Source: Candidatus Aenigmatarchaeota archaeon
GTDB taxonomy: Archaea > Aenigmatarchaeota > Aenigmatarchaeia > QMZP01
Length of the DNA: 40,312 bases
Direction: 5' to 3'
Assembly (NCBI GenBank): GCA_030615165.1
Contig: JAUWZW010000002.1
Coordinates: 1-40,312, forward strand
Shown: positions 1-40,312 of the stretch, piece after piece
How the letters are laid out: every line of letters starts with the position of its first letter
Position numbering within the stretch: position 1 is the stretch's first letter
Notes under the pieces: model-generated
Told to the model about the DNA's origin: nothing
What the model saw: the letters and a program-made list of their open reading frames with translations, nothing else
Database searches by the model: none
Made by a program: the position numbers and the translations under genes

Positions 1-2
1 AA

Positions 3-500
3 TACGGAAGAAAATCCTTTTATATTTTCAGCAAAATAGCAAGAATGCTCAGGATGAGGGGCAGGATTTTTAAATTCTTTAAAAAACACATAAAAGAACT
101 CTATGCCTCAGTGGAAGAATTGAGACAGAAACTGGTTCCCACCTTTATAACATCGGTGGTGCTCTGGATTATTGTATTCATCTCGAACCTTATGTTTTTG
201 TTTGCGTTTAATATACATATAAACTTCGTACAAACAATCTTCCTCGTATCAATCATATCACTTCTTCCTTTGGTTCCCATCTACGCTTTTGGAGGCTTCG
301 GGACATTTGAAATAACCATGTCAGCAATCCTAATATTGTTTGGTGTGGCAAAGGAGACCGCCATTATCTCCAGCTTTGGGATTCATATAACCGGCCTGAT
401 TTTCGTTGGAGTATTGGGTGCTGTATGTGCTGTCCTAAACAGATCATCAGTCAACACAGAATCCAATGGAGCAATTAGAACTATACAGGAAGCAAGGTAA
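3..500 (+). CDS. Lysylphosphatidylglycerol synthase TM / flippase-like membrane protein (5' truncated by window)
   Basis: Frame is open from position 3. Hydrophobic helices with PIYAFGGFGTFE motif typical of the LPG_synthase_TM (UPF0104/AglD2-like) family. Confidence 0.75.
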   Translation, partial: YGRKSFYIFSKIARMLRMRGRIFKFFKKHIKELYASVEELRQKLVPTFITSVVLWIIVFISNLMFLFAFNIHINFVQTIFLVSIISLLPLVPIYAFGGFGTFEITMSAILILFGVAKETAIISSFGIHITGLIFVGVLGAVCAVLNRSSVNTESNGAIRTIQEAR

Positions 501-536
501 CCAATAAAAACATTGACCTAAAAAATAAAGATAACC

Positions 537-1979
537 ATGAAAGACAAAACCATACTTTGTGTTCTCATCCTGATTTACGTATCCTTGTTTATAACCTTTT
601 ATCCACCTTTCTATACAACTCGGGATGAGAGCAACTTCATAAGATTGGCTTTCTTTTTCAGGGAGGGTAAAATCTTTGTAACAGATTCCCAATACCAGTT
701 GAGTTTTGGTAGATTTGAAGGCGCTTATTACCCATACTTCATAGGCCAATCCATAATGTTGCTGCCTTTTACCTTTTTAGGATGGAACGCGGCCTTCCTT
801 TTGGGAATGGTTCTCCACATAATAGCTTCGATTATTTTTTACAGAATAGTAGTCGAGAAACAGAAAAAAAGCATATTCTATATCGCCCTTTTCCTGTTCT
901 TTCCATATTTTATTTATTACAGTACCACCCTTTTCTCAGATTTCTCTGCCGGTGTTTTGGCTCTATTGGCATTCTATTTTTATCTGAGTAAGGATAGAAA
1001 ACAGAACATCCTTTCAGGAGCCCTTTTCGGGTTTGTATGTGTAGTAAAATACACAAACATCCTTATTTTCATACCGTTTTTTGTTTACACCCTTCTCAAA
1101 AACAGGAAGAAATTGCTGTATCTCCTGGCAGGGTTACTTCCATTTGCAGCATTCATACTTGTTTATAACACCCTGATTTTCGGGGGACTCTTTGAAAGCC
1201 CACATGCTGGTATCGAGGTTTTAGGAACTGGTGAATCAAGTGTTACAGCCTTTTCCCCTGCCAACTACTTGGTATATCTCCCATTTATCATCTTCAGATT
1301 ACTCATTATTTATCCCCTGATGTTCTTTGCCCCATTTTTCTACAGGAAGGAGGGCAGATGGGAAATACTGGGCGCATATCTGCTGTTCCTCCTCTTTTTC
1401 GGTGCCAGATTCCAATCAGGCTATGGGTTTGGATTGGGCCCGGCCACCTTAACCAGGTATATTTTGCCTGTTATGCCACTCATTCTACTAACATACAGCG
1501 ATTTTGTAGGCAGGATTATTGAGAAAGCAAAACCGATTAAAAAAATATTTAAGCCAGCAGCTGTATTAGTTTCTATTGTTTTGATTGCTGGAAGCCTTGT
1601 GATATTGAGTGGTCAACATCAGTACCTTTCCCAACAATACGATGTGAGTGCTAAAATACATAGCAGCACCTTAAACAACTCCCTGATAATAGGAGAGAGG
1701 GATATCGCCAGATATTTAATGGAACCCTTTGGTATGAGGAGATATCTAGAAACCTACACATACATAGATTTCTCTGAATTTATTGATAATAATACATTTA
1801 TTGTGCACAAAAAATTCCCGGAGGGTGTTGCTACAGGATTTCTGCTGAATTTCTCTAAAACAACAGAAAATCTTATTGCCCAGATGAACGTGACACTGGT
1901 AGAAGAGGAGGATTACCAACCTATAGAAGGTCTAATAAAAAGCAGACCCTTCAAATTGCAAATTTTCAAAGTGGACTAA
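537..1979 (+). CDS. GT-C fold membrane glycosyltransferase (PMT/ArnT-like, family 39/83-like)
   Basis: N-terminal TM followed by RDE motif, about 11 TM helices, LFSD and KY motifs, RYILP near the C-terminal TM, soluble C-terminal domain. Confidence 0.7.
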   Translation: MKDKTILCVLILIYVSLFITFYPPFYTTRDESNFIRLAFFFREGKIFVTDSQYQLSFGRFEGAYYPYFIGQSIMLLPFTFLGWNAAFLLGMVLHIIASIIFYRIVVEKQKKSIFYIALFLFFPYFIYYSTTLFSDFSAGVLALLAFYFYLSKDRKQNILSGALFGFVCVVKYTNILIFIPFFVYTLLKNRKKLLYLLAGLLPFAAFILVYNTLIFGGLFESPHAGIEVLGTGESSVTAFSPANYLVYLPFIIFRLLIIYPLMFFAPFFYRKEGRWEILGAYLLFLLFFGARFQSGYGFGLGPATLTRYILPVMPLILLTYSDFVGRIIEKAKPIKKIFKPAAVLVSIVLIAGSLVILSGQHQYLSQQYDVSAKIHSSTLNNSLIIGERDIARYLMEPFGMRRYLETYTYIDFSEFIDNNTFIVHKKFPEGVATGFLLNFSKTTENLIAQMNVTLVEEEDYQPIEGLIKSRPFKLQIFKVD

Positions 1980-1993
1980 AATATCCCAAACCA

Positions 1994-2653
1994 TTAAGGC
2001 AGTTTTTTGGCAATGCAAATAATATTCCTTCCCAACCTTTCAGGAAGGGGATACCAAAGAAGCTGCAATAAATACCCTCTTAGTTTATTAAATACGGGTC
2101 TGGGATGCACACACCACATTTTGATGATTTCGAATTTGTATCTTTTAAGAAATGTATTTAAAGTTTCAGCACAGTACCAATGAGTGTGGTCATGTAGAGA
2201 AACTCCAGAAATTTTATTTAATAACATCCTCTGAAGAAAGAAGACATGCGACTGCGCATTTGGTGTCGTGATTATTAATAAACCACCATTCTTTAAGTGC
2301 TTTCTTATATTCTCGAAACAAACCCCTGGATTATTCAGATGCTCAAGCACTTCATTTACCAAAACAACATCAAATTTTTCTTTTAAATCAAACGGCTTCT
2401 CTACGTTTTGATACTTTACACCAAATCCGAGTTTTTTAAGTTTTTCAATACCTTTTTTATTCAAATCAAGACCAACTATTTTTTTTGCTATTTTACTCGC
2501 TTTTCCATGAATCCAATTAACTCCGCCGTATTCATCAGTTTCCCCCATCCCAACACAACCCAACTCTAAAACCTTTTTATTTTCAAGAACTCCCATTTCG
2601 ATTATGGGGTCTATACGGCTTAAAACGAATTTTAACATAATGATACTTATCAA
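1994..2653 (-). CDS. Class I SAM-dependent methyltransferase
   Basis: VLELGC motif I, GLDLN, FDVVLVNEVLEHL, LKNGGLLIITTPN. Confidence 0.85.
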   Translation of the reverse strand: MISIIMLKFVLSRIDPIIEMGVLENKKVLELGCVGMGETDEYGGVNWIHGKASKIAKKIVGLDLNKKGIEKLKKLGFGVKYQNVEKPFDLKEKFDVVLVNEVLEHLNNPGVCFENIRKHLKNGGLLIITTPNAQSHVFFLQRMLLNKISGVSLHDHTHWYCAETLNTFLKRYKFEIIKMWCVHPRPVFNKLRGYLLQLLWYPLPERLGRNIICIAKKLP

Positions 2654-2929
2654 TACTGTATTTAAATTTTACTTATGCGTCGATCATGTTCCAATCTTCA
2701 TCGGCTTCTTATCCCAAACCCTGAAATGCCTGTAATATAGTCACTTATTAGATTTTCATGAATAATTTTTAACTTAGACCTAAATATCTTATGTATACCT
2801 TTTCCAATTATTAGAGTATGATAATGAAAAAATTAAAGGAAACAGCAACAGATGCATTAAATAAAACATATAAGGTTCATAATAAATTGGCTGCTTCTTC
2901 TTGTTCTTCCCCCATTCATCTTCATAATT

Positions 2930-3135
2930 ATTTTCTTTTCCTTTTGCATATGCAGAGTTAAGAACAAAAAAATGGATTTTTTTATTTTATGTTTGGCAAT
3001 GAAAACTGGAATAGAGAATTTTATGATAAATTTAAAATCATTAATAAACACTTCCCCCATTTTTACGAAAGATTTTTTTGTTATATCTTGTTTTCCTCTG
3101 AAATTATTTTTAATTTACAAGTTATCAAGAAATAA
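2930..3135 (+). pseudogene. Possible frameshifted remnant of a small methyltransferase
   Basis: Pieces in different frames (FSFPFAYAELRTK; FFYFMFG...KHFPHFYERFFCYILFSSEIIFNLQVIKK*) resemble C-termini of small type-11 methyltransferases. No intact ORF. Confidence 0.3.
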
Positions 3136-3137
3136 TT

Positions 3138-4433
3138 TTATTCAATTTCTCTTAAGACATCATGTAATGCATCACAAACTTTTTGTTGTTTCTCATAACT
3201 TAATTCAGGATACATTGGCAAAGAAAAAACGTTTTTGCAAGATGCTTCTGTATGAGGCAAATCCCCTTCCTTGTATCCTAAATATTTGTAACCATCCATT
3301 ATATGAATAGGCCACTCATAACTAATATTTAATAAAATCCCCCTTTCCTTTAATTTAGCTATAATTTCATCTCTTTTTGGATGATGACAAACATAAACAT
3401 AATATACTTGAGTGTTATTTTCAGCTGTTTTTGGCAAAATAAGAGAGGTATCTGTCAGCAACTTTCCATACCTTCTTGCAATCTCTTGCCTTTTTCTTAT
3501 ATATTCGTCTAAATGAGCAAATTTTTTCAAGAGAATTGCAGCATGAAGCTCGTCAAGTCTTGAATTATAACCAGATTCTATGGAAAAATATTTTCTTCTC
3601 ATGCCATACATTCGCAATCCTTTTATTCTTTCATAAAGAGTTTCATTGTTTGTCACAACCATCCCACCATCCCCAAAAGTTCCTAAAACTTTTGAAGGAT
3701 AAAATGAAAATGTTGCAACATCAGACATAGAACCAGCTTTTCTGCCTTTGTAAGTAGCCCCGTGAGCCTGAGCACAATCCTCAACAATCTTTAGTCCAAA
3801 TTCATCAGCCATTTCTTTAACTTTATCCATATCAACACACTGCCCGTATAAATGAACAGGCAAAATACATTTTGTTTTTTCTGTAATAGCATCTTTTAAT
3901 TTGAAAATATTCATCAAGCAAGTTTCTGGATTAATATCAACAAATTTAGTAGTTGCCCCAGTAGCTGTAATTGCTGCAACAGTTGGAACAGCAGTATTTG
4001 CAACACAAATTACTTCATCCCCGGGCCCAATATCTAAGGCTTTTAAACTTAAGAAAAGAGCATCTGTACCATTTTTGACTCCAATACCATACTTACAACC
4101 ACAATAATTTGAAAACTTATCTTCAAATCTTTTTACGTGGTCACCAAGTATTAAAACCCCAGATTCCAAAACATTTTTAATTGCAGAATGAATTTCATCT
4201 TTTTCTTTTTCATACTCTTCTAAATAACTCCACACCTTTATATCCATTTTTTTTAATATATTAGAATCCCACCCCCGAGGATGATCTGTTTTTTCCCTTT
4301 CTGATTCTATTAATGCTTCATCTGAATTCTTTTGTTGAAGTTGTTCAACTTCCTCTTTGCTTTGCCCAGCCTCAACCAATCCTACTTTATTAACCATATT
4401 TTTCTCATCAATTTTTTCTTTAACTTCTTCCAT
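3138..4433 (-). CDS. DegT/DnrJ/EryC1/StrS PLP-dependent sugar aminotransferase, EvaB/DnrJ-like (probable 3-aminotransferase)
   Basis: EDCAQAHGA, FSFYPSKVLG with catalytic Lys, GYNSRLDE. Core starts KVWSYLEEY, like EvaB/DnrJ. Alternative start at 4247. Confidence 0.92.
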   Translation of the reverse strand: MEEVKEKIDEKNMVNKVGLVEAGQSKEEVEQLQQKNSDEALIESEREKTDHPRGWDSNILKKMDIKVWSYLEEYEKEKDEIHSAIKNVLESGVLILGDHVKRFEDKFSNYCGCKYGIGVKNGTDALFLSLKALDIGPGDEVICVANTAVPTVAAITATGATTKFVDINPETCLMNIFKLKDAITEKTKCILPVHLYGQCVDMDKVKEMADEFGLKIVEDCAQAHGATYKGRKAGSMSDVATFSFYPSKVLGTFGDGGMVVTNNETLYERIKGLRMYGMRRKYFSIESGYNSRLDELHAAILLKKFAHLDEYIRKRQEIARRYGKLLTDTSLILPKTAENNTQVYYVYVCHHPKRDEIIAKLKERGILLNISYEWPIHIMDGYKYLGYKEGDLPHTEASCKNVFSLPMYPELSYEKQQKVCDALHDVLREIE

Positions 4434-4434
4434 T

Positions 4435-5931
4435 TTAAATCAAACCCAGACAAGATATTAATCCTCTTGCATCAATATTTAAATAACTGTGTTTCAAAAG
4501 TTCCATTATTTGGCCAAGACTTACCCACATATAATTTTCAGGAATATCTAATGAAGCTGAAGAATCTAATTCTAATATCATATGTTTGTTCTGCGAATGG
4601 AAAAATCTTCCTCCTTCATCAGACTGAATAGTAGAATATCTTATCTGGATTGGAGAAGCATTGATAAATAATTCTAAAAAGGGAGGCCTGTCCTGTTGTT
4701 GCACTCTATACCGTGCATTATTACATGCCACTGTTGGATTAATTTCCACGATATTAAAACTTCCAGGCTCCAGCCTTGCCTGAATCAAAAAATGAATCAC
4801 CCTGTTAATCTTCTTAGTAAGAAAACCAACCAATCCATAAGAAGGTTGTTTAAGTAAAGGTTGTGTCCAGCTTGTAATTTCACGATTGCCTGCCTGAACA
4901 GCTACAGCAATCACTGAAAAAAATTGTTTAGTCTTGTGTTTTATCTCTCTCTCGGTGCGCATCCAATCAGAAACATCTTTTAATGGAATCTCCTCAATTT
5001 TCAATTCATATTTTGACTTCATTTCAGTTAACCAATTAAGTATTTCAGCTAATGGCTTATGCACGTTTTTTTTATCAATTAATGAAATAAGCAAGTCTCT
5101 TTTGAATCCTTCAGAAATATTCTTAAAAAGCTCACTTTGAAGAAAGTTCTCTAGTGACAGAGATTCATACTGTTTCTCTAATTCTTGGCTTATAAAAGGG
5201 ACACATGATAAAACAGATCTAGCATCCATATTCACAAAATTATCTATAAGTAAGAGTTTTTTAATCTGTCCTAGTGTTAGCCAGCAAAAATCATCATATA
5301 TAGAAACATCTTCTTCTACCTCTACAATCATATTCCTATTTCTTTTTTTCAAAAATATTCCTCCATATTCTGTCTGAAGCTGATCAACTAAAATTTTTGA
5401 CCTCATCTTATCAATAAAAAACTCCAAATAAAGAGGCCTTTTTCCTTTATGAACCTGAGTATAATTACTCTTTGTTGCCTGTACTGTAGGAGATAATTGA
5501 ATTATATTTGGATTGCCTGGTTCCATTTTTGCTTGCATAAGAAAATACCTAACTCCATCAAATTTTTTTGTTATGATCCCAAGAATTCCAATCTCTGGCT
5601 GATCAATAATTGGCTGATCCCATTTATCTATTGCCCCAAAATTTGTAGACACTCTTATTCCTTTAATCTTAAAGAATTTTCCAGATTCATGGATAAGATT
5701 TTGTGTTTCATTCTCAAAATACCACTTATCTAATTTATCAAAAGGAATTTGCTTTACTATAAATCGATTTGCTTTTTTTCTGGATTCAAACCACAACATA
5801 AATTTTTCTAATGTTTGAAACTGGTTTTTTTCTGTAAGTGCAGACCTAAGAAAACCGTTCTCTTTAGACTCTTCAGAATAATCCTTTAAAAATTCCTGCC
5901 TTCCTTTTATTTTCCCTTTTTGAAAGTTCAT
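4435..5931 (-). CDS. NDP-hexose 2,3-dehydratase (EvaA-like)
   Basis: Two repeated domains with WDQPIIDQPEIGILG, QAKMEPGN, QLSPTVQATKSNY, SDEGGRFF motifs. Confidence 0.95.
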   Translation of the reverse strand: MNFQKGKIKGRQEFLKDYSEESKENGFLRSALTEKNQFQTLEKFMLWFESRKKANRFIVKQIPFDKLDKWYFENETQNLIHESGKFFKIKGIRVSTNFGAIDKWDQPIIDQPEIGILGIITKKFDGVRYFLMQAKMEPGNPNIIQLSPTVQATKSNYTQVHKGKRPLYLEFFIDKMRSKILVDQLQTEYGGIFLKKRNRNMIVEVEEDVSIYDDFCWLTLGQIKKLLLIDNFVNMDARSVLSCVPFISQELEKQYESLSLENFLQSELFKNISEGFKRDLLISLIDKKNVHKPLAEILNWLTEMKSKYELKIEEIPLKDVSDWMRTEREIKHKTKQFFSVIAVAVQAGNREITSWTQPLLKQPSYGLVGFLTKKINRVIHFLIQARLEPGSFNIVEINPTVACNNARYRVQQQDRPPFLELFINASPIQIRYSTIQSDEGGRFFHSQNKHMILELDSSASLDIPENYMWVSLGQIMELLKHSYLNIDARGLISCLGLI

Positions 5932-5970
5932 CTATTTAAACTCCAAATATTTTATTAATAAATATTTATA

Positions 5971-7752
5971 TTGTTTAATAACAATAAACTATTTAAAAGA
6001 ATTTTAAGATCCTTTCTTATGAACAGTTTTAGAATAGAAAAAGAAAAAAAAAGGTGCAAAGTTTGTAGAGCTAATGCTCTAATAGAATTTATTTCTTTTG
6101 GCCAGATGCCTGTAACAGGTGCTTATTTGAAAAAAGAAGACTTAGACAAGCCAGAATACACTTATAACATGACTGTTGGATTTTGTGAAAATTGTAAGAT
6201 GGTGCAGCTTATTGAAGTAGTTCCTTATGAAAAATATATTATTTCAGATGGGAAAGGTAAAACTAATTATGCATTCTACTCATCGACCTCTGAATTTATG
6301 CAGCAGCATTTTGCTGAACTTGCAAAAGAAGTTGAAGAAAGATTTTTGGATTCTATTAATCCAAGAGTTGTAGAAATAGGAAGTAATGATGGGATTATGC
6401 TTAAAGTATTTAAAGAGAGAAGCAATGTAATAGGTATTGAACCCTCTACAAATGTTGCGGAGGTTGCACAAAAACAAGGAATAAAAACAATAACTGAATT
6501 TTTTACTGAAGCACTCGCAAGAAAGCTTGTTGATGAGAAAGAAAAGTTTAGGGTCGTTCTTTCTACAAATGTCACATTAAACATAATTGATATTAATGAT
6601 TTTATGAGGGGAGTGAAAACACTTCTCGACGATAAAGGAGTATTTATTACAGAAGACCCACATATATTAGGCATCTTAGAAAAAAACTCTTATGACCAGA
6701 TATATGAGGAACATATATGGTATTTCTCTCTTACTTCTTTATCAAATTTATACGAAATGCATAGCATGGAAATATTCGATGCAGAAAAACAATGGGTTCA
6801 TGGCGGCTCTATGAGAGTTTATGCTTGTAAAAAAGGGGCTTATGAAAAAACAGATAGATTAAAGAGGTACCTTAAGATTGAAGAAGAAATGAAAATAGGT
6901 TCTTTAGAGATTTATTCTCAGTTTGCTAACAATGTGGAAGAAAACAAACAAAAGCTCATATCTCTTTTGAAAGATTTGAAAGCTCAAGGAAAAAAGATTG
7001 TCGGCTATGCTGCTTCTTGCAAGAGTAGTACTGTTATGAATTATTGCGGCATTGGAACAAAAATCCTAGACTATATTTCTGATTCTACTCCATTCAAACA
7101 AGGATTATATACTCCTGGAAAACATATACCAATACTCTCACCAGATGTTTTTCACAATGATAAGGATATAGATTATGCATTTTTATTTATTTGGAATCAT
7201 GCTAAAGAAGTTATAGAAAAAGAACAGGAATTTTTAAGGAGAGGTGGAAAATTCATAACCCACTTACCTACAGCAAGAATCATAAGTCCAGAAGAATTTA
7301 TTTCTGATGAAGAAAAAAAAATTGAAATTAAAAATCTAAAAGTTTTCCATGAGGGAGCAGAAGGGCATTTATTTGAAACCTTAAGAAGCGACGATGGGAT
7401 ATTCGACGGAGTCTTTGGGCAAAATTTTGTTTCATTTGTAAATCCAGGAATAATAAAAGGTTTTCACAGACATAAAAGTCTCACCGAATATACCACCTGC
7501 ATAAAAGGAAATATTCTTTATGTTTTAGTAAAAGAAGTAATTGGGGGGCAGCCAATTATAAAAAAGATAAAAATGGGAGAAGATAATATGATTATGATTA
7601 AAACCCCTCCTGGATTTTGGCACGGATATGTTCCTTTAGGAAACCAGGAAGCAGTTGTTTTATACACAATGGACAAACCATATGATCCAAATAATATCGA
7701 CCAAGAAGACAAAGACCCACACGCATTTGGTGATATTTGGAAACTCGATTAA
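5971..7752 (+). CDS. NDP-sugar C3-methyltransferase (EvaC/TcaB9-like) fused to RmlC-like 3,5-/5-epimerase cupin
   Basis: Zn-binding CxxC...CxxC, EIGSNDG, YDQIYEEH, HGGSMR, DSTPFKQG motifs. C-terminal PGIIKGFH...PPGFWHGY cupin. ATG start probably 6019. Confidence 0.92.
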   Translation: MFNNNKLFKRILRSFLMNSFRIEKEKKRCKVCRANALIEFISFGQMPVTGAYLKKEDLDKPEYTYNMTVGFCENCKMVQLIEVVPYEKYIISDGKGKTNYAFYSSTSEFMQQHFAELAKEVEERFLDSINPRVVEIGSNDGIMLKVFKERSNVIGIEPSTNVAEVAQKQGIKTITEFFTEALARKLVDEKEKFRVVLSTNVTLNIIDINDFMRGVKTLLDDKGVFITEDPHILGILEKNSYDQIYEEHIWYFSLTSLSNLYEMHSMEIFDAEKQWVHGGSMRVYACKKGAYEKTDRLKRYLKIEEEMKIGSLEIYSQFANNVEENKQKLISLLKDLKAQGKKIVGYAASCKSSTVMNYCGIGTKILDYISDSTPFKQGLYTPGKHIPILSPDVFHNDKDIDYAFLFIWNHAKEVIEKEQEFLRRGGKFITHLPTARIISPEEFISDEEKKIEIKNLKVFHEGAEGHLFETLRSDDGIFDGVFGQNFVSFVNPGIIKGFHRHKSLTEYTTCIKGNILYVLVKEVIGGQPIIKKIKMGEDNMIMIKTPPGFWHGYVPLGNQEAVVLYTMDKPYDPNNIDQEDKDPHAFGDIWKLD

Positions 7753-7760
7753 TATTTCGA

Positions 7761-8331
7761 TTAAATAATCTTCTTATAAAACTCAACAGTTTTTTCAATC
7801 ATTTCTGGAGTTGGAATTTTCTCAATCTCAAATCCCAATCTATCTTTAACAACTCTCTGAAGCTTTTCCAACACTTCCTTAAAACTTCTGCCTTCACCAG
7901 AACCAATAACATAATACTCTCCTTTTTTTTCAGATAAAGCAGCATATACACATGTCTTGTTAATACACTCAATTGACAAAAGTAAAGGTATATTTAATTT
8001 TCTTTTAATTAAATGCCCTATTACCCTTGGCAAGACACCATTTTGGGCATGAATCAAATCAATTTTATTCTTTTTTACCAACCCAATTGCTTTTCTGTAA
8101 AATAGGAGATACTCAAATTTATGTAATCCATGATGTCCAAAAACAGGCGTCCTAAAAATTTTAATATTAAATTCCTTCTCTTCTTTAAACCTTTGGCGAG
8201 TGGGGGGTAAAGACAAAAATATTATGTCCCTGCTTATTCAATTCTTTTAATAAACCAGAACAATAAATTTCTCTACCACCACCCCCTTTCACATTCAGGG
8301 AAAAAGTATGTGTGATGTAAAAAATATTCAT
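7761..8331 (-). pseudogene. Frameshifted GT4 N-terminal fragment fused to an SDR epimerase C-terminal fragment
   Basis: ATG 8331 MNIFYITHTF..GGGREIY..L..QGHNIFVFTP, frameshift at the G6 run 8202-8207, continues DLIHAQN, then switches to epimerase tail GEYYVIGSGEGRSF...IEKTVEFY. Confidence 0.7.
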
Positions 8332-8373
8332 CTTTAATCACCACTTAATTATATTAAAAGTTTTTTATAATCA

Positions 8374-9381
8374 TTATGTGTACTCCTTTAATTTTTCTGC
8401 ATAGAAGCTAACAGTCCTTTCCAAACCCTCTTCAAAACTCACCTTGGGATACCATCCTATATCCTTATTAAATCTGGAAAAATCTACCACAACATCTCCT
8501 ATGTCCAGTTTCTTTTTATCCTCTGGGAACGGAACATGTTTTATGGTTGTTGAGCGGTTCATAATCCTTTTAACAGTTTCATTGACAGCAACAACCATAT
8601 CTTTAAATGAAATACCTCTGCCTGTACCTATTAAATAATATTTGCCTCTGGCCTTGCTGGATGACTGGAAGGCCAGGAGAAAAGCATCAACAACGTTTTG
8701 CACATAATTATAATCTCTGAGAAATTTCCCATCATCGTAAACTGTGATGGGCTCACCAAATATAGCCTTTTTTATCGTATTGTTAAGCACGCCTCTGTGG
8801 GGGTTAATTAATTCTTGTCTTTCTCCGAATATATTTGCGAGCCTTAAAGTAACTGTTTTTAAACCGTAAACGTTATGATAAATCTGCAAATATTTTTCAC
8901 ATGCCAGTTTGTTGGCATCATATATTGATAGAGGATTCGTGGCCAGATTCTCATTTACAGGTAATTTAGCTATTTTTCCTATCTCCGCAACTGTTCCAGA
9001 GAATATAATACAGGTGCTGTCATTATATTTCCTCGAGGCCTCAAGTATGTTCAATGTTCCATTGCAATTTATATCCAGGTCCAACTGCGGATTTTCCATA
9101 GAAACAAAATTACTGGTTTGAGCACCTAAATGAAAAATTACGTCTTTTTCTGGAACCACTTTTTCTATTTTTCCTTCCTCCCTGATATCACCCTTTACAA
9201 ATTTGACCTTGTTTCTAATCCCCTTAATATTTCTGGCTTTTTTTAAAGACCTGCCATATAAAGTTACATCTGCCCCTAATTTCACACATCTGTGGGCCAG
9301 ATTGCTGCCTATGAAACCCAGACCACCGGTGATTAAGACCTTCTTGTCTTCCAGGCCCTTTATTTTAAAACCCTTTTTCAT
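8374..9381 (-). CDS. NAD-dependent epimerase/dehydratase (extended SDR; candidate NDP-sugar 4-ketoreductase)
   Basis: ITGGLGFIG, YDANK catalytic motif, RDYNYV. Confidence 0.9.
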   Translation of the reverse strand: MKKGFKIKGLEDKKVLITGGLGFIGSNLAHRCVKLGADVTLYGRSLKKARNIKGIRNKVKFVKGDIREEGKIEKVVPEKDVIFHLGAQTSNFVSMENPQLDLDINCNGTLNILEASRKYNDSTCIIFSGTVAEIGKIAKLPVNENLATNPLSIYDANKLACEKYLQIYHNVYGLKTVTLRLANIFGERQELINPHRGVLNNTIKKAIFGEPITVYDDGKFLRDYNYVQNVVDAFLLAFQSSSKARGKYYLIGTGRGISFKDMVVAVNETVKRIMNRSTTIKHVPFPEDKKKLDIGDVVVDFSRFNKDIGWYPKVSFEEGLERTVSFYAEKLKEYT

Positions 9382-9433
9382 ATGATAGACTATACGATAT
9401 TGTTTTATAAATCTGCTGTTTAGTTATATATTA

Positions 9434-9721
9434 GTGCAAAATCACTTGAGGAAATTTATATGGACACTTCAAAAGATAGAAGAAATTTGGAGCCAAATAG
9501 GAAATGATTTAATAGAATATATTACAGACAATACACCAAAAAAACAGGGACTTTTTACATCAGGTATGCACATACCAGTAGTGCCTCCCAAAAAATTTAA
9601 ACAGGATAAACCAGACCATGTTTTGCTCCTAGCGTGGAATCACGAAGCTGAAATTTTGGAAAAGGAATACAGAGGAGGAGGCAAGTTTATAATACCTGTA
9701 TCAAATGTAAAAATAATTTAG
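9434..9721 (+). pseudogene. C-terminal remnant of a second sugar C-methyltransferase
   Basis: YITDNTPKKQGLFTSGMHIPV...PDHVLLLAWNH...GGKFIIP aligns with the C-MT C-terminus in 5971..7752. Most of the N-terminal part is missing. Confidence 0.75.
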
Positions 9722-9722
9722 C

Positions 9723-10676
9723 CTATAAGGTACGGCTATTGATTTTTATAGGATTTCTGTACCACAGCCCAAAACCCGGAATACCTGTAATATAGTCAGT
9801 TATTAGCATAAGAAGCGAGAGGGCAATAGCTGATTCAGGTGCTATCCCTGCATAAGCCAGGAAAAATACCATCGTGACATCCCTTGTCCCGAGACCAGAA
9901 AAAGAGATCGGCAGTATGAATAAAAGATTAACAATGGGAATTACAGTAAATAAAAGCCCATAAGGTACATTTAAACCTAATGCAAGAGCGAAAATCCAGA
10001 CATAAAAAATAGTCAGGGCCCAGGAAAACAAGGTTAATACTAGATTAACGAACATTAACATCTTTCGCTCGAGCAGCAGCTCTAACCCAGAATAAAAATC
10101 ATTGTAAACACCCTTAATTTTGGTCTTATGCTGCTCTGGAATAAGCCTTCTATAAAAAGGTCCCATGATAAACGAAACTGCCTCTTTTCTGGAAAACAAA
10201 AATATAATACCCAGAAAAACCGCAAACAAAATAACAGTCAAAAGCAGTAATGATGTATCTTTAACATAAAATGCAGCAAACGTTCCCAACCCAATTATAC
10301 ATAGCGTAAACAGGACGAAAATATCTACTATCCTGTCCACTATAACCGTTGTAAGGGATTTTCCGATTCTTTCTTTCAGATAGTATGATCTTGCAAGGTC
10401 TCCCAGCTTACCAGGAGTTATAAGACCTAAAGAAAACCCGACCAGCCATGCCTTCATTGCCTCAGCAAACGGGCAGGCCAGTTTATAAGAGCTTATAAGC
10501 ACCTTCCATTTTGCAGTTTTTATTAGAATTACAAAAACTGTAAAAATTAAACCACAAATATAGAAATAAAAATTAAGACCGGCTAAAGTTTTCCATATCT
10601 CCAAAAGGTTTAGATTTAGAATTAGATACAGGAATATAAAAATACCTATCAGGGGGAGGAATTTTGAGATTTTCAT
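9723..10676 (-). CDS. Lysylphosphatidylglycerol synthase TM / flippase-like protein
   Basis: TPGKLGDLAR, VDRIVD, LPISFSGLGTRD motifs. Confidence 0.85.
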   Translation of the reverse strand: MKISKFLPLIGIFIFLYLILNLNLLEIWKTLAGLNFYFYICGLIFTVFVILIKTAKWKVLISSYKLACPFAEAMKAWLVGFSLGLITPGKLGDLARSYYLKERIGKSLTTVIVDRIVDIFVLFTLCIIGLGTFAAFYVKDTSLLLLTVILFAVFLGIIFLFSRKEAVSFIMGPFYRRLIPEQHKTKIKGVYNDFYSGLELLLERKMLMFVNLVLTLFSWALTIFYVWIFALALGLNVPYGLLFTVIPIVNLLFILPISFSGLGTRDVTMVFFLAYAGIAPESAIALSLLMLITDYITGIPGFGLWYRNPIKINSRTL

Positions 10677-10765
10677 GAATAAGTTTTAACTTGAGTATAA
10701 ATATTCTTATATCTATTCTTTGGTATCCGAAGAAAACATTTAAAGGATTACTTAAACTGTATAAC

Positions 10766-11728
10766 ATGAAAACAATTTTGGTAACGGGCTGCGCAGGTTT
10801 TATAGGTTCTCATATAGCAGAACGGCTACTTAATGAGGGCCATATGGTTGTGGGTGTGGATAATTTTCATCCTTATTACCAAAGAGCATTGAAAGAGAGG
10901 AACATGGATGGATTCAAAAAACACAAAAACTTTAAATTTTTCGAGGGATCCATACTTGATGACAAGTTGCTGAATATTCTAGCAAAGGAGGACATAGATA
11001 TTATAAACCATCAGGCAGCAATAGCAGGTGTCAGGAATTCCATAAAATCTCCCTTAGAGTATTTGAGTATAAACACCCTAGGAACATTGAAACTTCTTGA
11101 CAGGTTCAGGGATGCGGAGAAATTCATATTTGCATCCTCATCTTCTGTATATGGCGATGTCGCGGATAATGAGTTGCCGATTAAGGAAGACAGGAAACCC
11201 AAACCCATATCACCATATGCTCTCTCCAAGTTGCAGGCAGAAGAGTGGTGTAAGCTCTTCTCTAATTTGTACGGCATCAGGTCAATTATTTTAAGATATT
11301 TCACAGTATATGGACCCCGTCAAAGACCGGACGAAGCAGTGGAAAAATTCATGAGAAAAATACTCTCCGGAGAACCCATAGAAATCTATGGCGATGGAGA
11401 GCAAACAAGAGATTTTACTTATGTGGGTGATGTTGTGAATGCCAATATACTCACTCTTTCTAAAGGAAGCGGTGTATTTAATATAGCCAGCGGGAAGAGG
11501 ATAAGCGTCAATAAGTTGGTAGAGCTTTTGAAAAAAGCAACAAAGAAGGAAGTAAAGGTAAACATGATAGAGAGACAGATAGGCGATGTTTCCCACACAT
11601 GGGCCAACATAGATAAATCAAAAAACGAGCTCGGATTCAGACCAGCCACTGATATAGAGACTGGACTAAGAAACCAATTCGAGCATGTTCAATCACTGGC
11701 AAAATCTCTTCCCACCCTTTCTGATTAA
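10766..11728 (+). CDS. NAD-dependent epimerase/dehydratase (UDP-glucose/glucuronate 4-epimerase-like)
   Basis: Start MKTILVTGCAGFIG; ASSSSVYG, YALSK, YFTVYGPRQRPD, RDFTYV. Confidence 0.9.
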   Translation: MKTILVTGCAGFIGSHIAERLLNEGHMVVGVDNFHPYYQRALKERNMDGFKKHKNFKFFEGSILDDKLLNILAKEDIDIINHQAAIAGVRNSIKSPLEYLSINTLGTLKLLDRFRDAEKFIFASSSSVYGDVADNELPIKEDRKPKPISPYALSKLQAEEWCKLFSNLYGIRSIILRYFTVYGPRQRPDEAVEKFMRKILSGEPIEIYGDGEQTRDFTYVGDVVNANILTLSKGSGVFNIASGKRISVNKLVELLKKATKKEVKVNMIERQIGDVSHTWANIDKSKNELGFRPATDIETGLRNQFEHVQSLAKSLPTLSD

Positions 11729-11769
11729 TAGGGATTGCTGCTGAAATTTTAAAAACTTAGAGCAACGTG

Positions 11770-11892
11770 TTATTTATCTTCAAGCCTTCCTTTCTTATAA
11801 GCTTCAAACTCCTTCCAGAAATCCACATTTGGCTCGTAGCCGAACTTTCTCTAGCCTTTGTGATGTCTCCACACCACCTCTCCGTTTCCGTG
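11770..11892 (-). pseudogene. Short frameshifted remnant of an SDR epimerase C-terminus
   Basis: Minus strand reads ETERWCGDITKARE / KFGYEPNVDF, the typical DixKA..lGyeP tail. Confidence 0.5.
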
Positions 11893-11930
11893 CTAGTAAT
11901 AGTTTAAATTCTGTATAGAGCCAAATGGGT

Positions 11931-12872
11931 TTATCGTGTTTTGAAATATTGTATGGTTTCCTTCAGCCCTTCTTCCAACCCGATTTTGGGTTCCCAGTTC
12001 AAAATCCTCTTTGCCTTGCTTATGTCAGGCCTTCTTCTGACAGGGTCATCACTTGGCAAGGGCTTGAAAACAATCTCTGAATTCGATTTCGTCAAATCCT
12101 TGACTATTTTAGCAAGATGCAAAATAGATGTTTCATTGGGGTCCCCTATGTTAAAGACCCCGCCGCTTAAACCATCTGTGAACATTAATTTTTCCAAGGC
12201 ATCTACCATATCAGAAATGTAACAGAAGCTCCTCGTTTGTTTTCCGTCACCGTAAACTGTTATTGGTTCACTCCTCAAGACCTGCATGATGAAATTCGGT
12301 ACCACTCTCCCGTCGTTTTTTCTCATTTTGGGGCCGAAGCAATTAAAAATCCTCGCTATCCTCACATCCATTTTATGGATTCTGCAGAAGGACATCGTTA
12401 AGGCCTCGGCGAATCTTTTTGATTCATCATAGCAGCTGCGCAGACCTATGGGATTAACATGACCAAAGTAAATTTCTTTCTGCGGATGTTGTTCAGGATT
12501 TCCATAAACTTCGGAGGTGGATGCCAACAAAAATCTTGCATTCTTTTCCCTAACCAGATTGAGCATGTGATAAGTTCCGAAAGAATTGGCGAGCATGGTT
12601 TTTATGGGGAGCTTCTGATAATCCACAGGAGATGCAGGGGAGGCCAGATGGAATATGTGGTCTATCTTGCCGGTTTTTTCTGCGCCCAGCGCTTTCGAGA
12701 CATCATGTTCGATTAAAGAAAAATTTTCATTTTTAATAAGACCCGCTACGTTATCCTTTGTCCCTGTGATGAAATTATCAACACAGACCACCCTGTAACC
12801 CCTTTCCAGCAAATCTTCACATAACCAGGAACCAATAAAACCAGCTCCTCCTGTCACAAGGCAAGTTTGCAT
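11931..12872 (-). CDS. UDP-glucuronate decarboxylase (UXS-like SDR)
   Basis: TGGAGFIGS, HLASPASP, ASTSEVYG, RSCYDESKR, DGRVVPNF, DDPVRRRPDI. Confidence 0.9.
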   Translation of the reverse strand: MQTCLVTGGAGFIGSWLCEDLLERGYRVVCVDNFITGTKDNVAGLIKNENFSLIEHDVSKALGAEKTGKIDHIFHLASPASPVDYQKLPIKTMLANSFGTYHMLNLVREKNARFLLASTSEVYGNPEQHPQKEIYFGHVNPIGLRSCYDESKRFAEALTMSFCRIHKMDVRIARIFNCFGPKMRKNDGRVVPNFIMQVLRSEPITVYGDGKQTRSFCYISDMVDALEKLMFTDGLSGGVFNIGDPNETSILHLAKIVKDLTKSNSEIVFKPLPSDDPVRRRPDISKAKRILNWEPKIGLEEGLKETIQYFKTR

Positions 12873-12873
12873 T

Positions 12874-13629
12874 TCAATCCCTCCTGTTGAGCAACTCTTT
12901 CTCTGTAGCCAAAAGAGCCTCATGCGTTCCTACATCCCTGTATATGCCCCTGTGCACAACAGCATAGCACGGCAGACCTTGTTTGAGCATTAATATTATG
13001 GAATCTGTTATCTGGTATTCACCCTTTGCCCCCTTGGGTGTTTTTTCTATAAATCCGAATATCTCCGGCTCGAAAACATAAACCCCGTTTATACCCAGCC
13101 ATTCTCCATTAGTTTTGAGCCTTTCCAGCTCTTCATCTGTCTGCGGCTTTTCCATCATATCAAGAATTTTTCCGTTTTTGTCTATCTTAACTATGCCATA
13201 TCTTTTCGGGTCTGTTATAGCTGAAAGCCCCAGGGTACACTTAGAACCTGTTTTCTTATGTAATTCAACCAAATCCCTGACCAATTTATCCTTGGGTTCT
13301 ATTATCTCATCACCCAATGTAGCAACAAAGGTTTCGTTGTTTACCAGGGGTTTTGCTATATAGATGGCCTTTGCAACACCCAGCAATTCTGTCTGAAATC
13401 TGTAGGAGACATCAACACCTGTCCATTTACCGTCCCTAAGATAGTCAAGAATAGCCCCTTTGTTGTTACCTACTATGACTATTATGTTTTTTACGCCACC
13501 CGCCTTGAAAAGGTCTACAGCATGCTGTAAAAGCGGCTTGCCGCACACATGTACCATTTCCTTGGGTATGGAATATGTTAACGGTTCCAATCTTTCTCCC
13601 TTCCCAGCAGCTAGTATAACACCTTTCAT
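12874..13629 (-). CDS. Sugar-1-phosphate nucleotidyltransferase (RmlA/GalU/AglF-like)
   Basis: MKGVILAAGKGERL..PKEM, EKP, GEYQITD, DVGT. SD GAGGT before ATG 13629. Confidence 0.9.
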   Translation of the reverse strand: MKGVILAAGKGERLEPLTYSIPKEMVHVCGKPLLQHAVDLFKAGGVKNIIVIVGNNKGAILDYLRDGKWTGVDVSYRFQTELLGVAKAIYIAKPLVNNETFVATLGDEIIEPKDKLVRDLVELHKKTGSKCTLGLSAITDPKRYGIVKIDKNGKILDMMEKPQTDEELERLKTNGEWLGINGVYVFEPEIFGFIEKTPKGAKGEYQITDSIILMLKQGLPCYAVVHRGIYRDVGTHEALLATEKELLNRRD

Positions 13630-13671
13630 ATACCTCGCCTTCCTATCGGTGACGGGGATTGCCTTCGGCAA

Positions 13672-15030
13672 TCAATCGACACCTCGCCTTGGATCTTTGT
13701 GATACTCAGTCTTCGACTGAGCCAATCTGCCTGGCCAGCAGATGCCCTCAAAATTCTTTACACTTGAAGGATTTAAAACCTTTCTACCCTCAATAATTAC
13801 CTTGTTTTTCATCACATCAAAGTCCTTGTCGGAGAGGTTCTTAAATTCTTTCCAGTTTGTCAAAATCAAGCAACCGTCCGCATCCTTCAGACACTCTCTG
13901 GAATTGCTGCAGTACTCTATATCCCCATGCATTTTCCTCATGTTATCCATTGCCTGAGGGTCATATGCTGAAACTTTTGCACCCCTTTCCTTAAGCATTG
14001 AAATAACATCAATGGCGGGTGCTTCCCTTACATCATCGGAATCGGGCTTGAATGCGAGACCAAGAGCCGCGATTTTCTTGTTCTGTAACCCGTCAGTCCT
14101 GTTTTCCAGCATATCCACCAAAATCCTTCTCTGCTTCTTGTTCACATTCAGGACAGTGTTTAGAATCTGTGTATCATAACCCAAAGCCTTTCCCTTTGCT
14201 ACGATGGCAGCAATATCTTTGGGAAAACATGAACCCCCAAAACCTGCCCCAGCCCGCAGGAATTTGGGTGATATTCTGCTATCCATACCAACACCCTTCA
14301 TCACATTATATACATCAATCCCTAATCTCTTGCATATATTCCCAATCTCATTCGAGAGTGAAATCTTTGTTGCAAGCATTGCATTTGCAGCATACTTTAT
14401 CATCTCCGCTGTTTTCAGGTTTGTTCTCAAAACAGGGGCATTGAAATTGAAGTAAATCTTCTCTAAAACATCCCCGGACCTTTTATCATACTGCCCGATA
14501 ACAATTCTGTCCGGGTTTAGAAAATCCTCCAATGCATTACCTTCCCTGAGGAACTCCGGATTCACGCACACCCCTATATCATCACCAACCCCCTTCCCGG
14601 ATTTTTCTTCCAGATGCGGGATAACATTGATTTCTGTGGTACCCGGCACAACAGTGGATTTGACTACAATAACATGATAGCCTTCCTTGTTTTTTAGGGC
14701 AGTTCCTATGTCCTTTGATACCTGTTCAATATACCTTAAATCCATGGAACCATCCTGATTGGAGGGTGTTCCAACACAAATCATGGTCAGGTCGGAATTT
14801 GTAATCGCCCGGGTAAGGTCTGTTGTTGCCCTGAAAACACCCTTTGCTGTAACATTTTCCAGGTATTTTTTCAACTGTTTTTCATAAATTGGCGGCTCGG
14901 CTTTGTTTATCTGTTTTATCTTTTTTTCATCAACATCCATGCAAATAACATTGTTCCCCATCTTCGCGAATCCTACGCCTGTGCACAGCCCAACATAACC
15001 CGTGCCGATAATGCTTATATTCATGCTCAT
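13672..15030 (-). CDS. ugd: UDP-glucose/GDP-mannose 6-dehydrogenase
   Basis: IGTGYVG, KSTVVPGT, NPEFLREG, GFGGSCFPKD, GLAFKPDSDDVRE. Confidence 0.93.
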   Translation of the reverse strand: MSMNISIIGTGYVGLCTGVGFAKMGNNVICMDVDEKKIKQINKAEPPIYEKQLKKYLENVTAKGVFRATTDLTRAITNSDLTMICVGTPSNQDGSMDLRYIEQVSKDIGTALKNKEGYHVIVVKSTVVPGTTEINVIPHLEEKSGKGVGDDIGVCVNPEFLREGNALEDFLNPDRIVIGQYDKRSGDVLEKIYFNFNAPVLRTNLKTAEMIKYAANAMLATKISLSNEIGNICKRLGIDVYNVMKGVGMDSRISPKFLRAGAGFGGSCFPKDIAAIVAKGKALGYDTQILNTVLNVNKKQRRILVDMLENRTDGLQNKKIAALGLAFKPDSDDVREAPAIDVISMLKERGAKVSAYDPQAMDNMRKMHGDIEYCSNSRECLKDADGCLILTNWKEFKNLSDKDFDVMKNKVIIEGRKVLNPSSVKNFEGICWPGRLAQSKTEYHKDPRRGVD

Positions 15031-15082
15031 ATTTACTCAGTAAGGTATTAATATTTATATTTCTGATTTTAAACTGATATTT

Positions 15083-15799
15083 ATGAAAAAGATTGAAACA
15101 GCAGTGCTGCTTTGCGGAGGAAAAGGAACAAGGCTGAGACCTGTAACGTATGAGATACCAAAGTCCCTTGTACCGATACAGGGTAAAACCCTCTTGGAAC
15201 ACCTGCTCGATCTCCTGAAGAAGTATGGAATAAAAAATGTAATATTATCCGTTGGCTACCTAAAGGACAACATAAAGCAGCATTTTGGGGATGGTTCGAG
15301 ATTCGGTATAAATATAACTTATGTTGAGGAGGATACACCGTTGGGAACAGCCGGACCTTTGGGGTTACTCAAAACCCTCAACATGTTACCGAACAGGGCA
15401 TTCATAACCTCAAACGGAGACGAACTCAAGGATATAAATATAACAGAGATGTACAAACTACACAAAGCGAAGAATGCACTGGCAACCATAGCCCTGACAA
15501 GGGTAGAAGACCCAAGCCAGTATGGTGTTGCAAGACTGGAGGGAAACAGGATTCTGGAGTTTGTGGAAAAGCCAAAAAAGGGGGAAGCACCATCCAATTT
15601 AATCAATTCAGGGTTCTATATACTGGAGCCATCAATTGTAGATATAGTCCACAATGGTTTTGCGATGCTCGAAAAAGATGTTTTCCCGCTCCTTGCAAGA
15701 CAGGGCAAACTTTTCGGTTTTTCATTCAAAGGGCAATGGTTTGATATCGGAAACCCCGAGAGACTTGAAAAAGCAAGAAGGGAATGGAAGGGGATTTAA
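15083..15799 (+). CDS. Nucleotidyltransferase (mannose-1-phosphate guanylyltransferase-like)
   Basis: GGKGTRLRP..PK, PLGTAG, NGD, FVEKP, WFDIG. Confidence 0.9.
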   Translation: MKKIETAVLLCGGKGTRLRPVTYEIPKSLVPIQGKTLLEHLLDLLKKYGIKNVILSVGYLKDNIKQHFGDGSRFGINITYVEEDTPLGTAGPLGLLKTLNMLPNRAFITSNGDELKDINITEMYKLHKAKNALATIALTRVEDPSQYGVARLEGNRILEFVEKPKKGEAPSNLINSGFYILEPSIVDIVHNGFAMLEKDVFPLLARQGKLFGFSFKGQWFDIGNPERLEKARREWKGI

Positions 15800-15829
15800 C
15801 CTTTATAATTCCACTGCTTAATATTAATC

Positions 15830-16567
15830 ATGAGAAAGGCGTTTTCCTTGATTTCAGGGGTTTTGTTTCTGGCAATCACCATAACAGCGGTTGTTGTTGT
15901 ATATCAAGCCGGGATGCCCATCGTCAAGAGGATGCAGGTATCTGCAGCAATAGAGCAGATGAAAACAACATTTGTAGAGCTGGACGAGCTGATAAGACAG
16001 ATAGCAGCTGAGGGGGCTGGTTCCAAGAGAGCGGTTCAGCTGAGGGTGGACCCGGGCAAGCTCATAGTTAATGAAATCCAGGACTCTATTTACTGGGAAC
16101 TGGAGACATATGCAATGATTATCTCACCGAGAACCAAACAGCAGTTTGGCAACATTGCTGTGGGTTCAAATCTGAATACAAGGGTATATGAGGCAAACTA
16201 TACAAGGGTATCACCGGAGATTAAATGTTATGTGATGGAGAATGAACATCTGAAGGTTTATGTGAGAAAGGTAGGTGTCAACACATCTCAAGACGGCTGG
16301 GAGAATTTCAACACAAGCTCACTTGTCATTGCAATCTACAACAAGGATATGAATGAATGGCTTGAGAATGAGGGGTTTCTGGAGATAACAGTTGATGATA
16401 ATACAAATTCAAAAACAGGAAATGGCTATACAATACCACTCGAGACAGGGTACAATCTGCCGTATGGAGCGGTAACAGCACATATGAACTCCAGCTATCT
16501 CGCATACAGCATAAACTTCACCCTTGGGTCAGGTGCTGACTTTTTGGATATTGAGGCAAGCACCTAA
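15830..16567 (+). CDS. Class III signal peptide protein (minor pilin-like)
   Basis: MRKA/FSLISGVLFLAITITAVVVV N-terminus, several NxS/T sequons; N-terminal half resembles 28303..28986. Confidence 0.7.
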   Translation: MRKAFSLISGVLFLAITITAVVVVYQAGMPIVKRMQVSAAIEQMKTTFVELDELIRQIAAEGAGSKRAVQLRVDPGKLIVNEIQDSIYWELETYAMIISPRTKQQFGNIAVGSNLNTRVYEANYTRVSPEIKCYVMENEHLKVYVRKVGVNTSQDGWENFNTSSLVIAIYNKDMNEWLENEGFLEITVDDNTNSKTGNGYTIPLETGYNLPYGAVTAHMNSSYLAYSINFTLGSGADFLDIEAST

Positions 16568-16568
16568 T

Positions 16569-16692
16569 CCCTTTCTTTCGGGAAAGAAAGGTCTAAGGTA
16601 CAAAGGTCAAACATAGTAACGGTTTGAACCGTTAACCGATGAACATACGAACAGATGAATGTTTGAGCCTTTGTATTACCCCAAAGAAAGGG
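16569..16692. repeat. MITE-like palindromic element with a nested 77-nt hairpin insert
   Basis: Terminal IR ccctttcttt / aaagaaaggg. Without the 16599-16675 insert it matches 25146-25188 in the tRNA-Ile intron. Confidence 0.65.
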
Positions 16693-16751
16693 AGATTGTA
16701 AAGCAATGGGTCAATATATTAACAGGGCTCATAGCTCAGCCCTGAGCCTTT

Positions 16752-16827
16752 CACAAAGGTTAAGCAAATAACAGTTCAAACTGTTAATTGATGAACAGAT
16801 GAACTTATGATCGCTTAAGCCTTTGTG
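16752..16827. repeat. Second copy of the 76-77 nt covarying hairpin element
   Basis: cacaaagg-ttaagc...gcttaa-g-cctttgtg with inner taacagt/actgtta hairpin; homologous to 16599-16675. Confidence 0.7.
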
Positions 16828-16856
16828 GCTTACCCAAAAAATATGAGGAAGATATT

Positions 16857-17336
16857 ATGAAAAGAATGAAGGCAATATCACCGCTGATTTCTGCAGTCAT
16901 GGTAATCCTAATTGCATTTGCTTTATCCGCTCTCATAGCTCCCTGGGCGTTTGAGATAGCAAGGCAGCAGACAAACCAGACAGGCGGCTATGCAGAGCAG
17001 CAGATGATATGCCAGAACACAGCATATGACTTTGATACAAACTACGGGACAAACGGCGTTAATTGGACCTCTACAGGAACAAACGATAATTTAACTGTAA
17101 AGATAGTGAATACGGGATATCAAAATCTCTACAATTTCTCATTTGAACTTGTGATAAATGACACAGTTATATTGCGTCCTGATGTAACAGATGCGACCCA
17201 GAAGACAAGTATAAATCCTCTGGAACCTAGTCAGAGTACTTTCCTCAATACAACAGCCAATATCAGCGGAACATTGAGTGAAGTCAAGATACTAAACATA
17301 GTTTGCCCGAGTGTTTATGCAAGGCAGGAATTGTAA
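16857..17336 (+). CDS. Archaeal type IV pilin-like protein
   Basis: MKA/ISPLISAVMVILIA class III signal peptide, IVNTG motif, two Cys, many NxS/T sequons. Confidence 0.85.
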   Translation: MKRMKAISPLISAVMVILIAFALSALIAPWAFEIARQQTNQTGGYAEQQMICQNTAYDFDTNYGTNGVNWTSTGTNDNLTVKIVNTGYQNLYNFSFELVINDTVILRPDVTDATQKTSINPLEPSQSTFLNTTANISGTLSEVKILNIVCPSVYARQEL

Positions 17337-17419
17337 TAGCACAGCCGCTATTCTAACTATTTATATCAAGAAGTGGTTAAATTATATTATAGAAAGTTAA
17401 GCAAATAACGGGTAATGAT

Positions 17420-17962
17420 ATGCCTAATGATGAAGATATTTCTAAAACCCCCGGCCAGATTGAGACAAAGGAAAAAAAGAAGATAATCCCAGAGATGATT
17501 GCCCATATAAACAGGGTTGAAGAGAAAATAAACACGCTCAAAGAGGGCATGAGAGAGATAAAGGATTTGCAGACAGTGAACAAGCTCGATATCATAAACC
17601 TGAAGAATGAGATAGAGCAGATAAAGCTTTCCATACCAACCCTTTCTCCGGAGAATATAGAGAAAGTCAAGGCAATGGAGAAGCTGGCAGAAAAGGCTGA
17701 AAAAGCAGAGAAGATAAAGGATGATGTTGATAAACTCAAGTCAGATATGAAGAAACTGGATATGCTTCAGAAGAAACTGGCGGAGATTGAGAAAATACAC
17801 GCCAATAGGAGGGTTACAAAAGATGTTAAAACAAAGCCAAGGCGTATGCTTCACATACCAGGTCGATTAAAAAGAACAAAGATTAAAAAATGCAAAAAGT
17901 GCGGGGCTGTGCTGATCCCCAAGGCAAAGTTTTGCGGAAGGTGCGGGGCAAAAGGGAGGTAA
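17420..17962 (+). CDS. Coiled-coil protein with C-terminal zinc ribbon
   Basis: K/E-rich heptads, then CKKCG...FCGRCG. Confidence 0.8.
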   Translation: MPNDEDISKTPGQIETKEKKKIIPEMIAHINRVEEKINTLKEGMREIKDLQTVNKLDIINLKNEIEQIKLSIPTLSPENIEKVKAMEKLAEKAEKAEKIKDDVDKLKSDMKKLDMLQKKLAEIEKIHANRRVTKDVKTKPRRMLHIPGRLKRTKIKKCKKCGAVLIPKAKFCGRCGAKGR

Positions 17963-17963
17963 C

Positions 17964-19700
17964 ATGAAATCATGTCCGAAATGCAAGAGATCCTATCCTG
18001 ATACGGAAAACTACTGCATACATTGCGGCACAAGGCTTGCTGCGAAGAAGCCGAGAGAATGGATAAAGCCTGTAAAACCACCAAGGGATATCACTGTTCT
18101 GAAGAGGAAGATGGATAAACTTGAAAGGGATGCTTCCCCCAGGCAGTTTGCAAAGCTGAGTAAAAAGATAGACGCCCTGGAACAGAGAATGAATGCCACG
18201 ATACTGCTGGCAAGAAAGACAAGCAGGATTAAATTCCCCCCTGAGGAAAGGATGATTTCCTTATCGGCTAAGGTCAAAAAGCTTGAACAGAAGCTGGACT
18301 CTGTCAATGGAACTGTTTATGGGCTGGAGAAGATAAAACTCGAGCCAGAGATACATAAAGCACTGAGGGCGAAGATAAATGGACTGGAGAGGGAGCTCAA
18401 GAGGGTCGAGAAGAATACAAGAAGGATGGTTGAGATTAAGTCCCTTCCAAAGAAAGAAGCAATGTCCATTGTGGACGAGATTGGCAAACTGGAGAGAAAG
18501 GCGGATGCAATGGGTGAGGCAGCTGACTATGGAAGGAGCATAGAGAAATTGAAAAAGATGGTTGAGACAGCGGATTCAAAGATAATGGGACTGACGGATT
18601 TTATAAAGGATAATGAAGGGAGCCTTGGTGGGATTGAAAAAGGCCTCAAGGGTGTTGTCAGAAGGGTTGACCTGAAGGATTTTCAGGAAAAGGTCATCGG
18701 CGATATGGATTCCCTGAATGAAGAGGTCAGGAGAAAAATCAGCTCAGACAGCGCAATGATAAAAAAGATAAGCAGAAAACTTAAAGAGCAGGATAAATTT
18801 ATTACTGATTTTACAAAGACATGGGAGTCGCTGGGCAAATTCAAGGAGAGGATGTTGCTTCTGATAGGCCTTACCCTGCAGGAGAAGAAAAAGTCAAGGA
18901 GGATAAAGAACAGGTTAAGGATAATGGTTGAGAAGAGAATGGCTGAAATCAGGGAGCAGAACGATTTACTGACCAAAGCGATGGAGGCAAGGTTTGATGA
19001 AGCCAAGGCAGATGTTTCCAAGGATGTGAGGGATTTGGGGTTAAGGTTTGATGAAGAACTGCAATCGGTAAATGAGACCCTTGCCAATAAGGAGAAGAGA
19101 ATTTCTGCAAAACTCTCTTCCATTAGTAAGGATGCTATTTCAAAAAAAGAATTGGAGGATTTCAGGAGGGAGTTCGGTGTAGAGAAGGCAAGGGTTTTTG
19201 ACGTCGTGGACCAGTTGGTTGACCAGGGCAAGATTATTGAGGAGCTTGAGAATGTAAAGGAGAACCTGATATCAGAGCAAAGGCTGAAGATAAGCGGATT
19301 CGGAGCAGGGCTCAGGCAAGAGCTTGACAAGATGAAAGCAGAACATGGGGAAGCCGTATCTTCCCTGAAGGAATCAGAAAGCAAATTCAAAACATCCATG
19401 AAAAAATTGAGGAAGGAGATGTGGGAAGAGACGAGGACTAATGAGAAATTGAGGGAGGACATGAGCGCAATGCTTGGGGAATTCAGGACAATAGGAAGCG
19501 ATTCACAGGAAAAACTTGGCATGGTCAAGGGTGTCATAGACAACCTTGAGAAGAGGTTCAGGGTTGAGATAGAATCCCTAGAGGAAAAGCTGGAAAAGAT
19601 GAGAAAGATTATAAAGATTCAGGAGAAACAAGAATCAGATAGGATAAGCCCGCTGAATCTGGGGAAGGAAACAAGGATAGTAAAGAAGCCGGGAAAATAG
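17964..19700 (+). CDS. N-terminal zinc ribbon plus long coiled-coil protein
   Basis: CPKC...YCIHCG, then about 500 aa of heptad-rich sequence. SD GGAGGT upstream. Confidence 0.8.
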   Translation: MKSCPKCKRSYPDTENYCIHCGTRLAAKKPREWIKPVKPPRDITVLKRKMDKLERDASPRQFAKLSKKIDALEQRMNATILLARKTSRIKFPPEERMISLSAKVKKLEQKLDSVNGTVYGLEKIKLEPEIHKALRAKINGLERELKRVEKNTRRMVEIKSLPKKEAMSIVDEIGKLERKADAMGEAADYGRSIEKLKKMVETADSKIMGLTDFIKDNEGSLGGIEKGLKGVVRRVDLKDFQEKVIGDMDSLNEEVRRKISSDSAMIKKISRKLKEQDKFITDFTKTWESLGKFKERMLLLIGLTLQEKKKSRRIKNRLRIMVEKRMAEIREQNDLLTKAMEARFDEAKADVSKDVRDLGLRFDEELQSVNETLANKEKRISAKLSSISKDAISKKELEDFRREFGVEKARVFDVVDQLVDQGKIIEELENVKENLISEQRLKISGFGAGLRQELDKMKAEHGEAVSSLKESESKFKTSMKKLRKEMWEETRTNEKLREDMSAMLGEFRTIGSDSQEKLGMVKGVIDNLEKRFRVEIESLEEKLEKMRKIIKIQEKQESDRISPLNLGKETRIVKKPGK

Positions 19701-19782
19701 TTAAGCCCGCAAGGCGGAGGAGGGTTGAACGCCAGCAAGTTCATATAAAGCGTTCTCCGTCATAGTTCGCAAGGCGGTATAC

Positions 19783-20418
19783 ATGGCAAAAATAAAGGGT
19801 CTTGAAGGCACAGAGAAGGATTTTGAAGTCCTAGAGAAAGGCATAAAGAAACTGCTCGAGGACACGCAGGAGGATAGGTTCGAGGAGATGACCGAGATAA
19901 TGGGAGAAAGGATAGATGAAGGAATGTCCTCCCTCAAGGATGAACTGGAGAGAAGGATTGATGATATGAAAAAAGAAAAGATTGATATTGCGAGTTTCCT
20001 TGCTGAGATAAAGAAGAACAGGGGAAGGATTACCAAGATGGAAGAGAGGCTCGATTCCTTTAAAAAGGATGATTCAACAGGCAGGAAGAACATGGAGGAT
20101 GATATTCATAGGGAGTTTGAGAAGGTAAAGAACGGGGTAAAGCAGGGCATAACAGAAAATGCAGGGACAATCAAAAATATGGAGGCAGAGATGGCAAATT
20201 TCAGGGAAAGGATAGAGGAAGTCAAGCTCCTTGGAGATGCCCTGAAGGGGCTTGATGTGAGGAGCGTAGCAAGGGATATTGAGGTTTTGAAGCAAAAGAC
20301 ACACTGGCTTGGAGAGAACATAGAAAAGTTCAATATCCAGCCTTTATTCAAAAGGATAAGGGAAATAGAGGAAGAGGTAAAGGTAACAAGGGACAGATCA
20401 CCATTGGTTATAGAGTAG
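19783..20418 (+). CDS. Coiled-coil hypothetical protein
   Basis: 211 aa E/K-rich helical protein with host-like codon usage. Confidence 0.75.
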   Translation: MAKIKGLEGTEKDFEVLEKGIKKLLEDTQEDRFEEMTEIMGERIDEGMSSLKDELERRIDDMKKEKIDIASFLAEIKKNRGRITKMEERLDSFKKDDSTGRKNMEDDIHREFEKVKNGVKQGITENAGTIKNMEAEMANFRERIEEVKLLGDALKGLDVRSVARDIEVLKQKTHWLGENIEKFNIQPLFKRIREIEEEVKVTRDRSPLVIE

Positions 20419-20463
20419 CGGGCAGTCAAAAGTTATAAATACATTGGAGGGTAATAGAAGTAT

Positions 20464-20556
20464 ATGAGAGGAGAAATCGTTATTTTCATAATAGGGGTAA
20501 TAGTTGGAATCCTGCTGGTGAAATACATTCTTCCGATGATCGGCATATCAATATAA
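20464..20556 (+). CDS. Small 30-aa single-TM protein (absent from ORF track)
   Basis: MRGEIVIFIIGVIVGILLVKYILPMIGISI*, with TATA-like ttataaata about 25-30 nt upstream and GGAGG upstream. Confidence 0.6.
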   Translation: MRGEIVIFIIGVIVGILLVKYILPMIGISI

Positions 20557-20616
20557 TTGTGCTGCTTTCTACAGGGCGCAAGTGCCTATTTTTAAACCAA
20601 TCGCTTAAATTAAACT

Positions 20617-21912
20617 ATGGGTTTTTTGAATATTTTCAGAAAGAGGAAAGAAAAACCAGAGCCGCAGGAGATTGAGCAGAGGACAGAAGAGTCAGTCCTT
20701 GCTACAGATGAGATTCTGGAATGGATAGATAAGGAATTCAGGGAGAAACTGGATAGAGCCCACTCTAAGGCAAGTGAGATTCAAAACAGTGTAATGGATG
20801 GCTTCTCAAGGTTAAGGGATTCTGTAAGTATTTTGGAGAAGGCAAGTTTTGAAAAACAGGACAGGAGCTATGCAGCAGTAAACATGGTTAAGGACTCCTT
20901 TGTGAAGAGAACATATTCCCTCATAAACAATGTGAGAAAGATACAGGGCGACCTGAATTATACAGGACTCAAGGATTTCCACTCAGCTACGTCGAGGGTT
21001 GTAAATAAATTGAAGAATCTCTCACCAAAGCAGATGGTCATGCTTTCAAACTACTTCAAGAAGGAATGCAATAACGTTATCAGTAAAATGAGACGGGTTG
21101 AGGATGATGTAAAGTCTTTGGGCGGATTTCTTGAATCTGACGCAAGGGTGATGAGAATGATTCAGGATGTAAACATGAGTGTGCTCAAGCAGGGTGAACT
21201 TTTAAGGGAATTGAATTCCATTGGGAAGAGAGGGGATGAGATCCGGAATAAACTGGATGACCTGAAAGGGGTTAAGAAGGAGAAGGAATCAGGGCTTCAA
21301 AAGCTGCTGAAGAGCAGGGAATGGAGAGAGCTGGAGAGCATCAAGGAAAAGACTGAAAGGATAAGGCAGGAGATGTCAGACATCGAGAACATAGTGAATG
21401 AAAAGATATCATCTGTGAAGAGGCCATTCAAGAAACTGAAGCATGTCTTGGATGCAGAAACCACAACAAAGGAGTCTTTCCCGGATAACCCGTTCAGGGA
21501 AGTTATAATGAGGGACAGGGAGAACTGGTTAAAGAACACACTGGATTCAATCAGAGATTTCTCTGAAAGCGGAAGGATTGCATTAAAACCAAGTGAGAAG
21601 AAGAGGGTTCTTGATTTGATTAAGATACTGGAATCAGAGATACCAAGGGAGAAGGAAAAACACAGGAAATTGGCAAATGACATGAATGAGAAGGAAAGAG
21701 GGCTAAAAACCGATGTTATAAGAAAGATAAACTCCCTTAAGGGTGCAATAAAAAACAGCGCTGAGAGGATGCTGTCCTTGGAGAAGGAGGCAAATGTAAT
21801 CTGGGATGACAAGGAAAGGATAAAGGGTGATTTGATTGAGGAGAAGAAAAAAACAGAAAGGCTCATTCTTGAAAGCAGTGGAAGGAAAGTCAGAATTAAG
21901 ATCTCTGGCTGA
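20617..21912 (+). CDS. Coiled-coil hypothetical protein
   Basis: 431 aa; MGFLNIFRK amphipathic start, long charged helices. Confidence 0.8.
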   Translation: MGFLNIFRKRKEKPEPQEIEQRTEESVLATDEILEWIDKEFREKLDRAHSKASEIQNSVMDGFSRLRDSVSILEKASFEKQDRSYAAVNMVKDSFVKRTYSLINNVRKIQGDLNYTGLKDFHSATSRVVNKLKNLSPKQMVMLSNYFKKECNNVISKMRRVEDDVKSLGGFLESDARVMRMIQDVNMSVLKQGELLRELNSIGKRGDEIRNKLDDLKGVKKEKESGLQKLLKSREWRELESIKEKTERIRQEMSDIENIVNEKISSVKRPFKKLKHVLDAETTTKESFPDNPFREVIMRDRENWLKNTLDSIRDFSESGRIALKPSEKKRVLDLIKILESEIPREKEKHRKLANDMNEKERGLKTDVIRKINSLKGAIKNSAERMLSLEKEANVIWDDKERIKGDLIEEKKKTERLILESSGRKVRIKISG

Positions 21913-23020
21913 GCGCTTGCTGGAAAAGCAGCTGTGTGATAACTGCCTCGGAAGGCAGATGGCAATGGTATCCACAGGGATGACAAACAGGGAGCGGGGC
22001 AGGGTTTTGAGAAGGCTTTTCAAGGCAGGAAAAGAGCCAGGAAAATGTTCCGTGTGCAGGGGGCTCTTTAAGAATCTGAACAGGCTCGCCCTGAGGGCTG
22101 TCAAGAAACTGGGAAGGATAGAATTCAACACGTTTGTTGTCGGCTCAAAGATAAACCAAGGGTTTATATCCAGGGAGGAGTCTTTGTGGAGGTTGGTTGG
22201 TATCAAGTACTGCGAATCCCTGAAGGCAGAGCTCAACAGGGAACTGGGCAAGCTCATATGGAAGAAAACAGGGAAGCGTGCCGATGAAAAAAACCCTGAT
22301 GTAACGGTTATAATTAACACAGAAAGAGATGAGATAGAGCTGAGGATAAACCCTTTATTTGTTTACGGGAAATATAAAAAGCTTGTGAGGGGAATCCCTC
22401 AGACAAAATGGGATATGTATCCGGAGACTATCGAGGATATAATAGCCAAACCATTCATGAAATTCACAAAGGGCAGCAGGCATGCATTTCATGGCGCAGG
22501 AAGGGAGGATGTTGATGCACGCTGCCTGGACTGGAGACCGTTTGTCTTCGAGGTTTTCGAGCCTTTAAAGAGAAACCTGGATTTAAAAAGAATAAAGAAG
22601 GAGATTAACAAGACAGGCAAGGTCAGGGTTAGTAATTTAAGGAATTCAGAGAAAAAGGAGGTAGTAAAGATAAAATCCATAAGGCCTGATAAAACATACA
22701 GGATATTGATTGGATTTGAAAAGCCTGTCAAGGCAGGGGAACTGAAGAAGCTGAGAACCCTTACAGGGATTATTGAACAGAAAACACCAAACAGGGTGTT
22801 GCACAGGAGGGCTGACCTCCTGAGGAAGAGAAGGGTTAAAAGCATAAAATGGAAAAGGATAAGTAATAAAAAAATCGAAATAGAAATCAGGAGCGAGGCA
22901 GGGCTTTACGTAAAGGAAATGGTAACAGGCGACAGGGGAAGGACAAAACCAAATGTGGCAGCTCTCCTAAAAAACCCCACAAAGATACTGGAGCTGGATG
23001 TTGTAAAAATATGGTTGTAA
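21836..23020 (+). CDS. pus10: tRNA pseudouridine(54/55) synthase Pus10
   Basis: LCDNCLGR, C..C, RGIPQTKW, HGAGREDVDAR, QKTPNRVLHRR, GLYVKE. GTG at 21878 is a plausible true start. Confidence 0.95.
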   Translation: MRRRKKQKGSFLKAVEGKSELRSLAERLLEKQLCDNCLGRQMAMVSTGMTNRERGRVLRRLFKAGKEPGKCSVCRGLFKNLNRLALRAVKKLGRIEFNTFVVGSKINQGFISREESLWRLVGIKYCESLKAELNRELGKLIWKKTGKRADEKNPDVTVIINTERDEIELRINPLFVYGKYKKLVRGIPQTKWDMYPETIEDIIAKPFMKFTKGSRHAFHGAGREDVDARCLDWRPFVFEVFEPLKRNLDLKRIKKEINKTGKVRVSNLRNSEKKEVVKIKSIRPDKTYRILIGFEKPVKAGELKKLRTLTGIIEQKTPNRVLHRRADLLRKRRVKSIKWKRISNKKIEIEIRSEAGLYVKEMVTGDRGRTKPNVAALLKNPTKILELDVVKIWL

Positions 23021-23049
23021 GAATCAATTAATAAAAGCAGTTCGTAAAG

Positions 23050-23256
23050 TTTGACATAGACGGAGTCGTGTCTCGTAGACACGAGATTGAGTGAGCTTTG
23101 CTCACGAAAGATGTGCTCACAACTCTTGTGCTGAGGCACAAGATCGCGCCTCGCTGGCGCGAGACGTCTCTGCGTCAGAGACGCAGACATATCTTCATCC
23201 AATGCAGAGGAGAGATGAAGATATATGTTCCCGTCAGAGTTCATAAGGCGAGGTTT
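23050..23256 (+). repeat. Array of at least six GC-rich hairpins (structured leader or REP-like array)
   Basis: Hairpins at 23066-23084, 23091-23105, 23124-23143, 23144-23162, 23169-23187 and 23189-23224, closed by gacgg (23059-63) / ccgtc (23231-35). Confidence 0.75.
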
Positions 23257-23568
23257 ATGACCAAACCAAGCAAGGGCATGAGGCATAGAACAAGAAGGAA
23301 GCTGAAGAAGGGCTTCAGGGAAAGGTTTAAGCCAGAGAGGTTCATACAAGAATTTAAACCAGAAGACAAAGTAATAATCAAGCAGAATGCATCCTCGCAC
23401 AAAATGCCCCATCCAATATTCAAGGGAAGAATAGGCAGGGTAAGGGAAAAGAGAGGAAGGGCTTACATAGTCGAAATCAGGATCGGAAACAAGATAAAAG
23501 AGCTGATGGTAAGACCGGAGCACCTCCTAAAGCTTCCTCAAAGAAAACCTTGGAAAAGAAATAGGTGA
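23257..23568 (+). CDS. rpl21e: 50S ribosomal protein L21e
   Basis: SKGMRHRTRRKL, MPHPIFKGRIG, VRPEHL. SD GAGGT before ATG 23257. Confidence 0.95.
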   Translation: MTKPSKGMRHRTRRKLKKGFRERFKPERFIQEFKPEDKVIIKQNASSHKMPHPIFKGRIGRVREKRGRAYIVEIRIGNKIKELMVRPEHLLKLPQRKPWKRNR

Positions 23569-23573
23569 TAATT

Positions 23574-23891
23574 ATGGAAATCACGAATGAGAAAAACGTA
23601 ACCTGGGCTGAAGCCAAGAAGTTGATGGAGAAGAAGAAGGCTCTGGGCTATGAGCAGAAGAATGCATTAGAGCATCTGAAAAAGTTCAGCAAATTCTCTG
23701 AAAAGAAGACCCAGGAGTTCATGAAAATGCTGGGCAAGATAGAGAGGCTGAAGGACAGGCATAAAATAAGCATAATCAACATGCTGCCTAGGGATATGGA
23801 TGACATCAGGATTCTTTTTGCAAATGAGATAATAACAATATCTGAGGATGAAAAGAAGGAGATACTGAAGATAGTAAAGAAATTCACCTAA
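23574..23891 (+). CDS. rpo4: RNA polymerase subunit Rpo4 (RpoF)
   Basis: YEQKNALEHLKKF, IINMLP..DDIR; conserved position after rpl21e. Confidence 0.9.
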   Translation: MEITNEKNVTWAEAKKLMEKKKALGYEQKNALEHLKKFSKFSEKKTQEFMKMLGKIERLKDRHKISIINMLPRDMDDIRILFANEIITISEDEKKEILKIVKKFT

Positions 23892-23941
23892 CAAGTTTGG
23901 AATGCTTTTTAAACAAAAATCTAATTTTAAGGTGTGATGAT

Positions 23942-24529
23942 ATGAACGACAAAATAATAAAAAAGGATGACTGGGCAATCGTGCTGGATTTCCTTTCCCA
24001 TGGGCGTAGTGGAATGGACAGGGCTCAGCCCATGGCTCAGGTTATTGGAGAGAAATATTTCTCTCTGTTAGATGTGATAGTGAGGGATAATGTTAATCTT
24101 AAGATGGGAGACAGGGTCTACATTGGTGATGCGAAGAGGGAAAAGGTCAAGTACATAAGGGAAAGGATCGAGCCGAAGGACCTGACCGTTGCTGCAAAGG
24201 AAGAGCTTTCTGATATCATTGAGAAGATAATAGACAAAAATACGAAGAGATTCCTTGACTTCTTCAACAAAGCAGGACCGGTAACAACAAGGTTGCACCA
24301 GATAGAGCTGTTGCCTGGTATCGGTAAAAGGCATCTGTGGGCAATACTCAATGAGAGAAAGTCAAAGCCCTTTGAATCCTTTCAGAATTTGAAGAAGAGG
24401 GTTCCCCTTTTGCCAGAGCCAAAGAAGATGGTCATAAAAAGAATATTAGACGAACTGGAGAATAAAGATAAATATAGGATATTTGTCCCAAGAATGGAGA
24501 GACGTAAGGGCTTGGATAGGTATCGCTAA
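23942..24529 (+). CDS. DUF655 family putative nucleic-acid-binding protein
   Basis: VLDFL, AQVIGEKYFSLL, FFNKAGPVTTRLHQIELLPGIGK; conserved position after rpoF. Confidence 0.9.
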   Translation: MNDKIIKKDDWAIVLDFLSHGRSGMDRAQPMAQVIGEKYFSLLDVIVRDNVNLKMGDRVYIGDAKREKVKYIRERIEPKDLTVAAKEELSDIIEKIIDKNTKRFLDFFNKAGPVTTRLHQIELLPGIGKRHLWAILNERKSKPFESFQNLKKRVPLLPEPKKMVIKRILDELENKDKYRIFVPRMERRKGLDRYR

Positions 24530-24548
24530 AGTTAAGGGGGTATAAAAA

Positions 24549-24977
24549 ATGCTCGTGAAGGAAATAATGAACACTGATGTGAAGACGGTAAGCCCGGATT
24601 CAATTATCCAGAAGGCAGCAAAGAAAATGAGCAAGCATCATGTGGGGTGCCTGATTGTTGTTAAGGACAGCAGGCTTGTTGGCATTGTGACAGAGAGGGA
24701 CATAATGAGGAATGTCGTTGCAAAGGCACTTGATGCTAAAAAAACAAAGGTAAAGAATGTGATGACAAAAAAGGTCATAATGGTAGACCCGGAAAGGGAC
24801 GTTGAGGATGCGGCAGAGATAATGACTGAGAAGAAGATAAAGAAGCTGCCTGTTATCCTTCATGACAAGGTTATAGGGATTGTTACAGCAATGGATATTG
24901 TGACTGCACACCCAAAGACCATAGAGCAGATAGGCAAGTTACTGCTTCTCCCAAAGAAAAAGGCTGTGGCCGGCTAG
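24549..24977 (+). CDS. CBS domain pair protein
   Basis: VGIVTERDI and IGIVTAMDI CBS repeats. Confidence 0.92.
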   Translation: MLVKEIMNTDVKTVSPDSIIQKAAKKMSKHHVGCLIVVKDSRLVGIVTERDIMRNVVAKALDAKKTKVKNVMTKKVIMVDPERDVEDAAEIMTEKKIKKLPVILHDKVIGIVTAMDIVTAHPKTIEQIGKLLLLPKKKAVAG

Positions 24978-25012
24978 TTTTTTAAATGTATCCAATCTAT
25001 AAAATATTCACA

Positions 25013-25233
25013 GGGCTCGTAGCTCAGTTGGTTAGAGCACCAACAAAATGGTATCTGGGTGTTCCCTGGATACTGCGGTGCATGTCTTATAATGGCTGTC
25101 CGCAACCAAGCCGTAGAAGCTGGCGGTCGAGGGTTCAAATCCCAACCCTTTCTTTCAAAAGGAAAGGTCTAGGCTTACCCCAAAGAAACACTTTACAAAA
25201 GAAACTGGGGAAATGAGAATCCCTCCGAGCCCA
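25013..25233 (+). tRNA. tRNA-Ile(UAU) with three introns (25043-25083, 25092-25117, 25140-25219)
   Basis: Splicing gives a 74-nt cloverleaf: acceptor GGGCTCG/CGAGCCC-A, D arm GCTC/GAGC, anticodon stem CCAGT/GCTGG with loop CT-TAT-AA, T arm GAGGG-TTCAAAT-CCCTC. BHB/BHL motifs at the junctions; TATA tttaaa about 25 nt upstream. Confidence 0.82.
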
Positions 25234-25278
25234 TTCATTGATTTATCGTCAAAAACAAACCCATACAACGTCGATTGA

Positions 25279-25296
25279 CCGAAAAGCTTTTAAATG
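25279..25296 (+). promoter_or_regulatory. BRE-TATA promoter of thermosome gene
   Basis: ccgaaaag followed by cttttaaat, then SD aggtga before ATG 25343. Confidence 0.55.
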
Positions 25297-25342
25297 CAAT
25301 CTGTAATATTATAGGATAGATTAACTTTATAGGTGAGTTGAT

Positions 25343-26992
25343 ATGGCAAACGGAGTAGCTCAGCTTGGCGGACAACCAATTTTGATACTTCCAGAAGGAG
25401 CCCTGAGAAGCAGGGGGAAGGACGCACAGAAGAGCAACATTGCAGCGGCAAGGGTTGTTGCCGATGCTGTCAGGACAACCCTGGGGCCAAAGGGCATGGA
25501 CAAGATGCTTGTTGATCCTCTGGGTGATGTTGTTATAACGAATGATGGCGCTACAATCCTTGATGAGATGCAGATTGAACATCCTGCAGCAAAGATGATG
25601 GCTGAGATTGCAAAGACCCAGGACAAAAGTGTTGGTGACGGAACCACAACAGCGGTTGTTATTGCAGGGGAATTGTTAAAGAAGGCTGAGGAGTTACTGG
25701 ACCAGGAAATTCATCCAACTGTCATAACAAGGGGATTCAGGCTTGCGAAGTTCAGGGTGCTGGATTTGTTAGACAGGATAGCAGACAACATTGACATAAA
25801 AAATGAAAAGGCTATGGAACAGGTTGCAACCACTGCAATGACAGGGAAATCAGCAGAGAAGGCATCAAAGGAACTTTCCGAGCTATCGGTCAGGGCAATC
25901 AAAAAAGTGGCTGAAACCAGGGCAGGAGGTGAAGTGGAAATAGACACGGACAACATAAAGATTGAGAAAAAGGAGGGAGGTTCAATCAATGATACAAAAC
26001 TTATAGAAGGGGTTCTTCTGGACAAAGAGGTTGTTCACTCAGCAATGCCGAGAAGGATTAAAAATGCAAGGATAGCCCTGCTTGACTGCGCCTTGGAGGT
26101 TAAGGAACTGGAATCAGATGCAAAGATAAACATAGATTCCCCTGAGAAGATGCAGGCATTCCTTGAAGAGGAAGAGAAGATGCTTAAAGGCATGGTCAGC
26201 AAGATTTCCCAGACAAAGGCCAATGCAGTTTTTTGCCAGAAGGGTATTGATGACACAGCCCAGCACTATCTTGCAAAGCTGGGAATCTTGGCAGCAAGGA
26301 GGGTGAAGAAGTCTGACATAGAGGCTTTGTCAAAGGCAACAGGGGCAAATATAATCTCGAAGGTAAATGATTTGTCAAAGGATGACTTGGGTTTTGCAGG
26401 TCTGGTTGAAGAAAGGAAGATTGCAGGGGATGAGATGATTTTTGTCGAGGAGTGCAAACAACCCAAGGCTGTTACAATACTGCTCAGGGGAGGAACAGAG
26501 CATGTTGTTGATGAGGTTGAGAGGGCAATGGAGGATGCAATAAAGGGAATTGCATCAGCCTTGGAACTGGGAAAGATAGTTCCTGGCGGGGGTGCTTCTG
26601 AGATAGAGATTGCAAGGGACTTGAGGAAGTATGCAGAGAGCTTCAAGGGCAGGGAGCAGCTGGCAATAAATGCATTCGCTGATGCGATTGAAGTGATTCC
26701 AAGGAGCCTTGCAGAGAACGCTGGCTTGGACCCTATAGACAAGCTTGCAAATCTGAGGGCACAGCATGATAAGGGCATGGCTTCGGCGGGTCTGGATGTT
26801 TTTACAAGTCAGATTCAGGACATGACAAAGCTTGGCGTTATAGAACCCCTGAAAATCAAATTGCAGGCAGTCCAGTCAGCGGCAGAGGCTGCGGAGATGA
26901 TACTGAGGATAGATGATGTAATCTCTGCAGGAACGAGCGAGAAGGGCGGTGCTCCGGGCATGCCGCCTGGCGGAATGCCACCGGGATACTGA
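25343..26992 (+). CDS. ths: Thermosome subunit (group II chaperonin)
   Basis: [42 protein letters not shown]-type tail. Confidence 0.97.
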
Positions 26993-27048
26993 CAAGACAA
27001 AACTTTTTTTAACAAAGTCATGTCTCACAGAGTCAATACAATGGTGAG

Positions 27049-27540
27049 ATGAAGATATTTATATGGGATAAAGACAATACTTTATATATGAATGATGAGT
27101 ACGAGGTAATACCAACATCACCCATAAGAAGGCTTGAAAAGCGCCTTGCAAAGATTGAGACAACCAGTTCTTCCTCAGAGATTCAAAGATTGATTGAACA
27201 GATAATAGAGCTGATAAAATCAAACCAGAGGATTATAGATGATGTGATAAAGGCTGATGCTGAACTGAGGAATGAGATATCCAAGGTTCCTGGAAAGATT
27301 GATGAATTGCTTGACAACATGGGCGAATTTATAGATTTACTGAAGGCATCTGCCACAGAGGAAACAGTCTCTGAGGTCTCAAAGGATGTGATGAAGCCCC
27401 TTGTTGAAAAGATGACAGAGATGGTTGATCAGAACAAGAAGATTCTGGAAGCAGACCAGGCTTCCCTTGTAAGCCTTGGCGTGATTGACAAAAGGTTGAA
27501 GAGATTATACCTGCAGTTTGCAAGCATTTATAAGAGATAA
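27049..27540 (+). CDS. Hypothetical helical protein
   Basis: Long ORF with host-like codon usage; ATG 27088 (MNDEYEVIP) is an alternative start. Confidence 0.75.
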   Translation: MKIFIWDKDNTLYMNDEYEVIPTSPIRRLEKRLAKIETTSSSSEIQRLIEQIIELIKSNQRIIDDVIKADAELRNEISKVPGKIDELLDNMGEFIDLLKASATEETVSEVSKDVMKPLVEKMTEMVDQNKKILEADQASLVSLGVIDKRLKRLYLQFASIYKR

Positions 27541-27582
27541 TTTATAAAGGAGGAGAGGCAAATATAAACCAAAGTGATATGT

Positions 27583-27783
27583 ATGGAAAAATTCTTAACG
27601 ACTCAGGTGTTCACAGTAGCGGTTGCTGTAGTATTGTTGATTACCTTCTATCTGTTGCTGGCAACAAGCCTGACAACAGGCATTGAGGTATTCACACCAC
27701 TGATACTGATAGTGCTTGCAGTGATATGCTTGGGCATATTCGCAGAGCTTACAAAGGTGGAGAAAGCACTGAGCAAAAAATAA
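27583..27783 (+). CDS. Small two-TM membrane protein
   Basis: Two hydrophobic helices with a basic tail. Confidence 0.7.
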   Translation: MEKFLTTQVFTVAVAVVLLITFYLLLATSLTTGIEVFTPLILIVLAVICLGIFAELTKVEKALSKK

Positions 27784-27811
27784 ATCTTAGATATAAAATA
27801 GGAGGGAAAAA

Positions 27812-28204
27812 ATGAGAAAGGGTATAACACCGATTATATCGATTATAGTGTTGCTGTTGATCACAGTGGCGCTTGCAGGTGCAGCATGGACATACCTTTC
27901 GGGAATCATGGGGATATACACAGAGAAGTCATTCATAATACCCACAGCCGGTGCGTATTGCAGTGCAGGTAAGATTGTAGTTAGTCTTGTCAATACAGGC
28001 ACTAGTACCATAACAACGGATAACTGGATCACTGCATCCATTGACCCAGCTATAAACTGTACTGCAGGAGATCCTGTGAAACCAACTAGTAATATCGAAC
28101 CCAAAGGAACGGGGACATTTACCGCGAGCTGTGCCACTGGTATCAGCTACACACTTCACATAGGGACAGCAGCAGGAACACAGCACCCAGTAGTGGCCTG
28201 TTAA
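27812..28204 (+). CDS. Archaeal type IV pilin (probable major pilin)
   Basis: MRKG/ITPIISIIVLLLITVALAGAAWTY, NTGT motif, 4 Cys, GGAGG SD. Confidence 0.9.
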   Translation: MRKGITPIISIIVLLLITVALAGAAWTYLSGIMGIYTEKSFIIPTAGAYCSAGKIVVSLVNTGTSTITTDNWITASIDPAINCTAGDPVKPTSNIEPKGTGTFTASCATGISYTLHIGTAAGTQHPVVAC

Positions 28205-28302
28205 TTGCATTCTTTTTTGACTTTTCCCCTTTTCTTTAAATCTGGGTAGCAAGGAATGGTTCTGATTGCTGTTTTAAATATCCATAAAGCCAATTATTAT
28301 TT

Positions 28303-28986
28303 ATGAGAAGGCTTTCCGGTCAGGTGCAACCGATATCGCTTGTCATAATAAGCGGCATAGTTATCGGACTTATTGGTGTGGCCTATTTCTGGGGTATACC
28401 ATTGATAGAGAAGAGGGCAACAATAACAGAAATCACATCAGCAGAGAAGTTCGTATCAGATCTGAATAAAAGGATAAAAGACCTTGTGAAAACAGGGGCA
28501 GGCAAGGTTGAGATAGATATACCGGAAAACCTTATTAAACTGGTCCCCAACTCCTCTACCAACCCTGACAGCAATTCCATTATCATGGAATTTTTTGTTG
28601 ATCAGCCCATGATATACCCGAACGCAACTGTATACATAGATGCTGTCAGTTGCGAGGACATTGGAGAAAGTCCCACACACATGGAAAATTTCACAACATG
28701 CATAGGTATGCACGGCACGGCTTCTCCAGAGATAATATCCCTAAGAGAGACGGAAGATGAGTATACGAGAAAATACCTGATGAGGCTGAAGCTGCACTAC
28801 AGGGAATTGGACACATTAGATAAGGGTTATAAGATAGTATTGTGTCCGACAGTGCTAGGCTGTACAACAGAAGCTACAGGAAACAGCAGGATAACGTTAA
28901 CCTTTGAAAAGAATGTTATTCTTTCTGGTGCAGCAGCAAACGGAGGAGACCTTGTTGCAACATACATTAATGTAGACCTGATTTAA
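28303..28986 (+). CDS. Class III signal peptide protein (minor pilin-like)
   Basis: RRLSG/QVQPISLVIISGIVIGLIGVAYFWG N-terminus. Confidence 0.75.
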   Translation: MRRLSGQVQPISLVIISGIVIGLIGVAYFWGIPLIEKRATITEITSAEKFVSDLNKRIKDLVKTGAGKVEIDIPENLIKLVPNSSTNPDSNSIIMEFFVDQPMIYPNATVYIDAVSCEDIGESPTHMENFTTCIGMHGTASPEIISLRETEDEYTRKYLMRLKLHYRELDTLDKGYKIVLCPTVLGCTTEATGNSRITLTFEKNVILSGAAANGGDLVATYINVDLI

Positions 28987-29029
28987 TTACCGTTTTAAAT
29001 TAATAACTGCAGGACTCCAATATATTTGT

Positions 29030-29464
29030 ATGACAAAAAACAGAAGAATGAAGGCACAGTCCCTAGTTTTTGAACAGGTCATGCTATTTGTAATTGGTAT
29101 TAGTATACTTATTATATGTTTTGCCATTTTCGCAACATACCAGGATTATTTCTTATCCGTTAGTGTTAATGACCAGCTTGAAGAGGTCAGGAATCTGATA
29201 GTATTTAACATATTAAAGCTTTCAGAAAAGGAGGATGAGGTGGAGTCCTCTATCACTTTGCCAATATCAAAGAATGTTGGCAGCGAGGCATATAAAGTAG
29301 AGCTGTCAGAGAATGGATTGAATGTGACATCCCTTGTTTCAGGCGTATCAAAGTTTTCAAATGTCTATGGACTAAATGAATCATTTGAATTTAGCGGGAG
29401 GGCTGTGAGCACAAGTGGAAGGATTATAATTTATAAAACAGGAAAAAGAATTAGATTAATATAG
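29030..29464 (+). CDS. Class III signal peptide protein (minor pilin-like)
   Basis: MKA/QSLVFEQVMLFVIG; I.LP..VG...Y.V motif. Confidence 0.75.
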   Translation: MTKNRRMKAQSLVFEQVMLFVIGISILIICFAIFATYQDYFLSVSVNDQLEEVRNLIVFNILKLSEKEDEVESSITLPISKNVGSEAYKVELSENGLNVTSLVSGVSKFSNVYGLNESFEFSGRAVSTSGRIIIYKTGKRIRLI

Positions 29465-29479
29465 GAGGATTGATTCTAC

Positions 29480-31294
29480 ATGCCAAGGATACCTGAACTG
29501 GAGCCCAAGGCAATAAAGCCGGGAGTATTGCGACCCAAATTAAAGGTTAGCACTAAAGCCATAGTTAATACACTCAGGGCAGGGTACATTCTGAGAAAGA
29601 AGAAGAGAGAGGAAGAGAAAAGAACGTTCTTGGAGGGTCAGTTTTTTCTCCCTCCGGGTGCGCCAATGAGGATGCCACCCGGAGAGGTCAGGATAGAGGC
29701 AGAGAAAATAGAGGTTGAAAAAGCAAAAGGCATAGAAATACCGGTTAAGTTCAAACCAACTGGCGCACCGGTGAGGACTGAAGAGGAGAAGGAGTTCCTC
29801 AGGGAGCTGAATATATTTTATAATTTAATACCCAGGACCCCTAAGAGGGGGGAACTCGTTTATGCCTATGTAAACATAATATGGGACAAGAAGGCAGGGG
29901 AACTTCTGTATAAAGTGAAGGAACCAGCCATTACCCAGGCAGACAAGGAAATAATTGAAAAGGTGAAGAGGGAGCTTGAGGAGAGGCTGGATATAGATTT
30001 CACAAAACTGGGTGAGATAAGGGCTAAAGAGTTGTTAAGGGAGGAGATTACGAAATCATTTTCCCTTATACCTGATTTGGAGTTAGAGGAGAAAAAGAAA
30101 AATATACTGGCCTATTACATAGAAAGGGATGTTATTGGTTTCGGGAAGATAGAGGCCATCATGCAGGACACGAATATAGAGGACATATCCTGCGATGGCG
30201 TGGGGATTACCCTGTATATTTACCACAGAGACCCAAAGCTTGGTTCTATGAAAACCAATATAACGTTTAATGACAAGGATGAACTCAATGCATTTGTTAC
30301 GAAGCTTGCACAGAGGTGCAACAAAACAATATCCATTGCAGAGCCCCTGCTTGAGGGATCCTTGCTTGATGGTTCAAGGGTCCAGGCAACCCTAGGAACG
30401 GATATAGCAAGGCGCGGTTCAAACTTTACGGTCAGAAAATTCACAGAGAAACCGCTGACACCAACCCACATGTTAAGATACAAAACTCTGGACTCGACAC
30501 AGCTTGCATATCTATGGCTTGCGATAGAAAACGGCCAGTCCATTCTGGTGAGTGGAGGAACGGCGACGGGCAAAACATGCTTGCTCAATGCCCTTTCCCT
30601 TTTCATAAGACCAAATATGAAGATAGTTTCGATTGAGGACACCCCTGAGCTCAGGCTGCCGCATACGCACTGGATACCTGAGGTTGCAAGGACACCAATA
30701 TCCATTGAGGGGAAGGTGGGTGAGGTCAGCCTGTTCGATTTGCTGAAATCCTCCCTAAGGCAGAGGCCTGACTACATAGTACTCGGCGAGGTCAGGGGAA
30801 AGGAAGCCTTTGTGTTATTCCAGCAGATGGCTACTGGGCATCCAAGTCTGGCAACAATACACGCAGCAAGCTTTCCACAGTTGGTTGACAGACTGATAAC
30901 ACCTCCAATATCCCTGCCGCCAGCCCTTTTGGAGAACATAAACATAGTGATATTCCTTGTGCTGTCCAGAATGAAGGGAAGTTATGTGAGGAGGGCGGAC
31001 AGCATAATGGAGATTGTCGGGGTCAAAGAGAGCAGACCTGTTACAAAGAAGATTTTTGAATGGAAACCGGTGAGCGACTCTTTTGATATAGTTGAGAAAT
31101 CCGTTATTTTAAGCAGCATTACCAAAAGGCTGGGGGTAACAGAGGACAAGCTTAAAGAAGAGATGGCAAGGAGGAAGAGTGTTTTGGAATGGATGCTGGA
31201 ACAGAATATATTCGATTACAAAGATGTAGCCAGGATTATAAGCACTTATTATAGCAACCCTGAAAGGATTATGGACCTTGTTGAATCAGGCTGA
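29480..31294 (+). CDS. Type IV pilus assembly ATPase (FlaI/TadA/VirB11 family)
   Basis: IEDISCDG, GGTATGKT Walker A, SIEDTPEL, LRQRPDYIVLGEVRG, TGH..TIHA. Confidence 0.95.
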   Translation: MPRIPELEPKAIKPGVLRPKLKVSTKAIVNTLRAGYILRKKKREEEKRTFLEGQFFLPPGAPMRMPPGEVRIEAEKIEVEKAKGIEIPVKFKPTGAPVRTEEEKEFLRELNIFYNLIPRTPKRGELVYAYVNIIWDKKAGELLYKVKEPAITQADKEIIEKVKRELEERLDIDFTKLGEIRAKELLREEITKSFSLIPDLELEEKKKNILAYYIERDVIGFGKIEAIMQDTNIEDISCDGVGITLYIYHRDPKLGSMKTNITFNDKDELNAFVTKLAQRCNKTISIAEPLLEGSLLDGSRVQATLGTDIARRGSNFTVRKFTEKPLTPTHMLRYKTLDSTQLAYLWLAIENGQSILVSGGTATGKTCLLNALSLFIRPNMKIVSIEDTPELRLPHTHWIPEVARTPISIEGKVGEVSLFDLLKSSLRQRPDYIVLGEVRGKEAFVLFQQMATGHPSLATIHAASFPQLVDRLITPPISLPPALLENINIVIFLVLSRMKGSYVRRADSIMEIVGVKESRPVTKKIFEWKPVSDSFDIVEKSVILSSITKRLGVTEDKLKEEMARRKSVLEWMLEQNIFDYKDVARIISTYYSNPERIMDLVESG

Positions 31295-31337
31295 CCCTAT
31301 TGATGCACAAGACTAACCTTTCCGATGAGGAGGTAAT

Positions 31338-32186
31338 ATGTTCAAGAGAGTTGCTGTTAAGCTATTCGGCAGCATAGTTAAAACATATGTGGATTACTTT
31401 GATGCACTCAAAGGAAATCTCAGAAAGGCAAGGATGATGATAACAATCAATGATTACCTTTCATGTTTACTGTTTGCCTCCCTCATTACCTTTATGGTTT
31501 CTGTTATATCTGTTTCCGTTTTTGTGGCGTTCAGCATAATTGATTTTGCCTATTCCTATACACTCGGCATAATAATATCCATCGTGTTCTCAGGGATTGT
31601 ATTCTTTATAGGCTATTACTATCCATCAATAAAGGGAAAAAGCCTTCAGACACAGATAGAGAGGTCATTACCGTTTGCTGTCTCCTACATGGCCACATCA
31701 GCATCCTCTGGTATTAATCCTGTTGAAATATTCAAGATGCTGTCTTTAAAGGGAGGGATACTGGGAGAGGAGGCCAACAGGATATATACTAATGTTGTAA
31801 GCATGGGTATGAACCTGACAGCTGCTATCCAAAGGAGTGCAACCAGGAGCCCTTCACCACAGTTTTCTGACCTCTTGTGGGGAATGGCATCGATTATTAC
31901 AGCAGGAGGGAGCCTTGAGACATACCTTAGAGGAAAATCAAAAACCTTCATGTCACAGTACAGAAGAATGCTGAATGATTATGCAAGGCAGATAACACTT
32001 TACACAGAGATATACATAACCCTGATAATAGTGGGCAGTTTGTTTTTCATAATTCTGATAGCGATAATATCACCTATAACAGGTATGGGTGTGTTGCCCA
32101 TTCAAACATTCCTTGTGTTCCTCCTCATCCCTGCGGTTTCCGCAGGCTTTATAGTCCTGTTAAAGGGTATATCGCCCATGGAGTAA
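31338..32186 (+). CDS. Type II secretion system F domain membrane platform protein (TadC-like)
   Basis: IERSLPFAVSYMA, RSPSPQF, TM helices; follows the ATPase. Confidence 0.9.
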   Translation: MFKRVAVKLFGSIVKTYVDYFDALKGNLRKARMMITINDYLSCLLFASLITFMVSVISVSVFVAFSIIDFAYSYTLGIIISIVFSGIVFFIGYYYPSIKGKSLQTQIERSLPFAVSYMATSASSGINPVEIFKMLSLKGGILGEEANRIYTNVVSMGMNLTAAIQRSATRSPSPQFSDLLWGMASIITAGGSLETYLRGKSKTFMSQYRRMLNDYARQITLYTEIYITLIIVGSLFFIILIAIISPITGMGVLPIQTFLVFLLIPAVSAGFIVLLKGISPME

Positions 32187-32192
32187 AAGAGC

Positions 32193-33119
32193 ATGATAGA
32201 ACTCAATACAAAACAAAAGATAATCACGGTTTCATTAGCAGTCAGCATTGTATTGATAGTAACAGGTTTAATGCTGGGGGACCCTGCTGTCCTCGGAAAC
32301 CTTATCATAATGGCATCCTTTACCTTTGTCGTCCCATTCTTCCTATACAAATATTCCCGTTTCATGTGGCTGAAATCTCTGGAGTCCCAGTTTCCGAATT
32401 TTGTAAGGGATTTGGCTGATGCAAAGCGTTCCGGCATGTCATTCAGGGAGGCAATAAACATAACGGCAAAAACAAGCTACGGAAAGCTATCCGTAGAGAT
32501 TGAAGAAATGAAAAACAGGATGTCCTGGGGAACACCTTTCATAAGGGTTTTGGATATATTTGGTAAAAAGGTAAAGGATTCAAAGATAATAACAGAGGCC
32601 CTGTATATAATAAAGGAATCGCACAAATCCGGGGGGAAGGTTGCAGACACACTGAATTCTATTGCAAATGACATCATCATGCTGAAGGAGGCAGAAGCCG
32701 AAAGGGGCTCCATGGTAAAACAACATGTAGTCATAATGTATGGCATATTTTTCATGTTCCTCGGCGTATCCGTAATGATAATATCCGTAATGGTTCCAAT
32801 GATAAAGACACAGCCCACATTTGGAGAAGGAGGACCCCTGAGCCTTCAATTCTCAGACCCCTGTAAAGATTTAGGGGGCTTCCCCTGCGGATTATTTTCT
32901 GCTATATGTTCCATCTTCACTGTACCGAAGGGCATTGGCTGCTATTACATAGCACTGTTCTTCTCTGTCGTTATGATACAGGGTCTTTTTACAGGTCTCA
33001 TTGCCGGGCAGCTTGGTGAAAATAGTGTGATAGCAGGCTCAAAACACTCCCTGATAATGATTTTCTCAGCCCTCGGCTTGTTTTTGTTCCTAGCGAAGAC
33101 GGGCATTTTACCCTATTGA
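32193..33119 (+). CDS. Type II secretion system F domain membrane platform protein (TadB/FlaJ-like)
   Basis: FPNFVRDLAD..RSG, YGKL, SGG, QGLFTGLIAGQLGE...GSKH. Confidence 0.9.
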   Translation: MIELNTKQKIITVSLAVSIVLIVTGLMLGDPAVLGNLIIMASFTFVVPFFLYKYSRFMWLKSLESQFPNFVRDLADAKRSGMSFREAINITAKTSYGKLSVEIEEMKNRMSWGTPFIRVLDIFGKKVKDSKIITEALYIIKESHKSGGKVADTLNSIANDIIMLKEAEAERGSMVKQHVVIMYGIFFMFLGVSVMIISVMVPMIKTQPTFGEGGPLSLQFSDPCKDLGGFPCGLFSAICSIFTVPKGIGCYYIALFFSVVMIQGLFTGLIAGQLGENSVIAGSKHSLIMIFSALGLFLFLAKTGILPY

Positions 33120-33187
33120 GATTATTATCAATCAGCAACGGTCTATTTAATTTAAATGAATTATATTTTACATAGGTGGGTGTCTAT

Positions 33188-33811
33188 ATGGAAATGGAGT
33201 TTCCAAGGCAATTGGTTCATCTCTCAGGTCTCCTGTTTATCATCCTTGCCCAGTTTGTGGGTGGATTGCTGACAGCCTTTTACTTCTTCATGATAGCGCT
33301 GTCCTTCTTCATATATTCGGAATATATAAGGAGGGAGGAGAAGAGGCTCGAGGGTTTCATAAAAGTGTTTGAGTCAAGGTTCAGAAATTTCATAACAAGG
33401 CTTGAGAGAAAGAGCATGGTAAGACCGTTTACAGGTGCTATATGGTTCTATCTTTCCTGCGGTCTGGCCTTCCTTATTTTCCCGTTACCCATAGCCTCGG
33501 CAGCGGGTGCAATGCTTGCTATTGGTGATTCCCTCTCCACGATAATTGGTATGAAATTCGGCAAACACAGAATTCTCGGGAACAAAACCGTAGAAGGCTC
33601 AATAACACTCATAGTAACATCTTTCCTTGTCTCCCTGATTTTTGTCAACCCATATCCAGCATTTTTCGGCTCAATAACAGCAGCAATGGCAGAACTGATT
33701 CCAGATATAAAAAGATTAAAGAATCTTAAAGAAAGGGGATGGCTGGATGACAACCTGCTTATCCCTCTCATGGCAGGGCTGGTTATGTATATGATTGCAG
33801 GGCTTGTATAA
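33188..33811 (+). CDS. SEC59/DGK1/VTE5 family CTP-dependent isoprenoid (dolichol/phytol) kinase
   Basis: RQLVHL, IGDSLSTIIG..FG, KTVEGS, DDNLLIP. Confidence 0.88.
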   Translation: MEMEFPRQLVHLSGLLFIILAQFVGGLLTAFYFFMIALSFFIYSEYIRREEKRLEGFIKVFESRFRNFITRLERKSMVRPFTGAIWFYLSCGLAFLIFPLPIASAAGAMLAIGDSLSTIIGMKFGKHRILGNKTVEGSITLIVTSFLVSLIFVNPYPAFFGSITAAMAELIPDIKRLKNLKERGWLDDNLLIPLMAGLVMYMIAGLV

Positions 33812-33925
33812 CACCTGTAGCGAAACAGAGGGTTGGCGAAGAGTTAAATCTGAGCAGCCAAAAGTTATTTCGGCTTCAAAATCGTGTAAGATTATAAAGG
33901 TCGCTCAAAATCCGATTTCATTTGG

Positions 33926-34507
33926 CTACGCCTTTTCAGATGCCTCAATCTCAATCAGACCCAGGGTGAGAAGCCTTTTGAGTCCCTCTTTAAACCCTTC
34001 CTCATTCTCTGCAAACTTGTCCTTCAAGTCCTTGAATGACGGATTTCTCTCTGCTTCTTTGAGTATGCTAGCAGTCAAATCACTGAACTTGAAGGGGACA
34101 GATTCCAGGGAGGCATAGATACCCTTTTTGTCTCCATCCTTGAAATCAACAAGGTCAGAGCCCTTAAATTTAACCACATGCCCTGGTTTTATACTACTCG
34201 TTTTGGGCTCATTCAGGACAAAGTCAAACCTTAGCACATTCGGGACAAGCCTGTAGATCTTTAACGGCCTGTCATCTATAGAAACTGTCTTCCATTTTGC
34301 AGTCACTATGTTGAATTTTCTTAGCTCCTGGAGACATCTAGAAGCAGTTGATGGGGATATGTTTACCCCCCTTGCTATCTGACTTGGGGGACTCGGACCG
34401 TTTTCCTTCAGGAAATTCACGATGTTTTTGATGGTGAGATTTGAAAGCAAATGCAGTGCCTTAATTGCATCTTCGCTCTTCTGGACTATGACCTTCACGG
34501 CAACCAC
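33926..34507 (-). CDS. ArsR-like winged-HTH regulator with a second C-terminal domain
   Basis: SQIARGVNISPSTASRCLQEL HTH plus wing; C-terminal beta-strand/three-helix domain ending LLTLGLIE. Confidence 0.8.
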   Translation of the reverse strand: MVAVKVIVQKSEDAIKALHLLSNLTIKNIVNFLKENGPSPPSQIARGVNISPSTASRCLQELRKFNIVTAKWKTVSIDDRPLKIYRLVPNVLRFDFVLNEPKTSSIKPGHVVKFKGSDLVDFKDGDKKGIYASLESVPFKFSDLTASILKEAERNPSFKDLKDKFAENEEGFKEGLKRLLTLGLIEIEASEKA

Positions 34508-34529
34508 TTAAAGAAATACATTTTTCTTA

Positions 34530-34645
34530 TATATAAACTTTTCTCTTAAGAGAAACATATGTTGTGAATTAAAACACTATTTCCGTTAAATAGTATATAT
34601 TTTAATTTTCAGGAACTATTTGTTTCCGAAAAAAACATACTATTT
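34530..34645. promoter_or_regulatory. Divergent promoter region with candidate operators
   Basis: Perfect palindrome tttctcttaagagaaa (34540-34555) next to a minus-strand TATA (34530-34537). IR actattt-N5-aaatagt (34576-34594) and extra actattt half sites at 34615 and 34639. Confidence 0.5.
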
Positions 34646-34712
34646 CGAAAAACGATGGTCTTTTTAAATACCAATACCATTTTCTCCTATCTGGAGTGGT
34701 GCGGGGGTTTGA

Positions 34713-35645
34713 ATGGCGAATAACAACAACAGTTTGTGCATAATCGGGCATGAGAAGAGCGAAACAAACCTGAAGCTGTTGGAGGAAGCAAAGAAGAGGT
34801 TTGGCTCTGTCTTCTTTGTCCCAATCGATGGTATTGGTATTGGTCTGAACGAGAAATTTTCCATATCATACAGGGTTTCTGACATACTTAAATTCAAGGC
34901 TGTGTTCCCCAGAATTCCGAGGCAGTTCTGCTCCTATGCATATCAGCTTCTTTCCCTGTTCCCGGAGGACACATACATGCCCATAAAACCAATCTCCCTC
35001 CTCCTTGCCGATGAGAGATTCTTTCTTCTGACTGTTTTGAGAAAGAGGGGGATATCCACGCTAAACCTCCACCTTACAAGGTCCTCAAAGGCAGCGTACA
35101 GGATTATTGAGGAGGGCAAATACCCCCTTGTGATAAGGGCCCCTGAAAAGAAGACAGGGGTTGTTGTGAAGAATGCAACAGAGGCAAAGAGTATCATAAA
35201 TGCCTTGGGCAGCCTAGACCAGCCAATAATGATAGAGGATGTTGTAAAGGATATGATCTCTATTTATGTTGCTGAGCCAGATGTTATAGCGTCTGTGAAG
35301 AAAAAGACAAAGGAAAAGGATGTTGTGTTTGCCCATGGCAAGCTGAAGAACCAGAAGATAAACCTGGAGACGCAGCACCTTGCCCTTGATGCTGCAAAGG
35401 CAGTTGAGGCAGGTGTTGCAAGGATTGATATAAGCCTCAATGGAAACCCCAGGGTTATTAATGTGCAATTAGACCCAGACCTCATTGCACCGAGCAAGGC
35501 AACAGGCATCAACATACCCGAGAAAACCATCGCTTCCATCTATGAGAACTACAAGGCACACAGGCAGAAACCAACACTGATGAAGTTCTTCGAGGATGCA
35601 AAATCCATTATGAAGGATGTGCTGAAGACCAAACAGCTCATATAG
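34713..35645 (+). CDS. RimK-like ATP-grasp fold protein, apparently degenerate
   Basis: AVFPRI, YPLVIR, LALDAAKAV..GVARIDI..PRVINV..TGINI follow the RimK layout, but the K-P-x-x-G-x-x-G loop and E-x-N are missing. Confidence 0.7.
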   Translation: MANNNNSLCIIGHEKSETNLKLLEEAKKRFGSVFFVPIDGIGIGLNEKFSISYRVSDILKFKAVFPRIPRQFCSYAYQLLSLFPEDTYMPIKPISLLLADERFFLLTVLRKRGISTLNLHLTRSSKAAYRIIEEGKYPLVIRAPEKKTGVVVKNATEAKSIINALGSLDQPIMIEDVVKDMISIYVAEPDVIASVKKKTKEKDVVFAHGKLKNQKINLETQHLALDAAKAVEAGVARIDISLNGNPRVINVQLDPDLIAPSKATGINIPEKTIASIYENYKAHRQKPTLMKFFEDAKSIMKDVLKTKQLI

Positions 35646-35694
35646 CCCCTTTATAAGCTTTTATGGATTTATAATATAACAAACAGTGTTGCAT

Positions 35695-36528
35695 ATGGTA
35701 ACCATAGAAGGATTTTTTCAATCCCTTTGGACATGGATAGTCTCATTCTTCTCCAACTTCATACCAAATTACATACTGCCTAATCTGCAGCTCATAATCC
35801 AGGTTTTTATCCTCCTTGTTGTAGCCTATGTTGTCGGGAAGATAGGCAAGTTTGTTGTCACAAGGATACTCTCAGCAAGCGGTTTCAAGAGGGTCACCAC
35901 AAGAACATGGGCTGAGAGTGTTTTGAGGGTTACAGGCTACAAGGGCACGATAGTTGGGTTGATAGGTGACCTTGTCAAGTGGTTGATCTACATAGCATTC
36001 CTTGCTGTGATAATAGAAACCATAGGGTTCCCTGGTGTTGCAGACATGTTCACCCAGCTGGCAGTCTTCATGCCGAGGTTTATAGGGGCAATAATCATTG
36101 TTGTGATAGGATTCATAGTTGCGGATTTCTTCGGAAGGGTGTTTGAGGAGGCTGGCAGGAGATTCCTTAAGGAGGATATACTGGCTTCCCTTTCTGGCGG
36201 AATAGTCAAGTATTCCATAGCCATAGTTGTTGTCATAATGGCTCTTTCCTTACTAGGGATAGATTCCACATCATTATTAGTGATGTTCGCGATAATACTC
36301 ATAACCTTTATGGCAGCCATTCTCATAGGCATAAGGGATATATTCCCTTCCTATACAGCGAGCCTTTCCATAAGGCAATCCATCAAAATAGGCGACAGGA
36401 TTAAGATAGGCCAGCATTCAGGCCTTGTTGAAAAGATTGAGCCGCTTTCAATAACGCTGAAGAAGGGCAGAAAAAGGGTGATAATACCCAACTCCATTCT
36501 CATGAAGGAGCCGATTGAAAAGCTCTAG
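35695..36528 (+). CDS. Small-conductance mechanosensitive channel family protein with conserved TM-helix repeats
   Basis: FMPRFIGAIIIVVIG TM_helix repeat; IKIGDRIKIG..GLVEKI...IIPNS MscS beta domain. Confidence 0.85.
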   Translation: MVTIEGFFQSLWTWIVSFFSNFIPNYILPNLQLIIQVFILLVVAYVVGKIGKFVVTRILSASGFKRVTTRTWAESVLRVTGYKGTIVGLIGDLVKWLIYIAFLAVIIETIGFPGVADMFTQLAVFMPRFIGAIIIVVIGFIVADFFGRVFEEAGRRFLKEDILASLSGGIVKYSIAIVVVIMALSLLGIDSTSLLVMFAIILITFMAAILIGIRDIFPSYTASLSIRQSIKIGDRIKIGQHSGLVEKIEPLSITLKKGRKRVIIPNSILMKEPIEKL

Positions 36529-37450
36529 CCCTCTGGTGTTTAACATGGTTTATAATGGATGTTAAAAGTTTTTTGTATAACTTTTTATATACCCCTATAT
36601 TCTTCATATCACCAGGATAAAGACCAGGTCTCGAGTTCAATTCACATACCCATGGTTTGCCGCATTTGTCTACGAGAAAATCTATTGAATAGAACCTTGG
36701 AAGTATTTTACAGAACCTCCTGTCAACACACATAGCAACATGAATAACACTCTTAGATATCTCTTCCCTTTTGAAATATTTTTCAATACCACCCCTTGAT
36801 GTGTTGCTTATAAGTCCCCTTTTGGGTTCCCTTGTGTACTGGTCCACAATCTCACCATTCAATATTGTCAGTCTGAGGTCATGGGTCCCACTCACCAAGC
36901 CCTTTATCCCGGAAGATGTGTCTATAAATTCTTGAATTATATGATTTTTCATGGGTGCGTTAACCGAACCCCTGTTCCTTATGTAAATACCGATACCTTC
37001 AGAACCAAATCTGGGTTTAAGCACAACTTTTTCTGTTTTTATTTTCTTAAGCGCTTCTTCCAGGTCTGACTTCCTTTCTATGGAAAATGTTTTAGGGCTG
37101 TATTTCTTAAAAATCCTTGCACAAAGAAGCTTGTCATCCGCAATTCTGGTTAGGCGCCTGTCATTCAAGACCTTTATACTTGGATCTATTTTACCCACCC
37201 ATTCATAGTTTAAAGTCTTGTTTATTATGAAGTCCAAATCAATGTTTCTCTTAATTGACCATTTCCCCTCATAGTGACATGATCTTCGAAAACCTTGATG
37301 TGTCAGGTCTTTTGGTTGTCCGAAAAAAACATCCGCACCTATATCATTAGCTATTGATGAAAATATCCTGTATACCTTGTCTATTCTGCTCTTTACAAAG
37401 GGATGACCCGAGACTTTGATATTTTTGTATAAGATGCCAATTTTTATCAT
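36500..37450 (-). CDS. ATP-grasp ligase (RimK/YheCD-like)
   Basis: DDK, VLKPRFGSEGIGI, IIQEFI, HDLR, SNTSRGG, SIDF, ELNSRPG. Confidence 0.88.
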   Translation of the reverse strand: MIKIGILYKNIKVSGHPFVKSRIDKVYRIFSSIANDIGADVFFGQPKDLTHQGFRRSCHYEGKWSIKRNIDLDFIINKTLNYEWVGKIDPSIKVLNDRRLTRIADDKLLCARIFKKYSPKTFSIERKSDLEEALKKIKTEKVVLKPRFGSEGIGIYIRNRGSVNAPMKNHIIQEFIDTSSGIKGLVSGTHDLRLTILNGEIVDQYTREPKRGLISNTSRGGIEKYFKREEISKSVIHVAMCVDRRFCKILPRFYSIDFLVDKCGKPWVCELNSRPGLYPGDMKNIGVYKKLYKKLLTSIINHVKHQRARAFQSAPS

Positions 37451-37651
37451 GTTTAAAATTAAATGTAATCATACATAAAGTCCACTCATGTTTTTAATCA
37501 GTAAAACAATATCTATTTGATTTGCACGCCGGGTTCTTTAAGCTCATATATTATGCCTATGGTCAGCATGTGTTATTCTTTGTTTTGGAATGCATAAAAC
37601 TATTATTGAGCTTTTATACTTTTTGCACCAACCATATATATCGGTGAAACT

Positions 37652-38737
37652 ATGGATTTCTCAAGTCATGTGAATCTGCTTCGAAAATACGGTCTTATAA
37701 CAAAGACCAAGGACGCTGTACCCGCTTTAAAAAATGTAATAAATTCGTGCCTGGCACCTGAAAAAGAAAAAATCCTCATAGTCACAGACATGGGTGAGGG
37801 TAACTATAAGGTAGCAAGTATGCTTGGTGCAGGCTATTGTATGGCTGCCAAGGGGCTGGGCCTTGATACCAGTTTTGTTTCCCAGAGGCCCAAAACAAGC
37901 ATGGACAGGGCAGATACCAGTGTAGAGGAAAAAATGGGCAACCTTGAAGAAAGAAATATAATTATACTTTGCGTTTCTAACAAGCTTGGAGAAATGAACA
38001 GCATAGGCAAGAGCTTCAGGAAATTTTCGAAGAAAAGGAACCACAAATTCATATCTGCAACAGGCTTGGGGACAGTATCCAATGAAATGTTTGCCTATCT
38101 CCTGAACCCTGTAAACATAGAATACAAAAAACTAAGGGAAGAGCAATTAACAGTCAAAAATATGCTTGACAATGCAAAGGAAATACGTGTCACCACAAAA
38201 GCAGGAACAGATGTATGGATGAAAGTAAAGAAAGGCAAAGCTGTGTCCAATGACGGGAATTATGTGATATCTGGAACAGGGGGAAATGTGCCTGCAGGCG
38301 AGGTTTATTTGCCTCCCTTAAAATCTGGAGGTGTGATAGTTGTTGACGGGTCGAGCAGAAACGAGTTCGGAACATGGCTTGTTAAGAATCCTTTCAAGAT
38401 GATAGTTGAAAAAGGTGCTGTGGTCTCCATAGAAGGCGGAAAGGAGGCAAAGCTCCTTGAAGCCGGTCTTTTGCTTGCAGAGGAGAGGGCAAAATACCCG
38501 GAAAGGGTAAGGCGGCTGGCCGAACTTGGAATAGGCTTCAATCCAGCAGCAAGAATAATCGGCTCAATGATAATAGATGAAAAAACAAAGGGAACGTGCC
38601 ATTTTGCAATCGGGAGCAACTACTGGTTTGGTGGCGACAATAGAACCATTATCCACTTTGACCAGGTCTTGAAGAACCCGAGGATAGAGGTTGATGGGGT
38701 TTTGTTGAAAACCAACCCTAAAGCTTATTTAATATAA
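37652..38737 (+). CDS. M29-family (thermophilic metalloprotease) aminopeptidase-like protein
   Basis: GTD, GNVPAGEV, VDGS, LAELGIGFNP, DEK..GTCHFAIGSN, HFD. Confidence 0.88.
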   Translation: MDFSSHVNLLRKYGLITKTKDAVPALKNVINSCLAPEKEKILIVTDMGEGNYKVASMLGAGYCMAAKGLGLDTSFVSQRPKTSMDRADTSVEEKMGNLEERNIIILCVSNKLGEMNSIGKSFRKFSKKRNHKFISATGLGTVSNEMFAYLLNPVNIEYKKLREEQLTVKNMLDNAKEIRVTTKAGTDVWMKVKKGKAVSNDGNYVISGTGGNVPAGEVYLPPLKSGGVIVVDGSSRNEFGTWLVKNPFKMIVEKGAVVSIEGGKEAKLLEAGLLLAEERAKYPERVRRLAELGIGFNPAARIIGSMIIDEKTKGTCHFAIGSNYWFGGDNRTIIHFDQVLKNPRIEVDGVLLKTNPKAYLI

Positions 38738-39728
38738 ATTCCGCCATTCCATCTGACTGTAAAACAGGGTCAAGAGCCTTTATCTTGGTTATGCCTTCTA
38801 CCTCTTTCCTTCCCAAATCTGTTATTGTACCCATGCCCGTTATCAGAACAGGTGTAATACCAAACCTTTCCTTCATGACGAGCTTGCCACCATACGCGCC
38901 CAGTGCATCATAACAACTTAGGATATACTTGGGTTTGTATTTCTTGACCACCTCACTTTCAAGAAGCATTGCAGTCTCTCTCTGCAGTATGCCGTCTGCT
39001 ATTTCCAGTATTACAAAATCAGGCTTTTCTGCTGCAAGGTTACTGAATATCCGCATGAAGGCTTCATCCAACTCTTTCATCGAAAGCCCGGCCGAAGAAG
39101 GATATCCTGCGTCCAATATACCGTAAACCTTTGAAGCACCCTTTTTAACATACTCACCAATATCATACACACTCCCTATACCAGTAAGCTTGCCTGCGCA
39201 TACTTTTTGACCTTTCTTCATAAGCCCACCACAAAGCTCCGCGGTTGTTGTTGTCTTGCCCGCTTCCATGTTCACGCCGACCACGATTATCAGATTCATT
39301 TTGTTTTTCACTTCCTTTATGGGAAGTGCGAAATCCATTATGTTCATCTTTTTCATGTTGCGCAGCACAAAACCCAAGAACTCAAGCTTTGTTTTAACAA
39401 AACCGGAACGTGTGGATTTTATTATCCCGGACTCGCCACCCTGCTGGAGCAGGTCTATAATATCACCCTTCTTCAGATGTTTAGGAACAGCCCCGTTCAG
39501 TAAGCGCGCGGCGTACCTGTCGCTTAAAGCAGAAAGAACAACATAACCCTTTTTCAAAAAAACCTTCTCGTTTTCAGGGGTTCTTACATATTTCAGGAAT
39601 GCATCTTCGGGCTGCTTCACTACCTTCACAAGAACAACATCCCCTTTTTTGCAGTCTGCCTCTTCCTTCAGCTCAATCTTTTCAGGGATTTCCACATTTT
39701 TTACAACAGCAGGAACTTTAAACTTCAT
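38718..39728 (-). CDS. DUF1611-like P-loop protein
   Basis: VGVNMEAGKTT, GKLTGIG...D, DAGYPSS, EIADGILQRET. Confidence 0.7.
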   Translation of the reverse strand: MKFKVPAVVKNVEIPEKIELKEEADCKKGDVVLVKVVKQPEDAFLKYVRTPENEKVFLKKGYVVLSALSDRYAARLLNGAVPKHLKKGDIIDLLQQGGESGIIKSTRSGFVKTKLEFLGFVLRNMKKMNIMDFALPIKEVKNKMNLIIVVGVNMEAGKTTTTAELCGGLMKKGQKVCAGKLTGIGSVYDIGEYVKKGASKVYGILDAGYPSSAGLSMKELDEAFMRIFSNLAAEKPDFVILEIADGILQRETAMLLESEVVKKYKPKYILSCYDALGAYGGKLVMKERFGITPVLITGMGTITDLGRKEVEGITKIKALDPVLQSDGMAEFILNKL

Positions 39729-39770
39729 AAAATATCCTTAATCTATTAGGTGTGCAACAATAAAAAGAAA

Positions 39771-39883
39771 TGGGCCCGGCGCGATTCGAACACGCGACCC
39801 TCGGCTTTCTTCACAGGCTTGCGCCTCAGCTCTTCTATTAAGCTATAGAAGACCGATGCTCTATCCAACTGAGCTACGGACCC
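39771..39883 (-). tRNA. tRNA-Arg(UCU) with canonical 37/38 intron (39807-39845)
   Basis: GGGTCCG/CGGGCCC-A acceptor, TCGGT-CT-TCT-A/A-GCCGA anticodon arm, TTCGAAT T loop, BHB with central helix CTTC/GAAG. Confidence 0.93.
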
Positions 39884-39903
39884 TTATACAATAATTATAA
39901 AAA

Positions 39904-40311
39904 CTAAACCTTATTTAAAAGTTTCTTTACCCTTTCCCTTCCAATCCCCAGAATGAATGGCGCAAGCCTCGGACCCTGTTCCTTGCCCAATAAAACAAGA
40001 TAAGTAGCCTTGAAGAATTCCTCTGGCTTCAGTCTGCTCTTTTTTGCAACAGAAAAGCATAAATTCTTTACATCACTCTCTGTCTTTACCTTGGCAAGCC
40101 CCTTTGCAAATTCCCTGAGTGCGGCTTTCTGCGCAGCGGTCAGTCTTGCCCTTGTTGCAGATGACACAGAATCCTGCAGCTTTATGGCGCTTTCAGGAGA
40201 GTATTTTTTAACCCATTCGGCTGCGTATGCTATCCTCTCTTTGGCTGATTTTTCTTTAACTCCCCTGCCTTTGGGTACCTGTGAGAGCGTAACGGCCTGG
40301 CTGAATGATAT
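39904..40311 (-). CDS. lysS: Class I lysyl-tRNA synthetase, C-terminal part (truncated by window)
   Basis: Frame open to the window end; RIAYAAEWVKKYSPE and FFKATYLVLLGKEQGPRLAPFI anticodon-binding domain. Confidence 0.9.
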   Translation of the reverse strand: MSFSQAVTLSQVPKGRGVKEKSAKERIAYAAEWVKKYSPESAIKLQDSVSSATRARLTAAQKAALREFAKGLAKVKTESDVKNLCFSVAKKSRLKPEEFFKATYLVLLGKEQGPRLAPFILGIGRERVKKLLNKV

Positions 40312-40312
40312 G

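Follow-up and report, generated by a model that had tools for sequence, protein, structure and literature searches.

The closest described counterpart of the locus reported here is the pathway to dTDP-L-epivancosamine in the chloroeremomycin cluster of Amycolatopsis orientalis, in which the enzymes EvaA to EvaE act one after another. The best solved relatives of its C-methyltransferase are KijD1 and TcaB9 (PDB 5t64 and 3ndi; about 410 residues), from the D-kijanose and D-tetronitrose pathways, and a mycarose-type route is formed by TylX3, TylC1, TylC3, TylK and TylC2. Bacterial cassettes known from genes alone, such as those of a Desulfobacterales (L013) and an Omnitrophota (L015), combine an FdtA-like cupin, a 2,3-dehydratase, a KijD10-like 3-ketoreductase, an aminotransferase, a methyltransferase and a GT-C glycosyltransferase. 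The window (the whole 40,312-nucleotide stretch of an Aenigmatarchaeota contig that was analysed) holds a variant form of this known pathway type, with the following features:

3-500, flippase-like, ORF open at its 5' end
537..1979, + strand, GT-C (PMT_2/GT87-like) membrane glycosyltransferase (PF13231, 27.6 bits, just over the cut-off)
1994..2653, - strand, class I SAM methyltransferase (PF13489, E 1.7e-17)
2713..2792, relic of a flippase-like gene, start and end joined, in direct repeat with 9768-9806 and 10667-10710
3138..4433, - strand, DegT-family PLP aminotransferase, probably C3-acting, ORF of 431 aa (PF01041, E 5.6e-115)
4435..5931, - strand, EvaA-type NDP-hexose 2,3-dehydratase, 498 aa, two Hexose_dehydrat domains (PF03559, E 3.6e-150, two stretches)
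5971..7305, + strand, C-3 sugar C-methyltransferase domain of a fusion protein (PF08421, PF13489, PF08484)
7306..7752, + strand, small cupin domain, RmlC-like, C-terminal to the C-methyltransferase in the fusion, candidate 5-epimerase (AF2 model, Foldseek, profiles)
7761..8216, - strand, chimeric relic ORF of 151 aa between the fusion ORF and the SDR
8374..9381, - strand, extended SDR, NADP-type, candidate 4-ketoreductase (PF01370, PF16363)
9491..9727, + strand, relic of a second, distinct C-methyltransferase gene (its final ~80 codons), with one TAG
9723..10676, - strand, intact flippase-like LPG_synthase_TM/TIGR00374 membrane protein (PF03706, E 7e-41)
10691..15799, nucleotide-sugar genes: a 4-epimerase-like SDR, a UXS-like decarboxylase, two NTP-transferases and a UDP-glucose 6-dehydrogenase (UGDH) (Pfam, NCBIfam)

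The gene types named in the initial annotation were found in place by ORF, Pfam and PDB sequence searches, though the C-methyltransferase and the epimerase, given there as separate genes, are a single ORF of 593 aa (5971-7752, + strand) with the cupin at residues about 446-593. The genes are real and intact, all four being full-length with conserved motifs. Together these four genes, with five activities, are predicted to convert an NDP-4-keto-6-deoxyhexose to an NDP-3-amino-3-C-methyl-2,3,6-trideoxyhexose of the vancosamine class (probability roughly 0.55). As stereochemistry is not given by sequence, vancosamine itself is not claimed, and the TDP-L-(epi)vancosamine proposed initially as the product was over-specific. 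In the predicted order of steps, the dehydratase would take off the 2-OH to give a 3,4-diketo sugar, the DegT enzyme would aminate C3, and the C-methyltransferase domain would methylate C3 by way of the enolate of the 4-keto group still present; the fused cupin would then epimerise C5, the only exchangeable position left beside the 4-keto group, and the SDR would reduce C4. The sugar would presumably be put on a surface glycan, perhaps via a lipid carrier and the adjoining GT-C.

This is the chemical logic of EvaA-EvaE, and the two systems share four protein families out of five: an EvaA-type dehydratase (417 bits to 4j7g, the sole match in the PDB sequence search), a DegT aminotransferase from the C3 (QdtB/DesV) clade, a Zn/SAM C-3 methyltransferase and a cupin of RmlC fold (EvaD, 1ofn, E 1.5e-4). 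To that extent the enzyme logic originally proposed holds, while its last element, the reductase, is not EvaE/RmlD-like; it is a GalE-like NADP-type SDR, and assignment to the RmlD/EvaE type was rejected on a score of 36 bits against the rmlD model (cut-off 224). The systems differ further in that methyltransferase and cupin are fused here, the cupin having about 145 aa compared with about 200 for EvaD, and in that the window, from an archaeal host and a glycan locus, is without RmlA, RmlB and NRPS. Neither NRPS nor PKS genes are present in the window, since no ORF is longer than 604 aa. The non-antibiotic glycan context and the archaeal host described initially were borne out.

The methyltransferase-cupin fusion and the candidate reductase

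Pfam assigns Zn-binding (PF08421), SAM and C-methyltransferase (PF08484) domains to the N-terminal part of the fusion ORF, the start of which is likely M17 (nt 6019). The C-methyltransferase scores higher with the 3-amino-sugar enzymes KijD1 (304 bits) and TcaB9 (299 bits) than with TylC3 (249 bits), in keeping with the predicted product. Of the features conserved with KijD1 and TcaB9, it keeps the four Zn cysteines and, as Y..EEH, the Y..(D/E)EH motif, while the His of the KijD1 'CHIP' motif is replaced by Asn in this protein as in 17 of 19 aligned family members; it also differs in its C-terminal cupin and in that the window is without nitrososynthase or C4-aminotransferase partners. The cupin has, in its AF2 model (pLDDT 92), the RmlC-epimerase fold, with RmlC-type epimerases making up the best 50 Foldseek matches (TM 0.73-0.82) and with profile matches in the PDB to RmlC (4e-11), NovW (2e-5), EvaD and QdtA (1e-3). 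At the position that the catalytic Lys of the 'AKY' motif occupies in M. tuberculosis RmlC, the cupin has Glu, which counts against the predicted activity.

Cupin and C-methyltransferase are joined in about 100 of the 120 homologues listed; others have them split but adjacent, and one protein (P0224) has the two in reversed order. Fusion enzymes of this kind are common among DPANN archaea and in DPANN metagenomes, the members having the same architecture and 57-65% identity; those with an organism name belong to Pacearchaeota, Nanoarchaeota, 'archaeon' and one Omnitrophota, and 11 of 12 organism-named relatives of the C-methyltransferase are archaeal. Within the window's own phylum, matches to the C-methyltransferase and/or the cupin occur in 56 of 371 genomes, compared with 6 of 371 for PF03559.

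The TDE dehydratase motif was not found in the SDR, and in place of Asp after beta-2 it has Arg, like its orthologues in L119, G336 and G351, a residue pattern that by sequence is NADP-type. Among solved structures, 4-epimerases and CDP-tyvelose 2-epimerase are closest to it. It is 51% identical to SDRs that are syntenic with C-methyltransferase, cupin and aminotransferase genes in archaea of the same order (G336 and G351). The SDR may be native to the archaeal locus, unlike the cassette genes. Metagenome contig L119, the only full look-alike, matches the window in all five functions and in their divergent arrangement, and carries RmlA, RmlB, a Wzx flippase and a glycosyltransferase besides; it may be decaying, to judge from a C-methyltransferase without the EH of the YDEH motif and an SDR without the catalytic Tyr.

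Position of the amination

The top solved relatives of the aminotransferase in the PDB sequence search are 7b0d, QdtB (305 bits), DesV (288), WlaRG (256), WbpE (253) and Pcryo_0616 (247), of which those functionally named are all C3 enzymes, with the C4 enzyme GDP-perosamine synthase lower at 207 bits. It falls below the NCBIfam C4 equivalog cut-offs for PseC, ArnB, LegC, WecE and DesI and is sister to the L119 aminotransferase (SH-aLRT 100). The possibility raised at the outset, that it would group as a C4 enzyme, was examined, and it groups with C3 enzymes. The aminotransferase domain begins at residue 77, and the first 62 codons form a charged extension missing in 16 of 16 aligned homologues; translation may therefore truly begin at M63 (nt 4247), where the conserved core starts.

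Amination at C4 would instead yield an NDP-4-amino-3-C-methyl-2,4,6-trideoxyhexose, a 4-amino analogue of mycarose, by way of the dehydratase, 3-ketoreduction by the SDR, TylC3-like C3-methylation, C5-epimerisation and C4-amination, and we consider this route unlikely. The dehydratase lies in a four-row clade with L119, L107 and L043 (SH-aLRT 98) that consists only of loci with a C-methyltransferase beside the dehydratase. Its sister loci L043 (Parcubacteria) and L107 are mycarose-like, which favours the C4 route; the C-methyltransferase gene is divergent from the dehydratase gene in all of them, the window included. They differ from the window by a GFO 3-ketoreductase, a full-size RmlC and the lack of an aminotransferase, so their product would be a 3-hydroxy and not a 3-amino sugar. 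The C4 route would require an extended SDR as sugar 3-ketoreductase, for which we know of no precedent and which counts against it, and the window contains no 3-ketoreductase of GFO or AKR type.

Genomic context bears on both positions. FdtA-type 3,4-ketoisomerase-like cupins, which have no role in a C4 route, travel with this aminotransferase clade: among 69 related loci with enough flank to judge, 49 of the 50 with the aminotransferase also have such a cupin, as do 2 of the 19 without it, a co-occurrence that stems mostly from one conserved operon type, the loci not being independent. The sole aminotransferase locus without such a cupin is L119, which has a C-methyltransferase-cupin instead. 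The same FdtA-cupin/aminotransferase operons carry a KijD10-type 3-ketoreductase (3rbv, 122 bits), so that a C4-amination reading is also allowed there, and the aminotransferases of these bacterial cassettes are 57-65% identical to that of the window. Also in favour of C4 are G336 and G351, which have a C-methyltransferase, a cupin and a 44-45% identical aminotransferase without any 2,3-dehydratase, so that a C3-methylated sugar could be aminated there only at C4, and the fact that C3/C4 specificity has switched among DegT enzymes, the C4 enzyme perosamine synthase outscoring DesI. Against these stand the characterised nearest structures, all C3 enzymes, and the preference of the C-methyltransferase for 3-amino-sugar relatives, and we retain C3 amination as the probable reaction.

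A probable cassette in an archaeal glycan locus

The archaeal glycan locus that holds the aminotransferase, dehydratase and C-methyltransferase genes is of a kind typical for the family, with the flippase-like, GT-C and nucleotide-sugar neighbours described initially. The intact flippase-like gene (9723-10676) is native to the lineage, with matches in 53 of 91 genomes from its order, the best at 52% in a genome of the same family, and 46-53% identity to same-family loci. Motifs SSSSVYG and STSEVYG/YDESK are found in the nucleotide-sugar genes, and the UGDH reaches 511 bits with the AglM model. The GT-C, a possible transferase for a lipid-linked sugar, is 31% identical to the GT-C of a same-family locus (L184).

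By sequence comparison, the dehydratase and the aminotransferase have relatives of bacterial type. The closest relatives of both sit in bacterial cassettes (up to 67% identity for the dehydratase), and for the dehydratase 12 of 12 organism-named relatives and 40 of 40 genome loci are bacterial. The surroundings of the cassettes, too, are those of a surface-glycan locus and include a GT-C and a class I methyltransferase; the window GT-C is not orthologous to theirs, and the 1994-2653 methyltransferase has no significant similarity to the cassette methyltransferase. Forty-eight of 69 loci show the cassette pattern of a 3-ketoreductase plus an FdtA-type cupin with the C-methyltransferase absent, whereas the window is without the first two and has a C-methyltransferase-cupin and an SDR instead.

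The block had been described as AT-richer than the housekeeping half, consistent with horizontal acquisition, and both the lower GC and a horizontal origin are supported. GC is 32-33% in the aminotransferase, dehydratase and C-methyltransferase-cupin genes as against 43-48% for UXS, UGDH, Pus10 and thermosome (genome-wide, 43.6%), and 6 of the 15 lowest-GC 2-kb windows of the genome (n = 846) fall in the locus. The three genes are located between the intact flippase-like gene and its relic copy at 2713-2792, which comprises repeat families D1 and D2 (pairwise blastn identities 34/39 and 37/44, E 2e-9 and 2e-8), and the island adjoins relics of an older C-methyltransferase and SDR. The relic at 9491-9727 is 48% identical to residues 359-441 of the fusion protein; in a comparison across the phylum it is 41-54% identical to many C-methyltransferases and 46% to that of the window. 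The chimeric ORF (7761-8216) has a GT4-like N-terminal piece (weak PF13439 match, residues 14-81) and 55 C-terminal residues that, by eye, resemble the end of proteins of the type of the 8374 SDR. On the GC tiers, the flippase relic repeat, the relic C-methyltransferase and the chimeric ORF, the aminotransferase, dehydratase and C-methyltransferase-cupin look like a cassette that entered a native archaeal glycan locus.

Bacterial DNA mis-joined to an archaeal contig, by mis-assembly or a binning error, would also account for the low GC, the bacterial relatives of the dehydratase and a tetranucleotide correlation with the genome of 0.79, which for 7.4-kb pieces is close to the 5th percentile. 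We regard this as very improbable: the segment is internal to one contig with lineage-typical genes on both flanks, among them the GT-C and the flippase, and both the SDR with its syntenic same-order orthologues and the mostly archaeal relatives of the C-methyltransferase speak against it. Nor would a chimeric join create the relic at the left edge, which shares 84-87% identity with the right-edge flippase gene.

Precursor supply and the likely product

A search for the RmlB 4,6-dehydratase, proposed with the initial annotation, found none in the 81.6%-complete genome, nor was any dTDP, CDP, GDP or UDP-GlcNAc class 4,6-dehydratase or separate RmlC or RmlD found in it; the genome's extended SDRs number only four, none with the TDE motif. 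RmlB is above cut-off in only 4 of 47 family genomes. The cassette might therefore be an orphan with intact genes, the pathway lying idle here for want of the 4,6-dehydratase after a recent or decaying acquisition, or drawing its precursor from a host cell, and the three gene relics within 7 kb and the substituted catalytic positions of L119 are consistent with this. We judge it quite unlikely, as the four genes are full-length and have kept their conserved motifs, the genome is incomplete and the contig (C74) begins inside the glycan locus, in the open ORF 3-500. In L119 and G336, 4-8 kb separate the C-methyltransferase from RmlA and RmlB, so that these two genes could sit just off the contig in this genome.

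The suggestion that the 1994-2653 methyltransferase further modifies the sugar was not upheld: it has no TylM1/DesVI-like match, its sole PDB match being 3cc8 (35 bits), and it lies outside the repeat-bracketed island. Most likely, the gene set would supply the archaeal cell surface with a vancosamine-class amino sugar that is 2-deoxy and methyl-branched.

Gene content and the fused methyltransferase-cupin

The genome (958 kb in 75 contigs, 81.6% complete) contributes the window as one entire contig (C74), the right-hand 25 kb of which is plainly archaeal, with Pus10 carrying an archaeal THUMP domain, a thermosome subunit, an archaeal-type pilus ATPase, two T2SSF-like membrane proteins and DUF7289. 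Two RimK/ATP-grasp ligase genes occur on opposite strands (34713-35645 and 36500-37450), with an M29-like aminopeptidase nearby (37652-38737). The initial annotation described a vancosamine-type set of sugar genes, which would make an NDP-3-amino-3-C-methyl-2,3,6-trideoxyhexose by a pathway of the EvaA-E type. Open reading frames, domain matches and PDB sequence relatives bear out that gene set at the level of families, while the methyltransferase and 'epimerase', listed as separate genes, belong to one fused gene.

Features of the deoxysugar locus
3138-4433, minus strand: DegT/DnrJ/EryC1 aminotransferase (open reading frame and family matches)
4435-5931, minus strand: two-domain NDP-hexose 2,3-dehydratase (PF03559 twice; EvaA, 4j7g)
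5971-7752, plus strand: single 593-aa open reading frame, Zn-binding sugar C-methyltransferase (first ~440 residues) and small cupin (last ~148)
7761-8216, minus strand: 151-aa open reading frame, GT4-like beginning joined to an SDR-like end
8374-9381, minus strand: extended SDR

The dehydratase belongs to the EvaA family, with two PF03559 domains (Pfam, E 3.6e-150), and EvaA itself (4j7g; 417 bits, E 1.1e-123, both halves covered) is its sole solved relative in the PDB sequence search. PF03559 is present in only 6 of 371 genomes of the window's phylum and absent from the other 46 genomes of its family, and the remaining five in-phylum matches lie in frames 211-269 aa long. Identity to the best database relatives does not exceed 67%, those named by organism are all bacterial (12 of 12), and the relative loci from species-representative genomes are all in bacterial MAGs (40 of 40). 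Half-size, single-domain PF03559 proteins occur in the same phylum, one of which (genome G030, locus L085, G030:C4, ~8430-10412) shares a 677-aa open frame with a C-methyltransferase and is a possible dehydratase-methyltransferase fusion; further long in-phylum frames (733, 741 and 582 aa; genomes G244, G047 and G109) also contain C-methyltransferases.

The methyltransferase part of the fusion belongs to the EvaC/TcaB9/KijD1 family (Pfam PF08421, PF13489 and PF08484), with KijD1 (304 bits), TcaB9 (299) and TylC3 (249) as solved relatives. Its zinc site keeps the four cysteines, and a Y..EEH motif aligns with YDEH in KijD1 and TcaB9. At the His of the KijD1 'CHIP' motif, which would correspond to His181 of TcaB9, reportedly probed there by mutation, Asn is found here and in 17 of 19 aligned family members. 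Among relatives named by organism, 11 of 12 are archaeal (four Pacearchaeota, three Nanoarchaeota, three 'archaeon' and one Odinarchaeota) and one is from the Omnitrophota. The methyltransferase and/or the cupin part is matched in 56 of the 371 genomes of the phylum, with the best methyltransferase 50% identical. Several of the large sugar C-methyltransferase clusters nearest to the fusion protein are labelled mostly viral (Uroviricota), hinting at phage carriage.

By profile and structural model (pLDDT 92, from a 22-sequence alignment), the cupin is a predicted RmlC-fold enzyme. The Foldseek matches listed are RmlC-type 3,5-, 3- or 5-epimerases (TM 0.73-0.82), except for artificial metalloprotein entries and 3ejk, which carries the unverified title 'dTDP sugar isomerase'. 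Against the PDB, the cupin profile ranks S. tokodaii RmlC first (4e-11), followed by NovW (2e-5), EvaD (1.5e-4), QdtA (1.2e-3) and FdtA (0.038). An FdtA/QdtA-type 3,4-ketoisomerase is disfavoured for this domain, given RmlC-type values of 4e-11 to 1e-5 versus 1.2e-3 for QdtA and 0.038 for FdtA; some of its homologues carry a precomputed PF05523 match. The domain is short (about 145 aa) and conserves the 'GLH' His and a Tyr, with a Glu at the position of the catalytic Lys in the 'AKY' of M. tuberculosis RmlC.

The fusion is not an artefact, and 100 of the best 120 database relatives (the window's own protein counted) are 535-710 aa long and carry a cupin family. Nineteen stand-alone cupins (55-65% identical) and unfused C-methyltransferases also exist, several of these cupins being on contigs that agree in length with the contigs of unfused C-methyltransferases, and in one relative (P0224) the cupin is placed N-terminal of the methyltransferase. 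The occurrence of the fusion in both orders, together with split neighbours, suggests that the two domains act successively on one substrate. In the vancosamine pathway EvaD epimerises C5 after EvaC, and by the same order the methyltransferase would methylate C3 and the fused cupin would then epimerise C5. Since C5 is the sole epimerisable position beside the 4-keto group once C3 has been methylated, the cupin is a candidate 5-epimerase.

Related loci and the position of the amino group

The conserved core of the aminotransferase starts at M63, and the preceding 62 residues form a charged extension absent from all 16 aligned homologues. In the PDB sequence search its solved relatives are 7b0d (338 bits), QdtB (305), DesV (288), HCAN_0200 (279), WlaRG/RF (256/253), WbpE (253) and Pcryo_0616 (247), and the first C4 enzyme, GDP-perosamine synthase, follows below this C3 group at 207 bits. 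By their entry titles, taken from a Foldseek search with a pLDDT-92 model, all of the functionally named structures in the top group make 3-amino sugars; the title of 7b0d is merely 'sugar transaminase from Archaeoglobus veneficus'. The protein scores below every curated C4 equivalog cut-off tested in NCBIfam: PseC (277 against 423.5), ArnB (207 against 631), LegC (203 against 420), WecE (200 against 375) and DesI (170 against 650). The initial annotation had tied its proposal to an enzyme that does not group with or act as a C4 aminotransferase, and in this comparison with solved structures the aminotransferase stands closer to the C3 than to the C4 enzymes.

Gene neighbourhoods were compared across 119 loci with relatives of the dehydratase (40 from genomes and 80 from metagenomes, minus one below the score threshold), with context counts based on the 69 loci having at least 700 nt upstream and at least 2,300 nt downstream of the dehydratase. 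A single operon type accounts for 48 of the 69 and comprises an FdtA-like cupin, the dehydratase, a GFO/IDH/MocA oxidoreductase and an aminotransferase 57-65% identical to that of the window. The oxidoreductase is KijD10-like (122 bits against 3rbv, 'sugar 3-ketoreductase'), and the operon is very common in many phyla of uncultivated bacteria (L013, L015 and 46 more loci). In the two annotated examples, L013 and L015, a class I methyltransferase follows the aminotransferase, and in L013 a GT-C follows in turn; the methyltransferase and GT-C of the window were compared with these bacterial-cassette genes and rejected as their orthologues.

FdtA, QdtA and Tyl1a are 3,4-ketoisomerases supplying C3 aminotransferases, and 2pa7, among the PDB matches of the window's cupin profile, bears the name 'isomerase'. 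An FdtA-type cupin is present in 49 of 50 loci with the aminotransferase versus 2 of 19 loci without it; as 48 of these loci represent what is essentially a single type of operon, they do not amount to 48 independent observations. The nearest characterised enzymes, the lack of a 3-ketoreductase in the window and the FdtA-type cupin company of the aminotransferase clade together favour amination at C3 of a 3,4-diketo sugar as the predicted reaction.

The main rival, a 4-amino-3-C-methyl product formed by C4 amination, seems unlikely on the same three grounds. It is given some weight by the KijD10-type 3-ketoreductase of the related cassettes, which makes a vicenisamine-like C4 route self-consistent too, and by two genomes of the same order, G336 and G351, that bring together C-methyltransferase, cupin, an aminotransferase 44-45% identical to that of the window, RmlA and RmlB. 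Their loci (L083, G336:C11, 2625-12361; L084, G351:C2) hold RmlB, RmlA, three SDRs, a stand-alone cupin, a C-methyltransferase and a DegT aminotransferase, and lack a 2,3-dehydratase. Two of these SDRs are 51% and 42-43% identical to the SDR at 8374-9381 of the window, of which they are paralogues. We could derive no 3-amino-3-methyl sugar from this gene set, the product of which may be a 4-amino-3-C-methyl-6-deoxyhexose, and a C4-amino-3-C-methyl product is retained as the main rival for that reason.

Phylogenetically (IQ-TREE quick search, SH-aLRT support), the window's aminotransferase is sister to that of L119 (support 100; 63 rows), a 20-kb metagenome contig of 29-36% GC, and the dehydratase falls in a four-member clade with those of L119, L107 and L043 (support 98; 107 rows). 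Among the loci in the dehydratase tree, the members of this clade are the ones with a C-methyltransferase adjoining the dehydratase. L043 (Parcubacteria) and L107 possess a C-methyltransferase, a GFO oxidoreductase and a full-size RmlC without an aminotransferase, a mycarose-like set, and L119 alone of the 69 loci shares the gene pattern of the window. It carries a 557-aa C-methyltransferase-cupin, dehydratase, aminotransferase and an SDR 51% identical to the window's, alongside RmlB (STDEVYG motif), RmlA, RmlC, RmlD, a Wzx-type flippase and a GT10-like transferase, which suggests that all five activities are found again here, together with a proper entry step and in polysaccharide surroundings. 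The L119 methyltransferase (8233-9906) is without the 'EH' of YDEH and its SDR (12573-13565) has Val for the catalytic Tyr, substitutions that may reflect decay or sequencing error.

The reductase and the entry step

EvaE is an RmlD-like 4-ketoreductase. The SDR at 8374-9381 is not RmlD-like (36 bits against the rmlD model TIGR01214, cut-off 224), and in Pfam it scores 48 bits with PF04321 versus 159 bits with PF01370. It keeps the Thr and YxxxK and has no Thr-Asp-Glu. In SDRs the residue after strand beta-2 indicates cofactor choice; this residue is Arg or Lys in the SDR and three orthologues, while the epimerases and dehydratases aligned with them that bind NAD carry Asp. A basic residue at this position suggests NADPH and thereby a reductase instead of an epimerase, and points to the SDR as an NADP-type candidate reductase for the final step.

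The initial annotation left an RmlB 4,6-dehydratase to be sought elsewhere in the genome, where nothing scores above the TIGR01181 cut-off at 81.6% completeness. Four extended SDRs are present in the assembled genome, with the motifs GTVAE, SSSSVYG, STSEVYG and SSMSVYG; the STSEVYG protein is UXS-like and adjoins a UDP-glucose dehydrogenase, and the SSMSVYG protein has a zinc-ribbon insert. Neither by motif nor by models for the dTDP, CDP, GDP and UDP-GlcNAc classes was a 4,6-dehydratase found in this assembly. The island SDR was considered as the missing dTDP-glucose-type enzyme and rejected (motif GTVAE; 144.5 bits against a cut-off of 365.1). On contig C21 of this genome (G000:C21:772-1884, L005), a 370-aa GalE-like SDR with a four-cysteine zinc-ribbon insertion between its halves adjoins Alg13/Alg14-like half-glycosyltransferase genes and a GT2.

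A supply of dTDP-4-keto-6-deoxyglucose through RmlA and RmlB was likewise not found, with two nearby NTP-transferases below the RmlA cut-offs, and the assembled genome has no separate RmlC or RmlD. Within the family, just 4 of 47 genomes score above the cut-off for RmlB. The contig starts within the glycan locus, its first open reading frame (3-500) being open at the 5' end, and the assembly leaves out 18% of the genome, for which reasons true absence of a 4,6-dehydratase cannot be claimed. The functional reading is at its weakest at this missing entry step. Given that the assembled genome shows no 4,6-dehydratase of any class and that genes for a UXS/ArnA-like decarboxylase and a UDP-glucose dehydrogenase lie a few kb away from the island, the EvaA-type enzyme might instead accept the UDP-4-keto-pentose product of that decarboxylase, in which case the cassette would build a 3-amino-3-C-methyl-2,3-dideoxypentose for the surface of a DPANN archaeon. 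To our knowledge this sugar class has never been described, and we regard the pentose route as highly improbable.

Probable acquisition of the island and the proposed destination of the sugar

Across the window GC content falls into three tiers: 31-33% in the aminotransferase, the dehydratase, the C-methyltransferase-cupin and the chimeric 7761-8216 open reading frame; 37-39% in the GT-C (537-1979), the intact flippase-like gene (9723-10676), the SDR and an epimerase-like SDR; and 43-48% in the UXS, UDP-glucose dehydrogenase, NTP-transferase, Pus10 and thermosome genes. The genome mean is 43.6% (sd 3.6%, 2-kb windows), and six of the 15 windows below 33.5% fall in this region. An AT-richer block set against the housekeeping half had been remarked on at first reading, and it holds at 31-33% versus 43-48% GC. 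Across the order, 53 of 91 genomes have a match to the flippase-like gene; within the family identity reaches 52%, and loci there pair it with GT-C, C-methyltransferases, SDRs and an NTP-transferase. This spread, with the similar gene company, suggests that the middle tier is native.

The low-GC island is accompanied by three scars. At 9491-9727 (plus strand) the 3' remnant of a second C-methyltransferase gene survives, some 80 codons long and closed by its natural stop; its derivation as a copy of the fusion gene was rejected, with 46% identity to that gene versus 53-54% to other in-phylum C-methyltransferases. The 7761-8216 frame (minus strand) has the appearance of a scar left by a deletion, in which a GT4-like N-terminal fragment runs into the last ~55 residues of an SDR resembling that at 8374-9381. 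Further, the intergenic stretch 2713-2792 consists of two abutting pieces in the orientation of the intact flippase-like gene 7 kb away, 87% identical to its 3' part (9768-9806) and 84% identical to its start and upstream region (10667-10710).

A direct repeat of flippase sequence thus brackets the island from 2.8 to 9.7 kb, the trace expected from integration or cassette exchange through a shared flanking gene, by which the island would have entered; duplication followed by deletion is an alternative origin of the repeat. No tRNA is present in the window, and no integrase or transposase family was found among the open reading frames scanned. A bacterial mis-assembly of the low-GC segment, which its base composition might suggest, is highly improbable in view of the scars, the bracketing repeat and the ties of the SDR and the C-methyltransferase to archaea.

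GT-C enzymes use lipid-phosphate-linked donors (Arn-type logic), and the genes flanking the island include a GT-C (PMT_2, slightly above the cut-off) and two that are flippase-like. GT2 genes are found elsewhere in the genome, two of which adjoin another flippase-like gene on contig C18. The sugar would be destined for a surface glycan, with S-layer, pilins or lipids as candidate acceptors. The suggestion that the methyltransferase at 1994-2653 could modify the sugar further found no support, as the gene lies outside the repeat-bracketed island and is without an informative relative; nor did any match support a sugar N-methyltransferase of the TylM1/DesVI type.

The textbook 'antibiotic sugars' of actinomycetes include branched 2-deoxy amino sugars of the vancosamine, kijanose and mycarose types, and the chemistry in question is already known; what is new is the fusion of methyltransferase and epimerase, a reductase not of the RmlD type, the archaeal host, the setting in a glycan locus and the scars of insertion. 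No report of such a pathway in archaea was found in a literature search that lay largely outside subscription journals. The worth of the locus lies in a clear, testable prediction of a product from its genes, and the fusion enzyme and the reductase are candidate catalysts of compact build, possibly useful for glycodiversification. Together with its relatives, namely one metagenome contig with the same set, the mycarose-like Parcubacterium sets and dozens of bacterial 2-deoxy amino-sugar cassettes, the locus suggests that uncultivated small-genome prokaryotes put antibiotic-sugar chemistry into their cell-envelope glycans. The cassettes appear to pass between bacteria and archaea. For an archaeon that lives as an episymbiont, a cationic 2-deoxy sugar with a methyl branch on its surface could matter for attachment to the host or for escape from viruses.

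Follow-up and report, generated by a model that had tools for sequence, protein, structure and literature searches.

The three places in the window (the whole analysed stretch of 40,312 nucleotides, JAUWZW010000002.1:1-40312 of GCA_030615165.1, from a Candidatus Aenigmatarchaeota archaeon) at which a common leader motif had been described are, on balance, best read as copies of a modular repeat specific to this lineage, here called a hairpin leader cassette, that fronts start codons and whose core is likely a ribosome-binding site (RBS). By analogy it corresponds, in archaea, to repeats found at bacterial gene starts, such as MIRU and REP2. The cassette would spread and decay at the DNA level directly 5' of start codons, new copies presumably arriving exactly at the ATG, and would be co-transcribed as a 5' leader or intercistronic spacer. 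Its AAGGCGA box would occupy the position of GGAGG and could pair with the 16S rRNA 3' end; the hairpin would most likely be a structural insulator, a stabiliser or a handle for copying, and the ATG would belong to the downstream gene and not to the cassette.

The motif CCGTCA-N8-AAGGCG-N6-ATG was found where the preliminary description had placed it (13655-13627, minus strand; 19757-19785 and 23231-23259, plus strand). At up to one mismatch the window holds three matches against 0.05 expected, a number reached by none of 100 shuffles. Across the source genome (G000, an Aenigmarchaeota genome of 958 kb, 82% complete), the exact N8 motif occurs six times, CCGTMA-N7/8-AAGGCG 23 times and the latter followed by N6-ATG 13 times, the respective means in eight first-order Markov simulations being 0.125, 0.25 and 0. 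The fixed spacing and the first box CCGTCA hold exactly for the three sites but not genome-wide, where a 7-nt spacing is as common as 8 nt (six exact matches each) and the first box has A, C or T as its fifth letter. A hairpin precedes each motif, as had been reported, with six of them within 23066-23224 at the third site (Table 1). The two 10-bp direct repeats pointed out earlier are also real, each marking the AAGGCG box of a neighbouring upstream copy, tandem or older: at site 1 the repeat originates from the distal tandem copy, and at site 2 it belongs to the remnant core. An AAGGCG-type box lies at most 25 nt upstream in 10 of 47 copies, compared with 2.5% of control windows. The UDP-glucose dehydrogenase ORF, whose Pfam domain ends at residue 421 of 452, draws its final ~20 codons and its stop (13674-13672) from the distal copy of site 1.

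Table 1. Parts of the repeat at the three sites, in window coordinates
Feature	Position	Strand	Details
Site 1, ATG-proximal copy	13627..13687	-	CM R1 35.8 bits, E 1.6e-8
Site 1, proximal parts	TTGAT 13675-13671; hairpin GATTGCC-gaa-GGCAATC 13673-13657; CCGTCA 13655-13650; AAGGCG 13641-13636	-	
Site 1, start codon	ATG 13629-13627	-	NTP_transferase gene
Site 1, distal tandem copy	13676..13734	-	full second copy; CM R1 34 bits
Site 1, distal parts	AAGGCG 13690-13685	-	hairpin GCTCAGTC/GACTGAGT; first box degenerate
Site 2, remnant core of older copy	19705..19718	+	GCCCGCAAGGCGG; directly 3' of the upstream gene's stop; the upstream direct repeat of site 2
Site 2, copy	19716..19785	+	CM R1 33.6 bits
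Site 2, parts	hairpin GAACGC 19727-19732 / GCGTTC 19750-19755; CCGTCA 19757-19762; AAGGCG 19771-19776	+	GGAGGAGGG TTGAAC; 17-nt loop
Site 2, start codon	ATG 19783-19785	+	211-aa protein without Pfam family
Site 3, degenerate core-like word	23040..23056	+	GTTCGTAAAG, then TTTGAC, the element's 5' start; by eye, unscored
Site 3, expanded hairpin region	23054..23230	+	outer arms GACATA / TATGTT around six hairpin modules; z -4.4
Site 3, hairpin modules	23066-84, 23091-105, 23124-43, 23144-62, 23165-83, 23189-224	+	
Site 3, core	23226..23259	+	R1 30.8 bits; R2 30.4 bits
Site 3, core parts	CCGTCA 23231-23236; AAGGCG 23245-23250; ATG 23257-23259	+	ATG of rpl21e

The motif common to the three sites is the 3' core of a modular repeat of 55-70 nt, with the consensus order optional GGAGGG, TTGAC, a variable 7-9-bp palindrome, YCCGTMA, 7-8 nt (often AGTTYGC), AAGGCGA, RGKNT (about 5 nt) and ATG; the palindrome can be swollen by nested hairpin modules, and apart from it no terminal inverted repeats, as a MITE would have, were seen. 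In the source genome nhmmer gave 49 matches at E<=1 and 44 at E<=0.001, and CM R1 gave 49 at E<=0.01. The end of the copy is the exact ATG of an ORF of at least 50 codons in 25 of 47 copies, against a background of 0.5% of positions, and in seven further copies the model ATG is 1-5 nt off such a start. The remaining copies stand before a tRNA, a canonical Shine-Dalgarno (SD) sequence or another copy, and one is located inside a 23S rRNA loop; three copies are followed by a canonical SD and an ATG 12-15 nt further on. The copy on contig C22 ends at a mature tRNA 5' end, and that on C18 at the start of what by eye is a probable intron-bearing tRNA, judging from a 7-bp acceptor match and from T-arm words that long inserts separate, for which neither ARAGORN nor Rfam made a call. 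Every scored copy points the same way as its downstream gene, and arrays run head-to-tail; the placement is that of MIRU-like repeats, namely intercistronic, co-oriented, tandem, variable in number and ending at a start codon. Downstream genes in the source genome include those for the ribosomal proteins S5, S13, L2, S12, S28e, an L7Ae-family protein, L3 and L21e, with a remnant at S17, as well as aRF1, aIF2alpha, RpoD and two tRNAs; unrelated genes, encoding Mbh subunits, an ABC transporter, DeoC and an NTP transferase, are also found there.

The hairpin covaries. Its columns pair in 96.5% of cells in 69 aligned copies, compared with 74% in shuffles, and the covariation that had been proposed as a check was found, since all nine pairs have changed on both sides and the observed values were reached by none of 500 shuffles. 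Identical hairpin types are found at up to seven loci, loops are present both as GAA and as its complement TTC (flip and flop), and a composite nested form is repeated on C67, C57 and C38. The modules of site 3 recur elsewhere in the genome with 86-100% identity, some of them at 98-100% on other contigs (23091-23144 corresponds to C66:22056-22109 at 98%). Strains differ at this site: on a near-identical strain contig 27 letters, a simple canonical hairpin, replace 210 nt before rpl21e, another strain contig carries rpl21e without a preceding element, and a 57-nt module between AGAT flanks, which could be duplication or deletion microhomology, is missing in two runs. The strain joints are 23015>23226, 23083>23141 and 23011>23256; no target-site duplication of the whole element was seen, and no pair of filled and empty sites was clean enough for an insertion junction. 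With 44-49 copies, hairpin subfamilies at several loci, strain indels and a patchy copy number, the earlier proposal of a small mobile hairpin element, with the motif as its conserved end, is supported.

In sister genomes the presence/absence comparison that had been suggested points the same way, the core being present in 25 of 91 genomes of the order, with 0-47 copies each. The source genome has 42 copies and G007 has 47, mostly in tandem arrays of 2-5, while the other genomes with the core have 1-9; none of 21 genomes of four families has it. By reading, the distal units score lowest in four of five G007 arrays, a weak tendency. Pus10 and rpl21e are adjacent without the element in four relatives. 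The rule of placement at the ATG holds at 18 of 24 loci of other genomes, where the element-bearing genes include EF-1beta (three times), S19e, an L40e-like protein and RpoN, and the element is common to two genera at four of seven orthologous genes. Between two genera, the EF-1beta leaders agree at 28 of 34 core positions, against 54% at third codon positions, and the stem shows compensatory changes, which points to selection.

As regards the core, the suggestion that the element supplies a ribosome-binding site agrees with copies that end at start codons and hold an SD-like box in the SD register. AAGGCG ends at -6, which is where GGAGG ends in the other genes of the source genome, and the 16S rRNA 3' end, GGATCACCTCCTTA, is of the ordinary type. 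The median duplex energy with this end is -7.9 kcal/mol for element cores (n=30), -4.1 for other genes (n=852) and -6.0 for shuffles, a modest gain over the latter. By reading, AAGGCGA is an imperfect SD in which five of seven positions pair, with an invariant C where A would pair. From these sequence comparisons, the conserved 3' core is most likely the ribosome-binding region. A CCGUAA/UUAUGG helix around a UUCGC-AAG-GCGAA hairpin was seen in many minimum-energy folds, and a clamping of the start codon by this helix is a possibility raised by the folding model; the helix shows no covariation because the -1 base is always T, irrespective of the fifth letter of the first box.

It is possible, though unlikely, that YCCGTMA...AAGGCGA is instead the operator of a regulon, bound by a conserved trans-acting RNA-binding protein or small RNA, and that the repeats merely spread this site; such a factor would jointly control information-processing genes, at the level of translation or of stability. 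Across two families the core sequence has been retained while the hairpins differ, and this conservation could be the sign of a trans-acting factor other than the ribosome; the invariant C of AAGGCGA is not expected from SD selection, downstream genes are rich in ribosomal proteins, and the G007 tandem arrays of up to five units resemble multi-site platforms. However, the genes downstream are in many cases unrelated, the analysis yielded no candidate factor, and, among the matches listed, the source-genome orthologues of most genes that bear the element elsewhere lack it (EF-1beta, S19e, Rad50); the copy within the 23S rRNA gene and the strain indels suit a selfish repeat better. A more specific form, which we consider slightly less probable still, would have the core act as a non-canonical initiation or control signal for a conserved factor, the cassettes wiring genes into a post-transcriptional regulon, ribosomal proteins, translation factors and tRNAs first. 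If true, this would amount to an archaeal, mobile equivalent of a common leader like the eukaryotic 5'TOP motif, with new copies directed to a gene's first base, either the start codon or tRNA +1.

A further reading concerns mobility only and is compatible with the hairpin leader cassette: the repeat would be REP/REPIN-like or derived from IS200/IS605, and a Y1 (HUH) transposase would mobilise it through its hairpin in single-stranded DNA. Such an origin is doubtful. The palindrome with an unpaired CGT(C/A/T) tag at one end recalls the bacterial CGTC-tagged REPs (PMC3733652), the source genome encodes IS605-type tnpA/tnpB and a RayT-like protein, and the flip and flop loops suggest hairpin events at the DNA level. 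Against this, the flanks of both transposase genes are unlike the element, and its copies are head-to-tail and co-oriented with genes, whereas REPs are inverted dimers downstream of genes (PMC3733652). The RayT-like protein (NF047646, 82.6 bits for a cut-off of 80; C33:2419-2904, with a frameshift at the start) is encoded in 2 of 91 genomes and is missing from G007 with its 47 copies, and neither the element nor any other genome repeat was found in the flanks of its gene; repeats that flank and co-occur with a RAYT gene, as in REP systems, were therefore not observed. Y1 transposases (PF01797) are present in 17 of 91 genomes without tracking element copy number, and the ends of the IS605-like element on C22 match no repeat, so that the ends are not like those of a resident IS as in PATEs. 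No transposase could be tied to the element, be it through IS605 ends, through the flanks of the RayT-like gene or through the occurrence of PF01797 and RayT-like proteins in 91 genomes. By eye, the C22 IS605-like end has a hairpin followed by TTCCGTAT, which alone resembles the first box.

That the hairpin and core direct an RNA cut 6-8 nt past AAGGCG, freeing leaderless mRNAs and tRNA 5' ends, is improbable. The element does end at a functional 5' boundary, be it the ATG, the mature tRNA end on C22 or, by eye, the probable tRNA on C18, and many genes of the source genome look leaderless. Rfam returned one tRNA and nothing else for the window at the gathering score and, for six element-bearing loci, no ribozyme or other RNA family even at E<=1; no candidate for the nuclease emerged, tRNA 5' ends are made by RNase P in any case, and a cut would be needless in the three copies with a canonical SD and ATG further on.

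It was also speculated in the preliminary description that CCGTC alternates between two partners, GRCGG upstream and GGCG(A)GG downstream, toggling the RBS as a two-state anti-SD leader; this now appears very unlikely. Over 36 folded copies the summed pair probability of CCGUC:GGCG averages 0.30, and this pairing rarely enters the minimum-energy fold, although the CCGU:GGCG sum exceeds 1.9 in three of them, and the AAGGCGA box is unpaired 52% on average; these fold statistics already speak, weakly, against a switch. In the minimum-energy fold of site 3, GACGG 23059-63 is indeed paired with CCGUC 23231-35, but what had been taken for an upstream partner is a residual core or the base of the main hairpin. 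More than half of the copies have A or T as the fifth letter of the first box and so lose the pair, and those before tRNAs or within 23S rRNA have no SD to hide. No covariation was seen between YCCGTMA and AAGGCGA because both are invariant; box-to-box mutual information was set aside since about 30 chance matches contaminate the 133 regex instances (tag CGTC in 54, CGTA in 49 and CGTT in 27).

Hardly tenable is a promoter, in which boxes at -26 and -12 from the ATG would replace TATA and proximal elements and start leaderless transcripts. Archaeal promoter elements lie at positions matching the boxes of the element, which keep a fixed distance from the ATG or tRNA 5' end. This reading is rejected because the element has no A/T-rich box inside and TATA-like boxes lie upstream of some copies (about 11 of 45), starting 19-31 nt before TTGAC in ten copies and 41 nt in an eleventh, compared with about 29 nt before the ATG for other genes; the many other, apparently leaderless genes of this genome carry their own TATA-like words, starting 27-30 nt before the ATG. 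Given the position of these boxes near TTGAC, some transcripts may therefore begin in the 5' arm, without the hairpin. Integron attC sites and CRISPR-like arrays, which the hairpins and arrays had brought to mind, were dropped because core genes lie downstream and the 'spacers' are themselves related palindromes, and MIRU-style coupling to an upstream ORF was rejected for lack of a conserved internal ORF in the source-genome copies, the common type of which has a stop right after TTG. An ATGA-type overlap occurs in single cases only, at C44 (ATGGAATGA) and in one G007 unit.

MIRUs are among the known systems closest to the hairpin leader cassette. In the literature (PMC12548453; PMC3184786) they are mobile elements said to 'insert themselves at start codons' while leaving the gene largely unharmed, and they share with the archaeal element a size of 40-100 bp, about 40-50 copies, an intercistronic location, tandem arrays and co-transcription, the last being likely here from placement. 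MIRUs differ in having a small ORF whose stop overlaps the gene start (-4 coupling), whereas the archaeal element combines a hypervariable palindrome with a fixed core. Neisseria REP2 and Borrelia IR-A/B carry a promoter and an ATG; here no promoter was found in the element, the ATG is the gene's own, and internal tandem units, the tRNA-linked C18 copy and the 23S copy have none. BOX repeats consist of boxA-B-C modules, and the BOX, Correia (CREE) and ERIC group has these, terminal inverted repeats or TA duplications, without a fixed distance to start codons. They nevertheless recall the present element, being small repeats of modular or mosaic build that are transcribed together with genes and affect mRNA structure or expression (PMC3184786). 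The likeness to REP, BIME and REPIN sequences lies in short palindromes (stems of 8-9 bp, loops of 4-5 nt), perhaps with an unpaired tetranucleotide tag, a very uneven copy number among relatives, mosaic clusters and some intragenic copies, features given in PMC3733652. REPs are mostly downstream of genes as inverted dimers, and the GTAG types flank the RAYT gene, in contrast to the head-to-tail element at gene starts with its 25-nt conserved tail.

Repeats that settle at start codons with their own translation signal are known from few bacteria (MIRU, REP2), and a full-text literature search found no description of one in archaea or DPANN. About 45 genes of a 1-Mb symbiont-type genome would depend on this leader, among them nine ribosomal-protein genes, aRF1, aIF2alpha, RpoD and two tRNAs, which would make the cassette a natural system for leadered translation initiation in otherwise largely leaderless archaea and bears on the survival of selfish DNA in streamlined genomes. 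It may also serve as a strain marker, as in MIRU typing, and it accounts for oddly long tracts of hairpins between genes, for ORFs extended at the C-terminus and for insertions in rRNA in the annotation of these MAGs.

The motif CCGTCA-N8-AAGGCG-N6-ATG was confirmed by direct reading of the sequence at all three gene starts for which it had been claimed, with the spacings given to it, and these are the only places in the window that match it at up to one mismatch, against 0.05 expected from 100 shuffles. The enrichment extends to the whole assembly of the source genome, G000 (958,306 bases, 75 contigs, 43.6% G+C, 82% complete), where the exact motif occurs six times, CCGTMA-N7/8-AAGGCG 23 times and the latter followed by N6-ATG 13 times, against means of 0.125, 0.25 and 0, respectively, in eight first-order Markov simulations. 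The finding is real and reaches far beyond these three sites; its best reading is a hairpin repeat of archaeal gene starts whose tail resembles a ribosome-binding site.

Positions of the repeat and of neighbouring features (plain numbers, window; C, contig of G000; L, extracted locus stretch)
Feature	Position	Strand	Remark
Motif, site 1	13655-13627	minus	gene 3' of motif: NTP_transferase
Motif, site 2	19757-19785	plus	gene 3' of motif: 211-aa protein without Pfam family
Motif, site 3	23231-23259	plus	gene 3' of motif: ribosomal protein L21e (rpl21e)
Site 1 distal copy	13676-13734	minus	full second copy just 5'; its AAGGCGAGGT is the repeated 10-mer
UDP-glucose dehydrogenase ORF overrun	13672-13764	minus	
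Variable intergenic stretch	16567-16863		between DUF7289-like and CARDB-like genes
tRNA	39771-39883	minus	Rfam, 113 nt, 53.5 bits; not called by ARAGORN
Second copy of 57-nt site 3 module	C66:22056-22109		98% identity
23S rRNA gene	C18:8-4365 (L072)	minus	4358 nt
Copy in 23S rRNA	C18:3449-3497		
16S rRNA gene	C18:5092-6657		
Putative tRNA genes	C18 (L072 8100-8570)		
Composite form	C57:20020-20123; C64:5421-5620; C67:18459-18559; C38:1210-1287		nested hairpins
IS605-type pair	C22:3362-5055 (L107 212-1905)	tnpB minus, tnpA plus	tnpB 405 aa, tnpA 141 aa
RayT-like gene	C33:2405-2904 (L152 406-905)		
Tandem leaders of related genome G007	L057 1300-1640; L048 1500-1860; L066 300-660		rps17; 186-aa protein; rtcB

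Relaxed scans and alignments in G000 showed the motif to make up the 3' third of a larger unit, which reads, 5' to 3', often (A)GGAGGG, TTGAC, a palindrome of highly variable sequence (stem of 7-9 bp, loop of 3-5 nt), Y-CCGT-M-A, a spacer of 7 or 8 nt (often AGTTYGC), AAGGCGA, about five letters (RGKNT) and ATG. In this genome nhmmer returned 49 matches, 44 of them with E<=0.001, and a covariance model of the hairpin and its flanks also 49 (E<=0.01); leaving out two hairpin-only matches on the opposite strand gave a set of 47 copies, in which site 1 is represented by the ATG-proximal copy, found with filters off. When 69 copies drawn from three genomes are aligned to the model, the paired share of hairpin cells is 96.5% (74% in shuffles), nine of nine pairs vary on both sides, values attained by 0 of 500 shuffles, and slid pairing partners give 18-51%, the fitting of the alignment to the model being a bias in favour of structure. 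No Rfam family matches the element: the window was scored at the gathering cut-off, and six loci that bear a copy at E<=1. A second, composite form (CCCAAGC.../GTGACCGAAGGTCAC) is also present, with a variant tail, GTYGTCATCATAGTCACATG...CAGGGTGTAGGTT, ahead of ATG on C57 and C64.

In 25 of the 47 copies the model ATG is the start of an ORF of at least 50 codons, and in seven more it lies within 1-5 nt of one, against a background of only 0.5% of all genome positions. A canonical GGAGGTGA-type Shine-Dalgarno (SD) sequence and ATG lie 12-15 nt 3' of three copies (C41, C44, C38), several copies precede another unit or a second AAGGCG box (C57, C11, C51, C68), and the C61 copy is truncated by the contig end. 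On C22 a copy runs up to the first base of a tRNA that both Rfam and ARAGORN call. On C18 another occupies the entire gap between two putative intron-bearing tRNA genes, recognised by eye, neither of which is called by ARAGORN or Rfam; these have long inserts, including one of about 45 nt in the T-loop common to both, and an acceptor match of 7 bp (GCGGGGG/CCCCCGC) is visible in the region. Yet another forms a 62-nt insertion in a 23S rRNA hairpin loop, its core enclosed by the stem. The 23S rRNA gene exceeds its 2987-position model by about 1.4 kb of insertions, and the 16S gene has an insert of about 100 nt close to its 3' end.

The genes that follow copies encode ribosomal proteins (S5, S13, L2, S12, S28e, an L7Ae-family protein, L3 and L21e, with a remnant before S17), aRF1, aIF2alpha and RpoD, PolB, SMC, ScpB and NrdD, a Vps4-like ATPase, three Mbh subunits and several proteins of unknown function. 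TATA-like words stand 5' of about 11 of 45 copies, beginning 19-31 nt ahead of TTGAC in ten and 41 nt in the eleventh (C68); those of ordinary G000 genes begin 27-30 nt ahead of ATG. By these positions, about 11 copies would be leaders of predicted transcripts starting near or inside the 5' arm, and copies without such a word upstream are intercistronic.

The 16S rRNA of G000 has an ordinary 3' end (GGATCACCTCCTTA), with whose terminal UCCUCCUU AAGGCGA pairs, by eye, at five of seven positions in SD register. AAGGCG ends at -6; in other G000 genes the distance from the end of the box to ATG is 6-7 nt for GGAGG and 5 nt for AGGTG. When the 20 nt ahead of ATG are paired with the end of the 16S rRNA, the median duplex energy is -7.9 kcal/mol for 30 element genes, against -4.1 for other genes (n=852) and -6.0 for shuffled element sequences. 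From this register and these stronger energies, we take the core (CCGTMA-N7/8-AAGGCG up to ATG) to be a putative ribosome-binding region, serviceable though imperfect, which would account for the tolerance, or even retention, of copies that directly precede a start codon. The exact distance to the ATG may result from aimed insertion at the first base of the gene, as a review describes for MIRUs (PMC12548453), or from loss of a redundant native spacer until the new box stood at SD distance. The hairpin may act as an RNA stabiliser or insulator, or as a DNA handle for copying. Recognition of the invariant core by a trans-acting factor is a possible alternative, favoured by the bias of element genes toward translation and by an invariant C of the core that does not pair; a processing signal or a promoter is less likely.

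The preliminary description had also proposed a family of two-state leaders in which the SD is sequestered in alternation with upstream pairing, a model that neither the fold statistics nor the conservation of the boxes supports. The 10-bp direct repeats cited for it are real; they are core words of second or older copies at sites 1 and 2. The UDP-glucose dehydrogenase ORF takes its final ~20 codons, past the Pfam domain, from the distal copy at site 1; this ORF overruns its last Pfam domain by about 30 codons, into the copy, and its extension was created by the repeat. The repeat CGCAAGGCGG at site 2 is what is left of a core, immediately 3' of the upstream stop codon, and a core-like word lies at most 25 nt upstream in 10 of the 47 copies, against 2.5% of control windows. 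The supposed partner at site 3, GACGG (23059-63), is part of the 5' arm of the original hairpin, whose loop now contains six more hairpins.

The suggestion of a small mobile hairpin element is supported by the many copies in G000, by strain indels and by recurring modules. One study provided four public DNA runs, whose contigs were aligned to the window. A near-identical strain contig (10 differences in ~590 nt) had, in place of 23016-23225, 27 letters that complete a plain GGAGGG-TCGAC-hairpin unit at site 3; a second, with a flank of just 47 letters at a likeness threshold of 85, has 24 unrelated letters in place of 23012-23255 and is without the element, and may belong to a relative. The interval 23084-23140, a 57-nt module of two hairpins with AGAT on either side, is missing from contigs of two runs; this module recurs on C66, and other site 3 modules were found again on C45 and C52 (100%), C64 (86%), C12, C71 and C21. 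Identical hairpin types occur at several G000 loci (GACTGGC...GCCAGTC seven times), and two types have both loop GAA and its complement TTC; these flip/flop loops and the nested insertions point to DNA-level events. In four related MAG contigs (one titled Candidatus Aenigmatarchaeota), Pus10 and rpl21e abut or lie close together, without the element. Another intergenic stretch of the window also varies between strains, 295 nt at 16567-16863 being replaced by 27-32 other letters in contigs of two runs.

Among 31 related genomes, the covariance model matched in nine (G000, 44; G007, 28; G013, 4; others, 1-2). A sequence-only model run on 91 genomes of the order found the core in 25 (G000, 42; G007, 47; G050, 9; G077, 8; four genomes, 5 each; remainder, 1-3). 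It gave no match in the 21 genomes that belong to four further families; since many assemblies are incomplete, a count of zero means no more than that the core was not detected. In 18 of 24 loci from other genomes, the core follows a hairpin and its end coincides with the ATG that opens an ORF of at least 40 codons. Units in G007 form head-to-tail arrays of 2-5 ahead of single genes such as rps17 and rtcB; the three leaders tabulated hold 4-5 tandem units in at most ~380 nt, which start (A/T)TGAC or ACGAC and share CTAAC after the 5' arm. For seven G007 element genes checked in G000, an intact element was found at the rpl2 orthologue, an intact unit upstream of the ChsH2-like orthologue, only degenerate remnants at those of a MAKIVIRDD-starting family and rps17, and no element at the other three. 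The NrdD element is common to G000 and G050; among the orthologues listed, EF-1beta, S19e and Rad50 are without the element in G000, though it is present there in other genomes. In G014, and in G073 and G027 (second family), the element precedes EF-1beta. The leaders from G073 and G027 can be aligned over their whole length; 28 of the 34 positions of the core agree, compared with 54% of the gene's third codon positions, and the stems show compensatory changes, which argues that some copies are ancient and maintained by selection, others being recent.

A link between the element and Y1 transposases was sought in the G000 flanks and in the distribution over 91 genomes, and was not found. The G000 RayT-like (REP-associated tyrosine transposase) gene matches NF047646 at 82.6 bits (cut-off 80) and is frameshifted at its start, where ATGCCTAGAAAAC... 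lies one base out of frame at an A-run, which could reflect a pseudogene, an assembly error or slippage; the protein occurs in 2 of 91 genomes and is absent from G007. The IS605-type tnpA/tnpB pair, divergent and between tRNA genes, adjoins the C22 tRNA; on the 3' side of tnpA stands a hairpin, and after it TTCCGTAT. The flanks of both show no likeness to the repeat, and PF01797, present in 17 of 91 genomes, does not track element copy number. A search of full main texts returned no account of repeats of this kind for Aenigmarchaeota, DPANN or the ribosomal-protein operons of archaea; the nearest kinds are MIRUs, Neisseria REP2 and Borrelia IR repeats, and tagged REPs (PMC3184786, PMC3733652, PMC12548453). 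Apart from the repeat, the tRNA at the end of the window is probably intron-bearing.

Follow-up and report, generated by a model that had tools for sequence, protein, structure and literature searches.

Two closely similar hairpins lie between a pair of genes in the genome of an archaeon of the Candidatus Aenigmatarchaeota, and they differ from each other by base changes that keep their stems paired. What kind of sequence are they: a structured RNA tied to its neighbouring genes, or an element of another kind? The window, by which we mean the whole 40,312-nt stretch of DNA analysed here, is contig C74 of genome G000, an assembly of 958 kb in 75 contigs that is 82% complete.

Two hairpins in one intergenic spacer

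The spacer between the ORFs at 15830–16567 (+ strand, 245 aa) and 16857–17336 (+ strand, 159 aa) is 289 nt long and houses both hairpins. A reading of the letters alone, referred to below as the sequence-only reading, had described the two neighbours as pilin-like. Their N-termini are indeed hydrophobic, and that of the downstream ORF resembles a class III signal, but Pfam matches stay below threshold (DUF7289 for the upstream ORF, 23.2 vs 27 bits; CARDB for the downstream ORF, 21.2 vs 22.7 bits), and both products are treated here as putatively pilin-like. The spacer contains no ORF of at least 40 aa except a 43-aa antisense ORF that overlaps the start of the next gene.

Copy 1 (16599–16675, + strand, 77 nt) and copy 2 (16752–16827, + strand, 76 nt) share an architecture of an 8-bp outer stem, a bulged G, a 6-bp second stem and a 7-bp inner hairpin. 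The outer stem pairs 16599–16606 with 16668–16675 in copy 1 and 16752–16759 with 16820–16827 in copy 2; the second stem pairs 16607–16612 with 16661–16666 and 16760–16765 with 16813–16818, respectively. The bulged G is located at 16667 and 16819, and the inner hairpin of copy 1 spans about 16617–16634. These positions and stems, bulge included, are exactly those first proposed, and alignment of the two copies (82% mean column identity, flanks included) bore out the four compensatory differences said to distinguish them: T-A in copy 1 vs C-G in copy 2 at the outermost pair, C-G vs T-A and A-T vs G-C in the second stem, and G-C vs A-T in the inner hairpin. The pair had been called tandem; the copies are direct and 153 nt apart, but 76 nt of other sequence separate them.

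Both hairpins fold well. Copy 1 reaches −23.6 kcal/mol (z −4.95) and copy 2 −27.3 kcal/mol (z −6.05), and in neither case did any of 200 shuffles match the value. Folding is no worse on the reverse strands (z −5.47 and −7.49 for copies 1 and 2), so it picks no strand. The initial failure to recognise a family was echoed by Rfam 15, which returned no match above threshold in 16400–17000 (best sub-threshold E 1.5–8.8), and a hammerhead or other ribozyme was set aside for want of any Rfam match. ARAGORN found no tRNA in the window. A further short hairpin lies between the copies at 16723–16744 (+ strand); its core (16725–16739, 15 nt) resembles the 5′ end of a tRNA gene at 25013, and a related-strain contig that matches 16708–16739 continues into tRNA D-arm sequence.

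R1, a dispersed repeat family with complementary arms

The sequence-only reading had named a lack of other copies as a ground for doubt; further copies were found across the genome. Iterated nhmmer searches located 13 loci in G000. A covariance model built from 11 core copies recovers these (68.9–93.9 bits, with 86.2 and 88.9 bits for window copies 1 and 2) together with two variants, on contigs C13 and C45 (33.7 and 31.4 bits). Searching for the terminal motifs brought two more, a short form of 58 nt whose termini are the same (C67:20021–20078) and a fragment at the end of contig C48. The family, which we call R1, thus has about fifteen copies scattered through G000 and is not a local pair. 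We found no description of it among the papers retrieved on MITEs in Aenigmarchaeota or in DPANN archaea, but the supplementary MITE lists of PMC11602168 could contain it.

The unit is 76–79 nt long (58 nt in the short form), and core copies are 52–85% identical in pairwise comparison (median 66%). Its layout consists of 16–17-nt terminal inverted repeats around an asymmetric core of about 45 nt. Heptamers of the TTAACNG type recur in this core, where CCAATGAACAG and TATGATTGC are conserved; it has a polarity as well as conserved motifs that are unpaired. In the alignment of the 11 core copies, 87.6% of cells pair, compared with 77.4 ± 1.4% in shuffles, sliding the 3′ partner lowers pairing to 26–52%, and the observed covariation score was reached by 0 of 500 shuffles. 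The signal lies in the outer stem, where 7 of 14 pairs change on both sides and 91% of cells pair. The inner hairpin is only moderately supported (80.5% paired) and a mutually exclusive alternative helix scores the same (80.0%), so we treat only the outer stem as established.

We then compared the arms directly, each 5′ arm being aligned with its own 3′ arm in reverse complement. Across 239 aligned positions in 15 copies, 224 are Watson-Crick pairs, one is G·T, six are A·C and eight are other combinations. In the outer 8 bp, the two arms of one copy complement each other at 7.75 of 8 positions and arms from different copies at 5.43 of 8, and 16 copies display nine different outer arms. In 11 of the 15 copies the extra base is a G that bulges from the 3′ arm; it lies on the opposite arm in C42, is replaced by a mismatch in C72 and in both copies of a related genome (G016), and is a T in C57. 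Near-exclusive Watson-Crick pairing together with strand symmetry is the pattern of DNA inverted repeats and not that usual for RNA helices. The C42 copy (C42:2420–2497), with its extra base on the 5′ arm, looks as if the core had been inverted between the terminal repeats; 19 nt separate the end of this copy from the start of an oppositely oriented gene of 829 aa.

The repeated motifs of the core had suggested something else. GATGAA(C) does occur twice in each window copy, as had been pointed out, and copy 2 alone contains TGATGA (16789–16794); with GATGA present twice in both copies, R1 might be a family of stand-alone small RNA genes of box C/D-like or K-turn type that bind L7Ae. The hint dissolves in the wider family: of 16 copies, one has TGATGA, three have GATGA and four, all of them other than the TGATGA copy, have CTGA, and none has C-like and D-like boxes in the C/D arrangement. 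Rfam snoRNA models match at 15–21 bits against cut-offs of 50–85, mostly outside the element, the bulge is a single base rather than a three-base bulge with tandem G·A pairs, and one copy lies inside an ORF. We give the small-RNA explanation almost no credence. What survives of the proposal of a conserved structure with compensatory changes is the covariation of the outer stem; a dedicated structured RNA with box-C or K-turn motifs is unsupported.

The core could also be read as DNA. The TTAACNG/CNGTTAA heptamers and the paired termini might form dispersed binding sites, operator-like and placed near genes. No structural variant of the core lacks the heptamer, whether the short form, C13 or C45, and two exclusive hairpins with equal, moderate support fit repeated sites better than a single RNA helix. 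Against this, we found no candidate binding protein, the copies are not tied to one regulon, and the heptamers could equally serve a mobilising enzyme; binding sites of this kind seem to us very improbable.

Outside G000 the family is rare. Among 40 relatives the R1 model matched only G016, with two copies, that is, 2 of 41 genomes when G000 is included. Within the taxonomic family, R1 is found in 3 of 47 genomes, namely G000, G016 and, as a weak copy with a divergent core, G041; the exact termini pattern is present in 1 of the 91 genomes of the order. A strict pattern hit two loci each in genome and metagenome collections, and these four loci score the same with R1 as the two G016 copies and are taken to belong to the G016 organism. 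Viral contigs gave no match to two R1 patterns. The distribution is patchy and restricted by lineage. Both G016 copies sit within one shared composite type of about 190 nt (L017 1400–1700 and L019 1400–1700), in which a second nested hairpin precedes the copy and one more palindrome follows it, a mosaic that resembles bacterial BIMEs.

R1 enters DNA as a discrete block

All-against-all BLAST clustering revealed many small intergenic repeat modules in G000, among them about 13 units of a module named Fam2, and three R1 copies (C18, C13 and window copy 1) interrupt such modules. Aligned with two uninterrupted paralogous modules, the C18 copy appears as a clean 76-column gap, as does the C13 copy against three uninterrupted paralogs. 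In the window, alignment with paralogs assigns the 5′ half of a Fam2 module to 16568–16598 (+ strand), where a hairpin at about 16570–16591 directly follows the stop codon and is itself followed by TCTAAGG; the 3′ half, with its tail, occupies 16676–16722 (+ strand) and begins TTACCCCAAAGAAA. Copy 1 sits between TCTAAGG and TTACCCC of Fam2, where it places 77 nt against the one base that follows TCTAAGG in five uninterrupted paralogs, a gap read by eye since the MAFFT alignment left it unopened. The inserted block starts and stops with the hairpin stem, and the variable outer stem is therefore part of the R1 unit.

No direct repeat of at least 2 nt flanks R1 in these three filled/empty comparisons (C18, C13 and copy 1), which use paralogs, so that a 1–2-nt target duplication could escape them. 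Nor do the flanks of 13 R1 copies share a consistent repeat or a common motif. Two candidate duplications were considered and rejected. A 9-nt direct repeat around copy 1 is better explained by the split halves of the Fam2 hairpin, and a TA duplication of the IS630/Tc1 type is contradicted by the 7 of 16 copies that end CA…TG (with a mismatch in one arm of C52), since the relation of these ends is inverted and not direct.

Related strains provide a second kind of comparison at the window locus. Their contigs, from two of four DNA runs of one study and with flanking genes roughly 88–98% alike, join 16567 to 16863 through 27–32 letters vs 295 in the window. The joining letters closely match 16828–16856 (+ strand); we take this stretch, which includes a GAGGA motif for ribosome binding, as the short leader that the downstream gene had originally. 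What the window has in addition is accordingly a block of 260 nt, absent from the related strains, that runs from the stop codon up to its right edge at the 3′ end of copy 2. Judged from these contigs alone, a deletion in the related strains in place of an insertion in the window would be formally possible. One related-strain contig has two units joined head to tail.

Two further loci add to the picture. The spacer between the S27e and aIF2alpha genes is 131 nt long in G000, where it holds an R1 copy; in the 24 relatives with both genes adjacent, none of them with an R1 match, it measures about 60 nt or less in 19 and contains 67–324 nt of unrelated sequence in the other five. The C57 copy lies inside an open VanZ-like ORF (PF04892, 33.8 bits vs a cut-off of 30.1), to which it adds 24 residues relative to the G009 homolog, and conserved sequence resumes in frame afterwards. 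In all these comparisons the 'empty' sites are paralogs or related strains and not one strain before and after. Counting against the insertion reading, no two R1 copies are near-identical, the maximum being 85%, so the copies give no sign of having moved recently. Taken together, the comparisons show that the R1 unit enters DNA as a discrete block bounded by the ends of its hairpin stem, without a target duplication of at least 2 nt, and we consider R1 very probably a lineage-restricted, non-coding, insertion-type palindromic repeat of MITE- or REP-like character.

The intergenic regions that R1 enters are themselves built of modules. Fam1, with about 30 copies, consists of GGAGGGTTGAC, a variable hairpin, CCGTAAAG, GCAAGGCGA, 4–5 nt and then the gene start (examples are window 19718–19776, C35:2460–2527, C38:2384–2454, C18:39978–40019 and C22:5181–5234). 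Protein genes, and on C22 a tRNA gene, follow it directly, and its 3′ part is found before aIF2alpha in genus G004 as well; Fam1 may be a promoter or leader cassette. In G004 the position upstream of aIF2alpha that R1 occupies in G000 is taken by another hairpin, rich in G+C, after which comes the same Fam1-type leader, and the S27e–aIF2alpha site seems to attract hairpin insertions. A tRNA gene at window 25013–25233 (Rfam tRNA 17.5 bits), missed by ARAGORN, is apparently interrupted several times, its T-loop being split by a long form of Fam2 of about 80 nt. On C15, C58 and C34 the same module comes after sequence that resembles a T-arm, and it is found between protein genes too, which suggests a mobile intron-like module. 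At window 23080–23240, runs of stacked G+C-rich hairpins belong to the dispersed families Fam5 and Fam13.

The genes around R1 bear on whether the hairpin acts in RNA. Copies are found upstream of a ribonucleotide reductase gene, in the S27e–aIF2alpha spacer, between genes for RNase HII and a hydrolase, after a tRNA, between two more genes whose products have hydrophobic N-termini, in the interior of the VanZ-like ORF, and in three convergent and two divergent spacers. Archaeal markers recognised from translations (ribosomal proteins S27e and L44e, aIF2alpha, Alba and an RNase P subunit) adjoin R1 copies. Where the neighbours are co-directional, R1 is sense-oriented in 6 of 7 loci, the exception being one G016 copy; this is a weak trend (one-sided binomial p about 0.06) that could be a sign of a role at the RNA level. 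In six loci the 3′ end of R1 lies 14–43 nt upstream of a start codon.

These features, together with the compensatory changes that preserve the long stem and the conserved unpaired motifs of the core, would fit a cis-acting structured UTR RNA, in which the hairpin is selected within mRNA as a stabiliser, processing site or translational barrier and copies are spread or retained for that role. Several observations argue against it. Wobble pairs are nearly absent from the arms (the single G·T vs six A·C), and folding is as good on one strand as on the other. The genes beside the copies have no relation to one another (ribonucleotide reductase, aIF2alpha, RNase HII, tRNA, putative pilins and the interior of a VanZ-like ORF), and related strains do without the element at the window locus. 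The start-codon distance has a simpler explanation, at least for the 23–33 nt seen at C18, C52 and C13, where R1 has inserted at one position of another repeated module that itself keeps a fixed distance to the gene. Some copies lie between convergent genes, and at one locus (C46) a canonical TATA-like box follows the element. We consider a cis-acting RNA an unlikely account of the family. The last two points also weighed against a mobile promoter, a candidate raised by the A/T-rich TATGAT about 20 nt before the 3′ end of R1; this motif is weakly TATA-like and variable, and we rejected the idea. On the insertion-repeat reading that we prefer, transcription of host genes would carry R1 along as a stable stem-loop in mRNA.

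Known repeat systems and candidate mobilising enzymes

Which kind of insertion repeat does R1 resemble? MITEs are the nearest large class. Their definition in PMC11602168 includes a 2–10-bp target duplication, as classical DDE-type MITEs have, and the same text places DPANN genomes among the most MITE-dense of archaea; PMC10969869 lists Correia elements of Neisseria among prokaryotic MITEs, with archaeal ones in Sulfolobus, Halobacterium and Haloquadratum. R1 is small, non-coding, multi-copy, mostly intergenic and lineage-specific, its terminal inverted repeats form a long hairpin, and it inserts beside gene starts and into other repeats. At 58–79 nt it falls within the MITE range of about 50–800 bp of non-coding sequence, its 16–17-nt arms, with one bulged base, agree with the terminal inverted repeats of at least 10–15 bp usual for MITEs, and its 13 loci and two further forms are dispersed with presence/absence variation. 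Two MITE properties were not found: neither the three filled/empty comparisons nor the flanks of 13 copies contain a 2–10-bp target duplication, and the 82%-complete assembly holds no autonomous partner, that is, no longer element with R1 termini, an absence that from an incomplete MAG is weak evidence. A fuzzy search for the termini, with up to two mismatches, returned noise only. A further difference from MITEs is that the terminal 8 bp of R1 vary in a compensatory manner; a DDE transposase that recognises a specific sequence would presumably not accept such variation. For Correia elements, inversion and cleavage by RNase III are described in PMC10969869; the C42 copy of R1, with its bulge on the opposite arm relative to the core, is reminiscent of that inversion.

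REPINs, which RAYT tyrosine transposases mobilise, match other properties. A REPIN has two inverted REP units, each of them a short palindrome, on either side of a spacer, and the cognate RAYT gene is single-copy and flanked by the repeats. In PMC3116915, compensatory changes across the hairpin are called 'common' in REPINs, and like R1 these are extragenic palindromes of about 80–100 nt that form a long hairpin, lack a target duplication, and build clusters and mosaics with other small repeats. G000 also encodes a RAYT-class protein. R1 differs in that its arms pair with each other and are not REP-type self-palindromes, in having no GTAG/CGTC tag, and in numbering about 15 copies and not hundreds; moreover, no R1 copy flanks the RAYT-class gene or lies on its contig. 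The Rickettsia palindromic elements (RPEs) described in PMC10969869, of about 150 bp and with 44 found in genes of one genome, can likewise lie in frame in a protein gene and lengthen its product, as the R1 copy does that contributes 24 residues to the VanZ-like protein. Only 1 of about 15 R1 copies is intragenic, however, and there is no sequence similarity to RPEs.

IS200/IS605-derived miniature elements lack terminal inverted repeats and insert on the 3′ side of a fixed 4–5-nt target; the PATEs of Haloquadratum, derived from IS200/IS605, are hairpin-dependent and have no terminal duplication. R1 shares the missing terminal duplication and the dependence on hairpins, and G000 has a TnpA and TnpB pair on C22. 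R1 differs by its long inverted termini and motif-less flanks, and the C22 element contains no R1-like sequence. The latter (C22:3000–8096) is an IS200/IS605 element with divergent tnpA and tnpB, situated between two tRNA genes, at least one of which apparently contains an intron.

For the origin of the R1 copies we propose an enzyme supplied in trans that moves R1, or once moved it, and that would read the hairpin or the paired termini. Such reading would account for arms that drift in sequence but keep their complementarity. The assembly offers few candidates. It contains one DDE_Tnp_1 gene (C56), whose inverted repeats are unrelated to those of R1, no DDE_3 gene, the IS200/IS605 TnpA and TnpB pair on C22, and, on C33 (3274 nt), an IS110-type transposase gene together with the RAYT-class Y1 gene. 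The RAYT-class protein scores 82 bits with NF047646 (cut-off 80), and its gene needs a frameshift in a T-run near its start; C33 has a G+C content of 44.9% vs 43.6% for the genome and is putatively archaeal. No R1 match lies near either Y1 transposase gene (C33, C22). A 14-nt identity between the core of copy 1 and a site 40 nt downstream of the RAYT-class ORF was noticed post hoc and, as a link between R1 and that gene, is a lead only. A co-occurrence test across 47 genomes failed to connect the two: within the taxonomic family the RAYT-class gene has a single homolog, in G023, a genome devoid of R1, and the gene is absent from G016 and G041, which do carry R1 (these genomes are 70–91% complete).

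On circumstantial grounds, namely the compensated termini, the conserved bulge and the missing target duplication, a structure-reading HUH/Y1-like enzyme fits R1 better than a sequence-specific DDE transposase. Taken further, Archaea might have in R1 their first REPIN-like system, in which a HUH/Y1 enzyme that recognises structure would move the repeat as single-stranded DNA; either the RAYT-class gene on C33 or the IS200-type TnpA on C22 would be the candidate. This would account at once for the missing target duplication, for the single-base bulge that is conserved and for termini that covary freely yet stay paired; we regard it as a speculative proposal with the odds well against it.

R1 is thus a new family of a known kind of element and not a new RNA gene. 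This removes one false lead, namely that pilin genes might be accompanied by a new family of regulatory RNAs or by an RNA that binds L7Ae. For genome analysis, repeats of the R1 type break MAG assemblies, and screens based on covariation can mistake them for covarying RNA structures. The more interesting question becomes what moves an element with covarying termini and no target duplication in an archaeon. Compensated variation of the termini, combined with the missing duplication, points to a mobilisation mechanism that reads structure, which, according to a passage of bioRxiv 10.1101/2021.07.10.451892, has not been reported for archaea. For the organism itself, the family means that a DPANN genome of roughly 1 Mb still carries small insertion repeats, and that these can split operon spacers, nest in intergenic modules and lengthen a membrane protein in frame. 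In intergenic regions as unusually modular as these, co-option of R1 hairpins by the host as mRNA punctuation is a possibility.

Follow-up and report, generated by a model that had tools for sequence, protein, structure and literature searches.

A structured repeat shared by a T-loop intron of tRNA-Ile and intergenic sites in an archaeon of the phylum Aenigmatarchaeota

The tRNA-Ile gene and a matching intergenic element

The window, i.e., the whole stretch of 40,312 nucleotides analyzed here, is one contig (C74) of a 958-kb archaeal assembly in 75 contigs, with a G+C content of 43.6% and an estimated completeness of 82% (genome G000). A tRNA-Ile(UAU) gene disrupted by three introns was delimited by enumerating all bulge-helix-bulge (BHB) candidates and testing in ARAGORN every combination of one, two or three excisions. 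Its parts are the following:

25013..25233, plus strand: tRNA-Ile(UAU) gene with three introns (BHB enumeration, and ARAGORN on spliced candidates)
25013-25042, 25084-25092, 25119-25139 and 25220-25233, plus strand: its exons
25043..25083, plus strand: intron 1, 41 nt, position 29/30
25093..25118, plus strand: intron 2, 26 nt, position 38/39
25140..25219, plus strand: intron 3, the feature under study, 80 nt, T-loop position 59/60

Once 25043-25083, 25093-25118 and 25140-25219 are removed, ARAGORN returns a 74-nt cloverleaf tRNA-Ile with the anticodon TAT; from the unspliced gene (25013-25233) no tRNA is obtained by ARAGORN, run on the window, or by Rfam. An alternative anticodon loop, CGTAGAA, was dropped in favor of the CTTATAA given by the BHB enumeration. 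The first intron has a perfect 4-bp central helix (GCAC/GTGC), the bulges CA^A and AT^G (^ marks the cut) and a 3-bp outer helix. The second is a relaxed BHB, with the central helix TTAT/GTAG and a 4-bp inner helix and without an outer one. The third has the central helix TTCA/TGAG and the bulges AA^T and AA^T, and the 5-bp T-stem serves as its outer helix; it thus shows the complete motif of two 3-nt bulges with a 4-bp helix between them, in which each junction would be cut behind the second base of its bulge. An earlier note on this DNA had placed an 80-nt T-loop intron of a tRNA-Ile gene at 25140..25219, and was right in coordinates, length, position and identity (BHB and ARAGORN). Three introns are given as the maximum in one tRNA gene in the available passages of a 2011 paper. 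The only window tRNA detected by Rfam is an ordinary gene at 39771-39883 (minus strand), whose anticodon loop carries an intron of 41 nt.

Intron 3 contains a module, here called F1, which recurs between two protein genes of the same window, next to what looks like a broken tRNA gene:

25139..25191, plus strand: F1 module in intron 3; hairpin arms at 25147-25167, then the tail CTAGGCTTACCCCAAAGAAA (alignment, and covariance model R1 at 57.5 bits, E 1e-10 per genome)
16562..16692, plus strand: intergenic F1 copy, beginning at the stop codon of ORF 15830-16567 and interrupted by F2; R1 matches 16562-16607 (the 5' part; 42 bits, E 5e-7) and 16650-16692
16599..16675, plus strand: F2, a nested 77-nt hairpin repeat (nhmmer profile, and a metagenome contig skipping the same interval)
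16725..16739, plus strand: 15-nt fragment with the form of a tRNA 5' end (GGGCTCATAGCTCAG), comprising acceptor strand, D-stem strand and D-loop start (read from the sequence)
16740..16850, plus strand: putative remnant of an F1-type D-loop intron, 5' CCTGAGCCTTTC and 3' GGCTTACCCAAAAAATATGAGG (by comparison with the intact D-loop intron of the tRNA on contig C39)
16752-16828, plus strand: second F2 copy, inside that remnant (F2 alignment)

When up to 3 mismatches are allowed, the 43-mer at 25146-25188 is the only occurrence in the window; shuffles predict 0. The best single internal deletion in 16569-16689 is one of 77 nt (16600-16676 or, equally, 16599-16675), after which 38 of 44 positions are identical to the intronic 43-mer, with a score of 31 against a best of 7 among 5000 shuffles. 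The match proposed by the earlier note between this 43-mer and 16569-16689 without its 77-nt hairpin is therefore borne out. The general repeat search of the window did not list the pair because of the 77-nt gap. The aatccc-like letters that were said to precede both copies are the element's own 5' end (consensus CCTRATCCC) in the intergenic one; at the tRNA gene they belong to the T-loop/T-stem exon. Over 16500-16900, Rfam at E<=10 gives two weak irrelevant matches only.

F2 is itself a repeat, with 10 loci in G000 at E<=2e-12 and three more at E<=2e-4 (nhmmer). Its ends are paired, and the terminal helix covaries (ACAAAGG/CCTTTGT versus AATGAGG/CCTCATT). Public metagenome contigs were aligned to the window with 88% as the likeness threshold. 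A single contig of low depth (5), found in one run, omitted exactly 16599-16675 and had a single C instead, which restores a canonical F1; in this one contig, the comparison of filled and empty site reveals a replaced C and no duplication. A contig joint of the same depth leads from 16711 into a tRNA 5' half, and the F2-less contig could be read, on thin evidence, as the orthologous locus with a fuller tRNA where G000 keeps a 15-nt stub. In another metagenome contig the entire spacer is replaced by 32 nt that retain only the F1 tail, ahead of the downstream gene. Contig joints from 25139 to 25206 and from 25139 to 25212 were left unused, their sides being shorter than 30 nt and possibly from paralogous tRNAs.

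The 15-nt fragment ends where D-loop introns start in the tRNAs of contigs C39 and C10 and of the genomes G016 and G027. Since the C39 tRNA displays the intact arrangement, 16740-16850 may be taken as intron debris, and the whole of 16725-16850 looks like a tRNA 5' exon stub followed by the remnant of an F1-type D-loop intron, i.e., the debris of an intron-bearing tRNA gene. A split tRNA was also considered for the fragment at 16725 and rejected, as the 82%-complete assembly holds no matching 3' part. The acceptor strand of the fragment can pair with a TGAGCC slightly downstream (window 16725-16748). The two flanking ORFs, 15830-16567 and 16857-17336 (plus strand), both have translations whose N-terminus, on reading, looks pilin-like and hydrophobic.

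Structure, splice motif and distribution of F1

F1 folds into a 9-bp hairpin (CCUUUCUUU/AAAGAAAGG) and an outer helix of 3 bp, separated by a conserved 4x4 internal loop (GAUC/UCUA), and is completed by a single-stranded tail. The tail, CUAAGGCUYACCCCAAAGAAA, is conserved as sequence and is often followed by GGAUUUACA-like letters; the sequence of the unpaired internal loop and of the tail is kept across four families. The hairpin and the outer helix were obtained with RNAalifold from a first alignment of 16 copies from 9 genomes, and in this unfitted alignment the outer helix already covaries. The covariance model R1 gathered 67 copies (63 distinct) from the loci examined. In their alignment, which is fitted to R1 so that pair counts lean towards the structure, 97.6% of the cells are paired and 8 of the 12 pairs have compensatory changes; two-sided changes affect 71 cells, against 18 in shuffles, none of the 500 reaching that value, and when the register is shifted the paired fraction falls to 45-77%. 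The hairpin loops take inserts of 15-60 nt in several copies. In form the element is a hairpin plus a 3' tail, without inverted repeats as its bounds, and it comes in two subtypes (CCTRATCCC... and CCTGAGCC...), each of them both intronic and intergenic.

Within G000, four other tRNA genes carry an insert at this T-loop position, and intron 3 aligns with each of these inserts over about 80 nt (blastn, nhmmer profile). The spliced identities of the four genes are Val(UAC), Gly(UCC), a tRNA-Leu (ARAGORN anticodon AAG) and one without assigned identity. The tRNA-Leu gene at C10:5945-6185 (minus strand) has D-loop and T-loop introns and the anticodon loop CCAAGGA, with C33 and an apparent AAG; this call may be incomplete. 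Weaker versions of the F1 hairpin lie in the D-loop introns of the C10 tRNA and of the C39 tRNA, Thr(CGU) as read from its anticodon loop, in the canonical intron of the tRNA-Leu(CAA) on C67 and in the first intron of the C15 tRNA. The R1 hits in G000 at E<=1e-3 number 14, of which T-loop introns hold five, a D-loop intron holds one and the remaining eight are intergenic. The intergenic ones are situated as follows:

At stop codons: endA, ArgRS, SMC, L30, the Zn-ribbon gene before EF-1beta, and ORF 15830-16567
Antisense to the neighboring genes (2 of 8): beside PCNA, and between S9 and S10

As tRNA genes and their introns make up well below 1% of the genome by a rough estimate, six of 14 copies in tRNA introns represent a very strong enrichment.

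Across the order, R1 detects copies in 33 of 91 genomes, from 1 to 45 per genome; among more than 250 hits, about 90 copies were read for their context. Family f6 has F1 in none of its 14 genomes by R1, and many genera of the window's own family are also without copies. The tail motif, at one mismatch at most, is present in 14 of the 91 genomes, and a control read backwards in none. The best copy was inspected in 30 genomes and lies in a tRNA intron in 15 of the 23 that could be parsed (14 T-loop, 1 D-loop). These counts are what the earlier note had asked for in this genome and its relatives, and tRNA introns are prominent in both. A further 20 copies from four genomes comprise 10 in tRNA introns, two just 3' of a tRNA and eight elsewhere. 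All seven copies read in families f2 and f3 are tRNA introns, and most copies of family f4 (G027, G034) are intergenic, which points to intron residence as the most widespread state and to a lineage-specific intergenic expansion. All the intron copies read are in sense orientation. Some intergenic copies occupy orthologous sites: the one between the Zn-ribbon gene and EF-1beta is shared by G000, G017 and G027 (two families), and the one at the 3' end of endA by G000 and G006. In G027, 9 of 21 copies sit 9-35 nt upstream of a start codon in the same sense (12 of 21 within 150 nt), and in several of them the element has a TATA-like box upstream, at a distance of 20-25 nt; the position of the copies hints at a possible role in the mRNA leader.

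Orthologs of the tRNA-Ile gene with the same exon layout are found in G016 and G009, which belong to two other genera; the exons are conserved while the introns diverge. The intron at 29/30 is kept in both, and that at 38/39 is almost identical in G009. The earlier note had suggested a search for empty sites in such orthologs. No intron-free site exists among the tRNA-Ile(UAU) orthologs of these two genomes, as both have a 59/60 intron: that of G016 carries F1 with a 48-nt insert in the loop, and that of G009 is without F1, so that intron and repeat are separable. The G016 ortholog (locus L083, on G016:C20, about 1385-1720 of the locus) apparently has four introns (D-loop, 29/30, 38/39 and 59/60).

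The T-loop version of the intron is composed of F1, then a second hairpin, then the intron-side half of the splice motif. In many of these introns the second hairpin is a TTAACNGTT...AACNGTTAA palindrome resembling the core of F2 (L155, L156, L158 and L160 of G066; L014 of G014). F2 may have its origin in an intron module. On the intron side, the splice motif consists of YGRA and AA; its other half lies in the exons and is formed by the universal T-loop (UUCR, A58, N59^U60), which the T-stem closes. A strict test was applied to 35 loci, in which the 3' splice site was fixed by a 5/5 T-stem and a 4/4 central-helix pairing with the T-loop UUCR was required; by our own estimate, about 2% of loci would pass it by chance. 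It was passed by 35 F1-type 59/60 introns, which come from 29 of the 33 loci listed for a T-loop intron with F1 (at L034, L157, L158 and L159 the one expected did not emerge), and by two 59/60 introns without F1; eight rows were judged false, being clearly no tRNAs. Of the 37 introns that passed, 26 have AA^U as their 3' bulge. Since the exon-side half is the universal T-loop, such a cassette can work in any tRNA, which in turn explains the near-identical 59/60 introns in tRNAs for different amino acids.

The enzyme that would cut these motifs is encoded outside the window:

G000 contig C62:1433-2626, minus strand: EndA splicing endonuclease, 397 aa, with two PF01974 domains

Residues 10-397 of this protein match the epsilon2 structure PDB 4fz2 with E 1e-98. 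Searches found 68 relatives of it, mostly from Aenigmatarchaeota; the closest are 55-72% identical and again come mostly from Candidatus Aenigmatarchaeota, and genes of Micrarchaeota are 43-45% identical. According to the relevant passages, cleavage of a 59/60 intron by an epsilon2 enzyme was achieved in vitro (PMC3239211), and by 2018 Micrarchaeum and Mancarchaeum were the only known sources of this type (PMC5829648). The predicted epsilon2-type EndA of G000 would be expected to excise the 59/60 intron. A search among RNA runs for 24700-25700 of the window listed none that contains this region.

These introns also affect gene detection. The Rfam tRNA model finds 17 tRNA genes in the 82%-complete G000, 15 of them above the cut-off, and at least six more are hidden by non-canonical introns. 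The tRNA counts of such genomes are therefore underestimates, and standard tRNA finders miss many tRNA genes in the Aenigmatarchaeota phylum.

Origin and maintenance of the module

A family of 59/60 introns with F1 as its core spans an order of Aenigmatarchaeota. We give a probability of roughly 0.6 to the reading that F1 is a non-autonomous structured repeat which forms a portable T-loop intron cassette and has spread into spacers; the figure is a joint one, and also covers the extent of the intron family and the status of the 80-nt insert as a real BHB intron, probably spliced in vivo, that interrupts a working tRNA-Ile(UAU) gene at 59/60. The cassette would consist of F1, the second hairpin and the intron-side splice half, with the universal T-loop supplying the exon side, and the epsilon2-type endonuclease would remove it from the RNA. 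F1 would have been copied to sites that tolerate an extra hairpin, such as D-loop and anticodon-loop introns, tRNA flanks and the spacers between protein genes; the copy at 16562-16692 would be one such spacer copy, later hit by F2. The distribution of F1 is REP/MITE-like, and candidates for the copying process might be DNA-level events, namely recombination or gene conversion, and chemistry related to splicing. At least some of the intergenic copies may be leftovers of decayed intron-bearing tRNA genes. Signs of turnover are the copy number (0 to 45 among relatives), the loop inserts and the differences between the introns of G009 and G016. At the sites compared, F2 is missing at the window locus in one contig, and F1 is missing in the G009 ortholog and conserved at other orthologous sites.

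Regarding how the repeat came to lie in a tRNA intron, the earlier note had offered two ideas. That introns and repeat share an origin agrees with a homologous family of which 6 of 14 copies in G000, and 15 of 23 readable best copies elsewhere, reside in tRNA introns. The idea of a MITE-like element using the intron as a safe site holds in part. The element is a dispersed, palindromic, structured repeat and tRNA introns are its main home, but a MITE in the strict sense finds no support: no consistent target-site duplication was seen at the intergenic copies read, and no autonomous relative was found among the families tested (Y1 and TnpB). Simple recent transposition into a safe site is likewise opposed by the intergenic copies at orthologous sites, the sense-only orientation of the intron copies read, and the conserved unpaired loop and tail.

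The main rival is that F1 is a functional RNA motif of the host, either a binding site for a protein or RNA or a small RNA released from introns, leaders and spacers, and is kept by selection; we regard it as a serious alternative, although well behind the portable cassette in probability. The covarying helices, the lack of a link to any transposase, the uniform orientation of the intron copies read and the relative that retains only the tail before the downstream gene all agree with it, as does the placement of the G027 copies just ahead of start codons, several with a TATA-like box. The conservation of the GAUC/UCUA loop and the tail across four families, and that of copies at orthologous sites in different genera and families, indicate selection on the element itself, beyond mere tolerance. 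A host function fits poorly, however, with a copy number ranging from 0 to 45, with the absence of F1 from family f6, from many genera of the window's family and from the G009 tRNA-Ile intron, or with the 15-60 nt inserts that the hairpin loops tolerate. The neighboring genes share no function (endA, ArgRS, SMC, ribosomal proteins, PCNA, pilin-like proteins), and two of the eight intergenic copies of G000 are antisense to the flanking genes. Autoregulation of endA by F1 was rejected, since the element directly follows the stop codon in only 2 of 68 endA loci of other genomes (L110, L102). Two other roles were dismissed as well. A promoter reading, with the tail and TTTACAAA as BRE/TATA, was discarded on inspection: the distance to the ATG ranges from about 9 to more than 100 nt, position -26 would hit GGCTTACCCC, and an internal promoter in a tRNA intron has no evident purpose. 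An intrinsic terminator, by reasoning, would truncate five tRNA genes.

The imperfect palindrome, the conserved flanks and the mostly extragenic location of F1 would also suit a REP-like element moved by a Y1 transposase (IS200/IS605 or RAYT-type) that recognizes the hairpin, and G000 does have two Y1 genes, one at C22:4651-5004 beside a TnpB gene and one at C33:2443-2772 with a YHV..RGN-type motif (read in the DNA). This explanation is largely refuted by missing co-occurrence and we consider it very improbable: Y1/IS200-type genes occur in 17 of the 91 genomes, 7 of 33 with F1 versus 10 of 58 without, there is none in G027 (96% complete, 45 copies) or G034 (26 copies), and the two Y1 genes of G000 have no copies of F1 beside them. 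The Y1 gene on C33 (2413-2850, plus strand) needs a frame change close to its start to be read through, and about 170 nt downstream of it there is a 14-nt match to the interior of F2, possibly by chance. Least credible of all is that the intron and the intergenic element merely resemble each other as low-complexity purine/pyrimidine runs, or that the gene is a tRNA pseudogene with an insert other than an intron. The arms are indeed CT- and AG-rich, and ARAGORN and Rfam skip the unspliced gene. Chance similarity, by which the earlier note would have fallen, is nevertheless refuted by the shuffles (0 of 5000 reach the score), the two R1 E-values (1e-10 and 5e-7), the empty backwards control in 91 genomes and the compensatory changes in the helices; against a pseudogene stand the three BHB introns whose removal yields a canonical cloverleaf, and the exons conserved in two other genera.

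A bolder form of the cassette reading is that F1 plus the 3' half of the splice motif constitutes a self-contained portable BHB-intron cassette, a new, gene-less kind of archaeal mobile element able to seed introns in any tRNA. This is speculative, and we find it on the whole doubtful. If true, the cassette would live where the host endonuclease and ligase erase it from the RNA, leaving intergenic copies and broken tRNA genes behind, and would be a long-sought vehicle of archaeal tRNA intron gain. The observations bear in any case on how archaeal tRNA genes gain non-canonical introns. A family whose core covaries, and of which genomes of about 1 Mb contain dozens of copies not located in tRNA genes, offers a data set for the direction and mechanism of spread, and its members are concrete substrates for the epsilon2 endonuclease.

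Comparison with known systems

The bacterial REP/REPIN and Correia elements, which are MITE-like, are short non-coding hairpins with tens of copies per genome, located at gene ends or between cistrons and co-transcribed with them. F1 resembles them as a short, non-coding, intergenic hairpin in tens of copies. It differs in having no link to a RAYT or other transposase, no target-site duplication seen, a sequence conserved across families, intron copies that were all read in sense, and a best copy that in most genomes lies in a tRNA intron. A structured RNA module present both in a tRNA intron and in regions flanking mRNAs also recalls the C/D box small RNA of the archaeal tRNA-Trp intron and the small RNAs processed from UTRs. 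Unlike these, F1 lacks C, D and ACA boxes and a K-turn when read by eye, Rfam gives no match and no guide target was identified; K-turn, C/D and H/ACA readings were rejected on these grounds, box sequences and geometry being absent.

The closest precedents are archaeal. In 2010, Fujishima et al. reportedly described transposition of tRNA introns on a large scale in Thermoproteales. According to passages of two papers, similar introns occupy the same positions in different tRNAs of this group, which was interpreted as intron transposition by a mechanism stated to be unknown (PMC4033280, PMC4090602). The resemblance extends, as far as those passages go, to closely similar introns that different tRNAs carry at matching positions, canonical or non-canonical, and that are found here at 59/60 with about 80 nt and also in relatives, to an endonuclease of broad specificity and to many tRNA genes with several introns. 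Yet the Thermoproteales are TACK archaea with an (alpha-beta)2 enzyme, whereas the present genome belongs to the DPANN Aenigmatarchaeota and has the epsilon2 type. The family described here is, moreover, centered on 59/60 with a covarying structured core, and its module is abundant outside tRNA genes, a feature unmentioned for Thermoproteales in the passages of PMC4033280 and PMC4090602.

ARMAN-2 (Candidatus Micrarchaeum; PMC3239211, 4fz2) shares with the present case T-loop introns at 59/60 and highly disrupted tRNA genes, as well as an EndA of three units and about 395 aa that is a full-length homolog (E 1e-98). The 59/60 intron tested there, as given in the available part of that paper, has 13 nt and a relaxed hBH motif, while those described here have 60-140 nt, both bulges and a conserved repeat; the same part of PMC3239211 reports neither a shared intron core nor intergenic homologs. 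In the literature on archaeal tRNA introns with MITEs and on tRNA introns of Aenigmarchaeota and DPANN, judged by title and abstract, there is no description of F1. What appears new here is the lineage, the defined structured core of the intron family and the abundant homologs of that core outside tRNA genes; the known phenomenon of intron transposition would gain another lineage, and a link to intergenic repeats.
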